A DNA stretch of 64,000 nt from positions 2,565 to 66,564 of the forward strand of contig CAZRHI010000001.1 of NCBI GenBank assembly GCA_964599945.1. Direction: 5' to 3'. A program made the translations under genes and the position numbers. Origin of the DNA: an uncultured Acetobacter sp. GTDB taxonomy: Bacteria > Pseudomonadota > Alphaproteobacteria > RF32 > CAG-239. The notes under the pieces were generated by a model. The model ran no database searches. It had not been told where the DNA came from and worked only from the letters and a program-made list of their open reading frames with translations. How positions within the stretch are numbered: position 1 is the first letter of the stretch; every line of letters begins with the position of its first letter. This document shows positions 1-64,000 of this stretch, in pieces.

Positions 1-669
1 TAATTCTTCTTTTGTGAGGGTATTCATCAAAACTTCGGCTTCATTTCTTAGCTCGGATAATTCGTTCATGTCTATATTTTTACCGCCTAACTCTGGAATA
101 CGCTGAAGCATAATTCCACCTGCTTTCCACGTTCCCTCTTCGTTTTCAGGAATTTCGATGAATAATTTTAACATTGTTTCTATTTGTTCGGACTGTTTGA
201 AATAACGCAGAGCGCATTCTTCTAAGGTTTTCCCTTGCAAATCTACAACGCCTTGGTGATAGTTGTTTTTTCCGTCATCTATTGTGAAAGCTAAAGTGCC
301 ATTTCCTAATAAGTGAGGGGTAGCTTCAATTTCCCCTTCGTTTTTGCGCAAAGCAAAAGCTTTTTCAAGGCGTTCTTTATCATAATTTGCACAGGCGCGC
401 AGCTTGCCTTCGGTTGTTACATCAACCACAATCGTTGAAACAGGTCCATTTCCTTGGAGTTGGAGTGTAAACAGCCCCTCAAACTTTAGAGCATTTGCCA
501 ACATCACTCCCAAGGCGGTTGTTTCCGCTAATGCGGAAGAAACGTTCTTAACATAGCCATGTTTGTTAATAATTGTTTTTAAAACATTTTCCAGACGGCA
601 AATCCGCCCAACAAAAACACCATTATCAATTAAAAAAGATGTACACTCATCAAAATTTTTATTAGCCAA
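1..669 (-). CDS. hslO: Hsp33 redox-regulated chaperone (HslO), N-terminal ~220 aa; the C-terminus lies beyond the window start
   Basis: Manual minus-strand translation gives ...ALKFEGLFTLQLQGNGP...GTWKAGGIMLQRIPE..., which aligns to the Hsp33 N-domain (E. coli TLKFDGDITVQLQGDGP). The reading frame runs off position 1. TTG at 667-669 is the first start codon after an in-frame stop. Confidence 0.6.
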   Translation of the reverse strand, partial: MANKNFDECTSFLIDNGVFVGRICRLENVLKTIINKHGYVKNVSSALAETTALGVMLANALKFEGLFTLQLQGNGPVSTIVVDVTTEGKLRACANYDKERLEKAFALRKNEGEIEATPHLLGNGTLAFTIDDGKNNYHQGVVDLQGKTLEECALRYFKQSEQIETMLKLFIEIPENEEGTWKAGGIMLQRIPELGGKNIDMNELSELRNEAEVLMNTLTKEEL

Positions 670-738
670 TTTTTTTATCCTTTATATAATTAAAGCTCAG
701 TTTGATGAGAAGTTAATGTATAAAAAGGTAATTTTCAA

Positions 739-1272
739 GTGTTTAACGCAAAAACAACAAAATCTCTTCCTAAAAAGCCTTCTAAAGTTCGTTTGCGCAA
801 TATCGCGTTATATTATTTGGAGCGTTTTGAAAGCTCGGAAGAGAATTTGCGTGCGGTTTTACGAAGGCGAATCGACAAATACGCTTTTTTTGATAAAGAA
901 TATAACCCTACGGAGGCATATGGTTGGGCTGATGAGGTTGTTGCGGAGTGTTTGGCGCAAAACTTTGTAAATGATGAGCGATTTGCAGGGTTTAAGATTA
1001 ACAGTTATTTGAATGCGGGTAAGCCCAGACGTTATATTGAACAAAAATTAAAGCTTAAAGGAATCGATGAAAAGACGATTGCGGAGTTATTTGAAAATGT
1101 CGAATATTCGGAGCTAGAAACTGCTCTTAACTTTGCACGAAAAAAGAAGATTGGGCGATTTAGAGCTGATGAAGAAGCTCGCATAGCGAATCGGCAAAAA
1201 GATTTAGGCACACTTGTACGCGCAGGGTTTGATTTTGACGTTGCAAAAGAGGTTTTAGATGGGAATGAATAG
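739..1272 (+). CDS. recX: recombination regulator RecX
   Basis: 177-aa ORF with the size and repeated three-helix character of RecX (LRNIALYYLERFESSEENLRAVLRRR...YIEQKLKLKGIDEKTIAELFEN). Confidence 0.6.
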   Translation: MFNAKTTKSLPKKPSKVRLRNIALYYLERFESSEENLRAVLRRRIDKYAFFDKEYNPTEAYGWADEVVAECLAQNFVNDERFAGFKINSYLNAGKPRRYIEQKLKLKGIDEKTIAELFENVEYSELETALNFARKKKIGRFRADEEARIANRQKDLGTLVRAGFDFDVAKEVLDGNE

Positions 1273-1289
1273 CCTTGCGCTACTTTTTT

Positions 1290-2327
1290 TTACATCAACC
1301 ACTTCAAAATTTTAATCACTCCCATTTTGGCAACGCTGTTGTGTGCGGAAACATCTTTGCGGTTTAGGATTTCCTGTTTATTTTTATGATAAAATTCATA
1401 AGCACGGAGCAACATTTCTTCGTTTGTTAGTGTTGGAGTAAAGCCCAATTTTTGCTTAATTTTATCAGTATTAAAAATAAAGTTTGAGGCTATCATTTTA
1501 TATTGATATGGTCCAAGAGGGGAAATGCCTAACCAAAAACATATTTTCATTGCCCAAATCATTGGGAGCTTCGGAAAATGAAACAGGCGTGTTCTTGAGC
1601 CAGATTTTTGAATAACATATTCATAAACCTCGTTAAAGCTTTTAACATTATCTGAGCCGATGTTAAAGATGTCGGAATAATTAGCTGAAAGGGCTAATTC
1701 GCAAGCTTTGGCAAGGTCTTTGGCATAGATGAATTGATAACGATTTGTGCCGTCGCCCACCATTGGGAGCTTGCGGTTTTCGTCGATAAACTCAAAGAGG
1801 ATTCCTAACAACCCTAAACGCCCCTCGTCCATAATGGTTGGAGAGCGAAAAACAATGCTATTAACCTTATCTGGCTTAGAAAAGAGAATCTTTTCACCTT
1901 CTAATTTGGATTTGCCATAAATTTCTATGGGGTTCGGGATTTCGGTTTCATCGACTGGTGTGTCAAAATTTTTTGCCCAAAGGCAATTACTAGAGATGAA
2001 CACAATTTTGTTTATACCATATTTCAAGGCGAAGCCATACACATTTTTTGTGCCGTCAACGTTTGCGTGCCAGAGGCGTTTTAAGTCTTTTTTGACATGA
2101 GCCAAAAGGGCCGCACAATGAAAAATCGCATCAAATTTATATTGAGAAAAGATTTGCTCCATTAAGAGCGAATCGTTAATATCACCTTGAAATGATGTAA
2201 AATTCTGGTGTTTAAAATTATCTGGTTCTAGGTCTATACTGACACATTTCGCACCAGTGTTGAGCAGGTGTTGTTTTAATATCGTTCCGAAAAAACCTGC
2301 GCCACCAGTGATGAGATAACAAGGCAT
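1290..2327 (-). CDS. NAD-dependent epimerase/dehydratase (SDR family)
   Basis: N-terminal Rossmann motif ITGGAGFFG and catalytic YGKSK (YxxxK) motif. Confidence 0.75.
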   Translation of the reverse strand: MPCYLITGGAGFFGTILKQHLLNTGAKCVSIDLEPDNFKHQNFTSFQGDINDSLLMEQIFSQYKFDAIFHCAALLAHVKKDLKRLWHANVDGTKNVYGFALKYGINKIVFISSNCLWAKNFDTPVDETEIPNPIEIYGKSKLEGEKILFSKPDKVNSIVFRSPTIMDEGRLGLLGILFEFIDENRKLPMVGDGTNRYQFIYAKDLAKACELALSANYSDIFNIGSDNVKSFNEVYEYVIQKSGSRTRLFHFPKLPMIWAMKICFWLGISPLGPYQYKMIASNFIFNTDKIKQKLGFTPTLTNEEMLLRAYEFYHKNKQEILNRKDVSAHNSVAKMGVIKILKWLM

Positions 2328-2635
2328 ATTTCCCTCCTATGATTTTTTTTTATGATAGAGAGAAATGTATTAAAGATTATTTAAGAGATTTGGCTTGGGG
2401 AGATGTTGCGAAAAATGTGTGAGATTGCGAGGAAAATGGGGAGCTTTATATAAAAGCTCTATTAAACAAGATTGTTGAACTATAGTCGTCGCGGGGAACG
2501 TTAAGCGACGTGGCGATCTAAATTTAGTGGATTGCCACGCTTCGCTCGCAATGACGTATCGTATATAAATTTGCTTGTAATGACTTGTGTTGAGTTGCCT
2601 CTAATGACATATAGAGCCTAGATAAAAATAAAGAA

Positions 2636-2667
2636 GCCCTCCTACTGGGGGGCTTCTGATCTTGTAG
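2636..2667 (-). terminator. rho-independent terminator downstream of the lipoprotein gene
   Basis: The GC hairpin gaagcccc/ggggcttc is followed by a T-run on the minus strand, immediately 3' of the ORF ending at 2679. Confidence 0.5.
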
Positions 2668-2678
2668 CAATGGTTTTT

Positions 2679-3776
2679 TTAGCGATCTGTTACCACATTT
2701 CCTTCCTTGTACAGGTCGATAGAAAGGGTGAGGGTGTCAACCTCACTTCCATCGATGTAATTGTGGAAGGTGGTTACATAAGTTCCTGTGTAAGGATGAG
2801 TAGCGGTGTAGTTTACACCGAATTCATCACTGTACTGGTCAACAAATGCGTTGAGGTTGCGATTTTCAACCTTGATGTCTGGCTGATCGCTATAAGAGAA
2901 CTCCACCATGGGGTAGCTGAAGCTCAGCTCCTTGCCGTCAACGACGATTGAATATGTAAAATCACTGAACTCCACATTATAGTTGAGGAGATCGATAAAT
3001 ACATATTCAGATGTCAATCCCATCATGTTGTAATGAAGGGTATACATCTTTGTGTTTACGGTTACGCCCTCTGCAGGAGAGTTCACTTCTGTGTAGTCGC
3101 CATCGCGAGTTACACTATTGAAGAGATAAGCCTTCGAGAGGTCGTCTGTGCTAGAGATAAATCTGTGATCATCCCATACACCGCCAGCGATGCGGTACAT
3201 GGTATAGATCACGTTATCTAGCACTTTCTCTCTTTCTTCGTGGCCGTCATTGTAGATTGAAACCAGCCAAGTATTAACAACACCTGAGCATGTGTTGTTT
3301 TTCTCACCTGGATCTGTTGCATATACGTCTCTGGTGTAGTCGAGACGATAATCTACAATTTCAGGATTGGTGGGCTCGATGGGAGTCGGGTCATCAGGAA
3401 CAACAACAGGCGCGATACGCTTCTGAACGTACTTTGTTTCAGATGTCCGAGTGTCGCCTTGTTCGTTCTTTGCAGTATATACGACTTTCACCTCGCGGTT
3501 ATTGTCGTCGATAGAGCTATAAGAGAACGACGTTTTGATGATGTCCATGTTCCCTTCGCGTTTGATCTTATTTCCGTCGGAAAGAAGATCATAGTCTCCT
3601 TGGGAGAGGAGGATTTCAACATTGCTGTCAAAATCATCCACTGTCACTAGATCCTTGACGGCGGAGATTTTTACGAAGAATGTTGCGAGATCTTCGTAAG
3701 AGCAGCTAGTGAGGACAACTGACACGATGCTGAGAGCAACCATTGCGAGGGTTGCTAAGAGATTGTTTTTTTTCAT
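2679..3776 (-). CDS. hypothetical lipoprotein (D/Y/T-rich)
   Basis: Signal peptide with a lipobox (VVLTSC) and 365 aa. I recognise no domain. Confidence 0.5.
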   Translation of the reverse strand: MKKNNLLATLAMVALSIVSVVLTSCSYEDLATFFVKISAVKDLVTVDDFDSNVEILLSQGDYDLLSDGNKIKREGNMDIIKTSFSYSSIDDNNREVKVVYTAKNEQGDTRTSETKYVQKRIAPVVVPDDPTPIEPTNPEIVDYRLDYTRDVYATDPGEKNNTCSGVVNTWLVSIYNDGHEEREKVLDNVIYTMYRIAGGVWDDHRFISSTDDLSKAYLFNSVTRDGDYTEVNSPAEGVTVNTKMYTLHYNMMGLTSEYVFIDLLNYNVEFSDFTYSIVVDGKELSFSYPMVEFSYSDQPDIKVENRNLNAFVDQYSDEFGVNYTATHPYTGTYVTTFHNYIDGSEVDTLTLSIDLYKEGNVVTDR

Positions 3777-4027
3777 TTTATTTAGAATTTTAGTTAATAC
3801 TCAAAAAAATACAAAAATATCTCTGCAACCAAGATTCCTAATAATAAAAATAAGGTCTTATAGCAAAATAATATTTTTGTATTTTCAATGTAGCATAATT
3901 TTAACAGAAAATCAAGACTTTTTTGTTTAAGAATCGAGATTTTTGCCAAAAATGTGATTTTTTTGGCTTTAAATTAAGTTTTTTGGGGAAAATGCGCGGA
4001 AATCTGTAAAAAAAGCGTCGTTTATTT

Positions 4028-6109
4028 TTAGCCCGCAAGGTAGGTTTTCACCGCTTCGTTTTGCTCAAAGAGATATAGTAGGATTTTTAAGGCTTTACCA
4101 CGCTCGGTTTCAAGCTTAGGGTCTGATTTTAATATCTGCCCGACATCATCTCGGGCTTTGATTAGCAAATCTTGATGATTCGGCATTTCAGCAAGCTTAA
4201 ACTGTGCAAAGCCTGATTGACGCGTGCCTAAGATTTCGCCACCGCCTCGCAATTCCAAATCCTTTTCTGCTAGATAAAAACCATCTTCGGTTTGCTTCAT
4301 GATATTCAACCGCTCTTTGCCGACCGCACTAATGGGATATGAATATAGCAACACACAAGAGCCTGCCTCAAACCCACGCTTAACCCTTCCGCGGAGTTGG
4401 TGTAGCTGGGCTAAGCCAAATCGCTCAGCGTGTTCGATTATCATAATTGTCGCGGACGGTACATTGACACCAACCTCGATAACCGTTGTCGCAACAAGAA
4501 GCTTTTTGTTTCCAGCTTTAAACTCGGTCATTATTGCGTCTTTTTCGGCTTCTTTCATTTTGCCATGCACAAGCCCAACAGTATTGCCAAAATATTTTTG
4601 CAACATTTCAAACCGTTCCTCGGCGGCGGCTAAATCTGACTTTTCGGATTCTTCAACCAAAGGGCAAACCCAATAGGCTTGTGTTCCCTCTTTAAGCTTG
4701 TTGGCAAGGGCTGAGATGACCTCTGGCATTTTGTTGACATTCATCACAACCGTTTTGCAGGGTTTGCGCCCTTTGGGAAGTTCGCTAATTTTGGAATAAT
4801 CCATATCACCATACGCTGTTAGCAATAAGCTACGCGGAATCGGGGTCGCGGTCATCACCAACACATCACATAAATTTCCTTTAACAGAGAGCGATAAGCG
4901 TTGGTTTACTCCGAAGCGGTGTTGTTCATCAATCACCACATAGCCGAGGTCTTTGAAAGCGACTTGCTCGGTAAACAGAGCGTGCGTGCCGATGAGGATA
5001 TTTATTTCGCCTGATTGTAGTTTTTCGTAGATTTCACGTTTTTCTTTGGCTTTGAGTTTGCCTGTGAGTAGACCGACATTTATATTAACATCTTTACAGA
5101 GGTCTTTTATGGTTTCAAAATGTTGCTTAGCTAAGATTTCGGTTGGAACCATTAGCGCGGTTTGCGCCCCCTCTTCTATTACCCTTAGCATACTTAAAAA
5201 AGCAACAATCGTTTTGCCTGAACCAACATCCCCTTGTAATAAGCGTAACATTTTATATGGCGACTGTTGGTCGGTGGCGATTTCACTTAATGCGTTTTCT
5301 TGTGCGGCGGTCAGGGAAAAAGGGAGGGTTTTTATCACTTTTTTATATAACTCGCCAGACCCCATAAATTTGCGCCCGTTTTGTTGTTTGACCTTTTGGC
5401 GGATAAAAGCAAGGGCTAGTTGATTTGATAAGATTTCATCATACGCCAAACGGCGACGTATGCTGGAGGAAGGGAGCAAATCAGCCTGATTTTTTGGATT
5501 ATGCAAACGTTCGAGAGCTTGTTTAAAACTGATGTAGTCCAAGCTTTGTAGCGACTCTGGTGCTAACCACTCGGGCAATGGAGGGAGGTTTTTCAACCCC
5601 TCAGAGGCGAGCCTACAAACCATTTTGTTGGTTACACCTGCGGTTAGTGGATAGACTGGCTCTAAACGGCTGATAAGCGGTAAATATTGCTCTGCCACAC
5701 AATATTCTGGGTGGCTCATTTGCCATAAACCATTAAAATATTCTATTTTGCCAGAGATGGCTCGCTTTTCCCCTACTGGATAATTTTTGGTGAGTGTGTC
5801 TTTGTAGACCTTAAAAAAGACCAAAACCAAAGTTGCGGTGCCGTCAGTGCAATATATGCGATATGGGTGTTTGCGACTTTGTGGAGGCTGATGTTCGGTG
5901 ATCGTTACGATGCCAGTCCAGATTTTGTTATTTTGCGCCTCTCTTAAAGCTGGGGTGTATGTTCGGTCTATTATATTTATGGGTAGATGAAACAACAAAT
6001 CCAATATCTTTTCGCCACAGAGTTTTTTTATCAACTTGCCATATTTATCTCCGACGCCTTTTATGGTGTCTATGGAGGTGAAAAGTGGAAATAAAATATT
6101 TGGACGCAT
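4028..6109 (-). CDS. recG: ATP-dependent DNA helicase RecG
   Basis: 693 aa with Walker A GDVGSGKT, a DEQHRFG (DEAH) box and an N-terminal wedge domain typical of RecG. Confidence 0.9.
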   Translation of the reverse strand: MRPNILFPLFTSIDTIKGVGDKYGKLIKKLCGEKILDLLFHLPINIIDRTYTPALREAQNNKIWTGIVTITEHQPPQSRKHPYRIYCTDGTATLVLVFFKVYKDTLTKNYPVGEKRAISGKIEYFNGLWQMSHPEYCVAEQYLPLISRLEPVYPLTAGVTNKMVCRLASEGLKNLPPLPEWLAPESLQSLDYISFKQALERLHNPKNQADLLPSSSIRRRLAYDEILSNQLALAFIRQKVKQQNGRKFMGSGELYKKVIKTLPFSLTAAQENALSEIATDQQSPYKMLRLLQGDVGSGKTIVAFLSMLRVIEEGAQTALMVPTEILAKQHFETIKDLCKDVNINVGLLTGKLKAKEKREIYEKLQSGEINILIGTHALFTEQVAFKDLGYVVIDEQHRFGVNQRLSLSVKGNLCDVLVMTATPIPRSLLLTAYGDMDYSKISELPKGRKPCKTVVMNVNKMPEVISALANKLKEGTQAYWVCPLVEESEKSDLAAAEERFEMLQKYFGNTVGLVHGKMKEAEKDAIMTEFKAGNKKLLVATTVIEVGVNVPSATIMIIEHAERFGLAQLHQLRGRVKRGFEAGSCVLLYSYPISAVGKERLNIMKQTEDGFYLAEKDLELRGGGEILGTRQSGFAQFKLAEMPNHQDLLIKARDDVGQILKSDPKLETERGKALKILLYLFEQNEAVKTYLAG

Positions 6110-6176
6110 TTAAAAATCTTTACAAATTTGTGGTTTGGGTTATTTATTTAGTATGAGTTTAACAGAAAGTGTACAA

Positions 6177-9100
6177 ATGTCTAATGATTTTGAGAAATAC
6201 AACAAAAAAACATTAAGTGGTGTTGCAAAAGATGCGGAGGCTTTTGCGATTAAGGAAATGTTTTGCAAAACAAATAATGATGTTTTGTGCATTTTAAGCG
6301 ACGGCATTAGTTTAAGGCAAGTTTGCGATACGTTAGCGTTTATTGCACCAGAAATTGAGGTTTTGGAATTTCCTGCGTGGGATACCGTTCCTTATGATAG
6401 AGTTTCACCAAACCCGACGATTTTATCTAAGCGAATCGACACACTTGCCAAGCTTGTTCTTGAAAACGAGCGCAAACGGCGCAGACTCGTTTTAACAAGC
6501 GTTGGGGCAGTTCTTCAGAAATTACCACCTAAAAAGATTTTCCTTAATACACGCAAAGCGATTACTGTTGGTGGTAAACTCAAATTTGATGACTTTTTGC
6601 ACTATGTTGCCATTAACGGCTATACGCGTGTGGAACAAGTTATGGAATCGGGAGAATATGCCGTTCGCGGTGATATTATAGATATTTTTCCGAGTGGGTC
6701 TGAACAACCGCTCAGAATCGATTTATTTGATGACGAAGTGGAGAGATTACGCCTTTTTGAGGTGGAGACGCAACGCAGCACGGAAGATATTAAATTTTAT
6801 AGTTTTGACAGTGCCAATGAGGTTGTTTTAGATAAAAATACGATTAAGACTTTTCGCTCTAAATATCGTGAGGAATTTGGCGCGGCTGGCTTGAAAGACG
6901 AACTTTATGAAAGTATCTCAGAGGGAAAAAAATATCTTGGAATGGAACATTGGCTCCCATTTTTCTATGAAGATGCGTTGCCTGATTTGTTTGATTATCT
7001 TCCCGCTTCTGATGTTATTTTGGGGATTGATGCGAATAATGCTTTAAGAGCTAAGGAAGATACAATTACTGACCATTATGAAGCACGTTTGGAAACGCTT
7101 AAAATTAAAGATATGTCTGAAGTTGATAAATATCGTCCGATTGCGCCAGAATTGATGTTTCTTTCAGAGAAAGAGTTTATTAAACGAATCCACCAACACC
7201 AGTATATTACATTTTCTAGCCTTATTATGCCTGAAAATGAAGATATTATTAACTTTAACGCTGTTCCGCAGAAGATATTTTCCTCTCTTAAAAACATTAA
7301 CAATTTGACCGTTTATGAGGATTTAGCTAACGAATTTAAGATAAATAACACGAAAAAGAAGGTTGTTTGTTGCTATACGGAGGGTTCGCTTGACCGTATG
7401 GTTCATATTTTAGAGGAAAATGGTTTTAAAAAATTGGTTACCCCGACCACTTGGGCTGAAACAGAAAAAGAAACCGCTAAGGGAAAAACAGCTTTAGTGA
7501 TTTTAGACCTGCAACACGGGTTTAACTCTGATGACTATTTTATTGTTACCGAGCAGGATATTTGGGGAGAGCGCAAAAACCTGCGCTCAAAGAAAAAAGT
7601 TTCGGCAGAAAACTTAATTGCAGATATTTCTTCCCTTAATATTGGCGAATATGTGGTGCATATTGAGCATGGAATCGGGCGGTTTGAGGGATTAGAAAAT
7701 ATTATTACCGATGGGGTTTCGCACGACTGCTTAAAACTTATCTATGCGAACAATGACAAACTTTATGTTCCTGTTGAAAATATTGATGTCATCAGCAGAT
7801 ACGGCGCAGAAGATAGTGTTGTTGCGCTTGATACACTTGGTGGCTCTGCTTGGGAAGCTAAAAAAGCTCGCGTTAAAGAAAAGATTAAAGACATTGCTGA
7901 AAAGCTGATAAAGATTGCAGCACAACGACGCATGAAACAAGCGGAGATTTTTGTTCCTGAAAGAGGTATATATGAAGAGTTTTGCAGCCGCTTTATTTAT
8001 ACGGAAACTGATGACCAGCTGAACGCAGTTAAAGACGTGATTAAAGATTTGTCTTTGGGAATGCCAATGGATAGGCTCGTTTGCGGAGATGTTGGTTTTG
8101 GGAAAACAGAAGTTGCCATTAGGGCGGCGTTTACAGTTGCAACAGGTGGCGCGCAAGTGGCGGTGATTGTGCCGACAACATTGTTAGCGCGCCAACATTA
8201 TCTTAACTTCAAAGAACGCTTAAAAGGTTTCCCTGTTAAGGTTAAGATGTTATCACGCTTAGTAACACCTAAAGAAACAAAAGAAATCAAACAAGAACTT
8301 AAAGACGGAAGCTTGGAAATTGTTATTGGAACTCACGCCCTTTTGGCTAAAGATATTGAATTTTGCAATCTTGGACTCTTAATTATTGACGAGGAACAAC
8401 ATTTTGGCGTGGCTCATAAAGAAAGATTAAAGCACCTAAAATCTGACGTACATATTTTAACCCTAAGTGCAACCCCTATTCCGCGGACATTACAACTTTC
8501 GCTAACGGGAGTTAAACAACTGAGCATTATTGCGACTCCTCCTGTTGATAGACTGGCTGCTAGAACTTTTGTTATGCCATTTGACAGTGTGATGATTAAA
8601 GAAGCGATTTATCGAGAAAAATATAGAGGGGGACAAATCTTTTTTGTTTGTCCTAGAATCTCTGATATTTTGCAGATTGAACCTAAACTTCGGGAACTTG
8701 CACCAGATGTGAAAATTGCTGTGGCGCATGGACAAATGTCTCCTTCTCATCTGGAAGATGTTATGTGTGATTTTGCTGAAGGGAAAGCTGACATTTTGCT
8801 CTCTACAACCATAATCGAATCTGGGATTGATATGCCCAATGTTAACACGATGATTATTTATCGGGCGGATATGTTTGGCTTGGCTCAGCTTTATCAGCTA
8901 CGTGGGAGAATTGGACGTTCAAAACTTCGGGGATATTGCTATTTTACTGTTCCAAATAAAAAAGTCTTAACCCTGATTGCAGAGAAAAGACTTAACATTT
9001 TACAAGCTCTCAATCAACTTGGCGCAGGGTTTTCTTTGGCAAATCATGATTTAGACATCAGAGGAGCTGGAAATATTTTAGGCGTTGAACAGTCTGGACA

Positions 9101-9662
9101 CATTAAAGATGTCGGGATTGCCCTTTATCATCATTTGCTAGAAGAAGAAATTAACCGCTTGAAAGCAGGAGAAGCAGGACAAAAAGACGACGAACGTCTA
9201 ACTAAAACAAGTGATTGGAGCGTACAGGTTACAACAGGGGTTCCAATTATTATTCCAGAAAAATATGTTGCAGATTTGGGGGTTAGATTAGGTTTATACA
9301 AACGAATCGGTAACTTAAAAAGCATTGAAGATATTAACGATATGCGTGAGGAACTTATTGATCGCTTTGGGGCTATTCCTGATGAAGTAGAGAATCTACT
9401 TAAAACGGTTGAGATTAAACAAATTTGCGCAATGTGTAATATTGAGCGCATTGATGCTGGAGCAAAAGGTATTCTCTTATCGTTCCATAACAATACGTTT
9501 AAGAATGTTAGCAAGCTTATGGACTTTATTAGCAGACAACTAGGCGCAATCAAGGTTCGTCCTGACCAAAAATTATTTATTGAACGGGATTTGACTAATT
9601 ATAAGACTCGTCTGACTACAATCAAAAATTATGTTCAAAAACTCTACGAACTTTCCCTTTAG
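6177..9662 (+). CDS. mfd: transcription-repair coupling factor Mfd
   Basis: About 1160 aa with UvrB-homology N-terminus, GDVGFGKTEVA Walker A, a DEEQHFG box and a TRCF C-terminus. Start is ambiguous: TTG 6135, ATG 6153 and ATG 6177 are all possible; I chose ATG 6177. Confidence 0.85.
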   Translation: MSNDFEKYNKKTLSGVAKDAEAFAIKEMFCKTNNDVLCILSDGISLRQVCDTLAFIAPEIEVLEFPAWDTVPYDRVSPNPTILSKRIDTLAKLVLENERKRRRLVLTSVGAVLQKLPPKKIFLNTRKAITVGGKLKFDDFLHYVAINGYTRVEQVMESGEYAVRGDIIDIFPSGSEQPLRIDLFDDEVERLRLFEVETQRSTEDIKFYSFDSANEVVLDKNTIKTFRSKYREEFGAAGLKDELYESISEGKKYLGMEHWLPFFYEDALPDLFDYLPASDVILGIDANNALRAKEDTITDHYEARLETLKIKDMSEVDKYRPIAPELMFLSEKEFIKRIHQHQYITFSSLIMPENEDIINFNAVPQKIFSSLKNINNLTVYEDLANEFKINNTKKKVVCCYTEGSLDRMVHILEENGFKKLVTPTTWAETEKETAKGKTALVILDLQHGFNSDDYFIVTEQDIWGERKNLRSKKKVSAENLIADISSLNIGEYVVHIEHGIGRFEGLENIITDGVSHDCLKLIYANNDKLYVPVENIDVISRYGAEDSVVALDTLGGSAWEAKKARVKEKIKDIAEKLIKIAAQRRMKQAEIFVPERGIYEEFCSRFIYTETDDQLNAVKDVIKDLSLGMPMDRLVCGDVGFGKTEVAIRAAFTVATGGAQVAVIVPTTLLARQHYLNFKERLKGFPVKVKMLSRLVTPKETKEIKQELKDGSLEIVIGTHALLAKDIEFCNLGLLIIDEEQHFGVAHKERLKHLKSDVHILTLSATPIPRTLQLSLTGVKQLSIIATPPVDRLAARTFVMPFDSVMIKEAIYREKYRGGQIFFVCPRISDILQIEPKLRELAPDVKIAVAHGQMSPSHLEDVMCDFAEGKADILLSTTIIESGIDMPNVNTMIIYRADMFGLAQLYQLRGRIGRSKLRGYCYFTVPNKKVLTLIAEKRLNILQALNQLGAGFSLANHDLDIRGAGNILGVEQSGHIKDVGIALYHHLLEEEINRLKAGEAGQKDDERLTKTSDWSVQVTTGVPIIIPEKYVADLGVRLGLYKRIGNLKSIEDINDMREELIDRFGAIPDEVENLLKTVEIKQICAMCNIERIDAGAKGILLSFHNNTFKNVSKLMDFISRQLGAIKVRPDQKLFIERDLTNYKTRLTTIKNYVQKLYELSL

Positions 9663-10210
9663 GATAATTTCTCTAATAGCTTTTTGTATGCGACGGTTAA
9701 GCGTTTGAACTTTTCTTCAGCTTCTTTGTCTTCTGGGTGTAAATCTGGATGACAAGTTTTGGCTAATTTTTTATATTGTTTTTTTAGATTTTCTAAGCAA
9801 AACTCCTCTGTTTTAAGATTTAACTTTTCCATTTCTATTTTATCTTCTTTAGAAAAGTATATGCTATCGCTTACTTTATCGTAGCCAGCGAATCCGTGTA
9901 AAAATTCCAACTCTTCATTTAAATCACAGCCGAATTTATATTTGATTTTTGAATGAAAACCACTAAAGCGTGTTTTCTTATGGAAAGCCTCTTGCTCTGA
10001 GGTGTCATTATCATCTGTATAATAATTCCACTTTGCATTATATTCTTGCACATGTTCCAAACAAAACCAGTAATATGTTTTAAGCGTTCTATCTTTTGGG
10101 GCTTTAAACTCCCCTTCCTTATTACACCCAGGGTGATCGCACTTACGCTTTACTCCCTCATTTTGAGGGGCAAAATATTTACGCGTACGTTTTTTGTTAG
10201 TTTTAATCAC
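9659..10210 (-). CDS. J-domain (DnaJ-like) protein with an N-terminal Cys/His zinc-finger-like region
   Basis: C-terminal J domain with an HPD motif (YKKLAKTCHPDLHPEDKEAEEKFKRLTVAYKKL). N-terminal region has CDHPGC...WFCLEH. Its 3' end overlaps the mfd stop by 4 nt, convergently. Confidence 0.6.
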   Translation of the reverse strand: MIKTNKKRTRKYFAPQNEGVKRKCDHPGCNKEGEFKAPKDRTLKTYYWFCLEHVQEYNAKWNYYTDDNDTSEQEAFHKKTRFSGFHSKIKYKFGCDLNEELEFLHGFAGYDKVSDSIYFSKEDKIEMEKLNLKTEEFCLENLKKQYKKLAKTCHPDLHPEDKEAEEKFKRLTVAYKKLLEKLS

Positions 10211-10374
10211 TGGCTATAATCCACTTTAGTTACGATCTTTGATAGTTTAATCTAAACTTTAGAGGTAGTCAAACACTAATCGTTAAAAATGTTAGTGTAT
10301 AAACAAAAGTTTGTCATCGCCCCTTTATTTTTTTTATGTTTAGCTTAAACATAATTGATAAAAAGGATTTTACA

Positions 10375-11214
10375 ATGCCAGAATTACCAGAGGTCGAAAC
10401 AATTAAAGAAGCACTCAAAAAAGCTGTTGAAGGTGCCATTATTCAGTCTGTTGTTGTTCGGAATCGACGTTTCAGAAAAGATATTCCTGAAGATTTTGAA
10501 AAGAGACTCGCCTCATCGCGCATTTGTAAGATATATCGTATAGCTAAATATATTATTTTTGACATTGATACGGGAATTAGCATTATTTGGCATTTAGGCA
10601 TGAGCGGAAAGGTTAAAATCTGCTCACAGATTCCTGAAAATCTTGATAAACATGATCATGTTATATTTAGCACAACTCTTGGCGGAATTATCTATAATGA
10701 TGTTCGAAGGTTTGGCCTTCTTACCTATGTAAAAACAGAGAATCTACATACACACCAGTTATTTGAACATCTAGGAAAAGAGCCTTTTGATGAAACGTTG
10801 ACAGTTCAATATCTAAAGCAACGTTTCAAAAACAAAGCTATTCCTATCAAAGTCGCCCTGTTAGACCAGAGTATTATTAACGGCATCGGCAACATTTATG
10901 CTTCCGAATCCTTATTTGAGGCAAGCATCTCCCCGCTCCGACAATGCTCAGATATTAGCGATGATGAATTAGATCATCTTATTGAAGCTATAAAAAAAAC
11001 ATTAAACAAAGCCATTATTGCTGGCGGTTCGACTCTGCGGGATTATCGTAAGCCTGACGGCAGTATAGGATATTTTCAAAACCAGCATTGCGTTTATAAC
11101 AAAACAGGAAAAAGGTGTCCAAATTGTGTTTGTAACACTCAGAAAACTGGCGGAATTAAAAGAATCGTTCAAGCAGGACGCTCAACCTTCTATTGTGAAC
11201 GATTACAAAAATAA
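10375..11214 (+). CDS. mutM: formamidopyrimidine-DNA glycosylase (Fpg/MutM)
   Basis: MPELPEVE N-terminus with the catalytic Pro2, and a C-terminal zinc finger CPNC...CERC. AAGGA ribosome-binding site 6 nt upstream of ATG 10375. The tracked ORF start at 10336 would bury the catalytic proline. Confidence 0.85.
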   Translation: MPELPEVETIKEALKKAVEGAIIQSVVVRNRRFRKDIPEDFEKRLASSRICKIYRIAKYIIFDIDTGISIIWHLGMSGKVKICSQIPENLDKHDHVIFSTTLGGIIYNDVRRFGLLTYVKTENLHTHQLFEHLGKEPFDETLTVQYLKQRFKNKAIPIKVALLDQSIINGIGNIYASESLFEASISPLRQCSDISDDELDHLIEAIKKTLNKAIIAGGSTLRDYRKPDGSIGYFQNQHCVYNKTGKRCPNCVCNTQKTGGIKRIVQAGRSTFYCERLQK

Positions 11215-11225
11215 GGAGACTTATT

Positions 11226-11597
11226 ATGAGATTTATTTATCGAATCACTTTATTGATATTACTAGTTTCCTGTTCTACAAATAGCAACGCAGATAATTTT
11301 GTGGGTGGGTTTGAAGATATACCTTTGATAGACGGGTTTCAGCAAATCACCAATGATAATTTTGCATTTGGCAATGAAGAAGCTCGATATATTGAAACTC
11401 AACTTAGTGCCGTTCAACAAAAAAATTTTAATGATGTAAGAAATTTTTACACCGAATCTTTAGAACAACTTGGCTGGATTATCCTAAAAGATGCTCCTGA
11501 TTTATTAAGCTTTTATCGAGAAAATGACATATTAGAGATAAATCAAATTTCCAAATCTCCTTTAAAAATTAGCATCATTTTGAAAAATAGAACTTAA
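11226..11597 (+). CDS. hypothetical small lipoprotein
   Basis: Signal peptide plus lipobox LLVSC, 123 aa. Confidence 0.4.
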   Translation: MRFIYRITLLILLVSCSTNSNADNFVGGFEDIPLIDGFQQITNDNFAFGNEEARYIETQLSAVQQKNFNDVRNFYTESLEQLGWIILKDAPDLLSFYRENDILEINQISKSPLKISIILKNRT

Positions 11598-11704
11598 TTT
11601 TAATTATTTTTTAAAAAACTTGTTGACTATCACAGATTTTAGAGTATAAGTGTTTCAGAATTTTATTTGTGTTTAACTTAAACTTTAAGACAGGATAATG
11701 AATT

Positions 11705-11965
11705 ATGGCCAATCATAAGTCGGCAAAAACAAGAATAAACAGAAACAACAAAAGAAGTGTTATCAATGGCGCTCGTAGAAGCAGAGTAAGAACTTTTGTA
11801 AAGAAAGTTATTGCTGCTGTTTTAGCTGGTGATAAAGAAAACGCAACATCAGCTTTGAAAGTTGCTGAGAGCGAGATGATGAGAGCTGCTCAGAAAGGTG
11901 TTTTCCATAAAAATAAAGCATCTCGCACAATCTCTCGTTTGAGCCAAAAAGTAAAAGCTTTATAG
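11705..11965 (+). CDS. rpsT: 30S ribosomal protein S20
   Basis: MANHKSAKTRINRNNKRSV..., 86 aa and basic, typical of S20. Confidence 0.85.
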   Translation: MANHKSAKTRINRNNKRSVINGARRSRVRTFVKKVIAAVLAGDKENATSALKVAESEMMRAAQKGVFHKNKASRTISRLSQKVKAL

Positions 11966-11984
11966 TTTTTTGTTTATTAAAAAA

Positions 11985-12030
11985 ATTGCAACGCAGACAC
12001 TATTGCTGAAAAGCAGTGTTTGCGTTTTTT
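11985..12030 (+). terminator. rho-independent terminator of rpsT
   Basis: Imperfect hairpin aacgcagacact...agtgtttgcgtt followed by TTTTTTT. Confidence 0.5.
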
Positions 12031-12516
12031 TGTTTATTTTTCAAGACGTTAACTCGAATCGCTTCATAAAAGCTTGTCAAGCTGTTTTATTTAAAAATAG
12101 TAAAAAAAAATGTTTGTAACTTTATTTTTCATCAACTAGAGTTCTTTTATGTTATGAGATGAGATTAGTTAGAATTTTCTATGACATATCAGAACAGATA
12201 CAATGGAAAGTGTTTTTAGGTGTAAAAATGCTTATAGGTTTTATTTTATCAAATTAAGCCCCAAAAACATTGTTTTGTTTTTGATTATTTGACTTAAAAA
12301 TTTTAACTTTCGCCTATGGTTTGGATTAATTTTTACGAAATGAATTAGTTTTTCCTTGGCTTAAAAATTAACTTCATCTCTAAGCGGAGAATTATTATAG
12401 ATTATCAGTTATGCTTGTAGCTAAATAAATTTATGTATGAATCAAATAACTTTTATATTTATTTAGCAGAAGCAGAAATTATAAATTTATGTAAATATCT
12501 AAAGTGGGAGACAGAT

Positions 12517-13968
12517 ATGGCAGAAGAAGCATTTGCAAACGAGGCGCGCTCTATTGATATTCAATGGGATCAAATTTGCAGTCAATTAAAGATGGAATTT
12601 GGCGAAACTGCGTTTGATAGTTGGCTTAAACCGCTTACAGTTGGGGATTTTAACAATGGAATGATGAATCTTTACGCCCCAACAGTTTTTATAAAGAACT
12701 GGGTTGTTGCACAATATGCAGAGAGAATTAATAAAATTTGGGAACAACAGAATCCTAGTGTTAAAAAAGTCAATTTCGTAGTTCAGACAGGATTGAGCTC
12801 TCGTAAAAGTATTGATACTTCTTTATTGAAAAAAATTTCATCAACACCAACACCACAGAATATTTATGGTTGCAACATTAACAGTAGTTCTTTTGGATTA
12901 GTTGCAGGTGCCAGTCTTGCTAATGATACAGCAAAGAACAATAATTTAGCAACACCTCTTAACCCAAATTATACTTTTGAGAATTTTGTTGTTGGTAAAA
13001 CCAATGAATTTGCTTGTGCAGCTGCACGCAAAGTTGCGGAAACAAAAAATGTTTCTTTTAATCCTTTGTTCTTATATTCTAGTGTTGGATTAGGCAAAAC
13101 ACACTTAATGCACTCGATTATTTGGCACATAAAGAAGAACGACCCTACTCGCAATGTGATTTATTTAACAGCAGAACAATTTGTTTATAAATTTGTTAAA
13201 GCATTACGTTACAAAGATACCGCCGCATTCAAAGAGCAGTTCCGTTCTGTAGATGTTTTAATGGTTGATGACTTTCAATTTATGGGCAACAAAGGTGCCA
13301 CTCAGGAAGAATTTTTCCATACATTTAACTCATTAGTTGAAGAAGGAAAACAAGTCATTATTTCCGCAGACAAATCTCCAACAGACTTAGATGGTATTGA
13401 GGAGAGATTAAAATCTCGTCTTGTTGGTGGCTTGGTTGTTGATATTATGCCTACTGATTTCGATTTGAGAATGGGCATTTTACAGAAAAAAGCAGAATTG
13501 ATGGGGATTGAACTCCCTCAGAAAGTAGCTGAATTCTTGGCTCAAAAAATCACATCAAATGTGAGAGAACTTGAAGGTTCTTTAAGAAGAGTTGCAACTC
13601 ACTCACAGTTACTTTCAGGCAAAGAGATTACTCTTGATATGACACAAGATGTTTTGAAAGATATGTTACGTTCTATTGATCGCAAAACAACAATAGATGA
13701 AATCCAGAAGAAGGTAGCCGAACACTTCAATATCTCTGTTAAAGAGCTTCAATCTTCTCGTCGCGCAAGAACCGTTGCAAGACCCCGCCAAGTTGCGATG
13801 TACCTTGCTAAACAACTTACATCTCGATCTTTGCCTGAGATAGGACGCAAATTTGATCGCGATCACACAACTGTTATGCACGCTGTTCGTAAAGTTGAGG
13901 AGCTTATTCTTGAAGATCAAAACCTTGCAGAAGATATTGAGATTTTGAGAAGGACTCTTGAAAATTAA
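12517..13968 (+). CDS. dnaA: chromosomal replication initiator DnaA
   Basis: AAA+ motifs GLGKTHL and DDFQF, and a C-terminal DNA-binding helix-turn-helix. GGGAG ribosome-binding site ahead of ATG 12517 (MAEEAF...). The ORF track begins at 12433, which is probably too early. Confidence 0.9.
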   Translation: MAEEAFANEARSIDIQWDQICSQLKMEFGETAFDSWLKPLTVGDFNNGMMNLYAPTVFIKNWVVAQYAERINKIWEQQNPSVKKVNFVVQTGLSSRKSIDTSLLKKISSTPTPQNIYGCNINSSSFGLVAGASLANDTAKNNNLATPLNPNYTFENFVVGKTNEFACAAARKVAETKNVSFNPLFLYSSVGLGKTHLMHSIIWHIKKNDPTRNVIYLTAEQFVYKFVKALRYKDTAAFKEQFRSVDVLMVDDFQFMGNKGATQEEFFHTFNSLVEEGKQVIISADKSPTDLDGIEERLKSRLVGGLVVDIMPTDFDLRMGILQKKAELMGIELPQKVAEFLAQKITSNVRELEGSLRRVATHSQLLSGKEITLDMTQDVLKDMLRSIDRKTTIDEIQKKVAEHFNISVKELQSSRRARTVARPRQVAMYLAKQLTSRSLPEIGRKFDRDHTTVMHAVRKVEELILEDQNLAEDIEILRRTLEN

Positions 13969-14078
13969 CTAAATAAAAAAAATTGTTGAAGACTTGTTTT
14001 TTGACTTCTGATTTTATTGATTTGTGATAAGATACAGGAAAATAGAAACAAGTCTTTTTTTATATGGGATAGAAAACA

Positions 14079-15197
14079 ATGAAATTTACCATTGAACGTG
14101 TACATTTTTTAAAAACCCTCAGCCATATTCAAAGTATTGTTGAGAAAAGAAATACCATTCCTGTTTTATCTAATGTTCGCATTGAGGCCAAAGGTTCTAC
14201 AATCAACTTCAAAGCGACCGATATGGATATAGAAATTACAGAAATTGTTGAAGCAAATGTTTCTGCAGAAGGTGCAACGACTGCCCCTGCTCATATGCTT
14301 TATGATATTGTTAGAAAGCTTTCTGACGGCTCTGATATTGAAATCACATATCCAGATGAAAAAGGTTCATTGAGTATTGCTTCTGGACGTTCTAAGTTTT
14401 CCCTCTCGACGATTGACGTTGGGGACTTCCCAATTATCTCTGGAGATGATTTACCTATCAATTTTGAAATCAGTAAAGACGAATTAAAAACATTGATTGA
14501 TCGCACACAATTTTCTGCCTCTGTTGAAGAAGCACGTTACTACTTAAATGGTTTATATGTTCATGCAAAAAATGAAGGTGAAACAAAAGTTTTACGCGTT
14601 GTAGCAACAGACGGACATCGCTTGGCTTGTGCCGAATCACCTTTACCTGAGGGAGCAGAAAAATTAGAAGGTGTGATTATTCCAAGAAAGTCTGTTTTGG
14701 AAATTAGAAAACTTTTAGATGATGCATCTATTGATAACGTTAAAATGGCTTTATCTGAAAACAAAGTTCGTTTATCTTTTGAGGATATTACACTAACATC
14801 CAAATTGATTGACGGCACATTCCCAGACTATGAAAGAGTTATTCCAACAGATAATGATAAAGTTTTGGAAGTGAACGTTAAGGAGCTGGCTGCTGCTGTT
14901 GACCGTGTTTCTGTTGTTACCGAAAGAAGTCGTGGTATTCGTTTAATTACGGATACAAACCATGTAACGATTGCAGCTTCAAATGCAGAATTGGGTAATG
15001 CGACAGAAGAACTAGAAGCACGTTACGACAAAGAACCGATTGATACGGGATATAATTTCCGCTATTTACTGGATATTTTAGCCCAGATTAAAGGAGAAGA
15101 TGTCAGATTTGGTTTATCTAGCAATGCTGCTGCAACTGTGATAAATGACACATCAGATAATAGTGCCATTTATGTTTTGATGCCAATGAGAATCTAG
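14079..15197 (+). CDS. dnaN: DNA polymerase III beta sliding clamp
   Basis: 372 aa starting MKFTIER, with sliding-clamp domain organisation, directly downstream of dnaA. Confidence 0.9.
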   Translation: MKFTIERVHFLKTLSHIQSIVEKRNTIPVLSNVRIEAKGSTINFKATDMDIEITEIVEANVSAEGATTAPAHMLYDIVRKLSDGSDIEITYPDEKGSLSIASGRSKFSLSTIDVGDFPIISGDDLPINFEISKDELKTLIDRTQFSASVEEARYYLNGLYVHAKNEGETKVLRVVATDGHRLACAESPLPEGAEKLEGVIIPRKSVLEIRKLLDDASIDNVKMALSENKVRLSFEDITLTSKLIDGTFPDYERVIPTDNDKVLEVNVKELAAAVDRVSVVTERSRGIRLITDTNHVTIAASNAELGNATEELEARYDKEPIDTGYNFRYLLDILAQIKGEDVRFGLSSNAAATVINDTSDNSAIYVLMPMRI

Positions 15198-16429
15198 TGA
15201 ATCCTGCTGTTTGTTGTCATTTCAATACGAATATTTCTGAGGTTGGGTCAGCCATTAGGCACCTGACCTTAGTTAATTTTCGGAATTATCGTTATTTAAG
15301 ACTAAATACTGATAGACCATTTATTGCGTTAAGCGGTGAAAATGGTTGCGGCAAAACAAATGTATTAGAAGCCATTTCATTTCTTTCACAAGGACGAGGA
15401 TTGCGTGGAGCAAAATTATCTGAAGTGAAGACATTTGACTTTTTAACACAGAGCCAACAGACTCCTGTTTTTATCAACAATAATGGTTGGGCTGTATCCG
15501 CACAGCTTCAAAATGATACCGAAGACTTGACAATAGGCACTGCTGTTGAAAGCTCTCTTAAAGAAATCGGCTTTAACGAAACCAAAGAAGTTGAGCGACG
15601 AATCGTCCATATTAACAATCAAAAACTCTCTTCTCAAAATGATTTAGGCAATTTTATCTCGGTTATTTGGGTTACCCCACAAATGGATAGAATTTTTCAA
15701 GGCGGCTCTCAAAATAGACGCACTTTTCTTGATAGAATCGTCTATTCTTTTGATGTCGATCATGCAAAGCGTTTATCTACTTTTGACAATTTATATCGTC
15801 AATGGATTCAAGTTTTAAAAAGTGGCTCAGTAAACACTGTTTGGCTTGATGCGTTAGAAGAAAAAATAGCGGGAGTGGGCGTTGCTATTGCTGCGGCACG
15901 ATGTGAGCAGGTAGCAAAGCTAAATACATTTATTGAAACGAATCCTGATGACACCTTTCCTGATGCTGTTTTAGAGCTTGATGGAACTATTGAAAAAATG
16001 CTTTCTGAAAAACCTGCAATTTATGTTGAAGATTTTTATCGCGAATCCCTTTTTAACCAAAGACGTAGCATTTTATATAACGATACGTCTTCAGGGATTA
16101 ACAAAACAGATTTGAAAGCAGTTTACAAAAAGAAAAATGTTCCAGCTAATTTGTGTTCAACAGGTGAACAGAAATCTCTTTTATTAAATATTATTCTAGC
16201 TCAAACAAAAAGCTTAATTGCTTTTAGAAATATTTATCCAATTCTTTTACTTGATGAGATTTCAGCGCATTTAGACGAAATAAAACGGGATACACTTTTT
16301 GAAAAAATAAAAGACATTCATGTTCAAAGCTGGCTAACTTCGACAACTTTGTTTGATTTTATGCATATTAAAAATTCTACTCAATTTTTTGAAGTTAAAG
16401 AAAACAATGTTGTTCCTATTTCTTTTTAA
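15197..16429 (+). CDS. recF: DNA replication/repair protein RecF
   Basis: Walker A GENGCGKTN, the LVNFRNY N-terminus and an ABC signature. The GTG start overlaps the dnaN stop. The true start may be about 20 codons downstream. Confidence 0.8.
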   Translation: MNPAVCCHFNTNISEVGSAIRHLTLVNFRNYRYLRLNTDRPFIALSGENGCGKTNVLEAISFLSQGRGLRGAKLSEVKTFDFLTQSQQTPVFINNNGWAVSAQLQNDTEDLTIGTAVESSLKEIGFNETKEVERRIVHINNQKLSSQNDLGNFISVIWVTPQMDRIFQGGSQNRRTFLDRIVYSFDVDHAKRLSTFDNLYRQWIQVLKSGSVNTVWLDALEEKIAGVGVAIAAARCEQVAKLNTFIETNPDDTFPDAVLELDGTIEKMLSEKPAIYVEDFYRESLFNQRRSILYNDTSSGINKTDLKAVYKKKNVPANLCSTGEQKSLLLNIILAQTKSLIAFRNIYPILLLDEISAHLDEIKRDTLFEKIKDIHVQSWLTSTTLFDFMHIKNSTQFFEVKENNVVPISF

Positions 16430-16462
16430 TTTTTAGTGTTGCATATTTATAGAAAAGCCCCA

Positions 16463-16492
16463 CATCTAATGTGGGGTTTTTAGATAAATACC
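16463..16492. terminator. bidirectional rho-independent terminator between recF and gpsA
   Basis: ccccacat-ctaa-atgtgggg hairpin flanked by T-runs on both strands. Confidence 0.6.
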
Positions 16493-16511
16493 TCATAGAA
16501 ACGGCAGTTTT

Positions 16512-17486
16512 TTAGAATTGTTCAAACTCGTGTTTTAAATCTCTATCAAACATTGCTCGAATCGTTTGTTTTACATCAACGCCTTCGTAAACAGCTTTAT
16601 ATAATGCCTGACAAATCGGCATATTTATATTTTCTCTATCCGCAATATTTTTAACAGCTTTTAGTGTATAATAGCCTTCTGCAAGTTTTCCAAAATCTTG
16701 TCCTTTAGCAAACAGCTCGCCAAACATACGGTTATGACTATGTTTTGAGAACAATGTTGCCTCATAATCTCCTAAATGAGATAGACCGTACGCTGTCATT
16801 GGATTACCCCCAAAATGCTTGATAAATCGTCCAACTTCTATGGGGGCTCTTGCCATTAACGCACCTTTTAACCCATACCACTCTAAACCATCCAAAATTC
16901 CTGCAGCAATACCTATAACATTTTTCAAAGCTGCGCCCACTTGATTACCAACAAAATCTGCTCCATAGTAGAATCGGATTAAATCACTTTGTAAAGCATG
17001 GACAACTTTCTCCTTAACATCTTCCTCATCACTATCAATAACGGCACAAGACGGCACACCTTTCATATAATCTTGCACATGCCCTGGGCCACCCAAGGTT
17101 GCGATATGGATAGGTTGATGTATTTCCTCACGCATTACATCACTTAAAATTGTTGCATTAGGCTCTTCCAAACCTTTCATTGCCAACAAAAATGTTTTAC
17201 CTGATACATCGTAACCATTTAGTTCTTTCGCAAGTGAACGTAAGTGCTGACAGCCAATGGATATAATAATTAAATCATTATCCAAAACATCTGCAATTTT
17301 TTCATATAAAAACATATTATCACTAAGCGTTAAATATGGATTTTTGCGTGTTTCTTTTAATTCAATAAAATCTGGTGAATCTGGACGACTGTAAATTTTA
17401 ACTTTATCCATTTTACAGTGATTTGCGGCATACCATGCCAAAAAAGTTCCCCAACGTCCGCTACCTATAACAGAAATTTCAGCCAT
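16512..17486 (-). CDS. gpsA: NAD(P)H-dependent glycerol-3-phosphate dehydrogenase
   Basis: VIGSGRWGT Rossmann motif at the N-terminus, 324 aa, GpsA family. Confidence 0.85.
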   Translation of the reverse strand: MAEISVIGSGRWGTFLAWYAANHCKMDKVKIYSRPDSPDFIELKETRKNPYLTLSDNMFLYEKIADVLDNDLIIISIGCQHLRSLAKELNGYDVSGKTFLLAMKGLEEPNATILSDVMREEIHQPIHIATLGGPGHVQDYMKGVPSCAVIDSDEEDVKEKVVHALQSDLIRFYYGADFVGNQVGAALKNVIGIAAGILDGLEWYGLKGALMARAPIEVGRFIKHFGGNPMTAYGLSHLGDYEATLFSKHSHNRMFGELFAKGQDFGKLAEGYYTLKAVKNIADRENINMPICQALYKAVYEGVDVKQTIRAMFDRDLKHEFEQF

Positions 17487-17602
17487 AACTACGTTCCTTT
17501 ACAAATAAATATTTTATAAAGTGTAATTTATGATGCATTTGCCCACTTGGCAAACCAAGTTTATAAGAAATTAACAGGGAAACAACTTTTCTAGAAATAT
17601 AT

Positions 17603-18022
17603 TTAGGATTTTTTCTTAACTCTTTGACGACCAATTATCGCGTTAATATAATCGAATTTCACAAAGGACTTATACGCATAATCCAAACTTTGCTTTTCAT
17701 ACCCATAAAAGACCTTATTAGCTAGTCCTTTTATAGCATCATCAATCTTTTTGAATGCTTCATTATAGTCTTTGCTGAAATTATTTTTAACTTTCTTTTG
17801 TACGAGTTCATGATATGCAGCGATAACTTTTGCTGTTTCATCTGCAGAATTGGCGTACCCTTTCCGTTCAAACTCATGCATAATCTGCGCAGTAGTCTGG
17901 TAGAAGCACTTGTTTGTCAGAATACTTTTTTGTGTTTCATTTTTGCTATCTATTATCATTGCAAGAACGTAACCCTCCAAAAAAACATAGTTTATGTATA
18001 GCACAAAAAAAATATTTTTCAA
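17603..18022 (-). CDS. hypothetical protein
   Basis: 139-aa ORF with one N-terminal hydrophobic segment and no recognisable motif. Confidence 0.35.
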   Translation of the reverse strand: MKNIFFVLYINYVFLEGYVLAMIIDSKNETQKSILTNKCFYQTTAQIMHEFERKGYANSADETAKVIAAYHELVQKKVKNNFSKDYNEAFKKIDDAIKGLANKVFYGYEKQSLDYAYKSFVKFDYINAIIGRQRVKKKS

Positions 18023-18028
18023 GTGGTT

Positions 18029-19354
18029 TTATTGTGTACACCTGCTAATATTTTCGATAAAGCTTAGATTGTGCGTCTTTCCATATTCAATTCTTCCGTC
18101 TACTGGTATCGGATAACTCATCGTACACTTCCAATCTGTTATTGTTTTCAAATTATAATAGTGATTTAGACAAACACACCCATTTTTGTACAGCAATTCA
18201 CCGAAGAACTGAAATTTTCGAGATCTAATGTCTTGTATAACCCCCACCAACATATAGGCCAATAAAACAATTCCATAAAAACGTATAAATTTGTATTTTG
18301 AGAGAGCTAGAACCATCAGTGTTGTAGGTACTAATATAAAAAATGTTTCATTATGCCGTATATAACTAAATGCATAGGAATATACTTCCCCGCCCCGAAA
18401 CGCTACAACACCACATACACAAAACAATATTCCAAAGATTATGCCCCATAACGATTGTTCTTTCTTTATTTTATATCGTTCAAAAAAGACTATACCCAAG
18501 ATTGAAAAGTGAACTACCATTAAAAACAGACAGATTCTTGCATTTAATACAGATGCTAGCCAGAAAGCCCCCATACCATTTATTATGTAAAATGATAAAT
18601 TATGCAGATACACCATTGTAAATGTCGAATGGACAAGCTTTACCGTTATAAATCGTCTTATATTTGTTACTTGCATTAAAAATGCCACCAATATCAACAT
18701 TGTACATAAAGCTATTAAGCATTTAAAGATTGCCTCTAGTTTACCATTTTCTTTGGCATTTACTATCTCTTTAATTATGTATGCAAGCATTCCACCGATG
18801 GCCAATGGTATATTCATGGAAATTACACTCAAGAACAAGCAAACACTCATGATATATGGGCTATATTTTGTATCATCTTTAGTAAACCCCACATATATTG
18901 CCAACAAGAAAAACAATATAAAAGTATGTGTTTGAACCAAAACCGCCCACAACCAATTATATCCCAACATAGGAGTTAATAATATACATAAAAACAGAGG
19001 ATAATATGGAACAGGCTTGCTTTGTGCTTTTTTCAATATCTCATTATAAATACATATCAACACCAGATATACACCAAAATTTGTAAAAATAAAATCGCGC
19101 AAATTCCAATCGCTCAGTTTATACATAGTTTCAGATATAACAAAATAAAAGAACTGCATATTTTCATTGTAAAAATTAAACACGTGCGCAACGTTTCCGC
19201 GCGGAAGCGAATCCCAAGTATCCCAGAAAGGAATGTCAAAGGCATATTCATACAATACAAAAATATCATATATTGCTAACAAAACAAAGATTAAACAAGA
19301 AAACAGAAACATTTTATTTTTTAACATATATACCTCTTTTATATATTTTCTCAA
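18029..19354 (-). CDS. polytopic integral membrane protein (possibly Wzy/O-antigen-polymerase-like or glycosyltransferase-like)
   Basis: 441 aa with at least 10 aromatic-rich hydrophobic helices. Function is not assignable from sequence. Confidence 0.4.
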   Translation of the reverse strand: MRKYIKEVYMLKNKMFLFSCLIFVLLAIYDIFVLYEYAFDIPFWDTWDSLPRGNVAHVFNFYNENMQFFYFVISETMYKLSDWNLRDFIFTNFGVYLVLICIYNEILKKAQSKPVPYYPLFLCILLTPMLGYNWLWAVLVQTHTFILFFLLAIYVGFTKDDTKYSPYIMSVCLFLSVISMNIPLAIGGMLAYIIKEIVNAKENGKLEAIFKCLIALCTMLILVAFLMQVTNIRRFITVKLVHSTFTMVYLHNLSFYIINGMGAFWLASVLNARICLFLMVVHFSILGIVFFERYKIKKEQSLWGIIFGILFCVCGVVAFRGGEVYSYAFSYIRHNETFFILVPTTLMVLALSKYKFIRFYGIVLLAYMLVGVIQDIRSRKFQFFGELLYKNGCVCLNHYYNLKTITDWKCTMSYPIPVDGRIEYGKTHNLSFIENISRCTQ

Positions 19355-19412
19355 ATTTTATCCAAGCTAACACTATTTTCAACTTTATTGCTTTTCTTAT
19401 ACAAAAAAAATG

Positions 19413-19441
19413 TTGACTTCGTAAAATATTGATTTTATAAA
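19413..19441 (+). promoter_or_regulatory. sigma70-type promoter of rpmH
   Basis: TTGACT (19413-19418), a 17-nt spacer, then TATAAA (19436-19441), about 70 nt upstream of rpmH. Confidence 0.55.
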
Positions 19442-19511
19442 GATGAAACAAACCGAGAGGTCCCCGTGTGGTGTGCCTTTAAATAAATAACTAATTAACC
19501 GGAGATTCATT

Positions 19512-19646
19512 ATGAAACGTACATATCAACCAAGTAAACTCGTTAGAGCTCGTCGCCACGGTTTTCGTACTCGTATGGCTACAGCTGGTGGTCGTAAAGT
19601 TTTAGCTGCTCGTCGTGCAAGAGGACGTAAAAGACTTTCTGCATAA
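19512..19646 (+). CDS. rpmH: 50S ribosomal protein L34
   Basis: Manual translation gives [44 protein letters not shown] (44 aa). This ORF is absent from the track because it is under 60 aa. GGAG ribosome-binding site upstream. Confidence 0.9.
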
Positions 19647-19649
19647 GCT

Positions 19650-20051
19650 TTGATTCATATGACAAAAATACTTACTTTTAAAAAAAGAAAAGATTTTTTA
19701 AGAGTCGCCCAAGGTTCTTATATTGCTACACACAATATGGTCCTTCAGGCGACTCCTAGTTTATCTGAAACAAGTGATATTTTTGTTGGCTATACTGCTA
19801 CAAAAAAGATTGGTAATGCCGTTATTCGAAATAAAAGCAAACGGCGATTACGTTCTATTGTTACTGAAGTTTTGAGAAACTACGCTTTGCCGAATATTGA
19901 TTATGTTTTTATTGCGCGTAAATCTACTGCTGAATGTAATTTTCAAGAGTTAAAAAAAGACACAATTTATGCCTTAAAGAAGATTAACAAAAATTTCATC
20001 CCCTTACCAAACGCAGGAGCGATTTCCACTGATGAAAAAGGCATATCGTGA
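19650..20051 (+). CDS. rnpA: RNase P protein component
   Basis: Small basic protein immediately after rpmH with a conserved RNR-like KRRLR motif. Confidence 0.8.
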
Positions 20052-20304
20052 ATTGGTAAAAATCTTAGGATCTTTAGCCATTTTTTTTATTAAAATCTAT
20101 AAAAGAGCAATATCTCCCCTTTTACCATGCGCTTGTCGTTATACCCCTACTTGCTCGGAATATATGATTCAAGCTATTCGCATTCATGGAATCTGGAAAG
20201 GTGGTTATTTGGGAATTAAACGGATTTTTAGATGCCATCCATGGGGTGGTTGCGGAAACGACCCTGTCCCTCCCCCTTCTAATACTGATAAAAACACGGA
20301 TTAA
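20032..20304 (+). CDS. yidD: membrane protein insertion efficiency factor YidD
   Basis: Conserved [10 protein letters not shown]...CHPWGG motifs. Confidence 0.85.
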
Positions 20305-20393
20305 ATTCTTATAAAGCTTTACAATAAGCCTTTTTTATATTAGAAAATGATAGATATTTTGATTACTTATTTTATTTAGGAGAAATTTTAGGA

Positions 20394-22061
20394 ATGAAAG
20401 ACGATTTAAAATCATTATCTCTTGCGATAATACTGTCTTTTATGGCAATCTATTCGGTAAATTATTTCTTTGGGATTAACAAAAAAAGCACTGTTCAACA
20501 ACAACTTATTGAAATAAAAAACAGTATAGAAGAAAATCATAATTTATCTAGCGAACCTATTTTAAAAAACACAGATGAAGCATTAAGCGAAGATGACAGA
20601 CTTTCTTTCCAAAATAACTCTATTCAAGGCTCTATTCGTTTGAAAGGTGCAAGATTTGACAATCTTTCTCTTTCAAAATATAATGAAACCCTTGATAAAG
20701 ATAGTCCTAAAGTTGAGTTATTGAAGCCTAAAGATACTAAAAATCAGTATTTTGCCGAATTTGGCTGGCTATCTCTTGATAAAGAAATTTCTCTTCCTTC
20801 TGCAAACTCTGCATGGGACAATGTTAATGGAAATAGTCTTTCTCCCTCGACACCTATTACTCTTGTGTGGAAAAATCAAGAAGGGCTGACTATTTTGCGT
20901 AAAATTTCCATGGATAATGATTATCTTTTTACTATTGAAGATACTATCGAAAACAAAACGGGACAAGATATTGATCTTTTCCCATATGCACTTATCAGCC
21001 GAAACATCAAAGATTTATTACAATCTCGCTCAGTTGTTCATGAAGGAATAAGTGGTATTATTGACGATACACTTAAAGAATTTAAATACAATTCATTGAA
21101 AAAGAATGCTAACAAAACATTTGGAACCAAAGGTGGTTGGCTTGGGTTTTCTGATCGTTATTGGTTTTCTGCTTTAGTGTTAGGAAACAATGACAAAGCC
21201 ACTGCAACGGTTAAAAACAAAGATGATGAGAATTATCAAATTGATTATTTAGGTTCTAGAGTTATTGTAGAGAACAATCAATCTTCTAGTTATCAGTATA
21301 GATTTTTCTCTGGTGCTAAGGAAATTAAACTTTTGGATAGATATAAAAAAGAAAACAGCATTCCAAAGTTTGATTTGGCTGTTGATTTTGGTTGGTATTA
21401 TTTCTTGACGAAACCATTTTTCTATATCTTAGATATTTTATACGGCTTTTTAGGAAATATGGGGTGGGCTATTTTGCTTTTTGCCGCACTTTTAAGACTT
21501 TGTATGTTTCCAGTTGCGAACAAATCTTATACTAGCATGGCCAAAATGCGCGCTTTACAGCCTAAACTTAATGATATAAAGGCAAAATATGGGGATAATC
21601 AACTCCTTATCCAACAGGCAACAATGGAACTTTATAAACGTGAGAAAATTAACCCCGCTTCAGGATGTTTGCCATTGTTTATACAAATACCTATATTTTT
21701 CTCCTTGTACAAAGTGCTTAACTTCTCTTTAGAGATTCGTCATGCTTCATTTATCGGGTGGATTAAAGACTTGTCTGCCCCTGATCCATTGACAATTTCT
21801 ACACTTACACATCTTCCTTTGCCTGCATTTATTGATATTGGTCTTTGGCCTATCTTTATGGGATTTACAATGTGGATTCAGCAAAAACTTAACCCCGCTC
21901 CTGCAAATAAAGAACAGGCTCGTATGTTTGCTTTACTTCCTGTATTTTTTACCTTTATGTTAGGACATTTTGCTGCGGGTTTGGTTATTTATTGGACACT
22001 AAGTAATATTCTTTCTATCATTCAACAAAAGGCTATTATGCGCAAAAATGGAGTTAAATGA
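20394..22061 (+). CDS. yidC: membrane protein insertase YidC
   Basis: 555 aa with an N-terminal transmembrane segment, a large periplasmic domain and a C-terminal five-TM insertase core. Confidence 0.9.
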   Translation: MKDDLKSLSLAIILSFMAIYSVNYFFGINKKSTVQQQLIEIKNSIEENHNLSSEPILKNTDEALSEDDRLSFQNNSIQGSIRLKGARFDNLSLSKYNETLDKDSPKVELLKPKDTKNQYFAEFGWLSLDKEISLPSANSAWDNVNGNSLSPSTPITLVWKNQEGLTILRKISMDNDYLFTIEDTIENKTGQDIDLFPYALISRNIKDLLQSRSVVHEGISGIIDDTLKEFKYNSLKKNANKTFGTKGGWLGFSDRYWFSALVLGNNDKATATVKNKDDENYQIDYLGSRVIVENNQSSSYQYRFFSGAKEIKLLDRYKKENSIPKFDLAVDFGWYYFLTKPFFYILDILYGFLGNMGWAILLFAALLRLCMFPVANKSYTSMAKMRALQPKLNDIKAKYGDNQLLIQQATMELYKREKINPASGCLPLFIQIPIFFSLYKVLNFSLEIRHASFIGWIKDLSAPDPLTISTLTHLPLPAFIDIGLWPIFMGFTMWIQQKLNPAPANKEQARMFALLPVFFTFMLGHFAAGLVIYWTLSNILSIIQQKAIMRKNGVK

Positions 22062-22696
22062 TGACTGACGAGCAAATTCAACAAGAACGTTTTAAAAAGG
22101 GAATTGCGTTATTTAATAAAAAATGTGATTTTGTCTTGAGTGTCGCAAACCTTAAACAACTTCCTGCTGATAATCTTCAAGAAATTGCCTTTGCAGGACG
22201 TTCTAACGTTGGCAAATCCAGCTTGATTAACGCTCTTTTTGGGCAGAGAAAACTTGCTAAAACTTCTTCAACCCCTGGGCGTACACAACAACTTAATTAT
22301 TTCAACCTTGATAATCAGATTTATGTGGTCGATTTGCCCGGGTATGGATTTGCTAAAGCACCTAAAGAAATCGTCAAAAATTGGCAAAATTTAATTAACA
22401 CTTACTTGGTGGGAAGAGCAAATTTGCGACGTGTTTTTCTCTTAATCGACTCTCGCCATGGCATTAAAAAAATTGATGAAGAGATTATGGATATGCTTGA
22501 TAAGGCTGCTGTTACCTATCAGGTTGTGCTAACAAAAATTGATAAAATTAGCAATATTGAGCTTGAGAAAACATTGATAGCGACACAAAGCATTCTAGCA
22601 AAGCATACGGCTGCGCATATAACTATTTTAAAAACAAGTTCTGAAAAGAATCTCTTTCTAGATGATTTGAAAGCCGAAGTTGCTGAATTACTTTAG
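22058..22696 (+). CDS. engB: ribosome biogenesis GTPase EngB/YsxC
   Basis: G1 motif GRSNVGKSSLINAL and a DLPGYG switch motif. Confidence 0.85.
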   Translation: MMTDEQIQQERFKKGIALFNKKCDFVLSVANLKQLPADNLQEIAFAGRSNVGKSSLINALFGQRKLAKTSSTPGRTQQLNYFNLDNQIYVVDLPGYGFAKAPKEIVKNWQNLINTYLVGRANLRRVFLLIDSRHGIKKIDEEIMDMLDKAAVTYQVVLTKIDKISNIELEKTLIATQSILAKHTAAHITILKTSSEKNLFLDDLKAEVAELL

Positions 22697-23673
22697 GTAA
22701 TTTCTGTGATTCCACGGATATTTCCGTCTCGAACTATTTGAACAACGTGTAGTCTGCGACGCATTTCTTGTATGGTTTTTTCTACATCAATATTCGGTTG
22801 TGTTCTCATGATACGCTTAACAAATGCTTCATACGCTGCAGTTGAATTTTCTGCGTGAATTGTGGCCAAGCAGTTATCATGACCTGACCCCATTAGCTCC
22901 CAGATTGCACCAGCATTACTTGTTGAGATTTCCCCTCCGATAATTGCATCTGGTGTAAAACGCACAATAAGGTCAATTACTTTAGAATAGTCCATGGTAT
23001 TGGTTTGCTCTGTACGCGATAAAACGATATGAACATGATTTGGCTGAGGAACATTAAGTTCTCGAGTATCTTCAACTGTAATTACTCGTTTATGTATATC
23101 TAGTAACTTTAAAAGATTATTTAATAATGTTGTTTTACCAGTTCCTGTACCACCGCTCACTAGAATATGATCGCCTCGACGTAGTGCCAATAGCAAACGT
23201 TCATACGCATCTTTAGGATCTTTGATATTTTTTAATGGATTTATTTCCTTTAATTCTTGCCCTTGAGCCAAGCCATAATCACCAAACCCAAAAGCAACAT
23301 CATCTGTATGCAAACGGATCGTTATAGCTATTCCTCCTGCCGCCGCATCATCTAAATCGTATTCAATATTTTTCCCTGCAACACCTGTAAAACGGTGTCC
23401 TCCTGGAATACGTGCATATACAACAGGCGAACCATTTATGGGGTCAAATTCCTGATCGTTTAAATTTGCAATAATATGCAATAAATTAGTTAGATATTCT
23501 CGACTTAGTTTAGGATCTTTGTAATTTACCCACGGAAAAGCTCGTTTGCCACGCAAGCGCAACCAAATATCCCCTGGATGGTTAATTGCCACCTCTTCAA
23601 TATTTTCTTGTTCATACCAATAGGCTAGCGGTCTAAGTACAGAACATAAAACTTGATCTTCCAGCTTTCCCAT
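22693..23673 (-). CDS. virB11: T4SS ATPase VirB11
   Basis: Walker A GGTGTGKTT, the RVITVEDTREL Asp box and a His box, 326 aa. Its 3' end overlaps engB convergently by 4 nt. Confidence 0.9.
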   Translation of the reverse strand: MGKLEDQVLCSVLRPLAYWYEQENIEEVAINHPGDIWLRLRGKRAFPWVNYKDPKLSREYLTNLLHIIANLNDQEFDPINGSPVVYARIPGGHRFTGVAGKNIEYDLDDAAAGGIAITIRLHTDDVAFGFGDYGLAQGQELKEINPLKNIKDPKDAYERLLLALRRGDHILVSGGTGTGKTTLLNNLLKLLDIHKRVITVEDTRELNVPQPNHVHIVLSRTEQTNTMDYSKVIDLIVRFTPDAIIGGEISTSNAGAIWELMGSGHDNCLATIHAENSTAAYEAFVKRIMRTQPNIDVEKTIQEMRRRLHVVQIVRDGNIRGITEIT

Positions 23674-23750
23674 CAGTATCTCCCATTTAATATCTTGCTT
23701 TGTTTTAGTTTAACATACTTATTTTTCATAGTCAACGTGTCCATTCTTAC

Positions 23751-26700
23751 TTAAAATAACTCAATATCTCCAGACATTTCATCATCATCTTTTGGATAAT
23801 CGGCTACTGTTCCATCTGCTGCTGGTGGTGGAATCGCTCCTGGAGCTGTGTTCTTTTGTTGTTTTTGTTGCCCATTGCCATTATTGCTAACTAGTGTAGC
23901 TCCTTGCTGTCCTTGTTTATTCTGAGCATTATTTGTATTTGAATTGTTATTTGTTTCTACCTTAGTTTCATTTCCGCTTCTATTAATCAAAATATTTTCT
24001 GCTTTTGTATTATTTAAGGTATCTTCCCCTTTTTCGATTTCTTTTGTACTTTTTAGCCACAAATCTGTCATTGGATAAATAATAATGCGTGTTCCTGCTG
24101 GTACATAAGTAACAGCTTCTATGTTTGATTTACTTTCGATAATTTCATCTAAGATGCTATTCATTTTATCTATAAACTGTTGACGCGCATCTGATGCTGC
24201 TTGTTGTTTTGATGTTTCAACCTCGCCTGTTGCATCTTCGTTTGCAGCCATTAAATATGCCATAGCTGATGTTGCTACTGTTCCAACTAATGGCATTGTA
24301 TACTTCTTCAACATCTGTTCATCAACATAACCGAGCGCACCACCACCTCGACCTTGAGCATCACCTGTTTGACTACTACTATCCAATATAAAAGCAATAC
24401 CATCTGGACGAATTATTCTATCCCACGTAATGTCTAACTTTACACCACCGCTTGTTCCATCAAAACGACTACCATTTGAGATATTACTTAGCCCACCGAT
24501 AATTCGGCTTCCTGCTGGAATAATTACATTGCGTCCCATATCTCCATAAATATTTCTTTCTACGATTGCTGTAATCGGCGCACTTCCTAATGATATTAAA
24601 GAGCGCGCAAGAACTGCTGGTATTGGCTTATCGGCTGTTATCATATTGCTCATATCAACTCGAAGACTAGATATTGAGCGTTCTACACCTGGCCAATTAT
24701 CTTGCCAACCAGTATAGGAAGTAGCATCAAATTGACTAGAAATAGATTTCCCTGACATGGACTGACGGCGATTATTCTGAAGTTGAGCAATAATAGCTGC
24801 ACGACGCGGATTATATCTTCCCCCTGGGCCAATCCCTCCCCCCGGGCCAACATTCACAGCTTCATTGTTTGTATTATATGGTGAGGCTGTTACCCCATTC
24901 ATAATACTTCTCCACCAATCTTTATCGACTGATTTATTTTTTTCTGTATCTTTTTCTTGGTAATTGCCAATAACATTGCCGTTTGCATCAACAATCTCTC
25001 CATTTTTTCCGCGGCTTCCGATGATGTTACCATGGCTATCTATAACATCGTTATTGCTATAGACATCACCGATATATTTTCCCCCTGGGGTTACTGCAAT
25101 TCCAACAATTTTATGTTTCGCCATCGTATTATTAACACGTTCTCTATCTATATTATACTCAGGCTCTTCTGTTTGGGAACTAATAATAGGTTCTTCAATC
25201 TGGTTATTGATATTTGTTTCTATTATTGTATTGTCTTTAATGTTTTCTTTTTCAGAAGGACTTGTTGGAGTAAGAACAGTTTGTTGCTCTGATACTATAT
25301 TATTTTTCTCTGGAAGTGTTTCTTGTTTGGTTTCTCTATGGTAATATTGCAGCGTATAAGCATTGGCAATAATTTCCCCAGAAGTGTCAACCACTTCACC
25401 TTTATCATTCAATTCTCCCACTTTGATATTTTTATGGTTAACTACACTTCCATCAAGATTTAAGTATCCAATTATCTTATTTTCTTTGTTTCGAATAATA
25501 TAATCCCTTTTGCCCCGAGCAATTAAATTTTGTTTTTTATCTAATACAAATCCTTTATAAATACTCCCTTTGACATCCCCCATAACGCTATATACTGTTC
25601 CATTTTTTGCAATATAGCCAACTGTTTTGCTGTTATTATCATATACATACAAATCATATAAAGCGAATCCACTATTACCGTTTTCTAAGGTTACAGAACC
25701 ATCAAAGTTAACCTTTCCTAAAACTTCTCCTACATCAGATAATACTGTTCCTGATGCATCCACTCGTCCTAGATATGTGTTGTTATCATCAAATGCCACA
25801 TTATATTTGAATATGCTCCCTATGTTTGCTCCATTGTTAGAATACACACCTTCATCTGCCCTAATATAGCCTGCTTGATTACCAATGCCGTCTATTACTT
25901 TTCCTGAAAAATCTACTTCTCCGATTATTGTATTATCATACCCCATAACTGATGCTGAGGGAATTATCTGACCAACAATTTCATTTTGAGAATTTCTTAT
26001 ATAGCCATTTATATCTTGGCAACCTAAATTGCGATTATCATAATTTAAAACTGTTCCCAATGGGGTTTCAACCCCTAAAATTTCCCCATTATCGCCTATA
26101 ACTGCTTGCGGATGAATTATATAACCAATAACTTCCTCTGTTTCGTTTACAACTTGATTATTGGCAAGGACTGTTCCAATATATTTCCCGTTAAAGTTTT
26201 TCACATCTCCATTATCTGATACAACACCTAAAAATTTGCAGTCTGGCTTTACCGCTACGCCAAATTCTAATGTTTTACCATATAAAGCACCTGCATTATC
26301 AAGAACATATTTATCTGAGCTTATTTTTCCGACAATTTCTCCCGCTGTTTTAATTTGTCCATCGGGATAATTCGCCCCCAAATAATCACCGTTAATACTT
26401 ATACTTAATGCTGAATTTCCAGCATATCCTCTCATTTGGTTTGATAAGATGATTTGATTATCTGGTAAAATTTTTGCAATAGTTTGATTTTGATTGTTTA
26501 TAATTAAATTAGACGGATTTGTATATCCTAACAAATTTCCATAAAAATCTGTCGCATAGTCTGCTATTAAAGCATTTCCTAGTAGTTTGTTATTTTTATC
26601 TAGAAGTAGCCCTGCTGAAGTTAGTTTGGCGATTTCATTCAAAGAAGCACTTTCTGTTTTTCCTAAGCCTGATGTATATGCCAAAATCTTTCCTTTATCT

Positions 26701-28028
26701 GCAATAATATTTGCAAAAGCATAATTTCTTCCTACAACTGCCCCTTTTTCATCAAATACATATCCGTATGGCGAAATTGTATATTCATTTCCATCTGCAT
26801 TTAAGCTTGTGGAGATACCATTAACACCAATAAACGTATTAAATGATGTGTAATTTAAAAGATTATTTAGAACGCGTCCAAATTCTTTACCTTTACGATC
26901 TATTGCTTTATTTTTTTGCGTGTATCCAAGTTCTGCGCCATCTAACGATATTATTTTTCCATCAACCGCAGCATTCGCACGTAGATTTCCTAAATAATCA
27001 AATATTGGCCCCACAGAGTTTATTGTTCCAATGACAACACCATTATTATTTACAACATTACCTGACGCACCAATTTTCCCTATAATTTGCTGAGATTTTA
27101 TGACATTTCCATTTGATACTAAACGTCCCAAATATTTCCCGTCTAGGGTATTGGCTGTGGCATTAGAACTAACTGCAAACCCCTGTAATTCTCCGTCTTT
27201 GCTGATGATACGATTGCCGACCACAGCAGAGCCAACAACTCTTCCTTTATCAACCACTTCACCATTATAACTTATGCTTCCAAGATAACTGCCATCCAGA
27301 TTAAACGCATATCCACTTTCAACAATATGCCCAATAACATTATTATCCGCATTATACACAAAGCCGTTTGCATGGATATTACCAATGACGGTCTTTTTCA
27401 AATCAACTACTTTTCCGTCTGGCGCAATACTTCCTAAAAAATTCCCCAAATTATCTATTACCATTTTAGAAGATATAAGTTTTCCAACAAGGGTCGTTTT
27501 TTGATCTGTTCCTTGAGGCGCAAAAACATATCCTGTTGCGGTTACATAACCTTTTTTTTCACCAGATAAACTATAGAAATTTCCATCGCCAGACACACGT
27601 CCCACAATTTTCCCTTTATCATCGTAGACAACTCCTGGGGCTATTACTGCACCTAAAACATCATCATTATCATTAACAACAAGTCCGTTTGGTAACACTC
27701 GTCCAACTAAAACATCGTTTAGAGAGGTTACTGTACCGTCATTATTTACCTTTCCTAGCACACTGTTTGTTATTGAAATGGCAACACCTTGTGGAACAAT
27801 TCCGCCAATTAAGATATTATCTTCATTTACAGCAAAACCGTCAGCCGTAATATGTCCAATCAACTCATTATCAAAATCGATAACAGAACCGTCTGGAATT
27901 ACTTTTCCTATTAAATTTCCATCAAAATCTAATGCACTAATATCTGCAGCTTTCAGCTCAGTCGAAACACTTACGAGCAAAAGCACACTCAGTATAATGC
28001 GTTTTAATTTTGATATTTTAATCTGCAA
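23751..28028 (-). CDS. virB10: VirB10/TrbI homolog with a ~1000-aa repeat-rich N-terminal extension
   Basis: The C-terminal ~350 aa carry the VirB10 barrel-domain signature (IPAGSRIIGG...ITWDRIIRPDGIAF...GALGYVDEQ). N-terminus has a signal/TM segment followed by DGxxIGxV repeats and Q/N/T-rich linkers. Confidence 0.8.
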   Translation of the reverse strand: MQIKISKLKRIILSVLLLVSVSTELKAADISALDFDGNLIGKVIPDGSVIDFDNELIGHITADGFAVNEDNILIGGIVPQGVAISITNSVLGKVNNDGTVTSLNDVLVGRVLPNGLVVNDNDDVLGAVIAPGVVYDDKGKIVGRVSGDGNFYSLSGEKKGYVTATGYVFAPQGTDQKTTLVGKLISSKMVIDNLGNFLGSIAPDGKVVDLKKTVIGNIHANGFVYNADNNVIGHIVESGYAFNLDGSYLGSISYNGEVVDKGRVVGSAVVGNRIISKDGELQGFAVSSNATANTLDGKYLGRLVSNGNVIKSQQIIGKIGASGNVVNNNGVVIGTINSVGPIFDYLGNLRANAAVDGKIISLDGAELGYTQKNKAIDRKGKEFGRVLNNLLNYTSFNTFIGVNGISTSLNADGNEYTISPYGYVFDEKGAVVGRNYAFANIIADKGKILAYTSGLGKTESASLNEIAKLTSAGLLLDKNNKLLGNALIADYATDFYGNLLGYTNPSNLIINNQNQTIAKILPDNQIILSNQMRGYAGNSALSISINGDYLGANYPDGQIKTAGEIVGKISSDKYVLDNAGALYGKTLEFGVAVKPDCKFLGVVSDNGDVKNFNGKYIGTVLANNQVVNETEEVIGYIIHPQAVIGDNGEILGVETPLGTVLNYDNRNLGCQDINGYIRNSQNEIVGQIIPSASVMGYDNTIIGEVDFSGKVIDGIGNQAGYIRADEGVYSNNGANIGSIFKYNVAFDDNNTYLGRVDASGTVLSDVGEVLGKVNFDGSVTLENGNSGFALYDLYVYDNNSKTVGYIAKNGTVYSVMGDVKGSIYKGFVLDKKQNLIARGKRDYIIRNKENKIIGYLNLDGSVVNHKNIKVGELNDKGEVVDTSGEIIANAYTLQYYHRETKQETLPEKNNIVSEQQTVLTPTSPSEKENIKDNTIIETNINNQIEEPIISSQTEEPEYNIDRERVNNTMAKHKIVGIAVTPGGKYIGDVYSNNDVIDSHGNIIGSRGKNGEIVDANGNVIGNYQEKDTEKNKSVDKDWWRSIMNGVTASPYNTNNEAVNVGPGGGIGPGGRYNPRRAAIIAQLQNNRRQSMSGKSISSQFDATSYTGWQDNWPGVERSISSLRVDMSNMITADKPIPAVLARSLISLGSAPITAIVERNIYGDMGRNVIIPAGSRIIGGLSNISNGSRFDGTSGGVKLDITWDRIIRPDGIAFILDSSSQTGDAQGRGGGALGYVDEQMLKKYTMPLVGTVATSAMAYLMAANEDATGEVETSKQQAASDARQQFIDKMNSILDEIIESKSNIEAVTYVPAGTRIIIYPMTDLWLKSTKEIEKGEDTLNNTKAENILINRSGNETKVETNNNSNTNNAQNKQGQQGATLVSNNGNGQQKQQKNTAPGAIPPPAADGTVADYPKDDDEMSGDIELF

Positions 28029-28029
28029 A

Positions 28030-31000
28030 TCAGTTCCTCCGATTTTGAGCGACTTCTTCTAACACATAGCCGGAAACTTTGTTTTTTGTATTTACATATG
28101 AGCCATTGCTCTTTAAATATCCTATTTTTCCATTTGTAATACTTAACACACTACCATCTGGCGACAATCGTCCGAGGTATTTTCCGTCATTGCTTAATAT
28201 ATTAGCACCTATTTTATAGGTATGTCCTATAATTTTTCCATTGTTATCTACAACTAAATTTGATGAAATAACTTTTCCTATGACTGAACGTTCTTGATTA
28301 AGAACTTTTCCTTCCATATTTACAAAACCTATCACCTTGTCTTGTTCGTTGATGACAATATCGCCGTCAACAATTTCACCAATTAATTGACCTTTATCGT
28401 TTATAGCTTTCCCTGAATTTAATATCTTGCCTATTCTTACATTATTTTCACCCATAACCGAACCGTCTGCCACAACTTGTCCAATAACACGGCCAGAATA
28501 ATCAAGCACGACTCCTTGTCTCATGATACTATAATTTTTATTGGAATTCCCCCCTGGTAGGGCTGTGGTTAACACACTATCGTTTATATCAATAATATCT
28601 CCTAGAGCATTTAGATAGCCTTTTATATTCCCAAAGACATCAATAACCAAATTTTCTTTTATTACTTCGCCCACGATAACTTTATTAACATCTAGAATAT
28701 GCCCATCTGCGCTGATGAAACCACTTATACTACCGTCAACATCAATGACTTTACCACTTTTGCTAACATATCCTAGGTATGTGCCGTCATATCCTATACC
28801 TACACCTGTTTTGACAACACCACCTTTATATTCACCTTTATCATCAAACATTCTACCTTTGGCATCTACCCAGCCTAATTTTTTACCATACAGATTTATT
28901 ACATCTGCATTATCATTTACAAAACCTATATAATTACCATAAAAATCAATAACATTTCCTTTAGGTAATACTTTTAATGGCTTTCCAGAATTAAACGCAT
29001 AGCCGTCAAAAGTAATTTTATCAACCGCAACTCCTTTAGTATTATAAACATATCCGTCTGCAAAAATTCTACCAACAATCCGTCCATTTGCATCTACTAT
29101 AACATTTTTCTCAGGGAAAATTACCCCTTTTGCTATTTTTTTATTATTAACTAATAGATGATTTAATAAAATTTTTGTTTCAGGAATAACCTCTTGGCTA
29201 TTGTAATTGTATTGAGATAGATTATTGATAAATTCTCCAGATAAGTTATACGCCTGTGTCTTATCCATTATCTGACCAACAATAAAGCCATCTCTGTTTA
29301 GTATTTCTCCTTCCAAATTTGCACAACCAATAATATTTTTCCCAGAACTAACTGTTCCATTAGGACTGATTATGCCCATCATTTCGCCATTATAATATGT
29401 CGCATAACTGGCTTCGTAGACTTTACCAATTAGCTTTCCATCTGGATTTAAAACACCGCCATCTGGATTAACACACCCGATATACTCACCCTCTTCATTA
29501 CGAGCATAGCCGTCCGCACCTACTTTTCCTATAATATTACATTTGTTATCTCGTATCCAGCCAATTTTTATGACATCGCCAACGTATTTTCCGTCTTTAT
29601 CAACGATGCTTCTATCAAATAGCATTCTATAACCAGTTTCCTTATTATCTTTTTTAACATATCCGTCTTTATCAACGTATCCGTAATAAGTACAGCCCCA
29701 ACCAACAGCCATACCGCCAATGACAGCTTTTCCTATAATTTTTTTACCGTCTTTACTACGAATTAAATAATTTGGTAAAACTTTTCCGACTATTTCTTCT
29801 TTATTGTTAATAACATCACCATTATTGCCGATACGCCCAAGGCTATATCCATTAGGGGACATTGCTATCATATCCTTTTTAATGACCGCTCCAATTTTTA
29901 TACCTCTAGATGTTATAACATTTCCGTCTTCATCAACGAATCCAATAACAATATTGTTTAAATCGCGTACTTTTCCGTCGCTTCCCACATACCCGATAAT
30001 GTTACCCTCATCATCTACAACAAGATTTGAATAATTACCAACGACGCCTATAATATCTCCGTTTGCATCTATCGTAAATTCCATATCTTTTCCAGTTCGA
30101 CCAATGATGTTTCCGTCTTTATCTTTAATTGAACCGTCAGATTGTACTGTACCTAAAATATTCCCTTCAAAATCTCGTGCTATTCCGTTTTCATCAATGT
30201 AACCTATTACGGTGCCATTTTCATCTAAGACAGCTTTGCGTTTTATAATATTTAATTCACTATTTCCTTGTGATGATAAACGACCAATAATTTCTCCATT
30301 GCTACCATATACTGTACCGTCTTCAGATACAATGCCTACAATCTTTCCGTCATTACCAATTACTAGCCCATTTTCATCTATATAACCAATAATATTACCA
30401 TTTTCATCAACAGCCACTTTGGCATATTCACCCTCATAACCTATCAAATTACCATTCATATCATGTATTGTGCCATTTTCACCTAAATAGCCAATTAAAT
30501 TACCTTCAAAATCATGAACACTTCCTGTTTCATCAATGTATCCAATAACATTGCCGTTTTCATCATATGCCAAACGTTTGCTTATTCCTGCCGTACCTAA
30601 TATTTCATCTGTGATACAATATACATTTCCAAAATCATCAATAAAACCTAATAACTCATCATTTTCTTGATGTATTTTTTCATCTGTTCCTAAATAACCA
30701 ATGACATTTCCACTTTCATCTTGAGCAAACTCTACTAGTCTACCAACCTTACCAATATTGCGATCATATTCATCAACAATAATGCCTGTGGGGCGAGCTT
30801 TACCTATGTTTCGACCAGAGAAGTTAAATACTGTATTGTTCTCGCCAATATAGCCTATTGTTTTACCACTAGGACTTTGCGCAAGTAAGCCTCTTCTCCC
30901 GACTGTTGCAATTACTTCGTTAGTGTTTTTATAGATTTTGCCATTATCATCAAGAAATCCAACAAGTTTGTTTTTAAAATCTTTAATATTGCCATTATCC

Positions 31001-34000
31001 TCTACAAAACCAATAATTTTCCCGTCAATATCATACGCCAAATTGCTTAAAAGCTTGGTTGTTCCTATATTCTTTCCTGATGAAGATATAACATTTCCAG
31101 ATTCATCTAATTTTCCGATAATACTATTATTACCATTTACTATTTCATTGTTTTCATTAGAATATCCTAAAACCTCTCCATTTAGTCCATATGCAATATT
31201 AGAACTCTTACATGCCGTACATAGTGGTTCACCAACAGCTATTACTTCATTATTTTCATTAACATAGCCAATAACTTTTCCATTGTCATTTCTGGCAATT
31301 TTATTAGTATCCATTACACCAATTTTCTTATTATCATGACTAAGCAATGTTTTGGAAGCAATATCTAATCTACCGATAACATTTCGCTTCAAGGATAAAA
31401 CTGTTCCTGTGTTTTCTACAATACCTATGGGCAACTCTTCCTCACCGCGTAAATACCCTGCATTATCAATATACCCAATAATCGTATTCTTTTGTTGTGC
31501 CATATTGACAACTACACCAACTTTTCCAACGAGTTCGCCTCTGGTGTTTATTATATTATTATTTTCTTTTTTGCCGATAATCTTATTCTTAAAATTCTTA
31601 ACAGTACCGTCTTGTTCTATATATCCAATAGTTTCTCCACTCTTATTATATGCAATATTTCGTTTAACACAACTTTGCCCAATAATGGTGTTACTGGCTT
31701 TGATTACTTTTCCATACTCATCTACAAATCCTATTTTATCGTTATTTTCATTTGCCACATTACCATTTTTATTGATATAACCAAGAATTGTGCCGTCTTT
31801 ATTTATCGCCATTTTTACCTGAGTTTCATCAACTCTACCAATAGCTCTTCCATTTTTGTCTGTAATACTGTTATCAGGCATAACCTTACCAACTAGATTA
31901 TCTTTGAAACCTTTAACTGTTTTTTCAGTTGTAACATAGCCTAGTACTTTCCCACTTCTATCATACGCTAGGTATCTGTATGCTCCTATTTGACCGATAA
32001 TTCTGCCACATGATGCTTTTATATTTCCGTCTTTATCTACAACGCCAAGAATATTTCCCTTCTCATCAATTACGCGTCCTTTTTCATCAATATAGCCGAT
32101 AATTTCACCTTTATCATTTAAGGCGAGTTCGCGTACTTCTCCTGTTTTTCCAATAATATTACCTTTTGCATCAACAATATTACCGTCTTTATCCATTTTG
32201 CCAATAACATTGCCCTTAAAGTCTTTTACTGTGCCATCGGAATCTACATATCCAATTACGTTGCCGTCTCTATCATATGCTAAACGGCGAGATGTTCCTG
32301 CTTTACCTATTACTTTGCCGTCTGAACCTATGATATTGCCATTGCTATCAACAGAACCTAATAGTTTACCATCTTTTCCAATAACACGATTTTTCTCATC
32401 TACAAAACCAATTACTTTTCCATTGGAATCATATGCTAATGTTTTATAATCGCCAGCTTTGCCAATGACCTGACCATTTTTATCAACAATTTCACCTGAA
32501 GCATTCACTTTTCCTATAATGTTGCCCTCAAAATCTACAACATTGCCATTATCATCAATGTATCCGAGTACTTTTCCATCTTTTCCATATGCTAAGCGTT
32601 TTTTAGTAATTGCATTTTTTCCAGTTTGAGAACTTACAATGTTACCATTTTCATCAACAGTTCCTATTTGATTTCCTTTATCATCTAAAACGCGTCCAGC
32701 CTTATCAACATAGCCGATAACATTACCGTCTTTATCTAATGCTAGTCTTGCTGGCGAACCTGCTTTACCGATGACGTTTCCATTTTTATCAACAATATTA
32801 CCGTCTTTATTCATTTTCCCGATAACATTACCTTTAAAGTCTTTTACTGTGCCGTCTTTATCCACATAGCCAATGACGTTACCGTCAGCATCATAGGCTA
32901 ACCGACGAGATGTTCCAACCTTTCCGATTATTTCGCCTTTATTGTTTTTTGTATTTTTTAGGATATTGCCATTTCCGTCTACACGTCCGATAACATTGCC
33001 TTGCTTATCAAGAACCCGTCCATTTCTATCAACAAAGCCGATAACATTGCCATTTTTATCTAGAGCTAACCGCGCTGGCACACCTGCTTTTCCGATAACA
33101 TTGCCATTTTTATCTATAATGTTACCCTTTTTATCCATTTTACCAATGGTATTACCATTGAAATCTTTAACTGTGCCGTCTTTTTCAATATACCCTATCA
33201 CGTTACCGTCTTTGTCATAGGCTAAACGACGCGCTTCTCCAACTTTTCCGATAACCTCATCCTTATCTTTTAATTCTTTTACGACATTTCCATTCTCATC
33301 AGCATAACCAACGAGATTTCCTTGACTATCAAACACTCTCCCTTTTTCATCAACATAGCCAATAACTTTACCATCTTTATCTATAGCTAATTTAGAAAGA
33401 GTGCCTGCTTTGCCAATCACATCCCCATTTTCATCAATAATATTACCGTCTTTATCCATTTTGCCAATGACTTTACCATTGAAGTCTTTAACGGTGCCGT
33501 CGGAATCAACATAACCTATCACGTTGCCGTCTTTGTCATGGGCTAAACGACGGGCTTCCCCGACTTTACCAATAACATTATCATCTTCATTTAGCTCTTT
33601 AACAATATTACCATTTTCGTCAACATAGCCAATAAGATTCCCTTTTTTATCAAGTGCACGTCCTTTTTCATCAACATAACCTACGACTTTACCATTTTTA
33701 TCCAATGCTAATTTGGCAGATGCGCCAGCTTTGCCAACAATATTCCCTTTTTCGTCAATAATATTGCCGTCTTTATCCATTTTTCCGATGACTTTACCAT
33801 TGAAATCTTTAACCGTGCCGTCGGAATCAACATACCCTATCACGTTGCCGTCTTTGTCATAAGCTAAACGATGTTCTTCCCCGATTTTACCAACAATACC
33901 GTCATCTTCTTCGGCAAATTTGACAACTTTACCGTCGGAATCAACATATCCTATAACGCTTCCTAGCTCATCTATAACACGCCCTTTCTCATCAATATAG

Positions 34001-37000
34001 CCGATAACATTACCGTCTTCATCAAGTGCTAATCGACGCTCTTCACCTGCTTTGCCGATGATATTCCCATTTTTATCTACGATATTGCCATTTTCATCGA
34101 TTTTTCCAATTACATTACCGCTAAAATCTTTAACAGTACCATCTTCATCTACATAACCAATGACCTTACCGTCGGAATCATATGCCAAGCGACGAGCTTC
34201 GCCAGCTTTGCCGATAACTGTTCCTTTGGCTTCAATGATATTCCCATTTTTGTCTGTATATCCTATTTGGTTGCCCTTTTCATCAAATACATGACCTTTT
34301 TCATCAATATAACCAATAACATTTCCTGCTTTATCTTTTGCCAATTTGGCTAGTTCGCCAGCTTTACCGATGACGTTTCCATTTTTATCCACAATATTAC
34401 CATTTTCATCAACTTTTCCGATAACATTACCTTTAAAGTCTTTAACTGTACCGTCGGAATCAACATAACCAATTACATTCCCGTCAGAATCATAAGCCAA
34501 ACGGCGACTTTCTCCTGCAAAACCTAAAATTTCACCTTTTATTGGCTCTTCGGCATATTTGACGATATTACCTTCTTTATCTGCATAGCCGATTTCTTTG
34601 CTATTTTCATCAAATACACGCCCTTTTTCATCAACATAGCCAACAACTTTACCATTTTTATCTAAAGCTAATTTAGCATTCTTTCCAGCTTTACCGATAA
34701 CGTTACCATTTTTATCTACAATATTGCCATTTTCATCTACTTTACCAATAACATTGCCTTTGAAATCTTTAACTGTGCCGTCAGCATCAATATACCCTAT
34801 CACATTACCGTCGGAATCATAAGCTAAGCGACGCTCTTCACCAACTTTCCCGACAACTGTGCCTTTGGCCGCAATAATATTTCCATTTTTACCAGTATAA
34901 CCTATTTGGTTACCATTCTTATCAAATACTCGCCCTTTCTCATCAACATAACCTATAACTTTACCCGCTTTGTCTAGAGCTAACTTGGCATTACTTCCTG
35001 CTTTGCCGATGATGTTACCATTTTTATCTATAATATTACCATTTTTATCTACTTTACCAATAACCTTACCATTAAAATCTTTTACTGTGCCGTCTTTTTC
35101 AACATAACCAATTACATTACCGTCTTTATCTAGGGCTAAACGACGTGTTTCTCCCACTTTTCCAATAACAGGAGCTTTGGTGGCAACGATATTTCCGTTT
35201 TTATCCATATGTCCGATTTGATTTCCTTTTTCATCAAACACACGACCTTTTTCATCTACATAGCCAATAACTTTGCCATTTTTATCAAGAGCTAACTTAG
35301 CTGTTTTCCCTGCTTTGCCAATAATATTACCTTTTTTATCTACGATATTGCCGTCTTTATCCATTTTACCAACAACGTTGCCTTTGAAGTCTTTAACCGT
35401 GCCGTCGGAATCAACATAACCTATCACATTACCATTTTTATCATACGCTAAACGGCGATTTTCTCCTACTTTGCCGATAATTGGAGCTTTAGGTGCATAG
35501 ATATTACCATTTTTATCAGTCTGTCCGATGAGATTTCCTTTTTCATCAAACACACGACCTGTTTCGTCTACATAGCCAATGACATTACCATTTTTATCCA
35601 ATGCTAATTTAGCATTACTTCCTGCTTTACCGATGATGTTACCATTTTTATCTACGATATTTCCATTTTTATCCACTTTACCAATAGCGTTACCTTTGAA
35701 ATCTTTAACTGTGCCGTCTTTTTCAACATAACCTATCACATTACCATTTTTATCATATGCTAAGCGACGGCTTTCTCCTACTTTGCCGATACGTGGATCT
35801 TTAGTTGCTATTATATTACCATTTTTATCAGTCTGCCCAATTTGATTTCCTTTTTCATCAAACACACGCCCTGTTTCGTCTACATAGCCAATCACTTTTC
35901 CATTTTTATCTAATGCTAATTTAGCATTACTTCCTGCTTTACCGATGATGTTACCATTTTTATCAATAATATTACCGTCTTTATCCGTTTTACCGATAAT
36001 ATTACCATTGAAGTCTTTAACGGTTCCGTCTGTATCAATATACCCTATCACATTACCATTTTCATCTAAAGCTAAACGACGCGTTTCCCCGATTTTTCCA
36101 ATAATTTCGCCATTCTTTTCTATATCGGCAAATTTAACAACATTACCGTTATCATCAATATACCCTATTGCTTTTCCCTCTTTGTCATAAACTAATTTAT
36201 GACTATCACCATTAGTACCAATTTTACTTTCTGATAATCTGTAAACATTGCCATTTTCATCTACATATCCAACAATATTACCGTCTTTATCAACCACGCT
36301 ATTGTCTGGCATAACGATACCTATAACATTGCCATTTTCATCTAGTGCTACACGTCCTGCTGAGGTTACTCTCCCGATAACATTACCGTCTTTATCTATA
36401 ACCTCGCCATTTGCATTAAGTCGTCCAATAATTTTTTTAGGATTATTTATGTCTACAACTGTTCCGTCTGGCAATACCCTACCAATAATTTTACCTTCAT
36501 CATCATAAACATATCCTGCTTCTACAGCTTTTCCGATAACCTCACCAGCTTCATTAACAATCGTCCCGTCGGATAAAACTTTCCCTATTATTTCTCCTTG
36601 CGCATCAACAACTGTCCCGTCTGTTCTTACATAACCAATCAAATTACCGTCTTTATCAAACGCTAAACGCATATTTTGCGCCACACCTATTATATTCCCC
36701 TCTGCGTCAATAATTAACCCGTCTTCATTAACTTTTCCGATAATCCGACCATCTTTATCATGCACATTTCCAGCTTCATCAATATAACCAATAACTTCTC
36801 CATTTGGACCTATAGCTAATCTATGTGCGCTTATGGAACTTCCGTCAAACGAGCAACTCCCGGTGGTACTATTACATATTTGGCGGTTATCTTCTGGGTA
36901 TACAGCACTCCCTCGGATACTGACTTCTTCAGATTTTGCATTATCTCTACTTAATCTTGTTTCATACCAGATTACTTTGAAATTATTTTGAACATTACCT

Positions 37001-37485
37001 GCCAGATGTGGAGACCATGAGATTAAAACATTACATGTTTCATCGCCACTTAAATCTCTGTTTTTGCATTTATCACGAAACTCAAAACCGTCTTCTGTTT
37101 CTTCTACTAATTCTACTCGTTCAATATGGATACTTTCTGTTCCGTCTGTTCCTATCGTTAAAATGCTCTGATTTTGTTCGTCAATTCCTAGAACAAATTT
37201 GTGCATATTAATTTGTTCAGGAGTAATTCTTATTGGCTTCTTATTTTCTGATGTGTTTTCATCTTCTACACCAATAAATAAATTTTCTTCTTCCTTATCC
37301 AGATTAGGCACAATATCTTGATTTTCTGTAAAAACAGGTGCTTCTTCCTCTGGATTATATGTATCATCATCGGAGCCTAACATGAGCAACCCAAACAGAA
37401 ACAAAACACCTGCAATAATTCCTATTATAAGAATTATTCTTCGGGTTTTTTGTTCGTATTCTTCAAAACGGGTATTATTGCTCAT
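28030..37485 (-). CDS. giant (3151 aa) single-pass membrane protein composed of DxxGxx(I/V)G repeats; T4SS-associated and function unknown
   Basis: Uninterrupted ORF. N-terminal transmembrane anchor (IILIIGIIAGVLFLFGLLML), then about 3000 aa of beta-type repeats with no identifiable enzymatic domain. Its start codon overlaps the virB9 stop (ATGA) and its stop abuts the virB10 start. Confidence 0.75.
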   Translation of the reverse strand: MSNNTRFEEYEQKTRRIILIIGIIAGVLFLFGLLMLGSDDDTYNPEEEAPVFTENQDIVPNLDKEEENLFIGVEDENTSENKKPIRITPEQINMHKFVLGIDEQNQSILTIGTDGTESIHIERVELVEETEDGFEFRDKCKNRDLSGDETCNVLISWSPHLAGNVQNNFKVIWYETRLSRDNAKSEEVSIRGSAVYPEDNRQICNSTTGSCSFDGSSISAHRLAIGPNGEVIGYIDEAGNVHDKDGRIIGKVNEDGLIIDAEGNIIGVAQNMRLAFDKDGNLIGYVRTDGTVVDAQGEIIGKVLSDGTIVNEAGEVIGKAVEAGYVYDDEGKIIGRVLPDGTVVDINNPKKIIGRLNANGEVIDKDGNVIGRVTSAGRVALDENGNVIGIVMPDNSVVDKDGNIVGYVDENGNVYRLSESKIGTNGDSHKLVYDKEGKAIGYIDDNGNVVKFADIEKNGEIIGKIGETRRLALDENGNVIGYIDTDGTVKDFNGNIIGKTDKDGNIIDKNGNIIGKAGSNAKLALDKNGKVIGYVDETGRVFDEKGNQIGQTDKNGNIIATKDPRIGKVGESRRLAYDKNGNVIGYVEKDGTVKDFKGNAIGKVDKNGNIVDKNGNIIGKAGSNAKLALDKNGNVIGYVDETGRVFDEKGNLIGQTDKNGNIYAPKAPIIGKVGENRRLAYDKNGNVIGYVDSDGTVKDFKGNVVGKMDKDGNIVDKKGNIIGKAGKTAKLALDKNGKVIGYVDEKGRVFDEKGNQIGHMDKNGNIVATKAPVIGKVGETRRLALDKDGNVIGYVEKDGTVKDFNGKVIGKVDKNGNIIDKNGNIIGKAGSNAKLALDKAGKVIGYVDEKGRVFDKNGNQIGYTGKNGNIIAAKGTVVGKVGEERRLAYDSDGNVIGYIDADGTVKDFKGNVIGKVDENGNIVDKNGNVIGKAGKNAKLALDKNGKVVGYVDEKGRVFDENSKEIGYADKEGNIVKYAEEPIKGEILGFAGESRRLAYDSDGNVIGYVDSDGTVKDFKGNVIGKVDENGNIVDKNGNVIGKAGELAKLAKDKAGNVIGYIDEKGHVFDEKGNQIGYTDKNGNIIEAKGTVIGKAGEARRLAYDSDGKVIGYVDEDGTVKDFSGNVIGKIDENGNIVDKNGNIIGKAGEERRLALDEDGNVIGYIDEKGRVIDELGSVIGYVDSDGKVVKFAEEDDGIVGKIGEEHRLAYDKDGNVIGYVDSDGTVKDFNGKVIGKMDKDGNIIDEKGNIVGKAGASAKLALDKNGKVVGYVDEKGRALDKKGNLIGYVDENGNIVKELNEDDNVIGKVGEARRLAHDKDGNVIGYVDSDGTVKDFNGKVIGKMDKDGNIIDENGDVIGKAGTLSKLAIDKDGKVIGYVDEKGRVFDSQGNLVGYADENGNVVKELKDKDEVIGKVGEARRLAYDKDGNVIGYIEKDGTVKDFNGNTIGKMDKKGNIIDKNGNVIGKAGVPARLALDKNGNVIGFVDRNGRVLDKQGNVIGRVDGNGNILKNTKNNKGEIIGKVGTSRRLAYDADGNVIGYVDKDGTVKDFKGNVIGKMNKDGNIVDKNGNVIGKAGSPARLALDKDGNVIGYVDKAGRVLDDKGNQIGTVDENGNIVSSQTGKNAITKKRLAYGKDGKVLGYIDDNGNVVDFEGNIIGKVNASGEIVDKNGQVIGKAGDYKTLAYDSNGKVIGFVDEKNRVIGKDGKLLGSVDSNGNIIGSDGKVIGKAGTSRRLAYDRDGNVIGYVDSDGTVKDFKGNVIGKMDKDGNIVDAKGNIIGKTGEVRELALNDKGEIIGYIDEKGRVIDEKGNILGVVDKDGNIKASCGRIIGQIGAYRYLAYDRSGKVLGYVTTEKTVKGFKDNLVGKVMPDNSITDKNGRAIGRVDETQVKMAINKDGTILGYINKNGNVANENNDKIGFVDEYGKVIKASNTIIGQSCVKRNIAYNKSGETIGYIEQDGTVKNFKNKIIGKKENNNIINTRGELVGKVGVVVNMAQQKNTIIGYIDNAGYLRGEEELPIGIVENTGTVLSLKRNVIGRLDIASKTLLSHDNKKIGVMDTNKIARNDNGKVIGYVNENNEVIAVGEPLCTACKSSNIAYGLNGEVLGYSNENNEIVNGNNSIIGKLDESGNVISSSGKNIGTTKLLSNLAYDIDGKIIGFVEDNGNIKDFKNKLVGFLDDNGKIYKNTNEVIATVGRRGLLAQSPSGKTIGYIGENNTVFNFSGRNIGKARPTGIIVDEYDRNIGKVGRLVEFAQDESGNVIGYLGTDEKIHQENDELLGFIDDFGNVYCITDEILGTAGISKRLAYDENGNVIGYIDETGSVHDFEGNLIGYLGENGTIHDMNGNLIGYEGEYAKVAVDENGNIIGYIDENGLVIGNDGKIVGIVSEDGTVYGSNGEIIGRLSSQGNSELNIIKRKAVLDENGTVIGYIDENGIARDFEGNILGTVQSDGSIKDKDGNIIGRTGKDMEFTIDANGDIIGVVGNYSNLVVDDEGNIIGYVGSDGKVRDLNNIVIGFVDEDGNVITSRGIKIGAVIKKDMIAMSPNGYSLGRIGNNGDVINNKEEIVGKVLPNYLIRSKDGKKIIGKAVIGGMAVGWGCTYYGYVDKDGYVKKDNKETGYRMLFDRSIVDKDGKYVGDVIKIGWIRDNKCNIIGKVGADGYARNEEGEYIGCVNPDGGVLNPDGKLIGKVYEASYATYYNGEMMGIISPNGTVSSGKNIIGCANLEGEILNRDGFIVGQIMDKTQAYNLSGEFINNLSQYNYNSQEVIPETKILLNHLLVNNKKIAKGVIFPEKNVIVDANGRIVGRIFADGYVYNTKGVAVDKITFDGYAFNSGKPLKVLPKGNVIDFYGNYIGFVNDNADVINLYGKKLGWVDAKGRMFDDKGEYKGGVVKTGVGIGYDGTYLGYVSKSGKVIDVDGSISGFISADGHILDVNKVIVGEVIKENLVIDVFGNIKGYLNALGDIIDINDSVLTTALPGGNSNKNYSIMRQGVVLDYSGRVIGQVVADGSVMGENNVRIGKILNSGKAINDKGQLIGEIVDGDIVINEQDKVIGFVNMEGKVLNQERSVIGKVISSNLVVDNNGKIIGHTYKIGANILSNDGKYLGRLSPDGSVLSITNGKIGYLKSNGSYVNTKNKVSGYVLEEVAQNRRN
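32700..36100 (-). repeat. about 11 tandem near-identical copies of a ~315-bp (105-aa) coding repeat inside the giant gene
   Basis: A recurring protein unit ...RRLAYDKDGNVIGYVDSDGTVKDFKGNVIGKVDENGNIVDKNGNIIGKAG-AKLALDKNGKVIGYVDEKGRVFDEKGNQIG... Identical nucleotide strings (e.g. ccgtcggaatcaacataacctatcac) recur at about 315-bp spacing. Antisense ORFs in the track show a repeated PITLPSLS pattern from the same repeats. Confidence 0.8.
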
Positions 37486-39767
37486 TGTATCCTAACCACA
37501 CTACAAAAGATTCCGTTACGACCTAATTGACTACAGATATTATCCCCGTCTTCAAGTGATTTGATTGGACCAACGCGTAAATGGAAAAGCTCTTTTCCTT
37601 GTCCATCTGCCGCAGTATCTACGGAATAGAAAGGTTGATACGACCCAATAGCTGCTGAATTATGCTTGGAAATATCATTCCATAATTTTTCCAAATTATT
37701 TACATTTTCATCTGTTCCTAATTCTATAGAAATATTACTTTCATTTGTTCCATTAAACGATTTTCCTGAGCGAAATTCTTTTAATAGAGCTTCCGTTTCT
37801 GCAGAAATCATACTTTTTTCTTGATCTTCAATTCTTGGCGCAATCAAGACTGGACTCGAATTATTTTGAGATGCCCCTATTTGCGCTATATTTGCATTAT
37901 TGGTTTGCCCCGCTTGAGGGGATATTGCAGAAGCTGATTGCTTATCTGCTTGATAGGTAACTCCAACATTTACACCTTGATTATTATAATCTGGAGTTAT
38001 TAGCTCTGCTTGTCCTGCTCTTATATCATATTGACCTGTTAAGACCTCTTTTGATTGCTGTGGTGTTCCGCTAATCGGCATTACCTTTGGTAACGAATCG
38101 ATTTGCGCCATATTATTTTGCCCTAATGTTGTCGATGTGTTTCCAGCATTTTGAGGTAATGTATTAAAAAAACTACTATTATCAAAAAATGACTGCAAAC
38201 CACCGCTATTAGCAGATGCGCCTTGAGTACCATTTGCTGTGTTGGCTTTGCCATCTCCACTCATCACATTATTACTGGTATTGCCTGAAAGGCCTGCTGG
38301 AAACATACCACCTGATGCACCTTGTCCACCATTTGCACCGTTGGTGTTGTAGCCATTTCCACCTACGGCATTATTACTGGTATTTCCTGAAAAACCTGCT
38401 GGAAGCATTCCACCTGATGCACCTTGTCCACTATTTACGCCATTGGGATTGTAGCTATTTCCACCTACGGCATTATTACTGGTATTTCCGAAAAAACCTG
38501 CTGGGAACATACCACCTGATGTTCCTTGTCCGCTATTTATGACGTTAGTATTGTAGCCATTTCCACCAACCGCTCCATTCGCACTTCCTTGGAAATTTGT
38601 AGACGACGGCATATTAGATGTTGCTCCTTCATAAACATTTTCTACTCGCCCTGTTTCATTATTTACAGAGTTCTCACCACCTTGGGTTGGATTGGAAGCA
38701 TAACTCGATTGTAAATCCCATTCATTTGTTTTGGCATATATTGTATTTTCTAACCCATCGGAATCTGCGCGACGCAACTTTAAGCACACAAGCCTTTTAC
38801 CGCTACGCATAACCATATCCCCCATTCCTTCAACAATAATCAAACGATTATTTGGACCAGCCGCACGGAAACCTACTGGCGTTTCTGAACGTTCCACAAT
38901 TAACGTAACAATCGGACGTTGTACTGCTGTTAAAGCTTTTTCACCTAAATCTATATATGTAAAGATGTTATCTCGCCACACACGTTCTGGCGCAATAACA
39001 ATATCATCAGGATTAGGAACATAAACCTCTATATCAAAACGAAATTTTGTTGGGTCAACAGGGATTTTTTCTATCCAATCTTCTTTTTGCAAATCCCGCG
39101 TATATGTTGAGGCAGCACTAGTTCCGTCTTGCGAATAATTACTTCCACCACTAGCATATCCTCCGCCACATCCACCAGCGGAGCCATTAGCCGCACTTTG
39201 CTTCTTTTTTACAACTTCAATATCAATAATCGCGTTTGTAATTCTATCTGTATTTATAGTTTCACTTTGTACATAAAAAACATATTTATTTCCTGAGCGT
39301 CCAAACACAATCATATTTGTATCAACACCAACAAACTGAGAGGCTTCAGGATATACCATTAAACTTGAAGGACCTTGAATTTCAGCGGTAAAAGATTGTC
39401 CATCTCCTAAATAGACATTTTCCACCACTTCCCAACTTGGAAAGTTAACCAACGTATACATACCCTCACGAACACGAATTGGCAACACCATTTCTGGTGT
39501 CCAGTAATATTTAGTATACCCTGGTCGGCTTTGTCCTTCTCCCATATGTTGCATAGGGTCTTTCCACGCGCTTTGCATCATTCCTAAAGACCCACTTCCG
39601 AGATAATTCAAATTAGTCGCAGCATAATTGCCTTGAGCTTGGTCTGCATTCTGATCTAATACACTTTTAGTAACCTGCGCATAAGCAAGACTCCCTGTTA
39701 ACTGTAACAGAAAAATTGCAGATAATAAATAACTATTTTTTCTCATAACACAAACCTTAAATTTCAA
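37482..39767 (-). CDS. virB9: VirB9/CagX/TrbG homolog (761 aa) with G/N/S-rich tandem repeats and a SPOR-like C-terminal domain
   Basis: Signal peptide. VirB9 N-domain (YTLVNFPSWEVVENVYLGDG...MIVFGRSGNKYVFYVQ) and VirB9 C-domain (...IVIAPERVWRDNIFTYIDLGEK...). Three ~37-aa Gly/Asn repeats. C-terminus ...LFHLRVGPIKSLEDGDNICSQLGRNGIFCSVV resembles a SPOR peptidoglycan-binding fold. Confidence 0.7.
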   Translation of the reverse strand: MKFKVCVMRKNSYLLSAIFLLQLTGSLAYAQVTKSVLDQNADQAQGNYAATNLNYLGSGSLGMMQSAWKDPMQHMGEGQSRPGYTKYYWTPEMVLPIRVREGMYTLVNFPSWEVVENVYLGDGQSFTAEIQGPSSLMVYPEASQFVGVDTNMIVFGRSGNKYVFYVQSETINTDRITNAIIDIEVVKKKQSAANGSAGGCGGGYASGGSNYSQDGTSAASTYTRDLQKEDWIEKIPVDPTKFRFDIEVYVPNPDDIVIAPERVWRDNIFTYIDLGEKALTAVQRPIVTLIVERSETPVGFRAAGPNNRLIIVEGMGDMVMRSGKRLVCLKLRRADSDGLENTIYAKTNEWDLQSSYASNPTQGGENSVNNETGRVENVYEGATSNMPSSTNFQGSANGAVGGNGYNTNVINSGQGTSGGMFPAGFFGNTSNNAVGGNSYNPNGVNSGQGASGGMLPAGFSGNTSNNAVGGNGYNTNGANGGQGASGGMFPAGLSGNTSNNVMSGDGKANTANGTQGASANSGGLQSFFDNSSFFNTLPQNAGNTSTTLGQNNMAQIDSLPKVMPISGTPQQSKEVLTGQYDIRAGQAELITPDYNNQGVNVGVTYQADKQSASAISPQAGQTNNANIAQIGASQNNSSPVLIAPRIEDQEKSMISAETEALLKEFRSGKSFNGTNESNISIELGTDENVNNLEKLWNDISKHNSAAIGSYQPFYSVDTAADGQGKELFHLRVGPIKSLEDGDNICSQLGRNGIFCSVVRIQ
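38240..38615 (-). repeat. three tandem ~111-bp repeats encoding (GNTSNNAVGGNGYNTNGVNSGQGASGGMFPAGFS) within virB9
   Basis: Protein-level repeat seen in the translation. An antisense ORF at 38216-38542 shows a repeated HLMHLVHYLRHW pattern from the same DNA repeats. Confidence 0.7.
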
Positions 39768-40523
39768 TTACTTTCGTTCTCTTTGTTTATATTCAACAAC
39801 AGTAAACCCTAGCGGATTTTTCAACCTTTCACCAAACCTCACCTTTTTGCTTCGATATCTTATGGTCATATTTACAACCCAAACACTTATTTGAGGCGTT
39901 TCCCTTTCAGGTGTCATATCTTCTACTTGAAATTCGACTTCCCACCCCATACCATTTTTTTGTACACCAACTTCTTTGGCTGATTTAATCTTTATGTTAC
40001 GGGTTAAATTATACTGACGAATCTGCTCCATAGCTCTTTTAGCAACATTTTCTCGGAAATCACTATAAACCTTCGTGCTTGACATCTCTTGAAGATTGCT
40101 ACCTGGATCCCAACGCTCTTTCATCTCCGCCTCATCATTAACAAAGGTATTGCGAAGAAGAATATACTCTCTTACAAACATTTCTGTTAAATATTTATAA
40201 TCATAAATCTTTTTGACTTCTTCAATATGGTAAATTTGCTCTTTCTTATCAGCAAAACTAAACAAATATGGTTCAACTCGATACAATGGAATCGTCGTCA
40301 TAATCACATATGTTAGGATAAAATTGCAACACAAACTTACAGCAAAAACTATTGCAAACGCACGAGCCGTCCACAAATAACGTTTTTCTGTTGCATTTTC
40401 AACAATCGTATCCGCAGATGCTTTTCGCCGTTGACGAATCGGCTGAGGTGTTGGTGCCGCTTTTGCACCATTCCCCTCTAACAGTACTCGTTTCGTATTT
40501 TCTGAAGAAATTTGTTCTACCAT
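39768..40523 (-). CDS. virB8: VirB8
   Basis: 251 aa, bitopic with an N-terminal cytoplasmic tail and one TM. NTF2-like C-domain with the conserved NPLGF motif. Confidence 0.8.
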   Translation of the reverse strand: MVEQISSENTKRVLLEGNGAKAAPTPQPIRQRRKASADTIVENATEKRYLWTARAFAIVFAVSLCCNFILTYVIMTTIPLYRVEPYLFSFADKKEQIYHIEEVKKIYDYKYLTEMFVREYILLRNTFVNDEAEMKERWDPGSNLQEMSSTKVYSDFRENVAKRAMEQIRQYNLTRNIKIKSAKEVGVQKNGMGWEVEFQVEDMTPERETPQISVWVVNMTIRYRSKKVRFGERLKNPLGFTVVEYKQRERK

Positions 40524-40545
40524 TCCCTATTTCCTATAGTAGCTA

Positions 40546-40734
40546 TTAGCTCATAGCTTTAAACCAATCTGGCAGTGTTTTAGGTAGTTCAACTTCTATA
40601 CACGCACAAGGAGAAAGCTTTAATTCGTATATATCTTTACCAATTCCTACTGGTTCTGGTTCATAATATGTCCCTAAAACATTGCACGCAGCCAAAATTA
40701 AAATTGCAAAAACTAAAATCAACGCTTTATACAT
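40546..40734 (-). CDS. virB7: VirB7-like small outer-membrane lipoprotein
   Basis: 62 aa with a lipobox ILAAC, at the canonical VirB7 position between the virB8 paralogs and virB9. Confidence 0.5.
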   Translation of the reverse strand: MYKALILVFAILILAACNVLGTYYEPEPVGIGKDIYELKLSPCACIEVELPKTLPDWFKAMS

Positions 40735-40878
40735 AATTCTCCCTCTTTTTTAAAATAATCCTTTCTTATAATTAGAACTTTTATTTTTAAAAGTCTAACG
40801 AGAAAATGAAATGCGTTGACTTATCAACAGGCTAATTTTCTCCTCTGATATTATAATACTCAAATATTTAAGATTATT

Positions 40879-41679
40879 TTAATTTTCAATTTCACTCTGA
40901 GAGTAATGAATAACTGCAAAACCCAGAGGATTTAACAACCGACGATATGCTGTTCTTCGGTTAGGATATGTACGACAACGTATTGTTACTGTCCAATATC
41001 TTTCTTCAATTTTTGGCTCAATTTTTTGTTGTCCTACTGAGTCTTTTGGAAATGAGTAGTCGTATGTTTTAAACTCAACATTCCACGCATAACTATTGTT
41101 TCCACCAGAGCGTTCAACTGACAATATCTCAACAGAGCGACTTGCCTTGCTTTCATTTAGTTCCTTGGTAACTTTTGGATATTCTTTTTCAAACGCTTTG
41201 TAGACCTTATATGTAGATAAATAGGATACTAAACCACCCCATAACCAACGTTTTTTCATCTCCGCTTCATCTTTAATAAAGGTATTTCTTAGCTCAACAT
41301 ATTGCTTTATAAAGTTTACCATTATTCGTTCTCGTGAAATCATTTCATATTTTACATTTTCACAGTCTGTTGTTTCACACTTTGGCATAACGGCGGTGAT
41401 ATATTTGCGTTTTACAAGTGATTGCGAATCTGATAATTCCACAAAAATTTGAGGATCTATCATAATGTTTGGTACTAATTTTAATATTACCAACGTTGCG
41501 GAAATGGTGTATAATATAGCTATGCTTGCTAGCAACACCATCAAATGACTTATCCATTTGTAGTAAATAAGCTTTGCACGACGTACTTCTATTACATCTT
41601 CTGTAATAAATTCAGGCGCATTTCTTGTTTTAGTCTTGTCAGTTATTTGATGTATTTTTTGGTTTGCCAGCTCTGCCAT
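40879..41679 (-). CDS. second VirB8-family paralog
   Basis: 266 aa, bitopic, C-terminal ...YRRLLNPLGFAVIHY with the same NPLGF motif as the 251-aa VirB8. Confidence 0.65.
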   Translation of the reverse strand: MAELANQKIHQITDKTKTRNAPEFITEDVIEVRRAKLIYYKWISHLMVLLASIAILYTISATLVILKLVPNIMIDPQIFVELSDSQSLVKRKYITAVMPKCETTDCENVKYEMISRERIMVNFIKQYVELRNTFIKDEAEMKKRWLWGGLVSYLSTYKVYKAFEKEYPKVTKELNESKASRSVEILSVERSGGNNSYAWNVEFKTYDYSFPKDSVGQQKIEPKIEERYWTVTIRCRTYPNRRTAYRRLLNPLGFAVIHYSQSEIEN

Positions 41680-41698
41680 TTTGATTTATTTTCCTCTT

Positions 41699-44600
41699 TT
41701 AGTACGTTGGACAATATGCTACGGCTTGGTTTTGATTTTCCATTCCTTGCAATCCATCTTCTACTGATTGAATAGTAACATCTCGGTTAGCTTCTGCTGT
41801 TTTAACGGTTTCTGCAATCTTATCTCGACCAATATCTGGCTGGATTGTTGAAATTTCGTCCTTATCATAAACCAAAACACCATTCTTGCCTTTCTCTGTG
41901 CTTATGTAGTTGTTTATTTTTTCTAATCGTTCCTCTACATATTCTTTCGCTTCTTTAGGCAGATCATCTAATTTTATGTTCTTTAGTTGCTTCTGCGCAT
42001 TCATTAGATAACTATCTTTTGCGGAATCTAACTTACAGAATATTTGATTATATACAGATGCACTTCTATTGACATCTTTACACACAATTCCTGCTTTCTT
42101 TTTTTGCGGTTCAAAATAAATGTTATCTTTGTAACTTGTTGCCAATGCTTGTTTTTCACAATTTTCAATGACTATACCATTTTCTTTGAGTTGTGCGCAA
42201 AGACTTTCCATGGTTTTCTTTATTGTTTCTTCGCTAGATTTCAAGTTCTTCCGAGCATTATATTCTGTTGTTATCGCCTCAAGGAACGACCCCAATGTAT
42301 TACGTTTAAATGAAGCTATTTCTACCTTTTGGCGCGTAATATCGTTGTCTGTGTTCTTTGTGTCTAATAGATATTCGTGCAGGCTTTGATGTATGGTACG
42401 ATATGCCATATCTTGCATTAGAAATTGTCCTAATTCGCTATATTTCTCATATAGATCCTCGCCATCTATGTCTGCTGGAGTTTCCGTATCTTTTACATCT
42501 TTTAAGCCATGGTCTGCTAAGAGATGATATATAGACTTCCCTTCAAATTTGACTTCTTGGCAAGTTGGTAAACTTTGTAGCGTTTTCCCCAAAGGAAGTT
42601 TCTTCCTCGTTTTAAATTGTAGATATTTTGCCTCGTCCTTATCTTTACTGTACCCCATATCTACAACTTTACTTCCAATTCTGCAAGGATATACCCCACC
42701 TCTTCCAATTATAGTACGATAATTTTTATCGTTTGGATTAGTTACGCCACTACTTGCAAGTAAGTTTCTTACTAAATTATTCAACTGATTTTTACCAAAA
42801 GATTTTTCAATAAATGTCTGTTGATATTTACCGTCATTACGCAAGTTTGGACGAGCAAGCAAATGTCTCCATATTTCAGGTAAATATTCTACTTCACAAG
42901 TTTTTTTATCTATTGAGAAATATTTACAATTTAAAAGTTCTGAAATAACGGGGGAAGTTGTCTTCTTTTTCTTATTTTTAAACTTTGCAACATCATCAAA
43001 ATCTGTTGCGTTAAAGTAAAAGATTTCGCGTACAGGCGGTTCGCTAGCCAACATATCTTTCGGGGCGATGAAATCTCTACCTGCATTTGTATCAGACGTG
43101 GCTTTTTCACGATAGTTAATTCCTCGTGCAGGTAGCCCTACAAAATATGCTGTATCTATTATGTTTTCGTCTTCTTGATCTTCTTTGATATTAAGCATTT
43201 TCATAAACTGCTCTTCGTCTGGAATACCAAATAGATTTTCACCTTCTACAACACTTTGAGAAATCTCTCTTAATGTTGTTAGTAGTTCCTCATGATCTAT
43301 CGATGGTTTTTCCAAATATGCTGTGTCAGGTGCTAACGTTCCTTCGCCATTTACCCGATGTTTTTTGGTAAAATCTTCGATTGTTTTCACGGCATCGTTA
43401 ATTGCACTTTCAACTTTTTCATCCGCTTTTTTCACATTATTGCCAAGCTCTATAACGGCTGTTTCAATAACCGCATTTTTTACCGCTTTAGCCAGATTTT
43501 CCGCACTGAGGCTACCTGCGGCAATATTTATAGCTGAAAATGTGCTATCTACATAGAAGTTATTTGGAATGCCCGCACTAATAAGCACATTTTTAATTTT
43601 AGAACTTGGAGAGAAAAATACACGATCCAACTCAGATTTTAGGGCATCTTCTAAATTTCCTTTTTTTGCAACAATATAAGTTAGTGTTGCTTCTAGGTTA
43701 TCTTCATCTCTGCGCTTTGGCTTTTTCTTATTTACGCATATACCCAAAACTTTTTTATAGCAATCTTTCTCATTCCAATCCAGCATACGATATGCCTGAT
43801 CTTCTCCTGTTGCTTTTTCCAGAAAGCCTTCAAATTCGCTGTTTTTGCTTTCTATCGCGCTTTGAGCTTCTTCTTCCAAATCTAGATATTTTTCAGCAAA
43901 ATCTTCCGTTAGTTTGGTTGAGTCTTCTTTCAACTTATCTATTCTTGCTTTTAACTCATCTAGCTTTGATTTTTCGCTTTTTACAACTTTTTCATATTTT
44001 GCTTTTTCTACCTCTGCTGTTGGCATGAAGATATAACGCCCCTCTCGAGAAGTCGGTGTGATATTTAGCAAACCTGTTCTATAGTCTTCACGGAGCTGTA
44101 CGCCATATTTCCCGCAGTCTAATTTAATTGTTTTACAATTAATTCGCTTACTTTTGGGTAGTTTTTGACACGAATTGCAACTATATGGCTTACTCATTGT
44201 CCCTGTTGTTAGGCAACTTTTTTCATTTTTTAGCTCACCGATTTGGCGTTCTATCAAGCATTTATCATCAACATACTTCGTGCCTTTATTTCGACTATCA
44301 AGGATAGCTAGTTCACTCTCAATACTTTTAATTCTTTGTTCGGTTTTGCGAATTTCCTCCGCAACAGTATTTTTATTTTTTTGAGCTTTATCTAGCTTTG
44401 TATTTGTCGTATTTAAATTGGTAATTGCCCTTGCAATATCGTTCTCATATTTTTCTTTTTTAGTTTGATATTCTCTAATACTTTTTTTGATTTTTTCATC
44501 TTGGCTGGCACGTTCATTTATAACATTGCGCAATTTATCTATGGCAACTTCACGACCATTATTTTTACCATAAGTATAAAATTCATCTGCATCTTTCCAT

Positions 44601-46750
44601 GCTGTTTGGAAGTACTTGTTTACCAAGCAAGCTGGTGTTAAACATATACTTGATGTATCAACATGACCTGCTTCTTTTTTATATGTGCAAGTATTGTTTA
44701 ATGATACTCTTTGGTCTTCTGTTACATCTGAAACAGAATATACTTTTAGATTCCCCTCATCATCATAATAGCTTTTTTTCCGCTTGATTATGATATATCC
44801 GTTACTATTCTTCACATCGCATGAATAATATTCTGCTGTGCAATATTTAGTTTTTGCATTAGCAATGGCTTCATCAATACTTTTACAACGAAGAGCTGCC
44901 TCTATGTATGGCTTTACTGGGTCTGTTTCATTGCTTGAAGTATAAGTTTTCGCCACTTCATAAGCCGTAGAACCTTTGTCTGTTGACTTTATTATCAATC
45001 TTATATTACGATATTTATTACGCAGATATTCTGTTTGCAATAATTTTTGGTCATTCCAAGGTTTGAAGTTTAGGTTATATTTTCTCATCATCTCTGATAT
45101 CATATCTCGCCCTAAGCCCCATGTCAGTTCTGCTGTTTTTCGTCCTTCGGTTTGCACTTCTGCCGCATTATCACTATTCAAAAAGCCATCTGTCTCAGAA
45201 GCATTTTCATATCGTTTACTAAATTCTGAACTGTTTACGTTTGTTATATTGGTTACTTCCTGTCCCTCTGTTTGATCTTCTGTGATTAACTCAATAGAAC
45301 ACGCGCATTTGTGCGAATCACTTTCACAGCAATCTGTTGTTTTTGTATATCCTGCAGGACAAGTTTCATAATAGTCTTCACAACCATCACTTGTTCCTAG
45401 AACAATATTTGTAGAAACTCTATCATATTTATTTAACAGCTTACTTGCTTGCCCTATACGGTTAGCATAATCAAATCGTTCTTCATCAGAAATCCAACTT
45501 TTTCCATACCATATTTCTTCTGCCGTAATATCCTTATTTTCATTATGACGCTTCAACAAGTCTATCACACAGTTATCGCTAGCTTTTACTAGTTTTTTTG
45601 CGTTTTCGTGTATTTCTTTTTGCAATAAATATTGACGGTATTGGCTTTTATATTCTGGTAATGAACTTTTTAAATTATGAACAGCTACGGCTTTATCTAT
45701 ATAGTCTTCAATAGGTTTGAATAAAGCCAATATTTCTGTTTCATTAACACTTTTCATTTTTACTTTGTCTTTATTTATTTTGGCACAATTTTTTCCTGTG
45801 CCATTACTACAATTTTCAGCTCTCTTCTTAAATTTTAATATACTCTTGGCTGATGTATATGTATGAGAATCGCTATATGCAAACTGATATGAACGATTGA
45901 TATAGCGTTCTGCATTGCTTTCTTTTACTGGCTCTGCAAGATCTATTTGTTTTGAAGATTGGAAAAGAGCCTCTGTGGCTGTTAAATCTTCAATAATACG
46001 CAATAGTCTGTCATATACCATTGTAACAATGTATGCATTTCTAGCTGCCCCAATTTGCGCAGTGTTATCTTCTTCACCTTCTTCGGTTGTCTGGGCTTGT
46101 TGTTCTTCTGCGCTTACTTCTGCCATTTTCATTCCAAAAAACACACATTCTTTTTCAGAATAATTACCATTTTGACATTCCTCTAGGCGGTTAAGTGTTT
46201 CTTCTACCGTTGATAAGTAATCTTCCATTGCTCTTGCGGCAATATATGTGTTTATCGCAATATCTTGTTTATATTCCACCGCTTTATTTCGGTATGCTTC
46301 ATGTATGATTTGTTCTTTAACATCACTTTCAAAGCTATGGTTAAAAAACAATGTAAAGAAAGCATTAAAAAATGCTTTTTCATCCACGGTATTTGAATCA
46401 ATATCCAGCGTTGTACTTGTTGAAACTTTATTCTGCCCTGGAGTTTTGGCTTCTCCTTTTTTATCTGATCCTAAAGGAGAAACTTCTTTTATTTGATCCC
46501 AAACGCCACCAAGCATACCTCCTTTTGCTCCGAGTAACCCCATAGCACCATCTAATGTTAGCCCAGATTGTATCTGATGATAAAATTCTTGCCCTTGACT
46601 AAGTAACTTTAAAACATTGGTTGCTGGACCAATCACTGGACTTAATGGTGTTGGAGGAATCGGTAAAAAAGCCTCTGCGTTTTGACAACTTACGCCGAGT
46701 AAGAAGCCTCCCATCATCAAACATCTTATGTATTTTGAAATCTTAATCAT
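41699..46750 (-). CDS. 1683-aa secreted Cys-rich coiled-coil protein (T4SS-associated, unknown function)
   Basis: N-terminal signal peptide and no further TM segments. Many Cys clusters (CPAGYTKTTDCCESDSHKCAC...), long coiled-coil stretches and no catalytic motifs recognised. Confidence 0.6.
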   Translation of the reverse strand: MIKISKYIRCLMMGGFLLGVSCQNAEAFLPIPPTPLSPVIGPATNVLKLLSQGQEFYHQIQSGLTLDGAMGLLGAKGGMLGGVWDQIKEVSPLGSDKKGEAKTPGQNKVSTSTTLDIDSNTVDEKAFFNAFFTLFFNHSFESDVKEQIIHEAYRNKAVEYKQDIAINTYIAARAMEDYLSTVEETLNRLEECQNGNYSEKECVFFGMKMAEVSAEEQQAQTTEEGEEDNTAQIGAARNAYIVTMVYDRLLRIIEDLTATEALFQSSKQIDLAEPVKESNAERYINRSYQFAYSDSHTYTSAKSILKFKKRAENCSNGTGKNCAKINKDKVKMKSVNETEILALFKPIEDYIDKAVAVHNLKSSLPEYKSQYRQYLLQKEIHENAKKLVKASDNCVIDLLKRHNENKDITAEEIWYGKSWISDEERFDYANRIGQASKLLNKYDRVSTNIVLGTSDGCEDYYETCPAGYTKTTDCCESDSHKCACSIELITEDQTEGQEVTNITNVNSSEFSKRYENASETDGFLNSDNAAEVQTEGRKTAELTWGLGRDMISEMMRKYNLNFKPWNDQKLLQTEYLRNKYRNIRLIIKSTDKGSTAYEVAKTYTSSNETDPVKPYIEAALRCKSIDEAIANAKTKYCTAEYYSCDVKNSNGYIIIKRKKSYYDDEGNLKVYSVSDVTEDQRVSLNNTCTYKKEAGHVDTSSICLTPACLVNKYFQTAWKDADEFYTYGKNNGREVAIDKLRNVINERASQDEKIKKSIREYQTKKEKYENDIARAITNLNTTNTKLDKAQKNKNTVAEEIRKTEQRIKSIESELAILDSRNKGTKYVDDKCLIERQIGELKNEKSCLTTGTMSKPYSCNSCQKLPKSKRINCKTIKLDCGKYGVQLREDYRTGLLNITPTSREGRYIFMPTAEVEKAKYEKVVKSEKSKLDELKARIDKLKEDSTKLTEDFAEKYLDLEEEAQSAIESKNSEFEGFLEKATGEDQAYRMLDWNEKDCYKKVLGICVNKKKPKRRDEDNLEATLTYIVAKKGNLEDALKSELDRVFFSPSSKIKNVLISAGIPNNFYVDSTFSAINIAAGSLSAENLAKAVKNAVIETAVIELGNNVKKADEKVESAINDAVKTIEDFTKKHRVNGEGTLAPDTAYLEKPSIDHEELLTTLREISQSVVEGENLFGIPDEEQFMKMLNIKEDQEDENIIDTAYFVGLPARGINYREKATSDTNAGRDFIAPKDMLASEPPVREIFYFNATDFDDVAKFKNKKKKTTSPVISELLNCKYFSIDKKTCEVEYLPEIWRHLLARPNLRNDGKYQQTFIEKSFGKNQLNNLVRNLLASSGVTNPNDKNYRTIIGRGGVYPCRIGSKVVDMGYSKDKDEAKYLQFKTRKKLPLGKTLQSLPTCQEVKFEGKSIYHLLADHGLKDVKDTETPADIDGEDLYEKYSELGQFLMQDMAYRTIHQSLHEYLLDTKNTDNDITRQKVEIASFKRNTLGSFLEAITTEYNARKNLKSSEETIKKTMESLCAQLKENGIVIENCEKQALATSYKDNIYFEPQKKKAGIVCKDVNRSASVYNQIFCKLDSAKDSYLMNAQKQLKNIKLDDLPKEAKEYVEERLEKINNYISTEKGKNGVLVYDKDEISTIQPDIGRDKIAETVKTAEANRDVTIQSVEDGLQGMENQNQAVAYCPTY

Positions 46751-46767
46751 GGTTTTCTCCTTTACTT

Positions 46768-48126
46768 TTAATCCACCAATGGAGCATTGACTCTCTTGAT
46801 AACGTCTTTCTTTTCTCCCTTTTGTTGCACCTTCTTTAAGGTTGCTTCATCTAGGATATATTTACTCAAATCGAAATTATAAAAATCAGCTATCGCCCCT
46901 TGTTTTTCTATATCTAATTCTTTTATTTCTAGTGCTGCTTGATATTGTAGTTTGGCTGCTAATAATCTGGCATATAGTGCTAGCGCGCGAGTAACCTCTA
47001 TGCGTGTATTAGAATATGAAACGATTGCTTCTAATTCTGGCAATTCTTTGGTTGCATCAAATATTTCTTTTATTTTATTCTCCCGCTCGGGCAATTCTCG
47101 ACGAACTGTAGCTGTTACCTGCAAAAGATGTCCTATGGTAATAATTATTAGATGTTTGCGATCACGTTCTTTTTGATCTCCTGTTGAAGCATTTTTTTGG
47201 TAAGCTTGTCGCAACTTATCATCCGCTAGAAGCTTATATTCCTTTTCTTCTGTATCAAAATATGCTCGAACAAATCTTTTATAATCTTCATCACTAATAA
47301 TGAAACCACTTAAATCTTTTATATTTCCCCAATCTTTTTGGTCTTTCATATCTGCTTGAAGTACTATGTTTGCATCTTCTGCTTGCTGTTCTATTTCGTC
47401 ATATCTGTTTTTAACATCTTCCCATTTTGCATCATCTGATGTACCTACTTTTTTACGTTTTTCACGCAATAATTTTAACGCATCCTCTTGTGCTTTTCTT
47501 AACTCTGCAAGAGATGCTTCTTCTTGAGCTAATCTATCAGCTTCTTGGGAGACGTTCATATAGTCAACCCACGCTTTTCTTATTTCTTCATCAGAGGCTG
47601 TTCCATTTTCCACAAGTTGGTCATATTTACGTTGGGCGTTCTGAGCCTTTATACTGGCTTCAGATGATTGTCTGTGCTTTTCATTCTCCGATTTTTTATA
47701 TTCAGATATATTTTTCTCTGTAATTCCTATCTTTGTATCATATTCCTTTTTAGAGGCTTCCAAATATAAATCTCTCTCTAGTTTTATCAACTCTTGGTTC
47801 TTTCCTTTTGTAGAACCAACTTGAGGGGATAATAATCCCTTGCCATTATCTCCTTGACCACCCATAAGCATACTACCAAGCCCTTTACTAAGCTCTGATA
47901 ACAACATATTTTTCAACGATGCTATGTTTAGACCTTGGGTTGCCATTTGTTTAATCATGTTTACTTTTTCTATGCCCTGAACCGCCGTATCATAAATAGT
48001 TTGAACATTTCCTGTAATTGTTTGTGCCATTTCTGCACCATCAATTATAATATTTGAATATGCTGGTTTGTTGATACCAACATTTAACATTGTCGCTAGT
48101 GTTATTGTTAATATTGTTTTTCTCAT
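46768..48126 (-). CDS. VirB5/TrbJ-like secreted coiled-coil protein, paralog 4 (452 aa)
   Basis: Signal peptide, N-terminal helix resembling VirB5, extended E/K-rich coiled coil. Confidence 0.45.
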   Translation of the reverse strand: MRKTILTITLATMLNVGINKPAYSNIIIDGAEMAQTITGNVQTIYDTAVQGIEKVNMIKQMATQGLNIASLKNMLLSELSKGLGSMLMGGQGDNGKGLLSPQVGSTKGKNQELIKLERDLYLEASKKEYDTKIGITEKNISEYKKSENEKHRQSSEASIKAQNAQRKYDQLVENGTASDEEIRKAWVDYMNVSQEADRLAQEEASLAELRKAQEDALKLLREKRKKVGTSDDAKWEDVKNRYDEIEQQAEDANIVLQADMKDQKDWGNIKDLSGFIISDEDYKRFVRAYFDTEEKEYKLLADDKLRQAYQKNASTGDQKERDRKHLIIITIGHLLQVTATVRRELPERENKIKEIFDATKELPELEAIVSYSNTRIEVTRALALYARLLAAKLQYQAALEIKELDIEKQGAIADFYNFDLSKYILDEATLKKVQQKGEKKDVIKRVNAPLVD

Positions 48127-48139
48127 TTTCGCTAGCTCC

Positions 48140-48826
48140 CTATTCCTCTTCTTCGTTTTCTCTATTATATTGCATTAGCTCTTTTACTGCTTGAGCTTGG
48201 AACATATAACTTCTTAATTCAAGAATTCTGGCTATGCGCGCATCACTATTTCGAAGCAAAGTTCCTTGAGCAAATATAAGTTCGTCCATATTGTCGTTCT
48301 CAAAATCTCTATTGTATAATTCTGTATCCTCTTGCATAAGATTTTGTTTGGTAACCATTCCTTTTGCAAACAATATGGCAATATTATCTATTACTATCGC
48401 ATTATTTTCTTGTTTTAACTGATCGCGACGTGAAATATCATCTCCTGTTCCTTTTTTGTATGTTCCATCTTCTTTAATACTCTCCGCTAATTTTTCAGCA
48501 TCTTTTTTCATTAAATCCCCACTTTGGAGTTCTCCACCTACTGTGCGGATACCATCTATCTTTGTTTTTGTATCTTTTGCAAAATTACTTACCTCATCAT
48601 AACATTTTAGAGGATTTGCAAAACAGTTTGTTGCCATGGCAAACCCTTGACGAACTGTTTTTTCTGCATCTTGTATTATTTTAACGGCTTCTTGAATTTG
48701 GTTTTCAATAGTTTGCTTTAACTTTAACCCTGATTGCAATGTGGCCATAGGGTCAAGAATTGCATACACATTTTTGGAGTATACAAGCAATGAAAATATC
48801 AATAGTAGAAATACTCTTTTTTTCAT
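48140..48826 (-). CDS. virB5: VirB5/TrbJ-like minor pilin, paralog 3 (228 aa)
   Basis: Signal peptide, about 220 aa helical protein of VirB5/TrbJ size and composition. Confidence 0.5.
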   Translation of the reverse strand: MKKRVFLLLIFSLLVYSKNVYAILDPMATLQSGLKLKQTIENQIQEAVKIIQDAEKTVRQGFAMATNCFANPLKCYDEVSNFAKDTKTKIDGIRTVGGELQSGDLMKKDAEKLAESIKEDGTYKKGTGDDISRRDQLKQENNAIVIDNIAILFAKGMVTKQNLMQEDTELYNRDFENDNMDELIFAQGTLLRNSDARIARILELRSYMFQAQAVKELMQYNRENEEEE

Positions 48827-48831
48827 TTCTA

Positions 48832-51075
48832 TTACTCCTCGTCGTAACGTTGATCAAAATAATTGTAACCAATTTTTGGCAGATATTTTAAAATATCCGT
48901 TTGCAAATTTTGCGCGTCCGCCTCTACTATGCTTAATATCTGCATGGTTGTATAATAGTTAATTTGCGCACCAGAAGCATAATCATTTACAGCAACAGTG
49001 TTTTGTTTCATATCCTCTTGTAGGCTGGCAATATTTGTTTCATTATCCTCTACTTTTGCATAATCTTTGCTTGATTTATAATTATTTATTGTGGCGAGTG
49101 TTAAAGTTTGGAATGATGTATCATTTATTGCTTTTATTGCTTTTTCTTTCCATGTTTTAGAACACTGCTCTAGTGTTTGGTTCTCTGCCGAGCAATAGTT
49201 TTCTTTATCTTTTTTATATCTACCATTTGCGGCAGCGGCATATTGGAACAAGCACTTTGAAATATTTCTCTCTGCAGCTCCTGTTTGTGTTTTATCAAAT
49301 TTACTCTCTGGTGCAACGGATATATCCTCTGCATCTTGGCCACAATTATATAAAAAAAGATTGGAAAATATTTGACGCTCCTCTGTTCCATTTTTTGTTT
49401 GGATATTTTTCATTAACCCTGGTTTACTACTGTTTGCATTGCTAAAATCTTTATCTCGACCATCTAAATATAATGTTTTTCCAGTTTTAAATTGTTGCGT
49501 AGCTTCTTTAGAACGTTGCAACGCATCTACTGTTCGGAGCATACTCCACAATCTGGGAGCTTCAATTTCTATCATTCCTAAATTCACATTGGCATTTCGA
49601 GTATTATCCACACTTTTTTCCAATTTACTTAACTGTGCTAATGTCCCATTTTCATCATACAACCACGAAAAAATATATTGTTGGATACGACTATTATTTT
49701 GAATATTTGCGATTGAATAATCTTCTACGATATGCGCATACACTCCATTTTTTCGGTGTGCTTTATATAACTCTTTGGCATTTGCATCCATTGTGTATGG
49801 ATCAAGATTACATTTATCACTAGATATTCCTTTTTTTACACAGACGTAGTCCTTTTCTGCTTTTGCCAATGTAACACATTCTCTGAATTTATCTGCCTTT
49901 TCTCCTAATTTTTTTAAATCATTTTCGTTTCCAAAATCTTTGCATAAAAGTTCTTTGGGAAGAATATATGTTTTGTACTCTTTGTTATTTTTATTTACAT
50001 ATATTCCTTTCGCATTGGATAGTTGATGATTTGAACTGTACTGAAAAAAATATTGTTGGTTATTTTTCATTAAAAAACTTAATTTTTCAGGTTCTTCATC
50101 TTCTTCCGAATATTCCCTACTATTACTTTGGCTATTTAGTATTTCCTCTTGTAATTTTTGCGCACCACTAATGAGTTCTTCGGCAATTTGTAATAAATTA
50201 TCGACAACATTTTCATCCCATGGCAGTGGATTTGAGGCGATGTCCTGTTGTAGTTTCTCCCCTGCTTGGTCTAATTCTTCTCTACTGATTTCACCTGCAT
50301 AATATGCTGCAATTTTTTGGCTATACTCATCAAAGCTATTTTGAATATTTTGAGCATATTCTGTGTCTAATTGCGTTTGTGCTGAATTTATAATATTTTC
50401 TGCCATTGTTTTGAGAAGTTCTGCCTTTTGCAATAACTCTTCTGCCTGACTTTTATATTCTTCGCGCTCTTCTTCTGTTAACTCATCACTCTGTTCTATT
50501 ACTGGAATTATTGTTTTTATGGTTTCAACAACTTCGGTGGTCATATCTTCTATTTGCACACCTGTTTCTTTCATTTTATCCTCTAGTTCTTGTTTTTGTT
50601 CTTCTATTTCCTCTTGAGAATCTTTAAGGGTACTTTGCACTTCCTCTTCTGTTGCCCCATTATCTATTTGAGAACCAACATTCTGCACGGTTTCTGTTAC
50701 CGTGTTGTTGACTGTTTGTACTGTTGATGTTACTGTATCCTTTATATTAGAAAATGCGTCTTTTAAACTTTTATCTATCTGAATACTTGATAAATCAAAT
50801 TCTCCTATTTTAGCGACTACATTTTTCAAATCAGCCATATATTTTGTAACGTTTGTAACTTGGTCGCCCACAGAATTTATGGTTTGTATTGTATTTTCTA
50901 TTTGGCTTTTAGTATTTGCAACTTGCGAAACGCCATTACTTATTCCAGAGATAAACGCCCCAACCTGAGCAAAGTCAAATGTTGGCCAAATAAATGCAAC
51001 AGCAGGACGTACAGCCATTATGCTACATATCGCTATGACGATTATACTTCTTTTAGCTTTTGTCCTTATACTCAT
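48832..51075 (-). CDS. VirB5-like N-domain fused to a long coiled coil and a Cys-containing C-terminal globular domain (747 aa)
   Basis: N-terminus AFIWPTFDFAQVGAF...QIENTIQTINSVGDQ parallels the 356-aa paralog (GIPTFDII...). C-terminal third has 10 Cys residues. Confidence 0.45.
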   Translation of the reverse strand: MSIRTKAKRSIIVIAICSIMAVRPAVAFIWPTFDFAQVGAFISGISNGVSQVANTKSQIENTIQTINSVGDQVTNVTKYMADLKNVVAKIGEFDLSSIQIDKSLKDAFSNIKDTVTSTVQTVNNTVTETVQNVGSQIDNGATEEEVQSTLKDSQEEIEEQKQELEDKMKETGVQIEDMTTEVVETIKTIIPVIEQSDELTEEEREEYKSQAEELLQKAELLKTMAENIINSAQTQLDTEYAQNIQNSFDEYSQKIAAYYAGEISREELDQAGEKLQQDIASNPLPWDENVVDNLLQIAEELISGAQKLQEEILNSQSNSREYSEEDEEPEKLSFLMKNNQQYFFQYSSNHQLSNAKGIYVNKNNKEYKTYILPKELLCKDFGNENDLKKLGEKADKFRECVTLAKAEKDYVCVKKGISSDKCNLDPYTMDANAKELYKAHRKNGVYAHIVEDYSIANIQNNSRIQQYIFSWLYDENGTLAQLSKLEKSVDNTRNANVNLGMIEIEAPRLWSMLRTVDALQRSKEATQQFKTGKTLYLDGRDKDFSNANSSKPGLMKNIQTKNGTEERQIFSNLFLYNCGQDAEDISVAPESKFDKTQTGAAERNISKCLFQYAAAANGRYKKDKENYCSAENQTLEQCSKTWKEKAIKAINDTSFQTLTLATINNYKSSKDYAKVEDNETNIASLQEDMKQNTVAVNDYASGAQINYYTTMQILSIVEADAQNLQTDILKYLPKIGYNYFDQRYDEE

Positions 51076-51119
51076 ATCAGTTCTCCCAATAATTTCTTTT
51101 TATATATACACTAAATAGT

Positions 51120-52190
51120 TTAACTTTTTGTTTCTTTTTGTATAGCATCTACTATTTCGGTAATTTTCTTTATTAAATTTTCAGTATCCTTTTGCAAACT
51201 TGCCACTGTTGCGTTCACCTCTTTTAAAACAGAAGAATCTGGTGTTACATTTATTGCATTCACATCATTTTTTAATTTTTCTCCTGCAATAATTACAGCA
51301 TCTTGGCTCGAATCTCCTTTAATATATTCGATTACGATTTTTGTATAATTATTGATACCATCTTTAATTTTGGCATTATACTCTTTGTTATAATTTTCTT
51401 TGGCTTGTTCTATAATATTTGCAGCCCAATTACCAACATCTTTGTATTTCTCTAATATTTCGCTGATTTCTTCTTTGATTTTTTCTTTATCTTGTTTAGT
51501 GATTTCCTCTGCCGTTTCTATTGATGTCTGAAGCTTAAGCAATGAAGCTGTATTTTTTGCCACCGCTTCATTTAACATGGTTAATTGGTTGTCTAGTATG
51601 TCATTTAATTCTATGGCTAGTTGCTTTTGTTCATCCGCTGTTTCTTTTTGCAACAAGAAAATTTCTTTTTCTTGCTCACTTATATCAATTTCCTCTTCCT
51701 CTTCTTCTTCGATAAGCACACTTCTGCTCCCTGGTCTATCTTTTGAGTTACCAGAGGGGTGGTTGCCAATACCTATTGTTTGCTGGGTTTGATTTACATA
51801 ATCACCTGTAATACCTTGCTGATTATTTACCGTATTTTGTATCGCATTTGAGACACTACTTGTGGCTTGTCCTATTGTATTGGTTAAATTTTCACCTACC
51901 GAGATTACATTATTAAATGTATCAACCATATCATTTAGATCTTGAACAAACCCTTGTAGAAAACCCGCAATACTGCCAATCTCAGAACCGATGGCATTTA
52001 GAGTTTTCTTCATCTCGTCAATTTGTTTTTTTAAATCTTTTAATGTGTCTATATCTGTCTTAAGATCTTTAAACACCATTGGAACATCTTCTATAATGTC
52101 AAAAGTAGGGATACCTAGCGCAACTGCATCAAATGCAAATAAGTATGCACATAAACTGAGAATAGCTCTGTATTGCTTACTCTTTCTCAT
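51120..52190 (-). CDS. VirB5/TrbJ-like secreted protein, paralog 1 (356 aa)
   Basis: Signal peptide, GIPTFDIIEDVP N-motif, helical with an acidic EEEEEE tract. First gene after virB4, as in trw/virB operons. Confidence 0.45.
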   Translation of the reverse strand: MRKSKQYRAILSLCAYLFAFDAVALGIPTFDIIEDVPMVFKDLKTDIDTLKDLKKQIDEMKKTLNAIGSEIGSIAGFLQGFVQDLNDMVDTFNNVISVGENLTNTIGQATSSVSNAIQNTVNNQQGITGDYVNQTQQTIGIGNHPSGNSKDRPGSRSVLIEEEEEEEIDISEQEKEIFLLQKETADEQKQLAIELNDILDNQLTMLNEAVAKNTASLLKLQTSIETAEEITKQDKEKIKEEISEILEKYKDVGNWAANIIEQAKENYNKEYNAKIKDGINNYTKIVIEYIKGDSSQDAVIIAGEKLKNDVNAINVTPDSSVLKEVNATVASLQKDTENLIKKITEIVDAIQKETKS

Positions 52191-52256
52191 AATGTTCCTC
52201 CTAAAATAATATTTTATGGTTTATGATAGCATATTTTTCATATTTTGTCAATATTT

Positions 52257-54710
52257 TTATCCTCCTAAACCATCTAAGTACTTCGTTACGAAACCATCTT
52301 CTCCATATTCTTTTACCAATTCATCAACCAATAAAACGTTTTTAATACCCGAATTATAAAGTTTAAGATATGGTCCTATTCCACCCAAATTAACATCTAG
52401 TACGACAGACTCACCCTCACCATTTTCCCCTGCGTCAGGACGCTTTATCAAAATCGCATAAGGGCAATCTCTATACGAGCGACCACATATAAAATTGTAC
52501 TCACTATCTGTTAAATTCCATTTTGCATAAGACTCTGGAGTTGCTTGTGTATTGCGGAAAAATATCATAGTTTTACATTGCCCACGTACGGCATCTCCAA
52601 CGCCTAAATCATCTACAATATTTGGTTGTTGGAAAGCACATAAATAGGCCTGACGTTTTTTACGCCCTTCTTGCAAACCCTTAATAAACGCATCTCTAAA
52701 CATTTCATGCTTTAACATTGGGGCGGTTTCATCTATCATAACCAATGCTGGCGTACCTGTTTCAGTACTTTCTGATTGGATACGATGCATAATATAGCTA
52801 ATAGATGCCGCTGCTAATGTTTCATCATCAAATATTTCTGTAAAATCAAACGCCACAAAACGATTTGTGCTTAAATCCAAACTATCATGTTCTGCATTAA
52901 AAATGTTACCATATTGATCTGGATTTACCCAGCGGAATAATTCTCTACGCATATTTCCTGTTGGAGAAAAGCAACTTTTATATAAATTGCTTAATACTCG
53001 CTCTTCTGGCTTGAGATAATCAAATGCTGTTGTTACTGCTCGGGCAGACTCTCGTTCGGAAAGAGCATCTGAAGACATTGTAATCGCTTTTAACCAATTT
53101 CGCAAGAAAGCTCGGTTACTTAATGTATCTCGCGTATCAAATGGATTTAATGAAACATTTTTTCGTTCTCCACTAAAACCCACATATGCTCCTTTAACGG
53201 TATGGGTAAAGATTTCTGCACCACGGTGGCGGTCAAAGAAGTAAACTTTCAAATCTCCATGGCGCATAGCTTGTCCTGCTAAAAATGTCAGCAATGTTGT
53301 TTTACCTTGTCCTGTTGGTCCAACAATACAACAGTGTGCCACCGCTGACTCGGCTGCGGAAATATGGAATTGGAAACGATATGGCGAACCGCTCATGGTT
53401 CTGAATACACTAATTGCACCTTCACCCCAGTCGCTCCGTGGCAAACCTGTTGATAGTTGTTCAAAAGATACAGCCAGCGATACTATACGGGATAGGTAGA
53501 AATATGTTCTACCGCACATATCATACCCAGGGAATTGGTTGAAAAATGTCGCCTGAGCTATCCAGTTTTCACGAACAGGAGTAACACTAAACAAACGACA
53601 AATACGTTGAATCTCACTTTCTCCAAACAGCACTTCTTCCAAGGTGTTCCCTTTTAATATGAAGCTCATAGAATATTCGATAAGTGATTGGTGATCTGCA
53701 TCGCTATCTTCGATTGCTGACAATGCTTCACTATATTGCGCAACTACATCACCTGAAAAACTTGTTACTTCTGCCATTTTTTGTTGTTGAACAAGTATAG
53801 CTCTTGCTTTGGGCTTAAACAATGGGTGGATATGATGCAATAATGTTAACTCACAATCTATTGACAACAACGCGGAAACCATATTCTCGTCCATATAATC
53901 ACCAGAAGTTCTGATGCCCATTGTTAAAGCGTATTTTTCCTTTTCGCCAGAAAAAAACTTTATTATTCCCTCTTCTCCTGTAAAGTGAATACCATCTGCG
54001 GTTAACATCTCTTTGAGTTGGAAACCTTGCGCTCCTCGTATTTTGGGTTTAGGATTACTTATTGGATTTAAGATGCGTACAAAAGGATATATCGGACTTA
54101 GTTCTGCAGGAGTTTCATCATCTTCAAACAGAACTTTAACCCCATAATCATTTAAGTTTGCAATAACTGACTGCGAGGCAAAATTCAAATCTTTGACAGC
54201 CTCTTTTCTATCTTCTATTGAAATTACGATGTAATGGTCATTTTTATATACACGACTCAGATTTTCACGCCAGACATCATCGACAATTTTTAACCATTTG
54301 TTCCCAAAATCATCTTTATTTTTTTCCATTGGAACACGTTCTCTTATGGTTATGACACGACAAGTTATCTGCAAATCCGCCATATTGTCTAACCATGCTT
54401 TACGGGCCTCAAACATAGATAAAATAGTTTCTTCTCTCGCGGACGTTAAATCCACACCTTGGACTTTAAAAACACGTACATATGAACCATTACTACAACG
54501 TAATGTTGACCCATCTGACAACAAACAATCAAACGGCAAAAAATCCGCAACACGAGACTCTCTTGGTTGAGGAAGAATCCATGTTCCCACTTTGGAAACT
54601 AGCGTAACAATTATTGCTGTCGCCATTATGATTCCCAAAACTGCAACAAGAGCTTCAGAGCTTTGCAAGCCCTCTCTAAAGAGTGTATAAAAATCAAAAT
54701 TAAGGTTCAA
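52257..54710 (-). CDS. virB4: T4SS ATPase VirB4/TrbE/CagE
   Basis: 817 aa, Walker A GPTGQGKTT and a Walker B region. Overlaps virB3 by 11 nt. Confidence 0.9.
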   Translation of the reverse strand: MNLNFDFYTLFREGLQSSEALVAVLGIIMATAIIVTLVSKVGTWILPQPRESRVADFLPFDCLLSDGSTLRCSNGSYVRVFKVQGVDLTSAREETILSMFEARKAWLDNMADLQITCRVITIRERVPMEKNKDDFGNKWLKIVDDVWRENLSRVYKNDHYIVISIEDRKEAVKDLNFASQSVIANLNDYGVKVLFEDDETPAELSPIYPFVRILNPISNPKPKIRGAQGFQLKEMLTADGIHFTGEEGIIKFFSGEKEKYALTMGIRTSGDYMDENMVSALLSIDCELTLLHHIHPLFKPKARAILVQQQKMAEVTSFSGDVVAQYSEALSAIEDSDADHQSLIEYSMSFILKGNTLEEVLFGESEIQRICRLFSVTPVRENWIAQATFFNQFPGYDMCGRTYFYLSRIVSLAVSFEQLSTGLPRSDWGEGAISVFRTMSGSPYRFQFHISAAESAVAHCCIVGPTGQGKTTLLTFLAGQAMRHGDLKVYFFDRHRGAEIFTHTVKGAYVGFSGERKNVSLNPFDTRDTLSNRAFLRNWLKAITMSSDALSERESARAVTTAFDYLKPEERVLSNLYKSCFSPTGNMRRELFRWVNPDQYGNIFNAEHDSLDLSTNRFVAFDFTEIFDDETLAAASISYIMHRIQSESTETGTPALVMIDETAPMLKHEMFRDAFIKGLQEGRKKRQAYLCAFQQPNIVDDLGVGDAVRGQCKTMIFFRNTQATPESYAKWNLTDSEYNFICGRSYRDCPYAILIKRPDAGENGEGESVVLDVNLGGIGPYLKLYNSGIKNVLLVDELVKEYGEDGFVTKYLDGLGG

Positions 54711-54990
54711 ATTTGTGTCCTTTCACCTTGTATAAATTTGTTGTTACAACATTTGTATTACCAAAAGCCTGCAACATTCCTGATAAATGCGGATCTTTTG
54801 TACCTAAAGCAACAACAACAAGGTGTCCTAACACGATTGTCATAATAAAAATTAAGGGGTTTGTTTGCCAGATACCAACACTCATAAACATAAATGGAAT
54901 CTGTAATCCTGCGTTTAGGGCTGTTGGCAAAACTGGTCCCCAAAACAGTTTTGGTGGATTAGCTACCGCTTTTAGAATTATATCTCTCAT
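54700..54990 (-). CDS. virB3: VirB3
   Basis: 96-aa membrane protein with the conserved PPKLFWGPV region, directly upstream of and overlapping virB4. Confidence 0.75.
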   Translation of the reverse strand: MRDIILKAVANPPKLFWGPVLPTALNAGLQIPFMFMSVGIWQTNPLIFIMTIVLGHLVVVALGTKDPHLSGMLQAFGNTNVVTTNLYKVKGHKFEP

Positions 54991-55074
54991 CGCGTTTATC
55001 CTTTTGCTGATTTGCCTTTCTTTAAGTATACGGCAAAAATTCTTTCAAAACTGTTAATTTCAAAATTAAAAAAA

Positions 55075-55482
55075 CTATCGACCGAAACTACTATTGCCTT
55101 TTGATGACTTCGGTACTTTCATATCTCCTGCTTTAGGTTTTATTGTTTCTTGGTATGTATCTTTAAAATTGTATACAAGTTCTTGGTTTCCGCCTTTAGC
55201 ATAAGTTATGAGCGCGCCCATACCTGAAAGAAAGAATAAACTGATGGTGATGTATCCCAAATGTTTGAAGTTGATTTTGCCACAGATAGCTAAAAATGTG
55301 AACATCACCATACCAAAACCAGAAATAACATATGCTAGTTTACGAAGGCCTTCTGCAAACCCGCCAGTTCTTTGAGCTATATCATGGAAAACACCTGCTT
55401 TAGCGGCATATGCATCATTGCACAATAAAATAACAACTAAAGCACAACATAGACTTAAAATATATTTACATCTTATTGACAT
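55075..55482 (-). CDS. virB2: VirB2/TrbC pilin paralog 1
   Basis: Signal peptide plus two hydrophobic helices, about 135 aa. Likely start MSIRCK...; the upstream extension in the tracked ORF overlaps the neighbouring gene and is not credible. Confidence 0.65.
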   Translation of the reverse strand: MSIRCKYILSLCCALVVILLCNDAYAAKAGVFHDIAQRTGGFAEGLRKLAYVISGFGMVMFTFLAICGKINFKHLGYITISLFFLSGMGALITYAKGGNQELVYNFKDTYQETIKPKAGDMKVPKSSKGNSSFGR

Positions 55483-55492
55483 GACAATTCTC

Positions 55493-55831
55493 CTAGTTTC
55501 CACCCATAATATCAGCTGGAATTGAATCAACAGCATCTGGAGCAAACATTTCAACAAACATTACACAAGAACTAATTACAACTAATCCAACAACAATAGC
55601 TGTTAACCATTTCCAGTTAATATTACCAAAAAAGCCACCTATACACACTGCAATAATTCCCACTGCAGAAGCTGGATATATAATTTCTCGTAAACCTGTA
55701 AAAATATCCTTTCCTGCATCTGTTAAGGCTGTAAAATGTTCTCCGCCAGCCCAAGCCAAAGTAGAATAGCACATAACAAAAGCTACAGTTAAGCTGATAA
55801 TGATACTTTTTTTATTATTAAACTTGCACAT
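55493..55831 (-). CDS. virB2: VirB2/TrbC pilin paralog 2
   Basis: Likely start MCKFNNKK..., signal peptide plus two hydrophobic helices, about 112 aa. Confidence 0.65.
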   Translation of the reverse strand: MCKFNNKKSIIISLTVAFVMCYSTLAWAGGEHFTALTDAGKDIFTGLREIIYPASAVGIIAVCIGGFFGNINWKWLTAIVVGLVVISSCVMFVEMFAPDAVDSIPADIMGGN

Positions 55832-55927
55832 AATACCTATTCCTCCCAAGTTATTGTAATTATTATAGCACAAATATTAAAAATATTCCAGTAAAAAGAC
55901 CTTTTCCGTACTTTAAATAACCATATG

Positions 55928-55956
55928 ATTTAATTATTTTTTTATCTTTGTAACAA
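55928..55956 (-). promoter_or_regulatory. sigma70-like promoter of virB2 paralog 2/1 (and possibly the downstream operon)
   Basis: On the minus strand: TTGTTA (55956-55951), 17-nt spacer, TTAAAT (55933-55928). Preceded by the conserved motif GTGAAATTTTTGTTACA, which is shared with the promoter at 56512-56540. Confidence 0.5.
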
Positions 55957-55985
55957 AAATTTCACACTTATTTTTTATACAAAAA

Positions 55986-56013
55986 CACCCTCTGTGATTT
56001 AACACAGAGGGTG
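55986..56013. terminator. hairpin terminator after virB2 paralog 3
   Basis: caccctctgtg-atttaa-cacagagggtg perfect 11-bp stem with T-runs on both strands, 20 bp downstream of the stop at 56035. Confidence 0.6.
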
Positions 56014-56034
56014 CTTTTGCGTTTTATCAGGTTA

Positions 56035-56412
56035 TTAGCTACCGCTGCTAGCTACATCACCCTCACCACTGTTAACAAAGGTATCAACAATGTCGTTAGA
56101 GTGTTGATCACCACCCATTTGAGCACCAGTTGCGTAGTTAACGATTGTACCAGCTGCAGCCAAGATAGCAAGACCTACTGCAAGACCTGCAAACCATGTC
56201 CATTTAACTTTTCCGAAGATTGCTTGGAAGGCAATACCCACTAAACCAAAACCACCTACAACGAAAATAATCATTTTTACATGGTTGAAAATTCTTACTG
56301 CTTTACCAGCAGCAACATCCATTACGCTTTCAGCATGAGATGCATCTGCGAACAATACTGTAAATACTAATGCCAATGAGCAGAGTATAAACATTTTCTT
56401 TAAGTTTCTCAT
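56035..56412 (-). CDS. virB2: VirB2/TrbC pilin paralog 3 (likely the major pilin, own transcription unit)
   Basis: 125 aa, signal peptide and two hydrophobic helices with a Gly-rich C-terminus. Flanked by its own promoter and terminator. Confidence 0.7.
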   Translation of the reverse strand: MRNLKKMFILCSLALVFTVLFADASHAESVMDVAAGKAVRIFNHVKMIIFVVGGFGLVGIAFQAIFGKVKWTWFAGLAVGLAILAAAGTIVNYATGAQMGGDQHSNDIVDTFVNSGEGDVASSGS

Positions 56413-56511
56413 TTTAGTTCTCCTAAAAATTCATTACACATTATTACTATACAATAAATAGCAAAAAAAATCAAGCTTTTCGGCTCACCCAGAACACAAG
56501 ACAAGACATTG

Positions 56512-56540
56512 TTTATAAACAAAATTATTTCCTGTAACAA
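56512..56540 (-). promoter_or_regulatory. sigma70-like promoter of virB2 paralog 3
   Basis: On the minus strand: TTGTTA (56540-56535), 17-nt spacer, TATAAA (56517-56512). The GTGAAGTTTTTGTTACA motif is conserved with the 55928-55956 promoter. Confidence 0.55.
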
Positions 56541-56684
56541 AAACTTCACATTCAAAAACACCCCATTTTGCCCTATTATAACCATTTTATTGATAGGAGT
56601 TATACTATTTTGTTGTTATTAGTTTGTAAATCTGCTTGCCAAAGATTCTATAATGTTTAAAATAAGGTTAATATTTAATTATGT

Positions 56685-58025
56685 TTGAGGATTTTATTAC
56701 CTATGAAAGGTATGCAGGGGTTTGTTATAGGGTTTAGCCTTTCTCTGATTGGCGTGTCTTTGACTGGACAGCTACTATTTTCGACGACTATCAGTCGGTA
56801 CACTCCCGTAGCTCAGCGCAACACTCAGATTGAATTATTTAAAAAAAGGTCAACCCCTCAACTAATTCCGCATAATGCACAAATTTTTGCAAGCATACAT
56901 CGCGTCGCACAACCTATCACATCCTCTTCTTCAAATACCTCTTCCACAGCCAACAACATAGACGCCCCAGAAGATGATGAAATTTTAAACATCAATATTG
57001 ACGGACTTATTCCCGTGGAATACAATAACACTTCCCCAGCGCAACACGCTGAGATAACAAGCAGCGAAGACAATGATTTATCCGCAATGTTACCTTCAAA
57101 CCTTGACGATAACGATGTTTTTTACAGTAACGAATCCCCTTGGGAGGCTGTAGAAGCCAATAACAAATATGTTAAAAACAAAAACCTAATCCAAGAACTA
57201 AACACCCAGCGTATCGCAGACACAATAGAAGATGGTTTCACCATAACCCTTGAAGACAATAGCGATATATCATATAAAGTAGCAGAAAAAATTAAATCTA
57301 GTTTACTTTTCCCTATTCCTAGCGAGATTTTGAATGACGAGAATCTTGTCCCCACATTCATAAAGAAACCCACCACCACTAAAAAGGAAGAAAAAAAAGT
57401 TGTCCCTATAAAAAATATTCCCACTAAACTCTCCACTCCTCAAGAAATGGATAATTTAACAATTTTACCCAAATCGCCAGTTGTCCAAAAAGACGACGAA
57501 TCTACATCTAAAAATTTGTTAAACAGTATAACCTCATGGTTTTCCTCTCCTGACAGCAAGTCAGAAGAAAAGGCCATAAAATCCACAGAGAACGTAGAAC
57601 CTAGAACTAAAGTTACTCCCTCATATAGCAGTCAAGGAACAAATTTTCAAAGACCCGAACAAAATAATAACAATAACAACAATGAGTTCGTGAACTTCTA
57701 TAAAACATTACAAGAAACCAATGACGCTCACAGAAATAACACAATAATCCCCTCCGAGCTAAAGCTTTCTTTTCAACCAAACAGAGCAGAGATTTCTGGT
57801 CAAACACTACGTTGGCTAAAAGCCTTTTCTGAAGCCACGCAAGATGACAACACATATTTACAGATTAGGTTAGATGTTTCAGCATCAACAGAGCTACAGA
57901 GAAAGCGTCTTAACCTACTGTATACTATTTTTATGAACAACGGTGTTGATTTCAAAAAAATTGACACAGTCTTTTCTTTAACCGAGCCAAACGCTTTCAT
58001 TATAAGGACTTTAGAAACGCGATGA
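56685..58025 (+). CDS. membrane-anchored protein with a S/T/N-rich low-complexity region (unknown; first gene of the plus-strand pilus module)
   Basis: N-terminal TM (FVIGFSLSLIGVSLTG), a poly-Asn run (NNNNNNN) and a C-terminal ~80-aa domain of unknown type. Confidence 0.4.
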   Translation: MRILLPMKGMQGFVIGFSLSLIGVSLTGQLLFSTTISRYTPVAQRNTQIELFKKRSTPQLIPHNAQIFASIHRVAQPITSSSSNTSSTANNIDAPEDDEILNINIDGLIPVEYNNTSPAQHAEITSSEDNDLSAMLPSNLDDNDVFYSNESPWEAVEANNKYVKNKNLIQELNTQRIADTIEDGFTITLEDNSDISYKVAEKIKSSLLFPIPSEILNDENLVPTFIKKPTTTKKEEKKVVPIKNIPTKLSTPQEMDNLTILPKSPVVQKDDESTSKNLLNSITSWFSSPDSKSEEKAIKSTENVEPRTKVTPSYSSQGTNFQRPEQNNNNNNNEFVNFYKTLQETNDAHRNNTIIPSELKLSFQPNRAEISGQTLRWLKAFSEATQDDNTYLQIRLDVSASTELQRKRLNLLYTIFMNNGVDFKKIDTVFSLTEPNAFIIRTLETR

Positions 58026-58150
58026 TTACTATTTTTATAACTTTTATAAAAAAAATTCACAAAACGTTTTATAAATGAGGTGTTGTGCTTGAATAATTAA
58101 ATTTTAACATTTATTGTGAAACGAGATTAGATTTAAAGATAGGTCAAATT

Positions 58151-59965
58151 ATGAAAAAGATTTTTTTATTACCATTTTGTATCTCTTATGTTTGCAGTAT
58201 TTCTGCATGCGGTAGTAATTCGTATGACACTAAAGATGATGTCTTCATTTTTGACGACGAGCCTTCAGTGACTGATGCAGCAACAGATTCAGCTTCAAAA
58301 TGCGGTGTTAACGGGGTTAGCTGCAATGATAGTGCTTTGATTGATTACACACAAACCGAGGCAGATTATAGAGAATATGGAGAAAGAACTCCAAGAGACC
58401 ATCTCTACACAAAAGATGGAGCTGGCAATAATTTAGTTGCGACTATTACCCCTTCTTTAGAAGATGATATTGTTACACAATCTGGTAATCCTACTGACCT
58501 AGTAGCGAAGAAACATTTGCAAAGCGATATAATGGAAGATGTTTTGCTTGCAGAAGATGGGGATTTCTCCAACACAGACATAGACTCTTTTAAGGTGCAA
58601 CCTTTAGAGTATCGTCCTAACGTAAAAGAATCGTCTAATGTTAAAACGTCTGGACAAAAGAAGCGGTCTACAGCTTCTTATCCTGATTTGGAAGATGCAC
58701 CATATATGGGGATAGCAGGAAAAGACGACAAAAATAGTAATACTTATTCGCCAACAAAGGAAACATCATATGTTTCTGAAGTTGTGTGCGAAGGTGGAAG
58801 ATGCGAACGTATTGAGCGTAAAGTTGTTGAGACAGAAACAACCACGACAACTACTTGCCGTGGTAAAGAATGCGAATCTCGCGTTGTTTGCAAAGGTGGA
58901 AATTGCCACAATTCTTCCACATATACTGAACGTGTAGAAATTTGTGATAATGGTGATTGCCGTAAAGATTTTCGATATGAACCACTTATTACTAGTAGTA
59001 AAGAAAAAACTCGCACCGAGTACAAAGTTTCATGTAAAGGTAGTGAATGCAAAACTGCACCATTAAATTCAGAGGCAAAAGCTAAGACAAAGAACAAGGT
59101 GGTAACCACAAAAACAATAATAACGACGACAACTGAAGAAGATTCATGCCAAAGTGGTAATTGTGAATATAAGATTGTGTGTGAGAATCATCATTGCGTT
59201 AAAGAAAAAATTATCGACAAAGTAGAATACACTTCAAACGATTCAACGTTAGAGGCTAAAGTGTCTGACAAAAAGAGCAATGATTCTGTTAGATATGAAA
59301 CAATGAGTATATCTACAAAAACGAATCGTGGCGACGGTGTTGTTGAAGATAATTTTGAAAATAATAACGAGACAACTAACAAAGCTAGATCTGCTGATGA
59401 GAGAATAACTAAATATCAAACTTTTGGTAATCCGAGTACCAAAAAACGGACTGTACATAAGATAATACAAGAAAACAAGGCAAATGCACAAAATGCAGAA
59501 TACAAAGTTATCTGTGAAGGTGATTGCGATGATTTTGACAATAACAGACGTGTCGTTACTCCAGAATTCACCGAAGAATCTTTTGATATTGCAGATTATG
59601 TTGAGCCAGATAATGATGAAGTTATCTTTACGAATGTAGGGAATGAAGAAACAGTTATTAACGACGTTGATATTCGTGAAATAAAAATTAGTGATAATAC
59701 TGTTTTGACATGGGAAGCTGAAGAAGGAGAAAATTTGCGTGAATTACTCACAAAGTGGAGTGCGATGGCAGGTTGGAAACTACTTTGGCAAACAAATCGC
59801 AACTATGTGTTAAGTGCTGGTGTGATGTTTAAAGGAAAATTTGCTGATGTTAGTTCGGCTTTGGTGCGTGCTTTTGCAAGAGCGCGTCCTGCCCCAATAG
59901 CAACATATTATAAGGGTAATCGAGTTATTGTTGTTGAAACGATGGAGAATGAGAATGCGTACTAA
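58151..59965 (+). CDS. PilL-like lipoprotein with a C-terminal TcpQ-type domain and eight CxGxxC repeats
   Basis: Lipobox SISAC. C-terminal ...TWEAEEGENLRELLTKWSAMAGWKLLWQTNRNYVLSAGVMFKGKFADVSSALVRAF... matches the TcpQ/PilL domain partnered with T4b-pilus secretins. Central CEGGRCE/CRGKECE/CKGGNCH/CDNGDCR/CKGSECK/CQSGNCE/CENHHCV/CEGDCDD repeats. Confidence 0.6.
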   Translation: MKKIFLLPFCISYVCSISACGSNSYDTKDDVFIFDDEPSVTDAATDSASKCGVNGVSCNDSALIDYTQTEADYREYGERTPRDHLYTKDGAGNNLVATITPSLEDDIVTQSGNPTDLVAKKHLQSDIMEDVLLAEDGDFSNTDIDSFKVQPLEYRPNVKESSNVKTSGQKKRSTASYPDLEDAPYMGIAGKDDKNSNTYSPTKETSYVSEVVCEGGRCERIERKVVETETTTTTTCRGKECESRVVCKGGNCHNSSTYTERVEICDNGDCRKDFRYEPLITSSKEKTRTEYKVSCKGSECKTAPLNSEAKAKTKNKVVTTKTIITTTTEEDSCQSGNCEYKIVCENHHCVKEKIIDKVEYTSNDSTLEAKVSDKKSNDSVRYETMSISTKTNRGDGVVEDNFENNNETTNKARSADERITKYQTFGNPSTKKRTVHKIIQENKANAQNAEYKVICEGDCDDFDNNRRVVTPEFTEESFDIADYVEPDNDEVIFTNVGNEETVINDVDIREIKISDNTVLTWEAEEGENLRELLTKWSAMAGWKLLWQTNRNYVLSAGVMFKGKFADVSSALVRAFARARPAPIATYYKGNRVIVVETMENENAY

Positions 59966-61556
59966 AAGAAAGTGTTTGATTGGATTTGCTGGATTATTAC
60001 TGTTAGGAGTTGCGTCATGCTCTCTTCAGACAGATTTTGATGCAGCAGTAGAACGCGATGTTGATGCGACAATTAAATATAAGGAAGATGCGAAAGCTCC
60101 ACAAACTCAGGCTGATACAGATGTTATCAGAATCAAAGATGATATTTGGCTTGGCGACACAAGTGAGATTGAATATGAAGGAGATAAGCCTCTTCCGAGT
60201 TATTTGGAAACTGCAAATGGCGTAACACTTATTAGCAATCGCCCAATCACTTTGTATGAAATTGGAAATAAAATCAGCCAGATTACATCTATCAAGATGC
60301 GTTTTGCACCTCAATTAGAAGGAGCTGCTAAGGCGGCGGCTGACAAAAATATTCCAACTGTTAACAAAGTAGGAACTAGATGGGCGGATACTTCTCGTAT
60401 GCTTGTTTCATACAAAGGTTCGCTTAGTGGATTGTTAGATGAAGTTTGTTCGTATTTTGGTGTTTGGTGGAAATATGAACATGGTGAGATTTATATTTAC
60501 AAATATACCACTAAAACGTTTACATTATATACATTGCCAACTTCTCCTTCGATGACAGCTAGTGTTAGTAGCTCTTCAGGTGGTGGAAGTATAACTAGTG
60601 GTGTTTCTAGTATCGACTTATGGGGAAATATTGTAACAGCAGTTCGTTCTATGTTAGGTACAGGTTCTAGCTTAATTACAGACCCGATGAATGGTACTTT
60701 GACGATTACAGCAACACCTACAGAAATAAAGAAGGTAGCAAAGTTTGTTCATGAACAGAACATACGACTTTCTCGTCAAGTTGCTATTAGCGTTAAAGTA
60801 TTACAAGTTGAAGTTGATGAACAGCATGGTTATGGATTTGATTTAAATGCTGCATTTAAGGATCGTACTGAAAGAGGTGGCAATATTTCACTTACAGGAG
60901 TTACTGGTCCCCAAGGCTTGGTTGATGGCAACAGCAGTATTTCAATGAAAATTTTAAGTGGTGATGTTACAATCAATGCCGCGATGCAGGCTTTAGCTAC
61001 TCAAGGAACAACCACTTTAGTTACTAGTGGTACTGTTACAACAATGAATAACAAGCCAGCACCAATTCAAGTTGTAAAAAAGCAAAACTATATTTCGGAA
61101 TACACAAAGACTAACAATGGCACTATTGGTTCAGAAAGTAGCTATGACGTTACAGTTAGCACAGAGGAAATTGAAACTGGCTTTACATTAGATGTTTTAC
61201 CAAGAATTATGGACCATGGTAGATTGATGATGTTGTTTAGTTTGAATTTGTCTGACTTATTAGCTCTTGAAAATGTTAACTTAGATAGTTCAGACGAATC
61301 TGGTTATATTCAAAACCCAATTACAGAAGAAAGAGGTTTCTCTCAAGAGGTTGCATTAAAATCTGGTGAGACATTAGTTCTTTCTGGTTATGAGCGTGTA
61401 GAAACTAAGAGCAACAAGGAAGGTTTGGGTGCTGTTAACAATAATTTCTTTGGTGGAAAACAAAAACATGAAAAGAGCAGAAGCATTGTTGTTATTTTGT
61501 TAACCCCTGTTGTGTTAGAATCTCCATTATTACCTGAGTCTCGTATGAAATTTTAA
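59946..61556 (+). CDS. lipoprotein secretin of the type IVb pilus family (R64 PilN / TcpC / BfpB-like)
   Basis: Lipobox LLLGVASC. Secretin N-domain (TLTITATPTEIKKVAKFVHEQNIRLSRQVAISVKVLQVEVDE) and a C-terminal secretin domain (...VLSGYERVETKSNKEGLG...). Start is probably MRMRTKRK at 59946 rather than the tracked 59928. Confidence 0.75.
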   Translation, partial: RMRMRTKRKCLIGFAGLLLLGVASCSLQTDFDAAVERDVDATIKYKEDAKAPQTQADTDVIRIKDDIWLGDTSEIEYEGDKPLPSYLETANGVTLISNRPITLYEIGNKISQITSIKMRFAPQLEGAAKAAADKNIPTVNKVGTRWADTSRMLVSYKGSLSGLLDEVCSYFGVWWKYEHGEIYIYKYTTKTFTLYTLPTSPSMTASVSSSSGGGSITSGVSSIDLWGNIVTAVRSMLGTGSSLITDPMNGTLTITATPTEIKKVAKFVHEQNIRLSRQVAISVKVLQVEVDEQHGYGFDLNAAFKDRTERGGNISLTGVTGPQGLVDGNSSISMKILSGDVTINAAMQALATQGTTTLVTSGTVTTMNNKPAPIQVVKKQNYISEYTKTNNGTIGSESSYDVTVSTEEIETGFTLDVLPRIMDHGRLMMLFSLNLSDLLALENVNLDSSDESGYIQNPITEERGFSQEVALKSGETLVLSGYERVETKSNKEGLGAVNNNFFGGKQKHEKSRSIVVILLTPVVLESPLLPESRMKF

Positions 61557-61566
61557 GGAGTAGACC

Positions 61567-62835
61567 GTGGTTGAAGAAAACGACAATACATCATTAGATG
61601 TCTCAAAAGATGACAGCAAAGAATGGGCCGCAAGTTTTACGGTTGATGGTGTATCTTATGCCGCAAGTCTTTTTTGGGAAAGTTTGCAAAATATTGATGC
61701 CCCTTACTTAGATGCTAAGGAAGCTGCAGAAAATGTTTTAGTTGGTGCAGATTTGTTTTGCGTCAAGCACGGTAAATCTCCACAATTAGGTTTGGCTATT
61801 TCTTCTCAGGGCTTTAAAAAAGGAATGAATGTAGCCGCTTTTACAGCCGTTACAGCGATGAGTGATGCGTCTTCGCTTTTAGCAGTGTTTAAGGTTGATG
61901 CTGGTTATTGGTATTTATGCGTCAGAAACGATGTTATCCTTTCAGATGGTGATGTACTTTTTGTTAAGGAAGAAGATGCTAAAGAGCAGTTTATGTCGAT
62001 GTTATCTGTTCCTGACTGGAATAAGAAGATTGCACCAGAAGAATGGGGAATCGATGAAACCGAAATAAAAGACATCAAAGAGGTTTTGGCTAGTGGTCTT
62101 GATACAAAGTTAGAAAAAATTAACGCACTTAGAGGGTTTGAGTTAGTTATCGCTATTGTCTTACCCTTAATCGCAGCAGTATTCCTTATTAAATTTATTT
62201 CTCAAACATTTTTTACTACTCGAGTAAATGAAAATAAGGTTGTTACGCGTCGAGCGCAGAAAAAAGTTATTAAAGAAGTAGAAGAAGTTATTCCTGCACC
62301 ATGGGAATCGATGATTGACCCTGTATGGATGTTGGATAATTGCAGACAATCTATTTTATCTTTAGTAAATATTTCGACTCCTGGTTGGGTAAACACTGGT
62401 GTTACATGTTCTCAATCATCAGCAATTACATCTTGGAGGCGAGATTTTGGTCGTCTTTCGTGGATAGAAATGTCCTTGGCTTATTCTGGATTAACATTTG
62501 CTAGTAAATCTATTAGTGAACGTGGTGATGTTGTAACTGTATCTATACCATTTCAGACAGTAGAAAACATCAACTCCGCGCCAAAGAAATCTGCGGGAGA
62601 GCTACGAAATATGATAAATGACTTATTCCAAACCTTGAACTTATCTATCAGCATTGCTGATGGGCAGGTAAAAGTTGGCAATAAAATTTATGATTATCTA
62701 GACTTTGGTATAAATTCTATGTATGATCCAGAGGTTTGGAAAGAATTGTTAACAAAATTTTCAGGACTTAAGGTTAATAATATACGTTATAATCGTGGCG
62801 TATGGAATTATGAGGGGACAATTTATGTTCAATAG
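61567..62835 (+). CDS. PilO-like bitopic type IVb pilus biogenesis protein
   Basis: GTG start with an AAGGAG ribosome-binding site. 422 aa with one central TM (LVIAIVLPLIAAVFLI). Position and topology match R64/ICE PilO, which follows the PilN secretin. Confidence 0.5.
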   Translation: MVEENDNTSLDVSKDDSKEWAASFTVDGVSYAASLFWESLQNIDAPYLDAKEAAENVLVGADLFCVKHGKSPQLGLAISSQGFKKGMNVAAFTAVTAMSDASSLLAVFKVDAGYWYLCVRNDVILSDGDVLFVKEEDAKEQFMSMLSVPDWNKKIAPEEWGIDETEIKDIKEVLASGLDTKLEKINALRGFELVIAIVLPLIAAVFLIKFISQTFFTTRVNENKVVTRRAQKKVIKEVEEVIPAPWESMIDPVWMLDNCRQSILSLVNISTPGWVNTGVTCSQSSAITSWRRDFGRLSWIEMSLAYSGLTFASKSISERGDVVTVSIPFQTVENINSAPKKSAGELRNMINDLFQTLNLSISIADGQVKVGNKIYDYLDFGINSMYDPEVWKELLTKFSGLKVNNIRYNRGVWNYEGTIYVQ

Positions 62836-64000
62836 AGAGAAAAAGACACTTTTGGCTTTAGCTGTTTTAGTATTATTGCTTAGCCCAAATATCTTATATG
62901 CAGAGGAAGCACCTGCTCTATCTGTTAATAGCGAGGTTTTGCCTATTAGTGTAACAGAAGCTGGGCAACAAGCAGTTTCTGCTGATGAGGATAAATCGTC
63001 CAATACGCTTGTTTCTCCGTCTAAACCAAGCACAACAGAAGATATTGCTTCAGGTGAAAAAGACTTAGCAAAAGAAGAGGTTGCTATGTCTGCAAATAAT
63101 GAAGCGTCTACGTCCTCTGAAGCTTCCAATGCAGTTGCAGAGCCTGCACCTGTTAATGATAATTTTGATTTTGATTTAAAGCTTGAAACTGTTTCTATAC
63201 CAGTTGCACCGATAGCTCCTGAGGCAAATGGCTCTGTAGCAGATAACAATCAAGTTTTAACCGATGCAGATTTGCCTAAAACTGTACAATATAAGACGAA
63301 TCCGATTGATAATTTAAGTAATAGTGTGTTATCTCAAATGGATGATGATTTATTCTCACAGATGTCTGAGATTGAAAAAAGTACAACATTGCTCACTCTT
63401 GAACTGCGTAGAGAAAAGATTCGTAATGAAATTGAAGCTCAAAAGGCAATTAGACAAAAGGCTTTTGATGATTTAGAACGTCAAAAAGAGGAAGCTAAAT
63501 TAAAAGATTTAGAAAGAAAGAAACAAATTGAGGCAAAAGTTTTAAAAGAAAAGCAAGAGCTTTTGAGTCGGCAGCAGATTTTAGAAGTATTAAAACAACG
63601 TAAATTGTTGAATGCGTATATGAACCATATGTTAGTTACTCAACAGGCGTGGCTAAGAGAAAAAGAGAGTTTGTATGGTCGTATTTCTGCGATGGAACAA
63701 GAAAAGAAAGACCTTACAGATTTGTTTAAGCAAAAAGTTGAGAAACTATTAGAAGCTTCCGCACAGAATATTCAAGCAGCAGAGGCCGCAAGAGTTAATT
63801 TTGATCGTGTAGTAAAAAGCTTGAAAGCTCGTAATGAGCAATTACGTAAGCGTATTGAAGCTGATGCAAAAATCATTAAAAACGCACAGAGTAGTTTGCA
63901 TTTGAAATCTCAATCATTGGAAGAATTACAATCTAGAAATTCCTCATTAGAAAGTGATGCAGTTCAAGCCACTGGTTCTCTCCCAAAAGATGGAAAAGAA
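62825..64000 (+). CDS. secreted coiled-coil protein (PilP-like position), 3' end beyond the window
   Basis: ATG at 62825 overlaps the previous gene by 11 nt. Signal peptide LLALAVLVLLLSPNILYA followed by a long K/E/Q-rich coiled coil. The frame stays open to the window end. Confidence 0.5.
   Translation, partial: MFNREKKTLLALAVLVLLLSPNILYAEEAPALSVNSEVLPISVTEAGQQAVSADEDKSSNTLVSPSKPSTTEDIASGEKDLAKEEVAMSANNEASTSSEASNAVAEPAPVNDNFDFDLKLETVSIPVAPIAPEANGSVADNNQVLTDADLPKTVQYKTNPIDNLSNSVLSQMDDDLFSQMSEIEKSTTLLTLELRREKIRNEIEAQKAIRQKAFDDLERQKEEAKLKDLERKKQIEAKVLKEKQELLSRQQILEVLKQRKLLNAYMNHMLVTQQAWLREKESLYGRISAMEQEKKDLTDLFKQKVEKLLEASAQNIQAAEAARVNFDRVVKSLKARNEQLRKRIEADAKIIKNAQSSLHLKSQSLEELQSRNSSLESDAVQATGSLPKDGKE

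Follow-up and report, generated by a model that had tools for sequence, protein, structure and literature searches.

A VirB9 homologue with a C-terminal SPOR-family domain in a type IV secretion operon of a gut alphaproteobacterium

Can a core subunit of a type IV secretion system (T4SS) carry its own peptidoglycan-binding domain? The question is raised by a gene within a 64,000-nucleotide stretch of DNA (the window) from an uncultured gut alphaproteobacterium. From the letters alone, the gene had been predicted to encode a VirB9 homologue that continues into tandem repeats and a SPOR-like, peptidoglycan-binding C-terminus. Public annotation assigns VirB9-SPOR proteins to the "TrbG/VirB9 family" only, and a literature search returned neither a description of a VirB9-SPOR fusion nor anything on RF32 Alphaproteobacteria with type IV secretion. 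The titles and abstracts of work on T4SS, SPOR domains and peptidoglycan tie no SPOR domain to a T4SS subunit, and a 2025 review of T4SS nomenclature uses none of the terms SPOR, OmpA-like and LysM.

The VirB9 core and its operon

A mechanical listing of open reading frames starts the gene at a TTG codon. The likely start of the gene is the ATG at 39746: an AAGG ribosome-binding site lies 9 nt before it, and it agrees with the N-termini of homologues. Residues are numbered from this ATG unless stated otherwise. The gene and its parts are as follows.

37482..39767, minus strand: open reading frame as mechanically listed, 761 codons, TTG start at 39767
37482-39746, minus strand: likely coding sequence, ATG at 39746, 754 aa plus stop
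39678..39746, minus strand: signal peptide, aa 1-23 (...SLAYA/QV), read from the sequence, its position kept in homologues
38727..39677, minus strand: VirB9/CagX core, aa 24-340, from Pfam PF03524, Foldseek matches and dN/dS
39093..39206, minus strand: variable Gly-rich insert between the two VirB9 domains, aa 181-218, with low conservation and pLDDT <50
37752..38726, minus strand: low-complexity G/N/S/Q-rich linker, aa 341-665 (~325 aa), predicted disordered, with a few semi-conserved islands
38267..38585, minus strand: three tandem 34-aa (102-nt) repeats, aa 388-489 of 754, from Tandem Repeats Finder
37767..37802, minus strand: short helix before the SPOR domain, aa 649-660, AETEALLKEFRS, from the structure model, kept in close relatives only
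37485..37745, minus strand: SPOR-family domain, aa 668-754 (about 85 aa), from Pfam, phmmer, AF2, Foldseek and dN/dS

The reading frame is uninterrupted. The signal peptide, MRKNSYLLSAIFLLQLTGSLAYA, is modelled as a helix over residues 2-16 and precedes a core with an N-terminal beta-sandwich (approximately aa 76-178) and a C-terminal domain (approximately aa 238-322). Pfam CagX/VirB9 (PF03524) matches at 50.6 bits (cut-off 34.2) over profile positions 4-195 of 198. The match covers aa 85-329 of the 761-aa frame, in line with the original prediction, which had placed the VirB9 domains in the first ~330 residues. By contrast, the NCBIfam equivalog for P-type VirB9 (TIGR02781) gave 31.4 bits in the N-terminal part only, far below its cut-off of 217.7, and the protein is a divergent VirB9 member rather than an equivalog of the P-type protein of plasmids. 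A Foldseek search with the core model, in which the C-terminal VirB9 domain is of low confidence, returned Xanthomonas VirB9 (6gyb_B, E 5.8e-11), 8rt6_B (E 1.7e-10), 8rt6_v (TM 0.78) and the TrwF N-terminal domain (7o3t_B, TM 0.71), with further matches to 7muc and CagX (6x6j_AX) and with DotH among the matched subunits. The core evolves slowly (dN/dS approximately 0.02).

Together with a location between virB8 and virB10, these matches uphold the identification as a VirB9 homologue. The neighbouring genes are listed here.

39768..40523, minus strand: virB8 paralogue directly upstream of virB9 (Pfam VirB8, 63.1 bits)
40546..40734, minus strand: predicted 62-aa lipoprotein with lipobox LAAC, candidate VirB7, from the sequence
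28030..37485, minus strand: 3151-aa beta-flower-repeat protein with an N-terminal transmembrane segment (Pfam Bflower_2, 766 bits)
23751..28028, minus strand: VirB10, with its TrbI domain at aa 1130-1325, enlarged by beta-flower repeats

The genes run virB2 (three copies), virB3, virB4 and, further along, virB8, the lipoprotein gene, virB8, virB9, the giant beta-flower frame, virB10 and virB11. The ATG of the giant frame overlaps the virB9 stop codon (ATGA). The predicted lipoprotein has no Pfam match, and a gene of 62-63 aa lies in the equivalent place in the related loci L023 and L024. We recognised no peptidoglycan amidase, lytic transglycosylase, SLT or M23 gene in the operon of the window. 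The operon of the distant relative L024 encodes a Peptidase_M23 (M23/LytM) protein; a 452-aa frame syntenic with it in the window was considered as a wall hydrolase and rejected: it is unrelated (BLASTP E 0.72) and has no match to Pfam M23.

The protein thus shares with VirB9, TrbG, TraO and TrwF of type IVA systems the signal peptide, the two beta-sandwich domains, the CagX Pfam match, the matches to solved subunits, the virB8 and virB10 neighbours and a small lipoprotein nearby, but differs from them by the interdomain Gly-rich insert and by approximately 420 additional C-terminal residues. CagX of the Helicobacter pylori Cag T4SS, which names the Pfam family, is likewise an enlarged VirB9 homologue. 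Its extension is N-terminal and is not known to contain a SPOR or another peptidoglycan-binding domain, so that it offers no analogue for the SPOR tail.

The linker and the terminal domain

The first part of the extension is a linker rich in G (16%), N (15%) and S (12%), modelled with pLDDT <50 and no secondary structure across aa 331-647. Gaps are numerous in this region among homologues, and relatives have linkers of about 45 to 325 aa, a spread that fits the expectation for a flexible tether. The original prediction had described three G/N/S-rich repeats of ~37 aa here. There are indeed three, tandem and G/N-rich, but the unit, TSNNAVGGNGYNTNGxNxGQGASGGMFPAGxSGN, is 34 aa long; at 38267-38567, Tandem Repeats Finder detects 3.0 copies of a 102-nt unit with 86% matches and a score of 455. 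The array is far beyond chance. It was not found in the 120 best homologues or in the related loci compared, and a tblastn search of the window and related loci with the 34-aa unit gave matches only within the virB9-SPOR gene. The array is an insertion particular to this genome, in a linker that is variable and disordered, and does not characterise the family.

A long, low-complexity, repeat-bearing linker resembles the stalk of an adhesin, and the number of repeats differs between genomes. The tail might accordingly reach the cell surface, where the SPOR-like domain would bind glycans or peptidoglycan of target cells. We regard this as very unlikely: the protein has no module for outer-membrane translocation or anchoring, the linker is as short as ~45 aa in relatives, and VirB9 lies on the periplasmic side in solved cores.

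For the terminal segment, which had been read as SPOR-like with Pfam and structure prediction suggested as checks, both approaches bear the reading out, and the motif quoted in its favour, LFHLRVGPIKSLEDGDNICSQLGRNGIFCSVV, is present. Pfam SPOR (PF05036, cut-off 21) gives the last 109 aa a score of 26.6 bits (E 7.8e-6), and the protein as a whole 21.4 bits. When the last 110 aa were searched with phmmer against 1.84 billion representatives, VirB9-type C-termini ranked first, followed by proteins (E 1e-12 to 1e-8) in which Pfam finds 2-3 strong SPOR repeats. Proteins that score 74-110 bits on Pfam SPOR are reciprocal phmmer hits. The AF2 model of the domain (pLDDT approximately 90) has the RNP-like beta-alpha-beta-beta-alpha-beta topology of SPOR domains, a fold of about 75 aa, and the four best Foldseek matches in the PDB are all SPOR domains: RlpA (6i09; TM 0.79, rmsd 2.2 Å, E 2.3e-4), followed by RlpA (6i05), CwlC (1x60) and DedD (6ztg). 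A phmmer search of the PDB found no match to the last 110 aa, and a 32-sequence profile gave chance matches only (E ≥ 0.37) and did not reach the SPOR structures; the link to solved SPOR structures therefore rests on the predicted fold. From sequence, remote homology and predicted fold taken together, we assign the terminal domain to the true SPOR family, and consider both the homology and the fold secure.

The domain thus shares Pfam match and fold with the SPOR domains of FtsN, DamX, DedD and RlpA (E. coli, P. aeruginosa) and CwlC (B. subtilis). The closest parallel in layout is FtsN, which also combines an anchor, a long disordered linker and a SPOR domain, but acts from the inner membrane. 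In the SPOR proteins just named, the domain is part of a divisome protein or a wall hydrolase, whereas the host here is a secretion-system subunit.

Conservation and distribution

At 754 aa, the window's copy is the longest among its homologues, none of which exceeds 697. The repeat insertion accounts for this length, and it might point to an artefact of annotation or assembly, or to a decaying fusion. We give this practically no weight. The frame is open throughout, and the extension is neither absent nor frameshifted in relatives, since all 120 of the 120 best homologues, from gut MAGs assembled independently, keep the SPOR domain in frame. Judged by codon substitutions, the domain is under strong purifying selection (dN/dS 0.048, compared to 0.33 for the linker). 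Together, the in-frame domain and the purifying selection refute a pseudogene or artefact.

Distant relatives that share the operon retain the domain as well, and gut metagenomes from humans, mice and ruminants contain the clade (>1000 sequences at E ≤ 1e-3). Plasmid-encoded VirB9 proteins of cultured Sphingomonadales probably have a SPOR C-terminus as well: the clade-specific profile matches the short-linker proteins of Erythrobacter (E. aureus YH-07) and Sphingosinicella (BN140058) at 19.8 and 24.1 bits, for which Pfam SPOR did not reach E 0.1. A Microvirga protein has a C-terminus with two cysteines that does not match the clade-specific profile, and an Azospirillum protein has no such C-terminal extension. 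In a tblastn search, 20 of 20 plasmid VirB9 matches align to aa 1-339 only.

The ligand face and the proposed function

What would such a domain bind? In SPOR domains, a glutamine is the sole highly conserved ligand residue, and this glutamine and an aromatic residue at position 12 contact the glycan (PMC6895207). Glu675 occupies the canonical Gln position (FtsN Q251, RlpA Q270; strand beta1) and is a Glu in 31 of 32 VirB9-clade representatives, compared to 135 Gln and 17 Glu in related SPOR domains. At ligand position 12 of the HMM (Asp679 here), all VirB9-clade representatives have D, N or G and none has an aromatic residue, whereas F or Y occurs in 117 other SPOR domains. The basic residues of beta3 (FtsN R285, RlpA R309; here H722 and R724) are, by contrast, common to both: relative to the G-P turn, R or H is found at -5 in 34 of 36 sequences, and the R at -3 is invariant. 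Cys738 and Cys748 are invariant too, a pair conserved as in related SPOR domains, and probably staple the domain by a disulfide; they lie in alpha2 and beta4, whereas the FtsN pair is in beta1 and beta4. Further conserved surface residues are specific to the clade, namely an aromatic pair on beta2, E at -8, R at beta4+4 and the terminal Q.

The Q251E substitution in FtsN lowers both denuded-glycan binding and septal localisation (bioRxiv 10.1101/2024.05.13.594014). With Glu for Gln and the aromatic lost but the beta3 basic residues kept, the domain probably prefers a ligand other than the classical "denuded" septal glycan; as far as residue patterns can tell, the specificity of the domain is probably non-canonical. 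A canonical SPOR domain would bind amidase-made denuded (peptide-free) glycans, and would target the T4SS to, or retain it at, the septum and new poles. This we consider unlikely, even though the clade keeps the SPOR fold and the basic residues of beta3, a distant relative has the M23/LytM protein in its operon and, according to published abstracts, characterised SPOR domains all bind denuded glycans. The Gln-to-Glu exchange and the missing aromatic are essentially clade-wide, the very same exchange weakens exactly denuded-glycan binding in FtsN, and the window's operon yielded no amidase or LytM gene.

Loss of the two best-conserved ligand residues could also mean that the fold was co-opted and no longer binds peptidoglycan, docking instead on the beta-flower VirB10 or giant protein, on VirB7 or on a neighbouring VirB9. 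The clade-specific surface residues would suit such a role, as would the co-occurrence of the domain with a beta-flower-enlarged VirB10 in the gut/metagenome clade. However, the Sphingomonadales plasmid systems appear to pair a SPOR-like C-terminus with a VirB10 of ordinary size, the beta3 basic residues typical of glycan binding are still there, and to our knowledge no SPOR domain serves as a protein-binding module. We find co-option unlikely.

We therefore favour, with moderate confidence, a reading of the whole protein as a VirB9 core subunit of a T4SS, a disordered tether and a SPOR domain that most likely binds peptidoglycan; from sequence and model, peptidoglycan anchoring is the most likely function of the tail. 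On this reading, VirB9 is the outer-membrane-core subunit of a chromosomal VirB-type T4SS, its two-domain core leading through a long, fast-evolving G/N/S-rich tether, lengthened in this genome by a recent 3 x 34-aa duplication, to the strongly conserved SPOR domain. The cores of T4ASS have 14-fold symmetry (PMC9302130). If, as we infer, approximately 14 VirB9 copies are present per core complex, the ring would carry a skirt of ~14 tethered periplasmic SPOR domains. These would most likely grip glycan strands of the sacculus surrounding the machine, and thereby hold the outer-membrane complex in place at the wall or set its position there.

The nearest functional analogues are DotK and Dis1 (Lpg0657), which have OmpA-like domains in the outer-membrane complex of the Legionella Dot/Icm system (PMC9302130). 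Common to both cases is a peptidoglycan-binding-type domain within the T4SS outer-membrane core complex, but DotK and Dis1 have a different fold and are separate lipoprotein subunits of a type IVB system, whereas here SPOR is fused to VirB9 itself.

More tentatively, VirB9-SPOR may be re-specified, with the Gln-to-Glu exchange and the loss of the aromatic shifting its ligand from denuded glycan to peptide-bearing or modified peptidoglycan, or to a protein partner. If so, the ~14 tethers could fasten the T4SS at any point of the wall or arrange the giant beta-flower proteins. No SPOR domain before it would have had a non-canonical ligand, and no T4ASS core subunit a fused peptidoglycan clamp. 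The substitution fixed in the clade is the one that has served in experiments to cripple the denuded-glycan binding of FtsN, and the family therefore provides a ready test case for a shift in SPOR specificity.

How type IVA machines are positioned and held in the peptidoglycan layer is poorly defined, and the known wall-binding modules of T4SSs are the separate OmpA-like subunits of the type IVB Dot/Icm system. A SPOR domain fused to a subunit of the core ring would be a simple and genetically tractable solution to wall attachment.

A divergent VirB9 with a SPOR-family C-terminus

The ORF at 37482-39767 is real and lies on the minus strand. Its mechanical start, a TTG at 39767, immediately follows the virB8 stop codon upstream and gives 761 aa. 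Since an AAGG precedes the ATG at 39746 by 9 nt and a start there yields the same N-terminus as in homologues, the VirB9-SPOR protein is most likely 754 aa long with a signal peptide (residues are numbered accordingly unless the 761-aa ORF is named). Its stop codon TGA and the start codon of the following gene overlap (caATGAgc), a hint that the two are translationally coupled.

The proposed VirB9 homology holds. The Pfam CagX/VirB9 domain is found at residues 85-329 of the 761-aa ORF (50.6 bits, cut-off 34.2), and the full-length AlphaFold model, with a confident N-terminal beta-sandwich (residues 76-178, pLDDT 83-91) and a low-confidence C-terminal VirB9 domain, matches solved VirB9 subunits. 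Among PDB entries the model comes closest to the VirB9 in the core complex of Xanthomonas citri (6gyb_B, E 5.8e-11), TrwF/VirB9 of R388 (8rt6, 7o3t), DotH (7muc), and CagX (6x6j). The NCBIfam VirB9 equivalog score is only 31.4 bits against a cut-off of 217.7. Given the Pfam and PDB matches, the protein belongs to the VirB9/CagX family, as a divergent member; public annotation of VirB9-SPOR proteins reads just "TrbG/VirB9 family".

Three independent lines (Pfam, remote homology, and fold) assign the C-terminal part, on its sequence and its predicted structure, to the SPOR family, as had been proposed. At the extreme C-terminus Pfam SPOR scores 21.4 bits when the full sequence is scanned; the last 109 residues alone score 26.6 bits (E 7.8e-6), and both values exceed the gathering cut-off of 21. 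A phmmer search of 1.84 billion cluster representatives with the last 110 residues gave 137 matches: the nearest are the C-terminal ends of proteins of 450-610 aa with the CagX+SPOR combination of their own, and the next (E 1e-12 to 1e-8) are multi-SPOR proteins, whose two or three repeats score strongly in Pfam (74-110 bits). The AlphaFold model of the domain, for which 32 sequences were aligned, reaches a pLDDT of approximately 90 and has the order beta-alpha-beta-beta-alpha-beta, and the four PDB structures that Foldseek ranks highest for it are SPOR domains without exception: RlpA of Pseudomonas aeruginosa, first in complex with denuded glycan and then free of it (6i09 and 6i05; TM 0.79 and 0.76, rmsd 2.2-2.4 A), Bacillus subtilis CwlC (1x60), and Escherichia coli DedD (6ztg). 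Searching the PDB by sequence only with the C-terminal domain gave no match, which fits the reported pairwise identity of less than 20% among SPOR domains.

The type IV secretion cluster and its surroundings

The gene lies within a long minus-strand T4SS cluster, listed here in order of transcription.

55075-56412, minus: three VirB2/TrbC-like pilin paralogues in a row (125, 126, and 160 aa; Pfam TrbC for the first and last, the two scanned)
54700-54990, minus: VirB3-size ORF, following the pilins and followed by VirB4
between VirB4 and VirB8, minus: four ORFs without family match, then a 1683-aa ORF
39768-41679, minus: VirB8, a 62-aa lipoprotein, and a second VirB8 (paralogues of 251 and 266 aa)
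37482-39767, minus: VirB9-SPOR
28030-37485, minus: 3151-aa beta-flower-repeat protein, between virB9 and virB10 (Pfam Bflower_2, 766 bits, 36 stretches; Bflower; DUF3659)
23751-28028, minus: VirB10, 1425 aa, with the TrbI domain at residues 1130-1325 after approximately 1100 aa of beta-flower repeats
after VirB10, minus: VirB11

The predicted lipoprotein (lipobox LAAC, sequence MYKALILVFAILILAAC...) is a likely VirB7 candidate, and the VirB8-lipoprotein-VirB8 triplet recurs in L024, the locus of a distant VirB9-SPOR relative. The 3151-aa protein, whose ATG overlaps the virB9 stop, consists almost throughout of beta-flower repeats, which come after a brief cytoplasmic stretch and a single transmembrane segment at the N-terminus, as in VirB10; in relatives (L003, L023, and L024) its place is taken by a gene for 1563-2093 aa, or by none. 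VirB10 of the distant relative L023 (11563-16086; 1507 aa) is built like that of the window, and an approximately 3-fold enlargement of this periplasm-spanning subunit is unusual. Nothing in the window was recognisable as a polytopic VirB6-like protein, a VirB1-type transglycosylase, or a VirD4 coupling protein, and 5 ORFs at 41699-52190 (minus; 1683, 452, 228, 747, and 356 aa) are without convincing family match. The L024 cluster encodes a 487-aa Peptidase_M23/LytM protein (4172-5635; 104.6 bits), so that wall remodelling may be linked to the SPOR domain in some members; the syntenic 452-aa ORF of the window was considered as its counterpart and is unrelated.

Chromosomal housekeeping genes (yidC, engB, dnaA, dnaN, recF, and mfd) flank the cluster, and G+C is approximately 35%. 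Because dnaA, dnaN, and recF (12433-16429, plus) lie approximately 7 kb from the virB11 end, the cluster is near what is presumed to be the chromosomal origin of replication. Divergently oriented genes at 58151-62835 (plus), which encode TcpQ, secretin, and PilO (PAP_PilO) domains, form an adjoining type IVb-pilus-like locus.

Conservation and spread of the fusion

In the best 120 homologues (578-697 aa) the extension is retained and the domain terminal in every case. Relatives, which share the gene order, come from uncultured Alphaproteobacteria known as metagenome-assembled genomes of human, mouse, and ruminant gut origin. Compared position by position, the SPOR region and the VirB9 core are conserved to about the same degree, and the region between varies in sequence and length. 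By Nei-Gojobori across 19 genes, with synonymous sites so near saturation that the ratios are rough, dN/dS is 0.019 and 0.016 for the VirB9 N- and C-terminal domains, 0.334 for the linker, and 0.048 for the SPOR domain. The corresponding pN values (0.040, 0.035, 0.41, and 0.079) set the linker unambiguously apart from the VirB9 and SPOR domains.

Three G/N/S-rich repeats are present in the linker as originally described, with a unit of 34 rather than approximately 37 aa (Tandem Repeats Finder and register); the rest of that description of the protein was all found. A 102-nt unit in 3.0 copies (38267-38567, 86% matches, score 455) encodes three 34-aa units at residues 388-489 (TSNNAVGGNGYNTNGxNxGQGASGGMFPAGxSGN), mutually 79-87% identical in protein and 86% in DNA. 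The motif is absent from the best 120 homologues and every fetched locus, and at least 86% of relatives are gapped across residues 381-519. The repeats are most plausibly a recent in-frame expansion in a linker that tolerates such change, rather than a functional module.

Distant VirB9-SPOR proteins are 33-49% identical within the domain, and L023 and L024 share the arrangement virB8-lipoprotein-virB8-virB9-(giant)-virB10(beta-flower)-virB11. In the plasmid collection, tblastn matches end at residue 339. The two nearest plasmid proteins, from Erythrobacter aureus YH-07 (L025 6923-8221; 432 aa) and Sphingosinicella sp. BN140058 p1 (L026 3019-4311; 430 aa), have a short linker followed by a C-terminus patterned …YEVDLGSG…VRLRVGPF…C…C…, with Asp at the Gln position of these SPOR-like two-Cys domains. 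The clade-specific profile scores 19.8 and 24.1 bits on them (E 9e-5 and 4e-6; six-frame ORF set); Pfam SPOR does not reach E 0.1 on either VirB9. Since these Sphingomonadales VirB9s have a similar C-terminus and both systems a VirB10 of ordinary size, the fusion probably predates the gut clade and extends beyond it, and is not tied to beta-flower gigantism. The Erythrobacter locus additionally has a coupling-protein gene. A plasmid VirB9 of Microvirga sp. VF16 (L027 2761-4413; 550 aa), like the other two from a cultured alphaproteobacterium, has a C-terminal extension with a Pro/Ala-rich linker and a two-Cys terminus, the latter without a match to the clade profile.

Binding face and proposed function

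CagX is, like VirB9-SPOR, an enlarged VirB9; its extra part is N-terminal, and we know of no wall-binding domain in it. FtsN has the same architecture (membrane anchor, long Q-rich linker, SPOR), whereas it hangs from the inner membrane and VirB9-SPOR would hang from the outer-membrane complex. The nearest functional precedents are DotK and Dis1, OmpA-like subunits of peptidoglycan-binding type in the Legionella Dot/Icm outer-membrane complex (PMC9302130), which differ in being separate subunits of another fold in a type IVB system. We found no paper naming VirB9 together with a SPOR domain, and the terms SPOR, OmpA-like, and LysM are all absent from a 2025 T4SS nomenclature review. The original observation is borne out, and its interpretation in part. 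VirB9-SPOR is a core T4SS subunit fused to a domain of wall-binding type.

In known type IVA systems, VirB9, VirB7, and VirB10 form the outer-membrane core ring with 14-fold symmetry (PMC9302130). VirB9-SPOR would be part of such a ring, its extension leaving the VirB9 C-terminal domain as a tether. The G-, N-, and S-rich linker is predicted to be disordered (residues 331-647, pLDDT below 50, without secondary structure in the AlphaFold model), and tether length ranges from approximately 45 aa in Sphingomonadales to approximately 325 aa here. The most economical reading is that multivalent, flexible tethers would attach the core complex to the sacculus; that the tail is instead surface-exposed seems very improbable.

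The ligand residues expected of a SPOR domain are not those of the tail. Aligned with the nearest bona fide SPOR domains, the VirB9-type beta1 strand (ISIELGTD) falls on the canonical xxQxGxF motif, and the Gln position is Glu in 31 VirB9-type representatives and Gln in 1, versus Gln in 135 and Glu in 17 related non-VirB9 SPOR domains. The next ligand position (HMM 12) is D/N/G, with no aromatic, versus F/Y in 117. In RlpA-glycan crystal structures that Gln (RlpA Q270, FtsN Q251) is the sole highly conserved ligand residue and touches MurNAc(1) and GlcNAc(2), and the position-12 Phe stacks on GlcNAc(4) (PMC6895207). Because of the Gln-to-Glu change and the missing aromatic, the binding face is non-canonical in a domain that is homologous to SPOR and under strong selection, despite retained beta3 basic residues (R/H equivalent to FtsN R285 and an invariant Arg two positions on) and the alpha2/beta4 Cys pair.

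With a carboxylate where the amide would be, the domain would be expected to select against the free lactyl carboxylate by which denuded glycan is defined. We consider classical septal or polar targeting to such glycan quite unlikely. The Glu could be better suited to strands that carry peptides or other modifications, or to a partner that is not a glycan; co-option of the domain for protein binding is unlikely, and peptidoglycan binding of some kind is the function we think rather probable. The Gln-to-Glu change would be of greater interest if it does re-specify the ligand.

Follow-up and report, generated by a model that had tools for sequence, protein, structure and literature searches.

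Five secreted proteins in the VirB5-VirB6 slot of a VirB-type T4SS locus from uncultured gut Alphaproteobacteria

The DNA analysed here, referred to as the window, is a 64-kb stretch carrying a VirB-type T4SS locus, in which five ORFs of 356, 747, 228, 452 and 1683 aa occupy the place between virB4 and the first virB8 where VirB5 and VirB6 are canonically encoded. The locus raises the question of what these five proteins are and where its VirB6 is to be sought. The five ORFs are packed on the minus strand with intergenic gaps of 5-66 nt, and run from virB4 towards virB8 as follows.

51120..52190, minus strand: p356, secreted helical protein with a VirB5-type mature N-terminus (GIPTFD...)
48832..51075, minus strand: p747, secreted protein; VirB5-type start of the mature part (FIWPTFD), long helical bundle at about 95-315, C-terminal domain
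48140..48826, minus strand: p228, secreted protein of three long helices; Cys pair C68/C75 conserved, RILELRAY motif at the C-terminus
46768..48126, minus strand: p452, secreted hydrophilic protein, mature part without Cys
41699..46750, minus strand: p1683, secreted protein rich in Cys (34 residues), its mature N-terminus Pro-rich (FLPIPPTP...)

The placement of these ORFs in the VirB5-VirB6 slots by the initial annotation proved exact in its coordinates, and the flanking genes were confirmed by Pfam. Judged by their length in DNA of 34% GC and by an order kept in about 35 species, the five are genuine genes. The remaining parts of the machine, together with one promoter-like site, were assigned as follows.

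56035..56412, minus strand: VirB2/TrbC pilin paralog a, 125 aa (Pfam TrbC 35.8 bits, cutoff 27.9)
55493..55873, minus strand: VirB2/TrbC pilin paralog b, 126 aa (Pfam TrbC 36.0 bits)
55075..55557, minus strand: VirB2-like paralog c, ORF listed as 160 aa (Pfam TrbC 20.0 bits, under the cutoff)
54700..54990, minus strand: VirB3-like protein, 96 aa (position, size, hydrophobic segments and alignment)
52257..54710, minus strand: VirB4 ATPase, 817 aa, one N-terminal TM (Pfam CagE_TrbE_VirB 39.7 bits, cutoff 21)
52223..52251, minus strand: sigma-70-like site, TTGACA-17-TATCAT with TG, the region's best match, in the 66-nt gap between virB4 and p356
40879..41679, minus strand: VirB8 paralog a, 266 aa (Pfam VirB8 35.2 bits)
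40546..40734, minus strand: VirB7-like lipoprotein, 62 aa (called from lipobox LAAC and SPCACI motif)
39768..40523, minus strand: VirB8 paralog b, 251 aa (Pfam VirB8 63.1 bits)
37482..39767, minus strand: VirB9, 761 aa (Pfam CagX 50.6 bits, C-terminal SPOR 21.4 bits)
28030..37485, minus strand: 3151-aa protein bearing dozens of beta-flower repeats and a single N-terminal TM (Pfam Bflower_2, E 1e-235)
23751..28028, minus strand: VirB10/TrbI, 1425 aa, with beta-flower repeats (Pfam TrbI 94.9 bits and Bflower_2)
22693..23673, minus strand: VirB11 ATPase, 326 aa, the final gene of the locus (Pfam T2SSE)

Measured against the gene set of a VirB-type (MPF-T-like) T4SS, the window contains VirB2, VirB4, VirB7, VirB8, VirB9, VirB10 and VirB11, and the 64 kb hold neither a polytopic VirB6/TrbL nor the optional VirD4. 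The amplification of VirB2 proposed by the initial annotation is borne out by the three TrbC/VirB2 paralogs, two of them above the Pfam cutoff. Paralog a consists of a signal segment and two TM segments by Kyte-Doolittle analysis, a topology matched by b and c; the start of paralog c is likely the internal ATG near 55482 (MSIRCKY...), and its counterparts are lengthened to 210-886 aa in some species. The VirB3-like protein has no Pfam match and is 75-93% identical between species; it aligns with a Microvirga protein annotated as VirB3, both bearing a K(D/E)PH motif. The VirB7-like motif is also present in the Erythrobacter, Sphingosinicella and Microvirga loci and in the divergent relative L030; this lipoprotein was absent from the first account of the locus. 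Triplicated repeats rich in Gly, Asn and Ser are seen in the translation of VirB9, and the same-slot counterparts of the 3151-aa beta-flower protein in other loci measure 1104-1883 aa. Beyond virB11 the window continues with engB-yidC-yidD-rnpA, then gpsA, recF, dnaN and dnaA. The sigma-70-like site could be a candidate internal promoter upstream of the five-gene array, which is offered as a lead only, the total count of such sites in the region not exceeding the shuffled expectation.

The description of all five proteins as signal peptide-bearing, hydrophilic and non-polytopic agrees with Kyte-Doolittle analysis, which revealed an N-terminal hydrophobic segment only in each ORF, and with 28-31 orthologs per family. 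Every ortholog has a K/R-preceded h-region, the maximum for any 19-aa window past residue 40 stays at or below 1.65, with family medians of 0.7-1.1, and the mature GRAVY values of the families lie between -0.6 and -0.8. The further description as coiled-coil-rich is borne out, in the form of long helical bundles, for p747 (residues about 95-315) and p228 only. No VirB6/TrbL was found among the five, as none shows a PF04610 profile match or at least four transmembrane helices; a TrbL comparison by hhalign with four of the families reached at most 1.3%, and blastp of p1683 against TrbL proteins returned nothing below E 2. PF07996 gave no match to the five ORFs at E <= 0.1, and Pfam and NCBIfam searches with all five yielded coiled-coil noise below threshold only. 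Pairwise hhalign first suggested relatedness among the five at 90-96%; these values vanished once the signal peptides were trimmed and are thus signal-peptide artefacts, the p356/p747 pair alone being retained.

With signal peptides removed, p356 aligned with the N-terminal third of p747 at 100% and E 3e-38 in hhalign, and on this profile alignment the two are paralogs. Their N-termini fall in register with those of four VirB5 proteins (hhalign 80.6%), and N-terminal HMM searches matched the VirB5 proteins of plasmid relatives at E 1.7e-6 (p356 HMM against Erythrobacter VirB5, a target passing the PF07996 cutoff) and 8.6e-5. These profile comparisons show that the N-terminal module of mature, genuine VirB5 is present in p356 and p747, and the combination of signal peptide and mature N-terminal module is found in these two only. 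The C-terminal domain of p747 comprises about 420 aa with conserved Cys. The AF2 model of p747 is confident for residues about 95-315 only and poor elsewhere; Foldseek returned no significant match for it, and sequence and profile searches of the PDB with p356 and with the p747 family gave designed bundles, haemagglutinin and similar compositional matches only. In L030, p356 is missing and the array consists of four genes. Comparison of the related loci shows, at the level of sequence, that four genes form the ancestral array and that p356 arose later, by duplication of the N-terminal part of p747.

The other three proteins present a different picture. The AF2 model of p228 (pLDDT 85) is a confident bundle of three long helices, for which Foldseek found no significant structural neighbour, VirB5-like CagL appearing at E 8.2 and no VirB5 structure being listed. 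Sequence and profile searches of the PDB with p228 and its family gave the same kinds of compositional match as for p356 and p747. The p228 family comprises 75 clusters among 1.84 billion proteins, corresponds to no Pfam family, and is represented by its distant members at the p228 position in loci of this type. No family match was found for p452 in Pfam or NCBIfam; its orthologs of 412-505 aa take the corresponding position in every related locus, and those of p1683 (1297-1683 aa) always precede virB8. Pfam, profile-profile comparison, PDB profile searches and Foldseek detected no relation of p228, p452 or p1683 to VirB5, nor was similarity detected to any T4SS component of known role. The initial annotation had read the slot as amplified VirB5: this stands for p356 and p747, paralogs with a VirB5-type N-terminus, and fails for the other three since no relation to VirB5 is detectable. 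On the homologs collected, p228, p452 and p1683 are families restricted to T4SS loci of this type.

Related loci amounting to 1.24 Mb were gathered for comparison, and virB11 homologs, 71-95% identical, were used to walk into sister genomes; a word-indexed homolog search with p228 and p747 retrieved 8-9 close orthologs only. Among uncultured gut Alphaproteobacteria, about 35 species have the five-gene array in conserved order, and the four-family array occurs also in divergent relatives and in loci reached through distant p228 homologs. The five proteins share 25-50% identity between species, compared with 80-92% for VirB4 in about 33 species, and such identities show that their evolution outpaces that of the ATPase and membrane core several-fold. 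A literature search found no description of this T4SS. As far as homology and gene order can tell, it is a variant in which a known VirB-type machine has a rebuilt VirB5-VirB6 slot and three new subunit families.

VirD4 is an optional part of VirB-type T4SSs and is absent in Ptl, Brucella VirB, ComB and Trw. The reported absence of VirD4 and relaxase from this locus was upheld by Pfam and NCBIfam, which gave no match for any window ORF, and by tblastn of three VirD4 and two MobA proteins against the window, which found nothing. Among the related loci, no VirD4 lies within 10 kb of virB11 or virB4, and neither VirD4 nor MobA was found in the 1.24 Mb, the conjugative plasmid relatives being the exception in both cases.

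The best explanation, which we hold to be somewhat more probable than its competitors taken together, is that the five serve as structural subunits, Sec-exported and particular to the lineage, of a chromosomal VirB-type T4SS that is inherited vertically. In the published model, a VirB5 pentamer sits atop a VirB6 pentamer as stalk and pilus platform (PMC9259494; reviewed in PMC12857230). Here p356 and p747 would take the place of VirB5, on the top of the stalk and subsequently at the tip of the VirB2 filament, and p228, p452 and the Cys-rich p1683 would be additional periplasmic or surface-exposed parts, which together with the giant beta-flower proteins may form the exposed face touching the host or target. 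The VirB6 base would come from extended TrbL/VirB6 paralogs whose genes form a cluster of their own, here outside the window. In no lineage does the locus have a linked coupling protein or relaxase, so an adhesive or contact organelle or two-step export would be a more likely output than cytoplasm-to-target DNA translocation.

An unlikely competitor, modelled on Ptl, holds that the five are substrates, exported by Sec, assembled in the periplasm and then carried across the outer membrane by a T4SS lacking a coupling protein, in the way that Ptl handles pertussis toxin S1-S5. The Sec-type signal peptides on all five, the lack of a linked VirD4 and the position of the genes inside the T4SS operon are in keeping with it, as are the two-step route described for Ptl and the suggestion that PT may replace VirB5 (PMC12857230). 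The Foldseek list for p747 includes ClyA-type alpha-pore-forming toxins, at a non-significant E of 0.08-0.4. However, the genes lie in the canonical VirB5-B6-B7 slot rather than upstream of the operon, two of the five (p356 and p747) carry the VirB5 N-terminal module, and the four families are all found, always in one order, in every lineage, whereas variation is usual for cargo sets. Pfam and NCBIfam searches also revealed no similarity of the five to pertussis toxin subunits or any other toxin family.

The second question, that of VirB6, bears on how the machine is built. The claim that no VirB6-like polytopic protein is encoded here holds within the 64-kb window, where Pfam, NCBIfam and a TrbL profile were all negative; the TrbL profile, built from relatives, gave a best E of 4.5. 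Downstream of virB4, no ORF with at least three hydrophobic segments occurs in about 33 related loci. As a possible displaced VirB6, the 441-aa polytopic ORF at 18029-19354 was rejected: Pfam gives no match for it, it scores 0.6% against the TrbL profile, housekeeping genes separate it from virB11, and it is missing from the T4SS-bearing relative L055. In three sister lineages, by comparison, a TrbL/VirB6-family protein of 837-919 aa (PF04610, 33.2 bits) is encoded in a cluster that runs convergently towards virB11. One sister species adds two further TrbL-like paralogs and an M23 peptidase. The extended VirB6 paralogs of the sister species measure 438-919 aa. The proteins of the TrbL clusters (284, 426, 237 and about 900 aa) were compared with the five and none is a paralog of them. 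Because the TrbL proteins of the three lineages are only 36-48% identical to one another, the linkage of TrbL to virB11 appears to be old. That the five-gene array and a TrbL cluster belong to one genome we infer from the orthology of the flanking virB8-virB11 genes, no contig examined showing both.

In the sublineage of the window (L045, L055), virB11 adjoins housekeeping genes; in the window these are engB-yidC, so any TrbL ortholog of this lineage would lie outside the window. The caveat in the initial annotation that VirB6 might be encoded elsewhere gains weight from the TrbL genes beside virB11 in three sister lineages, which have no counterpart within the 64 kb of the window. Given the TrbL cluster abutting virB11 in those lineages, VirB6 has probably moved out of its canonical slot in this T4SS lineage rather than been lost, and a copy in the genome of the window itself is predicted.

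The opposite reading, which we consider improbable, is a machine of the window lineage and its nearest plasmid relatives that truly lacks VirB6, secreted helical proteins replacing the VirB5-VirB6 stalk. A secreted hetero-oligomer of VirB5-like proteins and the p228, p452 and p1683 families would then, at equally slender likelihood, form stalk and pilus platform. Besides the lack of a TrbL-like ORF in the window and of a TrbL cluster beside virB11 in its sublineage, this reading draws on the Erythrobacter, Sphingosinicella and Microvirga plasmids, which carry relaxase and VirD4 with no VirB6-size polytopic protein in the 12-15 kb flanks, their VirB6 slot holding a secreted protein of 422-453 aa. 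A tblastn search of these three plasmids with a Paracaedimonas VirB6-like protein gave no match, an uninformative outcome. Against the VirB6-less reading, up to three TrbL paralogs stand beside virB11 in sister lineages whose machine is orthologous, VirB6 is reported to be conserved in all T4SSs (PMC12857230), and the view comprises 64 kb of one genome and 12-15 kb virB4 flanks on plasmids of 350-730 kb. If true, a VirB6-less machine would be an exception to that reported universality, and the nearest plasmid relatives pose the concrete, testable question of whether VirB6 is dispensable.

That the five are passenger genes for surface proteins inserted in the operon by chance, with no T4SS function, would suit the three of five without homology to T4SS parts, but is highly implausible given a presence and order invariant in about 35 species and deep relatives, a p228 family confined to this locus type and intergenic gaps of 5-66 nt.

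The host group is common in human, mouse and ruminant guts and is uncultured. Its large T4SS is under strong constraint, as seen in the VirB4 identity, and adjoins the replication-origin genes. With no linked coupling protein and a fast-evolving set of proteins drawn mostly from families seen nowhere else, the T4SS of the preferred reading is likely a central colonisation or contact device of these bacteria. The locus offers a natural case of a rebuilt VirB5-VirB6 slot, with duplicated VirB5-like proteins bearing added domains and three new families; also of note for T4SS biology are a VirB6 that has probably moved to its own cluster of extended paralogs and, at VirB10, giant proteins with beta-flower repeats.

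Compared with known families and systems, p356 and p747 resemble VirB5/TrbJ (PF07996; TraC, TrwJ, CagL) in their signal peptide, in a mature start of two hydrophobic residues and Asp followed by a long helix, and putatively in a helical-bundle body. They differ in leaving PF07996 unmatched and in a similarity limited to about 55 residues, and p747 is three times the usual size with an extra Cys-containing domain. Bordetella Ptl likewise lacks VirD4 and has five Sec-exported proteins encoded with the machine; unlike the locus here, it keeps PtlD (VirB6), lacks VirB5 and has its toxin genes ahead of the ptl genes. In Rickettsiales rvh, VirB6 paralogs directly follow virB4, VirD4 is kept and VirB5 is lacking, whereas the post-virB4 slot here encodes non-membrane proteins. 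Common to both are an alphaproteobacterial chromosomal location, duplicated VirB8 and, in sister species of the window, several extended VirB6 (PMC4676284).

For Bartonella Trw, a role in adhesive pili rather than translocation has been proposed (PMC2883598; PMC12857230). The parallel to Trw drawn by the initial annotation stands in gene content: a locus without a nearby coupling protein, VirB11 present, several VirB2, duplicated VirB5-like genes and variable exposed parts. By this analogy a Trw-like adhesive role is plausible. In Trw, however, trwI (VirB6) stays at its canonical place and trwJ-trwI-trwH is amplified as one unit, whereas three extra families without an equivalent in Trw occupy the slot here, and such VirB6 paralogs as were seen map to a cluster of their own. 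The parallel does not extend to descent, the nearest relatives forming an alphaproteobacterial plasmid clade: the closest plasmid VirB4s are those of Microvirga, Sphingosinicella and Erythrobacter plasmids (33-37% identity), not R388/Trw.

These plasmids (Erythrobacter aureus NZ_CP031358, Sphingosinicella NZ_CP035502 and Microvirga NZ_CP069357) share with the locus the arrangement virB2-B3-B4, VirB5, a secreted protein, VirB7 (SPCAC) and virB8-B11, and in both the slot is without a polytopic VirB6. Their slot proteins (453, 422 and 428 aa) were tried as homologs of p452 or p1683; such homology is undetectable, and they show a weak N-terminal resemblance to p356. The plasmids encode MobA/MobL relaxase and VirD4 with a single VirB2 and VirB8 and are plasmid-borne; what distinguishes the locus here is the p228, p452 and p1683 families and the beta-flower giants.

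On its minus strand the window encodes a VirB-type type IV secretion system (T4SS), in which VirB2, VirB4, VirB7, VirB8, VirB9, VirB10 and VirB11 are recognized and VirB3 is probable; VirB6 and the coupling protein VirD4 (T4CP) were not found in cis. Between virB4 and the first virB8, the canonical slot of VirB5-VirB6, five ORFs with intergenic gaps of 5-66 nt have exactly the position and sizes given in the initial annotation, and are named here by their length in residues (p356 to p1683).

T4SS locus of the window and the adjoining pilus module
56035-56412, 55493-55873 and 55075-55557, minus: three VirB2/TrbC paralogs, start of the locus
54700-54990, minus: VirB3-like protein, 96 aa
52257-54710, minus: VirB4, directly before the five-ORF block
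41699-52190, minus: five ORFs of 356, 747, 228, 452 and 1683 aa, in that order, between virB4 and the first virB8
40879-41679, minus: first VirB8
40546-40734, minus: lipoprotein, 62 aa, between both VirB8 genes
39768-40523, minus: second VirB8
37482-39767, minus: VirB9 with C-terminal SPOR domain, 761 aa
28030-37485, minus: beta-flower repeat protein, 3151 aa, between virB9 and virB10
23751-28028, minus: VirB10/TrbI with beta-flower repeats, 1425 aa
22693-23673, minus: VirB11, end of the locus
56685-64000, plus: type IVb pilus module, with an unknown protein (446 aa), TcpQ/PilL-like protein (604 aa), secretin (542 aa) and PilO-like protein (422 aa)

Several features of the locus deserve mention. 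The 3151-aa giant, with counterparts of 1104 to 1883 aa in other species, combines one N-terminal TM segment with dozens of copies of a beta-flower repeat (Pfam Bflower_2, E 1e-235). The 1425-aa VirB10 has these repeats too, which recalls the repeat-expanded CagY/VirB10 known in Helicobacter. The VirB9 extension contains three tandem Gly/Asn/Ser-rich repeats of ~37 aa each, and its SPOR (peptidoglycan-binding) domain lies at the Pfam threshold (21.4 vs 21 bits) and is weakly present in a distant relative too. The first two virB2 paralogs are separated by a stretch with a perfect 11-bp inverted repeat (CACCCTCTGTG...CACAGAGGGTG; 55986-56013), possibly an attenuator downstream of the major pilin gene. 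In the virB4-p356 gap, at 52223-52251 (minus), lies the strongest sigma-70-like match across the 17 kb of the region, a hint that the secreted-protein block is transcribed separately. The pilus module is divergent from the virB2 genes, continues past the window end and neighbours the T4SS in almost every related locus. The third VirB2-like gene is longer in some species (210-886 aa), where additional hydrophobic segments or a lengthy Gly/Asn-rich tail suggest a pilin-like protein fused to another domain.

Extended third VirB2-like genes in related loci fetched from other genomes
L018, 8997-9629
L020, 8976-9611
L030, 8400-9584
L057, 4763-5899
L058, 2456-5116

The five proteins are Sec-type exported, non-membrane, operon-embedded, universally retained and fast-evolving. 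A Kyte-Doolittle scan found one N-terminal hydrophobic segment and nothing more in each; among 28-31 orthologs per family, every one examined has a K/R-preceded h-region, the maximum 19-residue hydropathy after residue 40 is at most 1.65 in all, and the mature GRAVY of the families is -0.6 to -0.8. The view that all five ORFs bear signal peptides and none is polytopic is thereby confirmed. The abundance of Cys in p1683 (34 residues) and the conserved Cys of p747 and p228 fit a periplasmic or extracellular location.

None of the five matched the VirB5 (PF07996) or TrbL/VirB6 (PF04610) profile. With signal peptides removed, p356 proved paralogous to the N-terminal ~300 residues of the mature p747 protein (hhalign 100%, E 3e-38); other links among the five (hhalign 90-96%) were lost after signal-peptide trimming and were rejected as artefacts. 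The mature N-termini of p356 (GIPTFD...) and p747 (FIWPTFD...) align in register with those of four VirB5 proteins encoded by the closest plasmid systems (80.6%), and an HMM built on mature residues 1-55 of the p356 family, searched against 3,413 ORFs, matched the VirB5 proteins of Erythrobacter (E 1.7e-6), itself above the PF07996 threshold, and Sphingosinicella (E 8.6e-5). p228, p452 and p1683 gave no match in either comparison, so that the amplified VirB5 of the initial annotation holds for p356 and p747 and does not extend to the other three. The p228 family is small (75 clusters among 1.84 billion representatives in an exhaustive profile search) and without a Pfam domain; the AF2 model of p228 is confident (pLDDT 85), with three long helices and a small insert, and that of p747 is poor outside a long bundle of helices spanning residues ~95-315. 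Foldseek against the PDB returned no significant neighbour for either model, with VirB5-like CagL at E 8.2. For five exported proteins, two of them VirB5-like at the N-terminus, a role as structural or surface subunits of the T4SS is favoured on balance; that all five are substrates of the machine, a Ptl-like cargo also compatible with export, is unlikely.

The absence of VirB6 was followed into sister genomes entered through VirB11 homologs, where three arrangements occur downstream of virB11. The sublineage to which the window belongs (VirB11 95% and 78%) repeats the arrangement seen there, with virB11 adjoining engB-yidC-...-dnaA. Three other lineages (VirB11 71-73%) have a gene cluster that runs convergently towards virB11; among them is a species of very high prevalence in the human gut, with a contig of 1.85 Mb. 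Besides products of about 260-290, 420, 240-290 and 780-990 aa, this cluster codes for an HTH protein and a TrbL/VirB6-domain protein of 837-919 aa (PF04610, 33.2 bits vs a cutoff of 25.9), the latter combining about six TM helices with a long hydrophilic tail. In one further lineage, unrelated genes follow virB11.

TrbL clusters convergent on virB11 in fetched sister loci
L042, 11073-20969
L047, 11008-20972
L056, 11076-20969
L054, 316-8929

Extended TrbL/VirB6 paralogs (438-919 aa) number up to three per cluster: in the prevalent species two additional TrbL-like paralogs lie farther upstream (826 aa, 23.6 bits; 438 aa, 22.7 bits). Its HTH regulator, lipoprotein (~420 aa), bitopic protein (~260-290 aa) and two cytoplasmic Gln-rich proteins have no Pfam families. 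The gene after the TrbL gene encodes, in the prevalent species, a 1050-aa M23 peptidase (L042, L054; 80 bits against a TrbL profile), which may be the missing VirB1-like wall hydrolase. No cluster gene matched the window or the VirB4-anchored loci. Since the TrbL proteins of the three lineages are mutually only 36-48% identical, their linkage to virB11 is old, and these clusters indicate that this T4SS lineage uses proteins of the 'extended VirB6' kind (PMC12857230), encoded outside the canonical slot; judging from the sister genomes, such genes likely lie elsewhere in the window's own genome. The reported lack of VirB6 thus stands for the slot and the ORFs of the window, while the TrbL paralogs beside virB11 make it probably a matter of gene location, and a truly VirB6-less machine is improbable. 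At 12433-23673 the T4SS adjoins a replication-origin gene set (engB, yidC, yidD, rnpA, then gpsA, recF, dnaN, dnaA), and the TrbL cluster or other genes after virB11 in sister lineages mark this boundary as a rearrangement point. A 441-aa protein at 18029-19354 (minus), with 8-11 hydrophobic segments and no family match, was rejected as VirB6, being not TrbL-like and absent from a related genome having the T4SS.

A VirB4 scan gave 35 loci, all in MAGs of uncultured gut Alphaproteobacteria (mouse, human, ruminant) labelled Alphaproteobacteria, 'Acetobacter sp.', Rickettsiales or Rhodospirillales, and in one case Lachnospiraceae; these MAGs we take to correspond to GTDB order RF32. Identity across most loci is 80-92% for VirB4, 75-93% for VirB3 and 75-90% for the neighbouring secretin, and only about 25-50% for the five proteins, whose order and presence are constant in all loci; unrelated passenger genes are hardly credible here. 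No ORF with at least three hydrophobic segments occurs within 10 kb downstream of virB4 in any locus, those around virB4 being only the VirB2 paralogs upstream. The same architecture recurs in L030, one of two deeper relatives from the scan (VirB4 68-69%), and in four loci reached through distant p228-family members. Their slot comprises four or five genes, one or two of them for VirB5-like proteins (364-600 aa), another for a p228-like protein (223-500 aa) and two more for proteins of 412-505 and 1297-1470 aa; next come VirB8, a 62-aa lipoprotein, VirB8 and VirB9. L058 and L059 have an extra 80-aa ORF in the slot. Such constancy makes the array a fixed hallmark of this T4SS lineage.

The remaining window ORFs of at least 90 aa are housekeeping genes (including recG, mfd, fpg, dnaA, dnaN, recF, gpsA, rnpA, yidD, yidC and engB), type IVb pilus genes (TcpQ/PilL-like, secretin, PilO-like) or unknowns without a T4CP or relaxase signature, in agreement with the earlier remark that neither VirD4 nor a relaxase follows virB11. 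Three VirD4 and two MobA/MobL relaxase sequences, used as tblastn queries against the window together with 60 fetched loci (1.24 Mb in all), matched plasmid loci only, and no gut lineage has a T4CP less than 10 kb from virB4 or virB11. The closest plasmid VirB4 proteins (33-37% identity) belong to apparently conjugative loci of Erythrobacter (L038, NZ_CP031358), Microvirga (L039, NZ_CP069357) and Sphingosinicella (L041, NZ_CP035502), with the order MobA/MobL, virB2, B3, B4, VirB5, a secreted 422-453 aa protein, VirB7, virB8-B11 and VirD4. Their VirB7 lipoprotein, an unannotated gene in Sphingosinicella, shares an SPCAC motif with the gut-locus lipoprotein. The secreted protein fills the VirB6 slot of all three; in Erythrobacter its annotated start omits a signal peptide found in the upstream in-frame extension. 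No polytopic VirB6-sized protein occurs in the flanks (12 kb in Sphingosinicella, 15 kb in Erythrobacter and Microvirga), that of Microvirga holding only a 228-aa protein with three TM segments. A Paracaedimonas plasmid (VirB4 30%) retains a 348-aa polytopic VirB6-like protein. This gene content suggests that the gut system derives from a conjugative clade whose VirB6 slot was already atypical, and that it became fixed in the chromosome, with its relaxase and T4CP lost or unlinked.

According to the model for R388, VirB5 forms a pentamer on top of a VirB6 pentamer and is raised to the pilus tip during VirB2 polymerisation (PMC9259494). If the five proteins are structural subunits, p356 and p747 would by this model form a cap or tip, with the extra Cys-containing domain of p747 as a putative binding module; the periplasmic or surface portion would also include p228, p452 and p1683, acting with the giant beta-flower proteins, and unlinked extended VirB6 paralogs would supply the base.

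No description of this T4SS was found in the searchable literature. A machine conserved order-wide with no coupling protein nearby, three subunit families private to its lineage and plasmid relatives that raise the VirB6 question give it lasting interest. Since no coupling protein is linked, a contact or adhesion organelle, for which Trw is the precedent (PMC2883598), or two-step export would be likelier than injection of cytoplasmic DNA or effectors. The parallel with Bartonella Trw drawn in the initial annotation is retained as an analogy of gene-content logic, whereas membership of the Trw/R388 group is not; by analogy with Ptl, two-step export would be a possible output of the machine.

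Follow-up and report, generated by a model that had tools for sequence, protein, structure and literature searches.

A predicted chromosomal type IVb-class pilus module head-to-head with a VirB-like type IV secretion system in uncultured Alphaproteobacteria

Described type IVb pili and their likeness to the locus

Type IVb (T4b) pili are best known as intestinal colonization factors of pathogens (TCP, BFP, and CFA/III) and as mating aids in IncI and PAPI-1 transfer. The type IV secretion systems (T4SS) of IncI plasmids and pYR4 are Dot/Icm-like, and that of PAPI-1 is usually classed as the genomic-island type. Linkage of a T4b pilus to a T4SS has been described for IncI plasmids, PAPI-1, and pYR4 (PMC5297154, PMC9045228, PMC11429247). 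A BfpB-BfpG structure, 9u5s, is available from the bundle-forming pilus of EPEC (PMC12531336). The DNA analyzed here is a stretch of 64,000 nucleotides (the window), in which an earlier note had recognized a T4b-type secretin module placed back-to-back with VirB T4SS genes. That note gave IncI as the classic precedent for such a pairing; the pairings in PAPI-1 (PMC5297154) and pYR4 (PMC11429247), which it had missed, can be added.

The locus resembles the EPEC BFP in its lipoprotein secretin with an N0-like partner (a near-full-length match to BfpB and a match to BfpG), its extension ATPase, which is closest to BfpD, its PilT/BfpF-like second ATPase, and a subunit that resembles bundlin in sequence and adopts the predicted T4b pilin fold. 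It differs from BFP in being chromosomal, in a commensal-type gut alphaproteobacterium, and in its partner protein, which is also lipidated (by its lipobox) and has a long linker of variable length. PilO2 (PAP_PilO, a family that Pfam defines for plasmid-type systems), an OmpA-like first gene, and a coiled-coil protein of roughly 500 aa are further differences. The BfpP peptidase, BfpH, and the minor pilins are absent from the locus, and its subunit does not carry Gly(-1)/Glu(+5).

Gene order is that of the R64/IncI and PAPI-1 pili: PilL-like (TcpQ), PilN, PilO, the PilP position, PilQ, PilR, and the PilS position. As in those systems, a T4SS is physically linked, and homologues are named PilO2 and PilN by NCBI. 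However, identity is only about 30%, the secretin falls below the TIGR02520 cutoff, and the PilV adhesin, shufflon, PilU peptidase, and PilT transglycosylase are missing from the locus. The neighboring T4SS is of a VirB-like type, in contrast to the Dot/Icm-like systems of IncI plasmids, and the module does not lie on a mobile element or near a relaxase or coupling protein gene. Clusters on E. coli p786605_3 (CP091397) and Bosea pBSY19_1 (NZ_CP016463) have the same core gene order as the locus (TcpQ, secretin, PilO2, a small or unknown protein, ATPase, T2SSF, and a second ATPase), and the best plasmid match of the ATPase was in pBSY19_1 (35% identity). Canonical prepilins are encoded on p786605_3 along with a peptidase and a lytic transglycosylase, and a PilV adhesin on pBSY19_1; the locus has none of them. 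Neither an OmpA/MotB-like first gene nor a long coiled-coil protein in the PilP position occurs in the annotated T4b clusters used for comparison. A type II secretion system (T2SS) was rejected as a counterpart; GspC, GspL/M, and the pseudopilins GspG-K had no match in the scanned ORFs (Pfam and NCBIfam), class III N-termini were lacking, and the ATPase matched BfpD far better than GspE.

The pilus operon and its divergent neighbor

Five tightly packed genes on the + strand span positions 56685 to 64000, encoding a MotB-like anchor, a TcpQ/BfpG lipoprotein, a secretin, PilO2, and a coiled-coil protein. Spacing of the pilus genes is an overlap or 11 nt. The region is predicted to encode one half of a T4b-class pilus machine, comprising its outer-membrane and alignment components. 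An ORF check of the window recovered in place every ORF described in the earlier note.

52257-54710, - strand: VirB4 (TIGR00929, 6.1e-111; PF03135)
54700-54990, - strand: VirB3-like gene (assignment from its size, single TM segment, and location)
55075-55557, - strand: virB2c ORF (PF04956, 8.1e-4); real start probably internal
55493-55873, - strand: virB2b (PF04956, 8.5e-9)
56035-56412, - strand: virB2a, first of three TrbC/VirB2 pilin genes (PF04956, 9.7e-9)
56413-56684, no strand: 272-bp control region separating virB2a from the pilus operon (length and alignment across loci)
56607-56663, + strand: conserved block ATTTTGTTGTTATTAGTT followed by a sigma-70-like promoter (alignment and promoter scan)
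56685-58025, + strand: first gene; predicted inner-membrane anchor, long disordered linker, and C-terminal OmpA/MotB-like domain (AF2 and Foldseek)
58151-59965, + strand: lipoprotein of 604 aa with a TcpQ/BfpG (N0-like) C-terminal domain (PF10671, BfpG match, lipobox)
59928-61556, + strand: BfpB/PilN-class (type IVb) lipoprotein secretin, 542 aa (PF00263, TIGR02520, BfpB match)
61567-62835, + strand: PilO2 protein, 422 aa (PAP_PilO, PF06864, 8.4e-13)
62825-64000, + strand, cut by the window end: protein with signal peptide and coiled coil, PilP position (translation)

Profile searches with Secretin (PF00263), TcpQ (PF10671), and PilO (PF06864), which the earlier note had proposed, all gave matches, and these lie far beyond chance, so its observation of a T4b-class secretin module stands: the module has PilO2 and a lipoprotein secretin of the BfpB/PilN class with its TcpQ/BfpG partner. 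The pair of TcpQ-domain lipoprotein and lipoprotein secretin was confirmed, each member having a lipobox. In the 604-aa protein (N-terminal lipobox SISA|C), residues 520 to 596 matched Pfam TcpQ (E value, 1.8e-16), and the domain matched the BfpG chain 9u5s_R in the PDB (E value, 9.1e-11). Its Cys-rich linker holds eight CxGxxC repeats and is hypervariable in length among species, with orthologues of 256 to 412 aa. The 542-aa protein (lipobox GVAS|C), which had been taken for a secretin, matched the Secretin profile (E value, 9.2e-18). Its best NCBIfam model was TIGR02520 (PilN-family type IVB secretin), an equivalog model, at 255.6 bits, below the curated cutoff of 287.65 bits. BfpB (9u5s_A) was the only PDB match at E <= 0.001 (E value, 2.3e-46; residues 60 to 531). 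The closest annotated relatives were PilN proteins of conjugative plasmids, at ~30% identity. As listed, with a TTG at 59928, the secretin ORF overlaps the TcpQ gene; translation likely starts at an ATG at 59949 or 59955.

The first gene product had no match in Pfam or NCBIfam, and none of the 982 proteins of its family is listed with a functional name. A TM segment lies at about residues 8 to 30, and conservation of the Met at residue 7 suggests that the true start is at 56703. The C-terminal domain was modeled by AF2 with a pLDDT of 85 to 90, and the top Foldseek matches were the peptidoglycan-binding domains of OprF, Pal, MotB, and SiiA (probability, 1.0). Homologues of the 422-aa protein are named "type 4b pilus protein PilO2" by NCBI, and its single central TM segment (residues 193 to 211) implies a bitopic inner-membrane topology. 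The gene for the coiled-coil protein overlaps that of PilO2. A family search with the coiled-coil protein gave no match; its relatives are 495 to 526 aa long, and it was placed in the PilP position by gene order.

The divergent, back-to-back arrangement with virB2 reported previously was borne out, the VirB-like genes lying on the opposite strand 272 bp from the pilus operon, with the VirB3-like gene and virB4 beyond virB2. Across the window the T4SS comprises VirB2 (three copies), VirB4, VirB8 (two copies), VirB9, VirB10, and VirB11, all scoring below NCBIfam equivalog cutoffs; no polytopic VirB6-like ORF and no VirD4 were recognized in the window. Of 27 related loci, 25 have a control region of 250 to 290 bp, and conserved blocks were apparent when the window and 25 loci were aligned (26 sequences). 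The block ATTTTGTTGTTATTAGTT was conserved across loci and occurred once in the window. A promoter scan identified a candidate pilus operon promoter at 56636-56663 (TTGCCA, 16 nt, TAAAAT; 10 of 12 matches). A conserved 18-mer of the control region was also found upstream of virB2b and therefore looks like a virB2 promoter element rather than a shared operator.

Related loci and the pilin-like protein

The homology of each part, the gene order, the chromosomal context, and the conservation across species were observed directly. In about 30 related species the operon runs on, as had been anticipated; in orthologous loci (secretins 74 to 90% identical) the genes that come next encode an ATPase of the BfpD class, a T2SSF platform, and a protein of type IVb pilin fold. 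The extension ATPase and platform were present in all 29 orthologous loci that extend downstream. In the PDB the ATPase matched BfpD at 6.1e-93 compared with 2e-47 for GspE, and in locus L002 both T2SSE and T2SSF domains were identified downstream (platform, PF00482, 8.1e-26). The usual next gene encodes a convergent PilT-like ATPase (323 aa; PilT, 3.5e-21 in the PDB), absent in five species, followed by the atp operon. The earlier expectation of a pilus ATPase, a prepilin, and a prepilin peptidase downstream was borne out in part: relatives carry the ATPase, no peptidase lay within 10 kb, and the prepilin candidate has the pilin fold without the class III signal.

The locus is flanked by dnaA/yidC/engB on one side and the atp operon on the other, its GC content is like that of the rest of the window, and it is collinear in about 30 species. 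All 29 loci that reach upstream have virB2a adjoining the pilus operon, and virB3 and virB4 were present in 27/27 loci with enough sequence. A sister clade (PilO 46% identical) has the same head-to-head layout with a different right flank. In a third clade (L036) the whole pilus module has no adjacent virB, and an integrase-like gene takes the place of virB2; two further loci, L039 and L041, carry PilQ, PilR, and pilin sets and no virB gene on their contigs, both of which are short. The module is chromosomal and appears to be vertically inherited; its hosts are low-GC Alphaproteobacteria that have not been cultured and that come from samples of gut and rumen. A complete-looking T4b machine is a fixed chromosomal trait of this widespread group.

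The pilin-like protein matched Pfam Bundlin (E value, 4e-6), and bundlin was its only sequence match in the PDB. Its AF2 model (pLDDT, 91.4) had type IVb major pilins as all top 12 Foldseek matches (CofA, TcpA, and S. Typhi PilS), and two invariant cysteines occupy the positions expected for the D-region disulfide. It is less conserved between species than the ATPase (39 to 53% versus 85 to 96% identity). None of the 28 aligned orthologues, and none of the relatives at E values of 1e-39 to 1e-24, has the Gly(-1)/Glu(+5) class III signal, and in the two clades examined a variable extension of about 23 to 57 residues precedes the hydrophobic helix. More distant relatives carry the signal in GRSMVEML- or RGFSLIELL-type leaders. 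By the established behavior of type IV pilins, an unprocessed pilin is not expected to polymerize. The loss of the usual processing signal from its pilin-like subunit makes the module a real but unusual variant.

A regex scan for canonical prepilin N-termini returned none from the window and the loci of seven relatives, and five from a control plasmid. No prepilin peptidase (Peptidase_A24) was found among window ORFs of at least 90 aa (at least 50 aa beyond 50 kb) or in the 10 kb downstream of L002, L033, and L036, nor did the window or the 10 kb that follow it in relatives yield a lytic transglycosylase or minor pilin. In L036 the noncanonical pilin-like gene adjoins a canonical prepilin gene; the pilin-like protein may therefore be an accessory protein rather than the major subunit. 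Since this canonical prepilin occurs without a local peptidase, the peptidase, and perhaps a major pilin, may be encoded elsewhere in the genome.

Possible roles of the module

On balance, the reading preferred here is a chromosomal T4b-class pilus machine, most plausibly a retractile adhesion or contact fiber that may aid the T4SS. The channel through the outer membrane would consist of the lipoprotein secretin and its TcpQ/BfpG-type partner. From its inner-membrane anchor, the product of the first gene would tie the machine to the cell wall through its OmpA/MotB-like domain, and PilO2 with the long coiled-coil protein would join the channel to the inner-membrane platform. The BfpD-class ATPase and T2SSF platform could then extend a fiber of the pilin-fold subunit, which the PilT-like ATPase may retract. 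The pilus module and the divergent T4SS share the conserved control region. Such a fiber could serve in gut colonization and, by analogy with the conjugative T4b pili of IncI and PAPI-1 transfer, might draw a target surface close enough for the T4SS to act on. The composite organelle suggested in the earlier note may exist; in the L036 clade the same pilus module has no virB neighbors. A T4b machine head-to-head with an unusual VirB-like T4SS offers a concrete hypothesis for how these bacteria may adhere to, or make contact with, cells of a host or of other microbes.

It is possible, and distinctly less probable, that a functional type IVb pilus lies beside the T4SS without meaning, as two independent machines kept together by low rearrangement in small genomes. 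The integrase-like gene in place of virB2 in L036, the virB-free contigs of L039 and L041, and the promoter-like behavior of the 18-mer would fit this, but the head-to-head layout and intergenic length were kept in 29/29 loci and in the sister clade whose other flank has changed, and T4b pili of IncI, PAPI-1, and pYR4 are T4SS-linked (PMC5297154, PMC9045228, PMC11429247). Less likely still is an exapted T4b-like system without a conventional pilus, its pilin homologue membrane-anchored or otherwise processed, in which the secretin and ATPase act as a secretion or piston device or form one apparatus with the VirB-like system. In its favor, the lack of the class III signal is derived, since near relatives lack it too and distant ones have it in their leaders; the strong constraint on both ATPases, the local failure to find a peptidase or canonical prepilin, and a T4SS with no recognizable VirB6 or VirD4 in the window also agree with it. 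Against it, the noncanonical protein of L036 coexists with a canonical prepilin where a peptidase is likewise absent locally, and VirB9 and VirB10 already supply the T4SS with outer-membrane parts. We give a similarly low standing to a peptidase-independent ex-pilus device, co-inherited and co-regulated, as one contact-dependent apparatus directed at host or neighboring cells, with an expanded VirB-like T4SS that has giant beta-flower repeat proteins and no VirB6 or VirD4 nearby. If the signal-less homologue were the fiber subunit of a pilus, processing by prepilin peptidase would not be universally required, which makes a basic assembly rule testable; if it were an accessory protein, it would define a novel part conserved within this T4b subfamily.

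The earlier suggestion of a captured conjugative module, read here as the thin pilus of an IncI-like or ICE element that has integrated, is contradicted and now very improbable. Plasmid PilN proteins are the nearest annotated secretin relatives and plasmid T4b clusters have the same gene order, but identity to the PilN proteins is only ~30%, and no PilV, PilU peptidase, shufflon, relaxase, coupling protein (VirD4), integrase, or tRNA was found in the 64-kb window plus flanks. Together with the housekeeping flanks, the window-like GC content, and the collinearity, this argues against capture. A T2SS or competence module, the least credible reading and largely refuted, draws on secretin, ATPase, and platform families that are common to T2SS and on weak NCBIfam matches to GspE and GspF. 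ComEA/ComEC, like the Gsp components named above, were unmatched in the scanned ORFs, a PilT-like ATPase is present, and the best matches were T4b-specific (BfpB, BfpG, BfpD, PilO2, and the bundlin/TcpA/CofA fold).

The type IVb secretin module

From position 56685 to the end of the window, five ORFs were packed tightly on the + strand:

56685-58025, +, orf446; no match in Pfam or NCBIfam
58151-59965, +, TcpQ lipoprotein of 604 aa; Pfam TcpQ over the last 80 residues (1.8e-16)
59928-61556, +, secretin of 542 aa; Pfam Secretin (9.2e-18), lipobox GVAS|C
61567-62835, +, PilO2 of 422 aa; PAP_PilO (8.4e-13), single central TM segment
62825 to window end (cut off), +, coiled-coil protein; signal peptide, low-complexity region and coiled coil

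The TcpQ protein carried an N-terminal lipoprotein signal (SISA|C), and the top NCBIfam model for the secretin was TIGR02520 (PilN-family type IVB secretin), at 255.6 bits and thus below the 287.65 cutoff. In a sequence search of the PDB, the sole secretin match at an E value of ≤0.001 was BfpB (2.3e-46, almost the whole length), and the TcpQ domain matched the BfpG chain of the BfpB-BfpG complex (9.1e-11), a published T4b secretin structure; the N0-like partners BfpG and TcpQ hoop the secretin (PMC12531336). Together with the Secretin, TcpQ, and PAP_PilO profile matches, these hits bore out the type IVb secretin module proposed in the earlier note, and the solved structures confirmed its T4b class. 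For PilO, the same type of search returned TAL-repeat hits only, which had no matched stretch and were dismissed as spurious.

The orf446 family comprised 982 proteins, none with a Pfam domain; the few source names were all "hypothetical protein." An AF2 model of orf446 begins with a TM helix, which a lengthy disordered linker separates from a C-terminal beta-alpha-beta-alpha-beta-beta domain modelled with confidence. For this domain, Foldseek returned OprF, Pal, MotB, and SiiA, in each case the peptidoglycan-binding domain. The fold and these matches give a MotB-like architecture, and the product probably anchors the pilus machine to the cell wall. The coiled-coil protein, whose C-terminal domain is conserved, sits in the PilP position; when it was compared with the PilP-position protein on an E. 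coli plasmid, BLASTP found coiled-coil noise only, which gives no support for homology. The linker of the TcpQ lipoprotein was hypervariable among species (∼170 to ∼520 residues), the whole protein measuring 604 aa in the window versus 412, 378, 271, and 256 aa in other species. In the window, this linker (58151-59700) contains eight CxGxxC repeats with Thr-rich runs between them.

The operon in orthologous loci

No record matched the window's secretin, TcpQ protein, or PilO exactly, so genes past the window end were taken from orthologous loci rather than from the window's own continuation (3.8 kb downstream). Scanning a single genome for each species identified 32 loci with secretins 74 to 90% identical to that of the window, all from uncultured alphaproteobacteria (metagenome-assembled or uncultured genomes). 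Record titles, where they give a source, name the gut or rumen (colon, rectum, or rumen). NCBI labels varied (Alphaproteobacteria, "Acetobacter sp.," Rickettsiales, or Rhodospirillales); the genomes probably represent GTDB order RF32. The closest full-length locus was L002 (secretin, 90% identity, as also in the fragment L032), in which the operon continues in this order:

Gene 1, coiled-coil protein, 513 aa
Gene 2, T2SSE ATPase, 554 aa; best PDB match BfpD (6.1e-93), versus GspE (2e-47)
Gene 3, T2SSF platform (PilR), 371 aa
Gene 4, pilin-like protein, 219 aa; Pfam Bundlin match
Gene 5, convergent ATPase, 323 aa; best matches PilT retraction ATPases (3.5e-21)
Last, ATP synthase F0 genes

Conservation of the layout was scored by tblastn. 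Upstream, virB2a, the virB2 copy nearest the module, adjoined orf446 in all 29 loci reaching that far, and virB3 and virB4 were present in 27/27 loci with enough sequence. Downstream, the ATPase (85 to 96% identity) and the platform (85 to 93%) were found in all 29 loci with sequence on that side, and the pilin-like gene in 28 of them at only 39 to 53% identity. The earlier note had expected a pilus ATPase, prepilin, and prepilin peptidase past the window; orthologous loci supplied the ATPase, the platform, and a pilin-like gene, and no prepilin peptidase was found among the window ORFs or within 10 kb downstream in the relatives scanned.

The PilT-like ATPase was detected in 23 loci and was missing in five species (L020 and L025 to L028), where the atp operon follows the pilin-like gene with no such gene in the interval (about 17800-18400). 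Retraction may thus be dispensable or lost in these species.

The pilin-like protein and its N terminus

A profile of 28 pilin-like orthologues matched only bundlin in the PDB (E value, 0.0027). In the confident AF2 model (pLDDT, 91.4), a long alpha-1 helix leads into a beta-sheet; the top 12 Foldseek matches comprised type IVb major pilins exclusively (CofA, TcpA, and S. Typhi PilS), and the rest were noise. Two invariant cysteines occupied the expected D-region disulphide position. Profile and predicted fold thus identify the protein after PilR as a true T4b pilin homologue.

No orthologue carried a class III signal: Gly at −1, hydrophobic residues at +1 to +4, and a fixed Glu at +5 were all lacking. 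The N terminus was instead a variable cytoplasmic extension, helical and of ∼57 residues in the main clade (the loci closest to the window) and of ∼23 residues in the sister clade (PilO, 46% identity), counted from the ATG following the PilR stop. A regular-expression search for canonical prepilin N termini found none in the window or seven related loci; on an E. coli T4b plasmid used as a control, it returned five. Three other explanations were discarded. A "leaderless pilin" in the sister clade was refuted by the in-frame ATG 2 nt past the PilR stop, which gives the called gene ∼15 more residues. An internal start that would give main-clade proteins a Glu at +5 failed, as this position is Val in one sequence and Lys, Ile, or Gln elsewhere. 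Lipidation via the invariant Cys78 was discarded as a general trait, since the "lipobox" is poor and the Cys is missing in L017 and sister-clade relatives.

In an exhaustive profile search with the family (134 cluster representatives at an E value of ≤0.001), relatives at 1e-39 to 1e-24 shared the noncanonical N terminus, whereas distant relatives bore textbook leaders (…GRSMVEML… and …RGFSLIELL…). The more distant loci L039 and L041 had canonical pilin genes directly after the platform gene. This distribution indicates that loss of the class III signal is derived. L041 (836-3508) carries four tandem pilin-like genes after the platform gene, three matching Bundlin/PilS, and in L039 (4675-6054) a single canonical pilin precedes a PilT-like ATPase gene of the same orientation.

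In L036, which represents a third clade, a canonical prepilin gene (QSGR|SMIEML…) comes after the noncanonical one and is convergent with it. Given this pairing, the noncanonical protein may be a conserved accessory rather than the fibre subunit, and a canonical pilin may be encoded elsewhere in the window's genome. No prepilin peptidase was found at the L036 locus despite its canonical prepilin. The peptidase can therefore be encoded elsewhere, making its absence at the window's locus weak evidence.

Pairing with the T4SS, genomic setting, and possible function

The back-to-back placement with a VirB-like T4SS was confirmed: 272 bp from the module, the − strand carries three TrbC/VirB2 genes, a VirB3-like gene, and VirB4, with two VirB8 genes, VirB9, VirB10, and VirB11 farther along. 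This T4SS (22693-56412, − strand) is very unusual in makeup. Besides the two VirB8 and three VirB2 genes, VirB9 carries a fused SPOR domain, VirB10 is 1425 aa with TrbI and beta-flower domains, and between their genes lies that of a 3151-aa protein with beta-flower, DUF3659, and RHS-type repeats. No VirB6-like polytopic ORF, VirD4, or relaxase was found within the window; a 1683-aa T4SS protein considered as a large VirB6 was rejected, as it had no TM segment and no Pfam or family match. Directly after the virB2a stop, a near-perfect hairpin (55980-56019; 17-nt arms, 6-nt loop, − strand T-run) resembles a terminator or attenuator that would separate virB2a from virB2b.

The sister clade (secretin, 58%, and VirB4, 68% identity) retained the head-to-head layout with a changed right flank (thioredoxin and addAB). 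The PilT-like ATPase travels with the module there and hence belongs to it. The L036 clade (PilO, 44%, and secretin, 51% identity) kept the pilus operon, complete with orf446 homologue and coiled-coil protein, with an integrase-like gene in place of virB2; this operon (278-11201) has no adjacent virB genes and no PilT-like ATPase. These loci mark the pilus module as an autonomous unit, and its fusion to the T4SS locus is particular to two clades and stable inside each.

The divergent region (272 bp in the window; 250 to 290 bp in 25/27 loci) contained strongly conserved blocks, one of them with a promoter-like motif (TTGCCA, 16 nt, TAAAAT) that would serve the pilus operon. Another block, the 18-mer TGTAACAAAARYTTCAYA, occurred twice in the window, upstream of virB2b (55949-55966) and of virB2a (56533-56550), against 0.02 occurrences expected by chance, and both copies were kept in place in 14 other loci. 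It is likely a virB2 promoter or regulator site rather than a shared operator; co-regulation of the pilus and T4SS operons is thus at most plausible.

The suggestion of a captured conjugative module was not supported. The window carries the housekeeping genes recX, recG, mfd, and fpg and an origin-proximal set (12433-22696) of dnaA-dnaN-recF, gpsA, rnpA, yidC, and engB, placing the T4SS/pilus block ∼10 kb from dnaA; in relatives, the opposite flank is the atp operon. Scanned window ORFs gave no match to relaxase, VirD4, or integrase families, no tRNA gene was found in the window, GC content was uniform across it, and the secretin shared only ∼30% identity with plasmid PilN proteins. A mobile element is therefore essentially excluded, as is the T2SS raised as an alternative, given the far better match of the ATPase to BfpD than to GspE.

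The best-supported reading is a retractile T4b-class fibre machine. By homology, the secretin and a BfpG-like hoop would form the outer channel, a BfpD-class ATPase acting on the T2SSF platform would drive extension, and the PilT-like ATPase would drive retraction; fold, topology, and position suggest a wall anchor and PilO2/coiled-coil connectors. The subunit would be either the noncanonical pilin homologue processed by other means or a canonical pilin encoded elsewhere. The fibre could serve in adhesion, aggregation, or contact in the gut. Conjugative T4b pili (PMC5297154, PMC9045228, and PMC11429247) offer an analogy for a further role, in which the fibre may bring targets to the T4SS next to it. 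One rival holds this adjacency to be functionally meaningless; the L036 operon stands apart from virB genes, and the head-to-head layout persists in both other clades. Another proposes an exapted non-pilus device, in favour of which the derived signal loss counts.

The module is homologous to the BFP and R64/PAPI-1 classes of T4b systems, would work similarly, and shares its core gene order with PilO2-type clusters annotated on plasmids of E. coli and Bosea. It differs from the T4b class at the locus in lacking a class III signal and a peptidase and in scoring under the TIGR02520 cutoff, and from conjugative T4b systems in lacking conjugative hallmarks. In the T4SS/T4b pairings of IncI and pYR4, the T4SS is Dot/Icm-like. 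The literature searched contained no described T4b pilus paired with a VirB-like T4SS, and no paper on a T4SS or pilus in RF32 or CAG-239, which is not proof of absence. The NCBI pipeline already names PilO2 homologues in related MAGs, so annotation had already captured the T4b nature; a peptidase-independent or coupled apparatus, if true, would be of far greater importance.

Elsewhere in the window, GC skew tracked the coding strand, and ORFs of 139, 441, and 365 aa without a Pfam match (17603-19354 and 2679-3776, − strand) lay amid the housekeeping genes.
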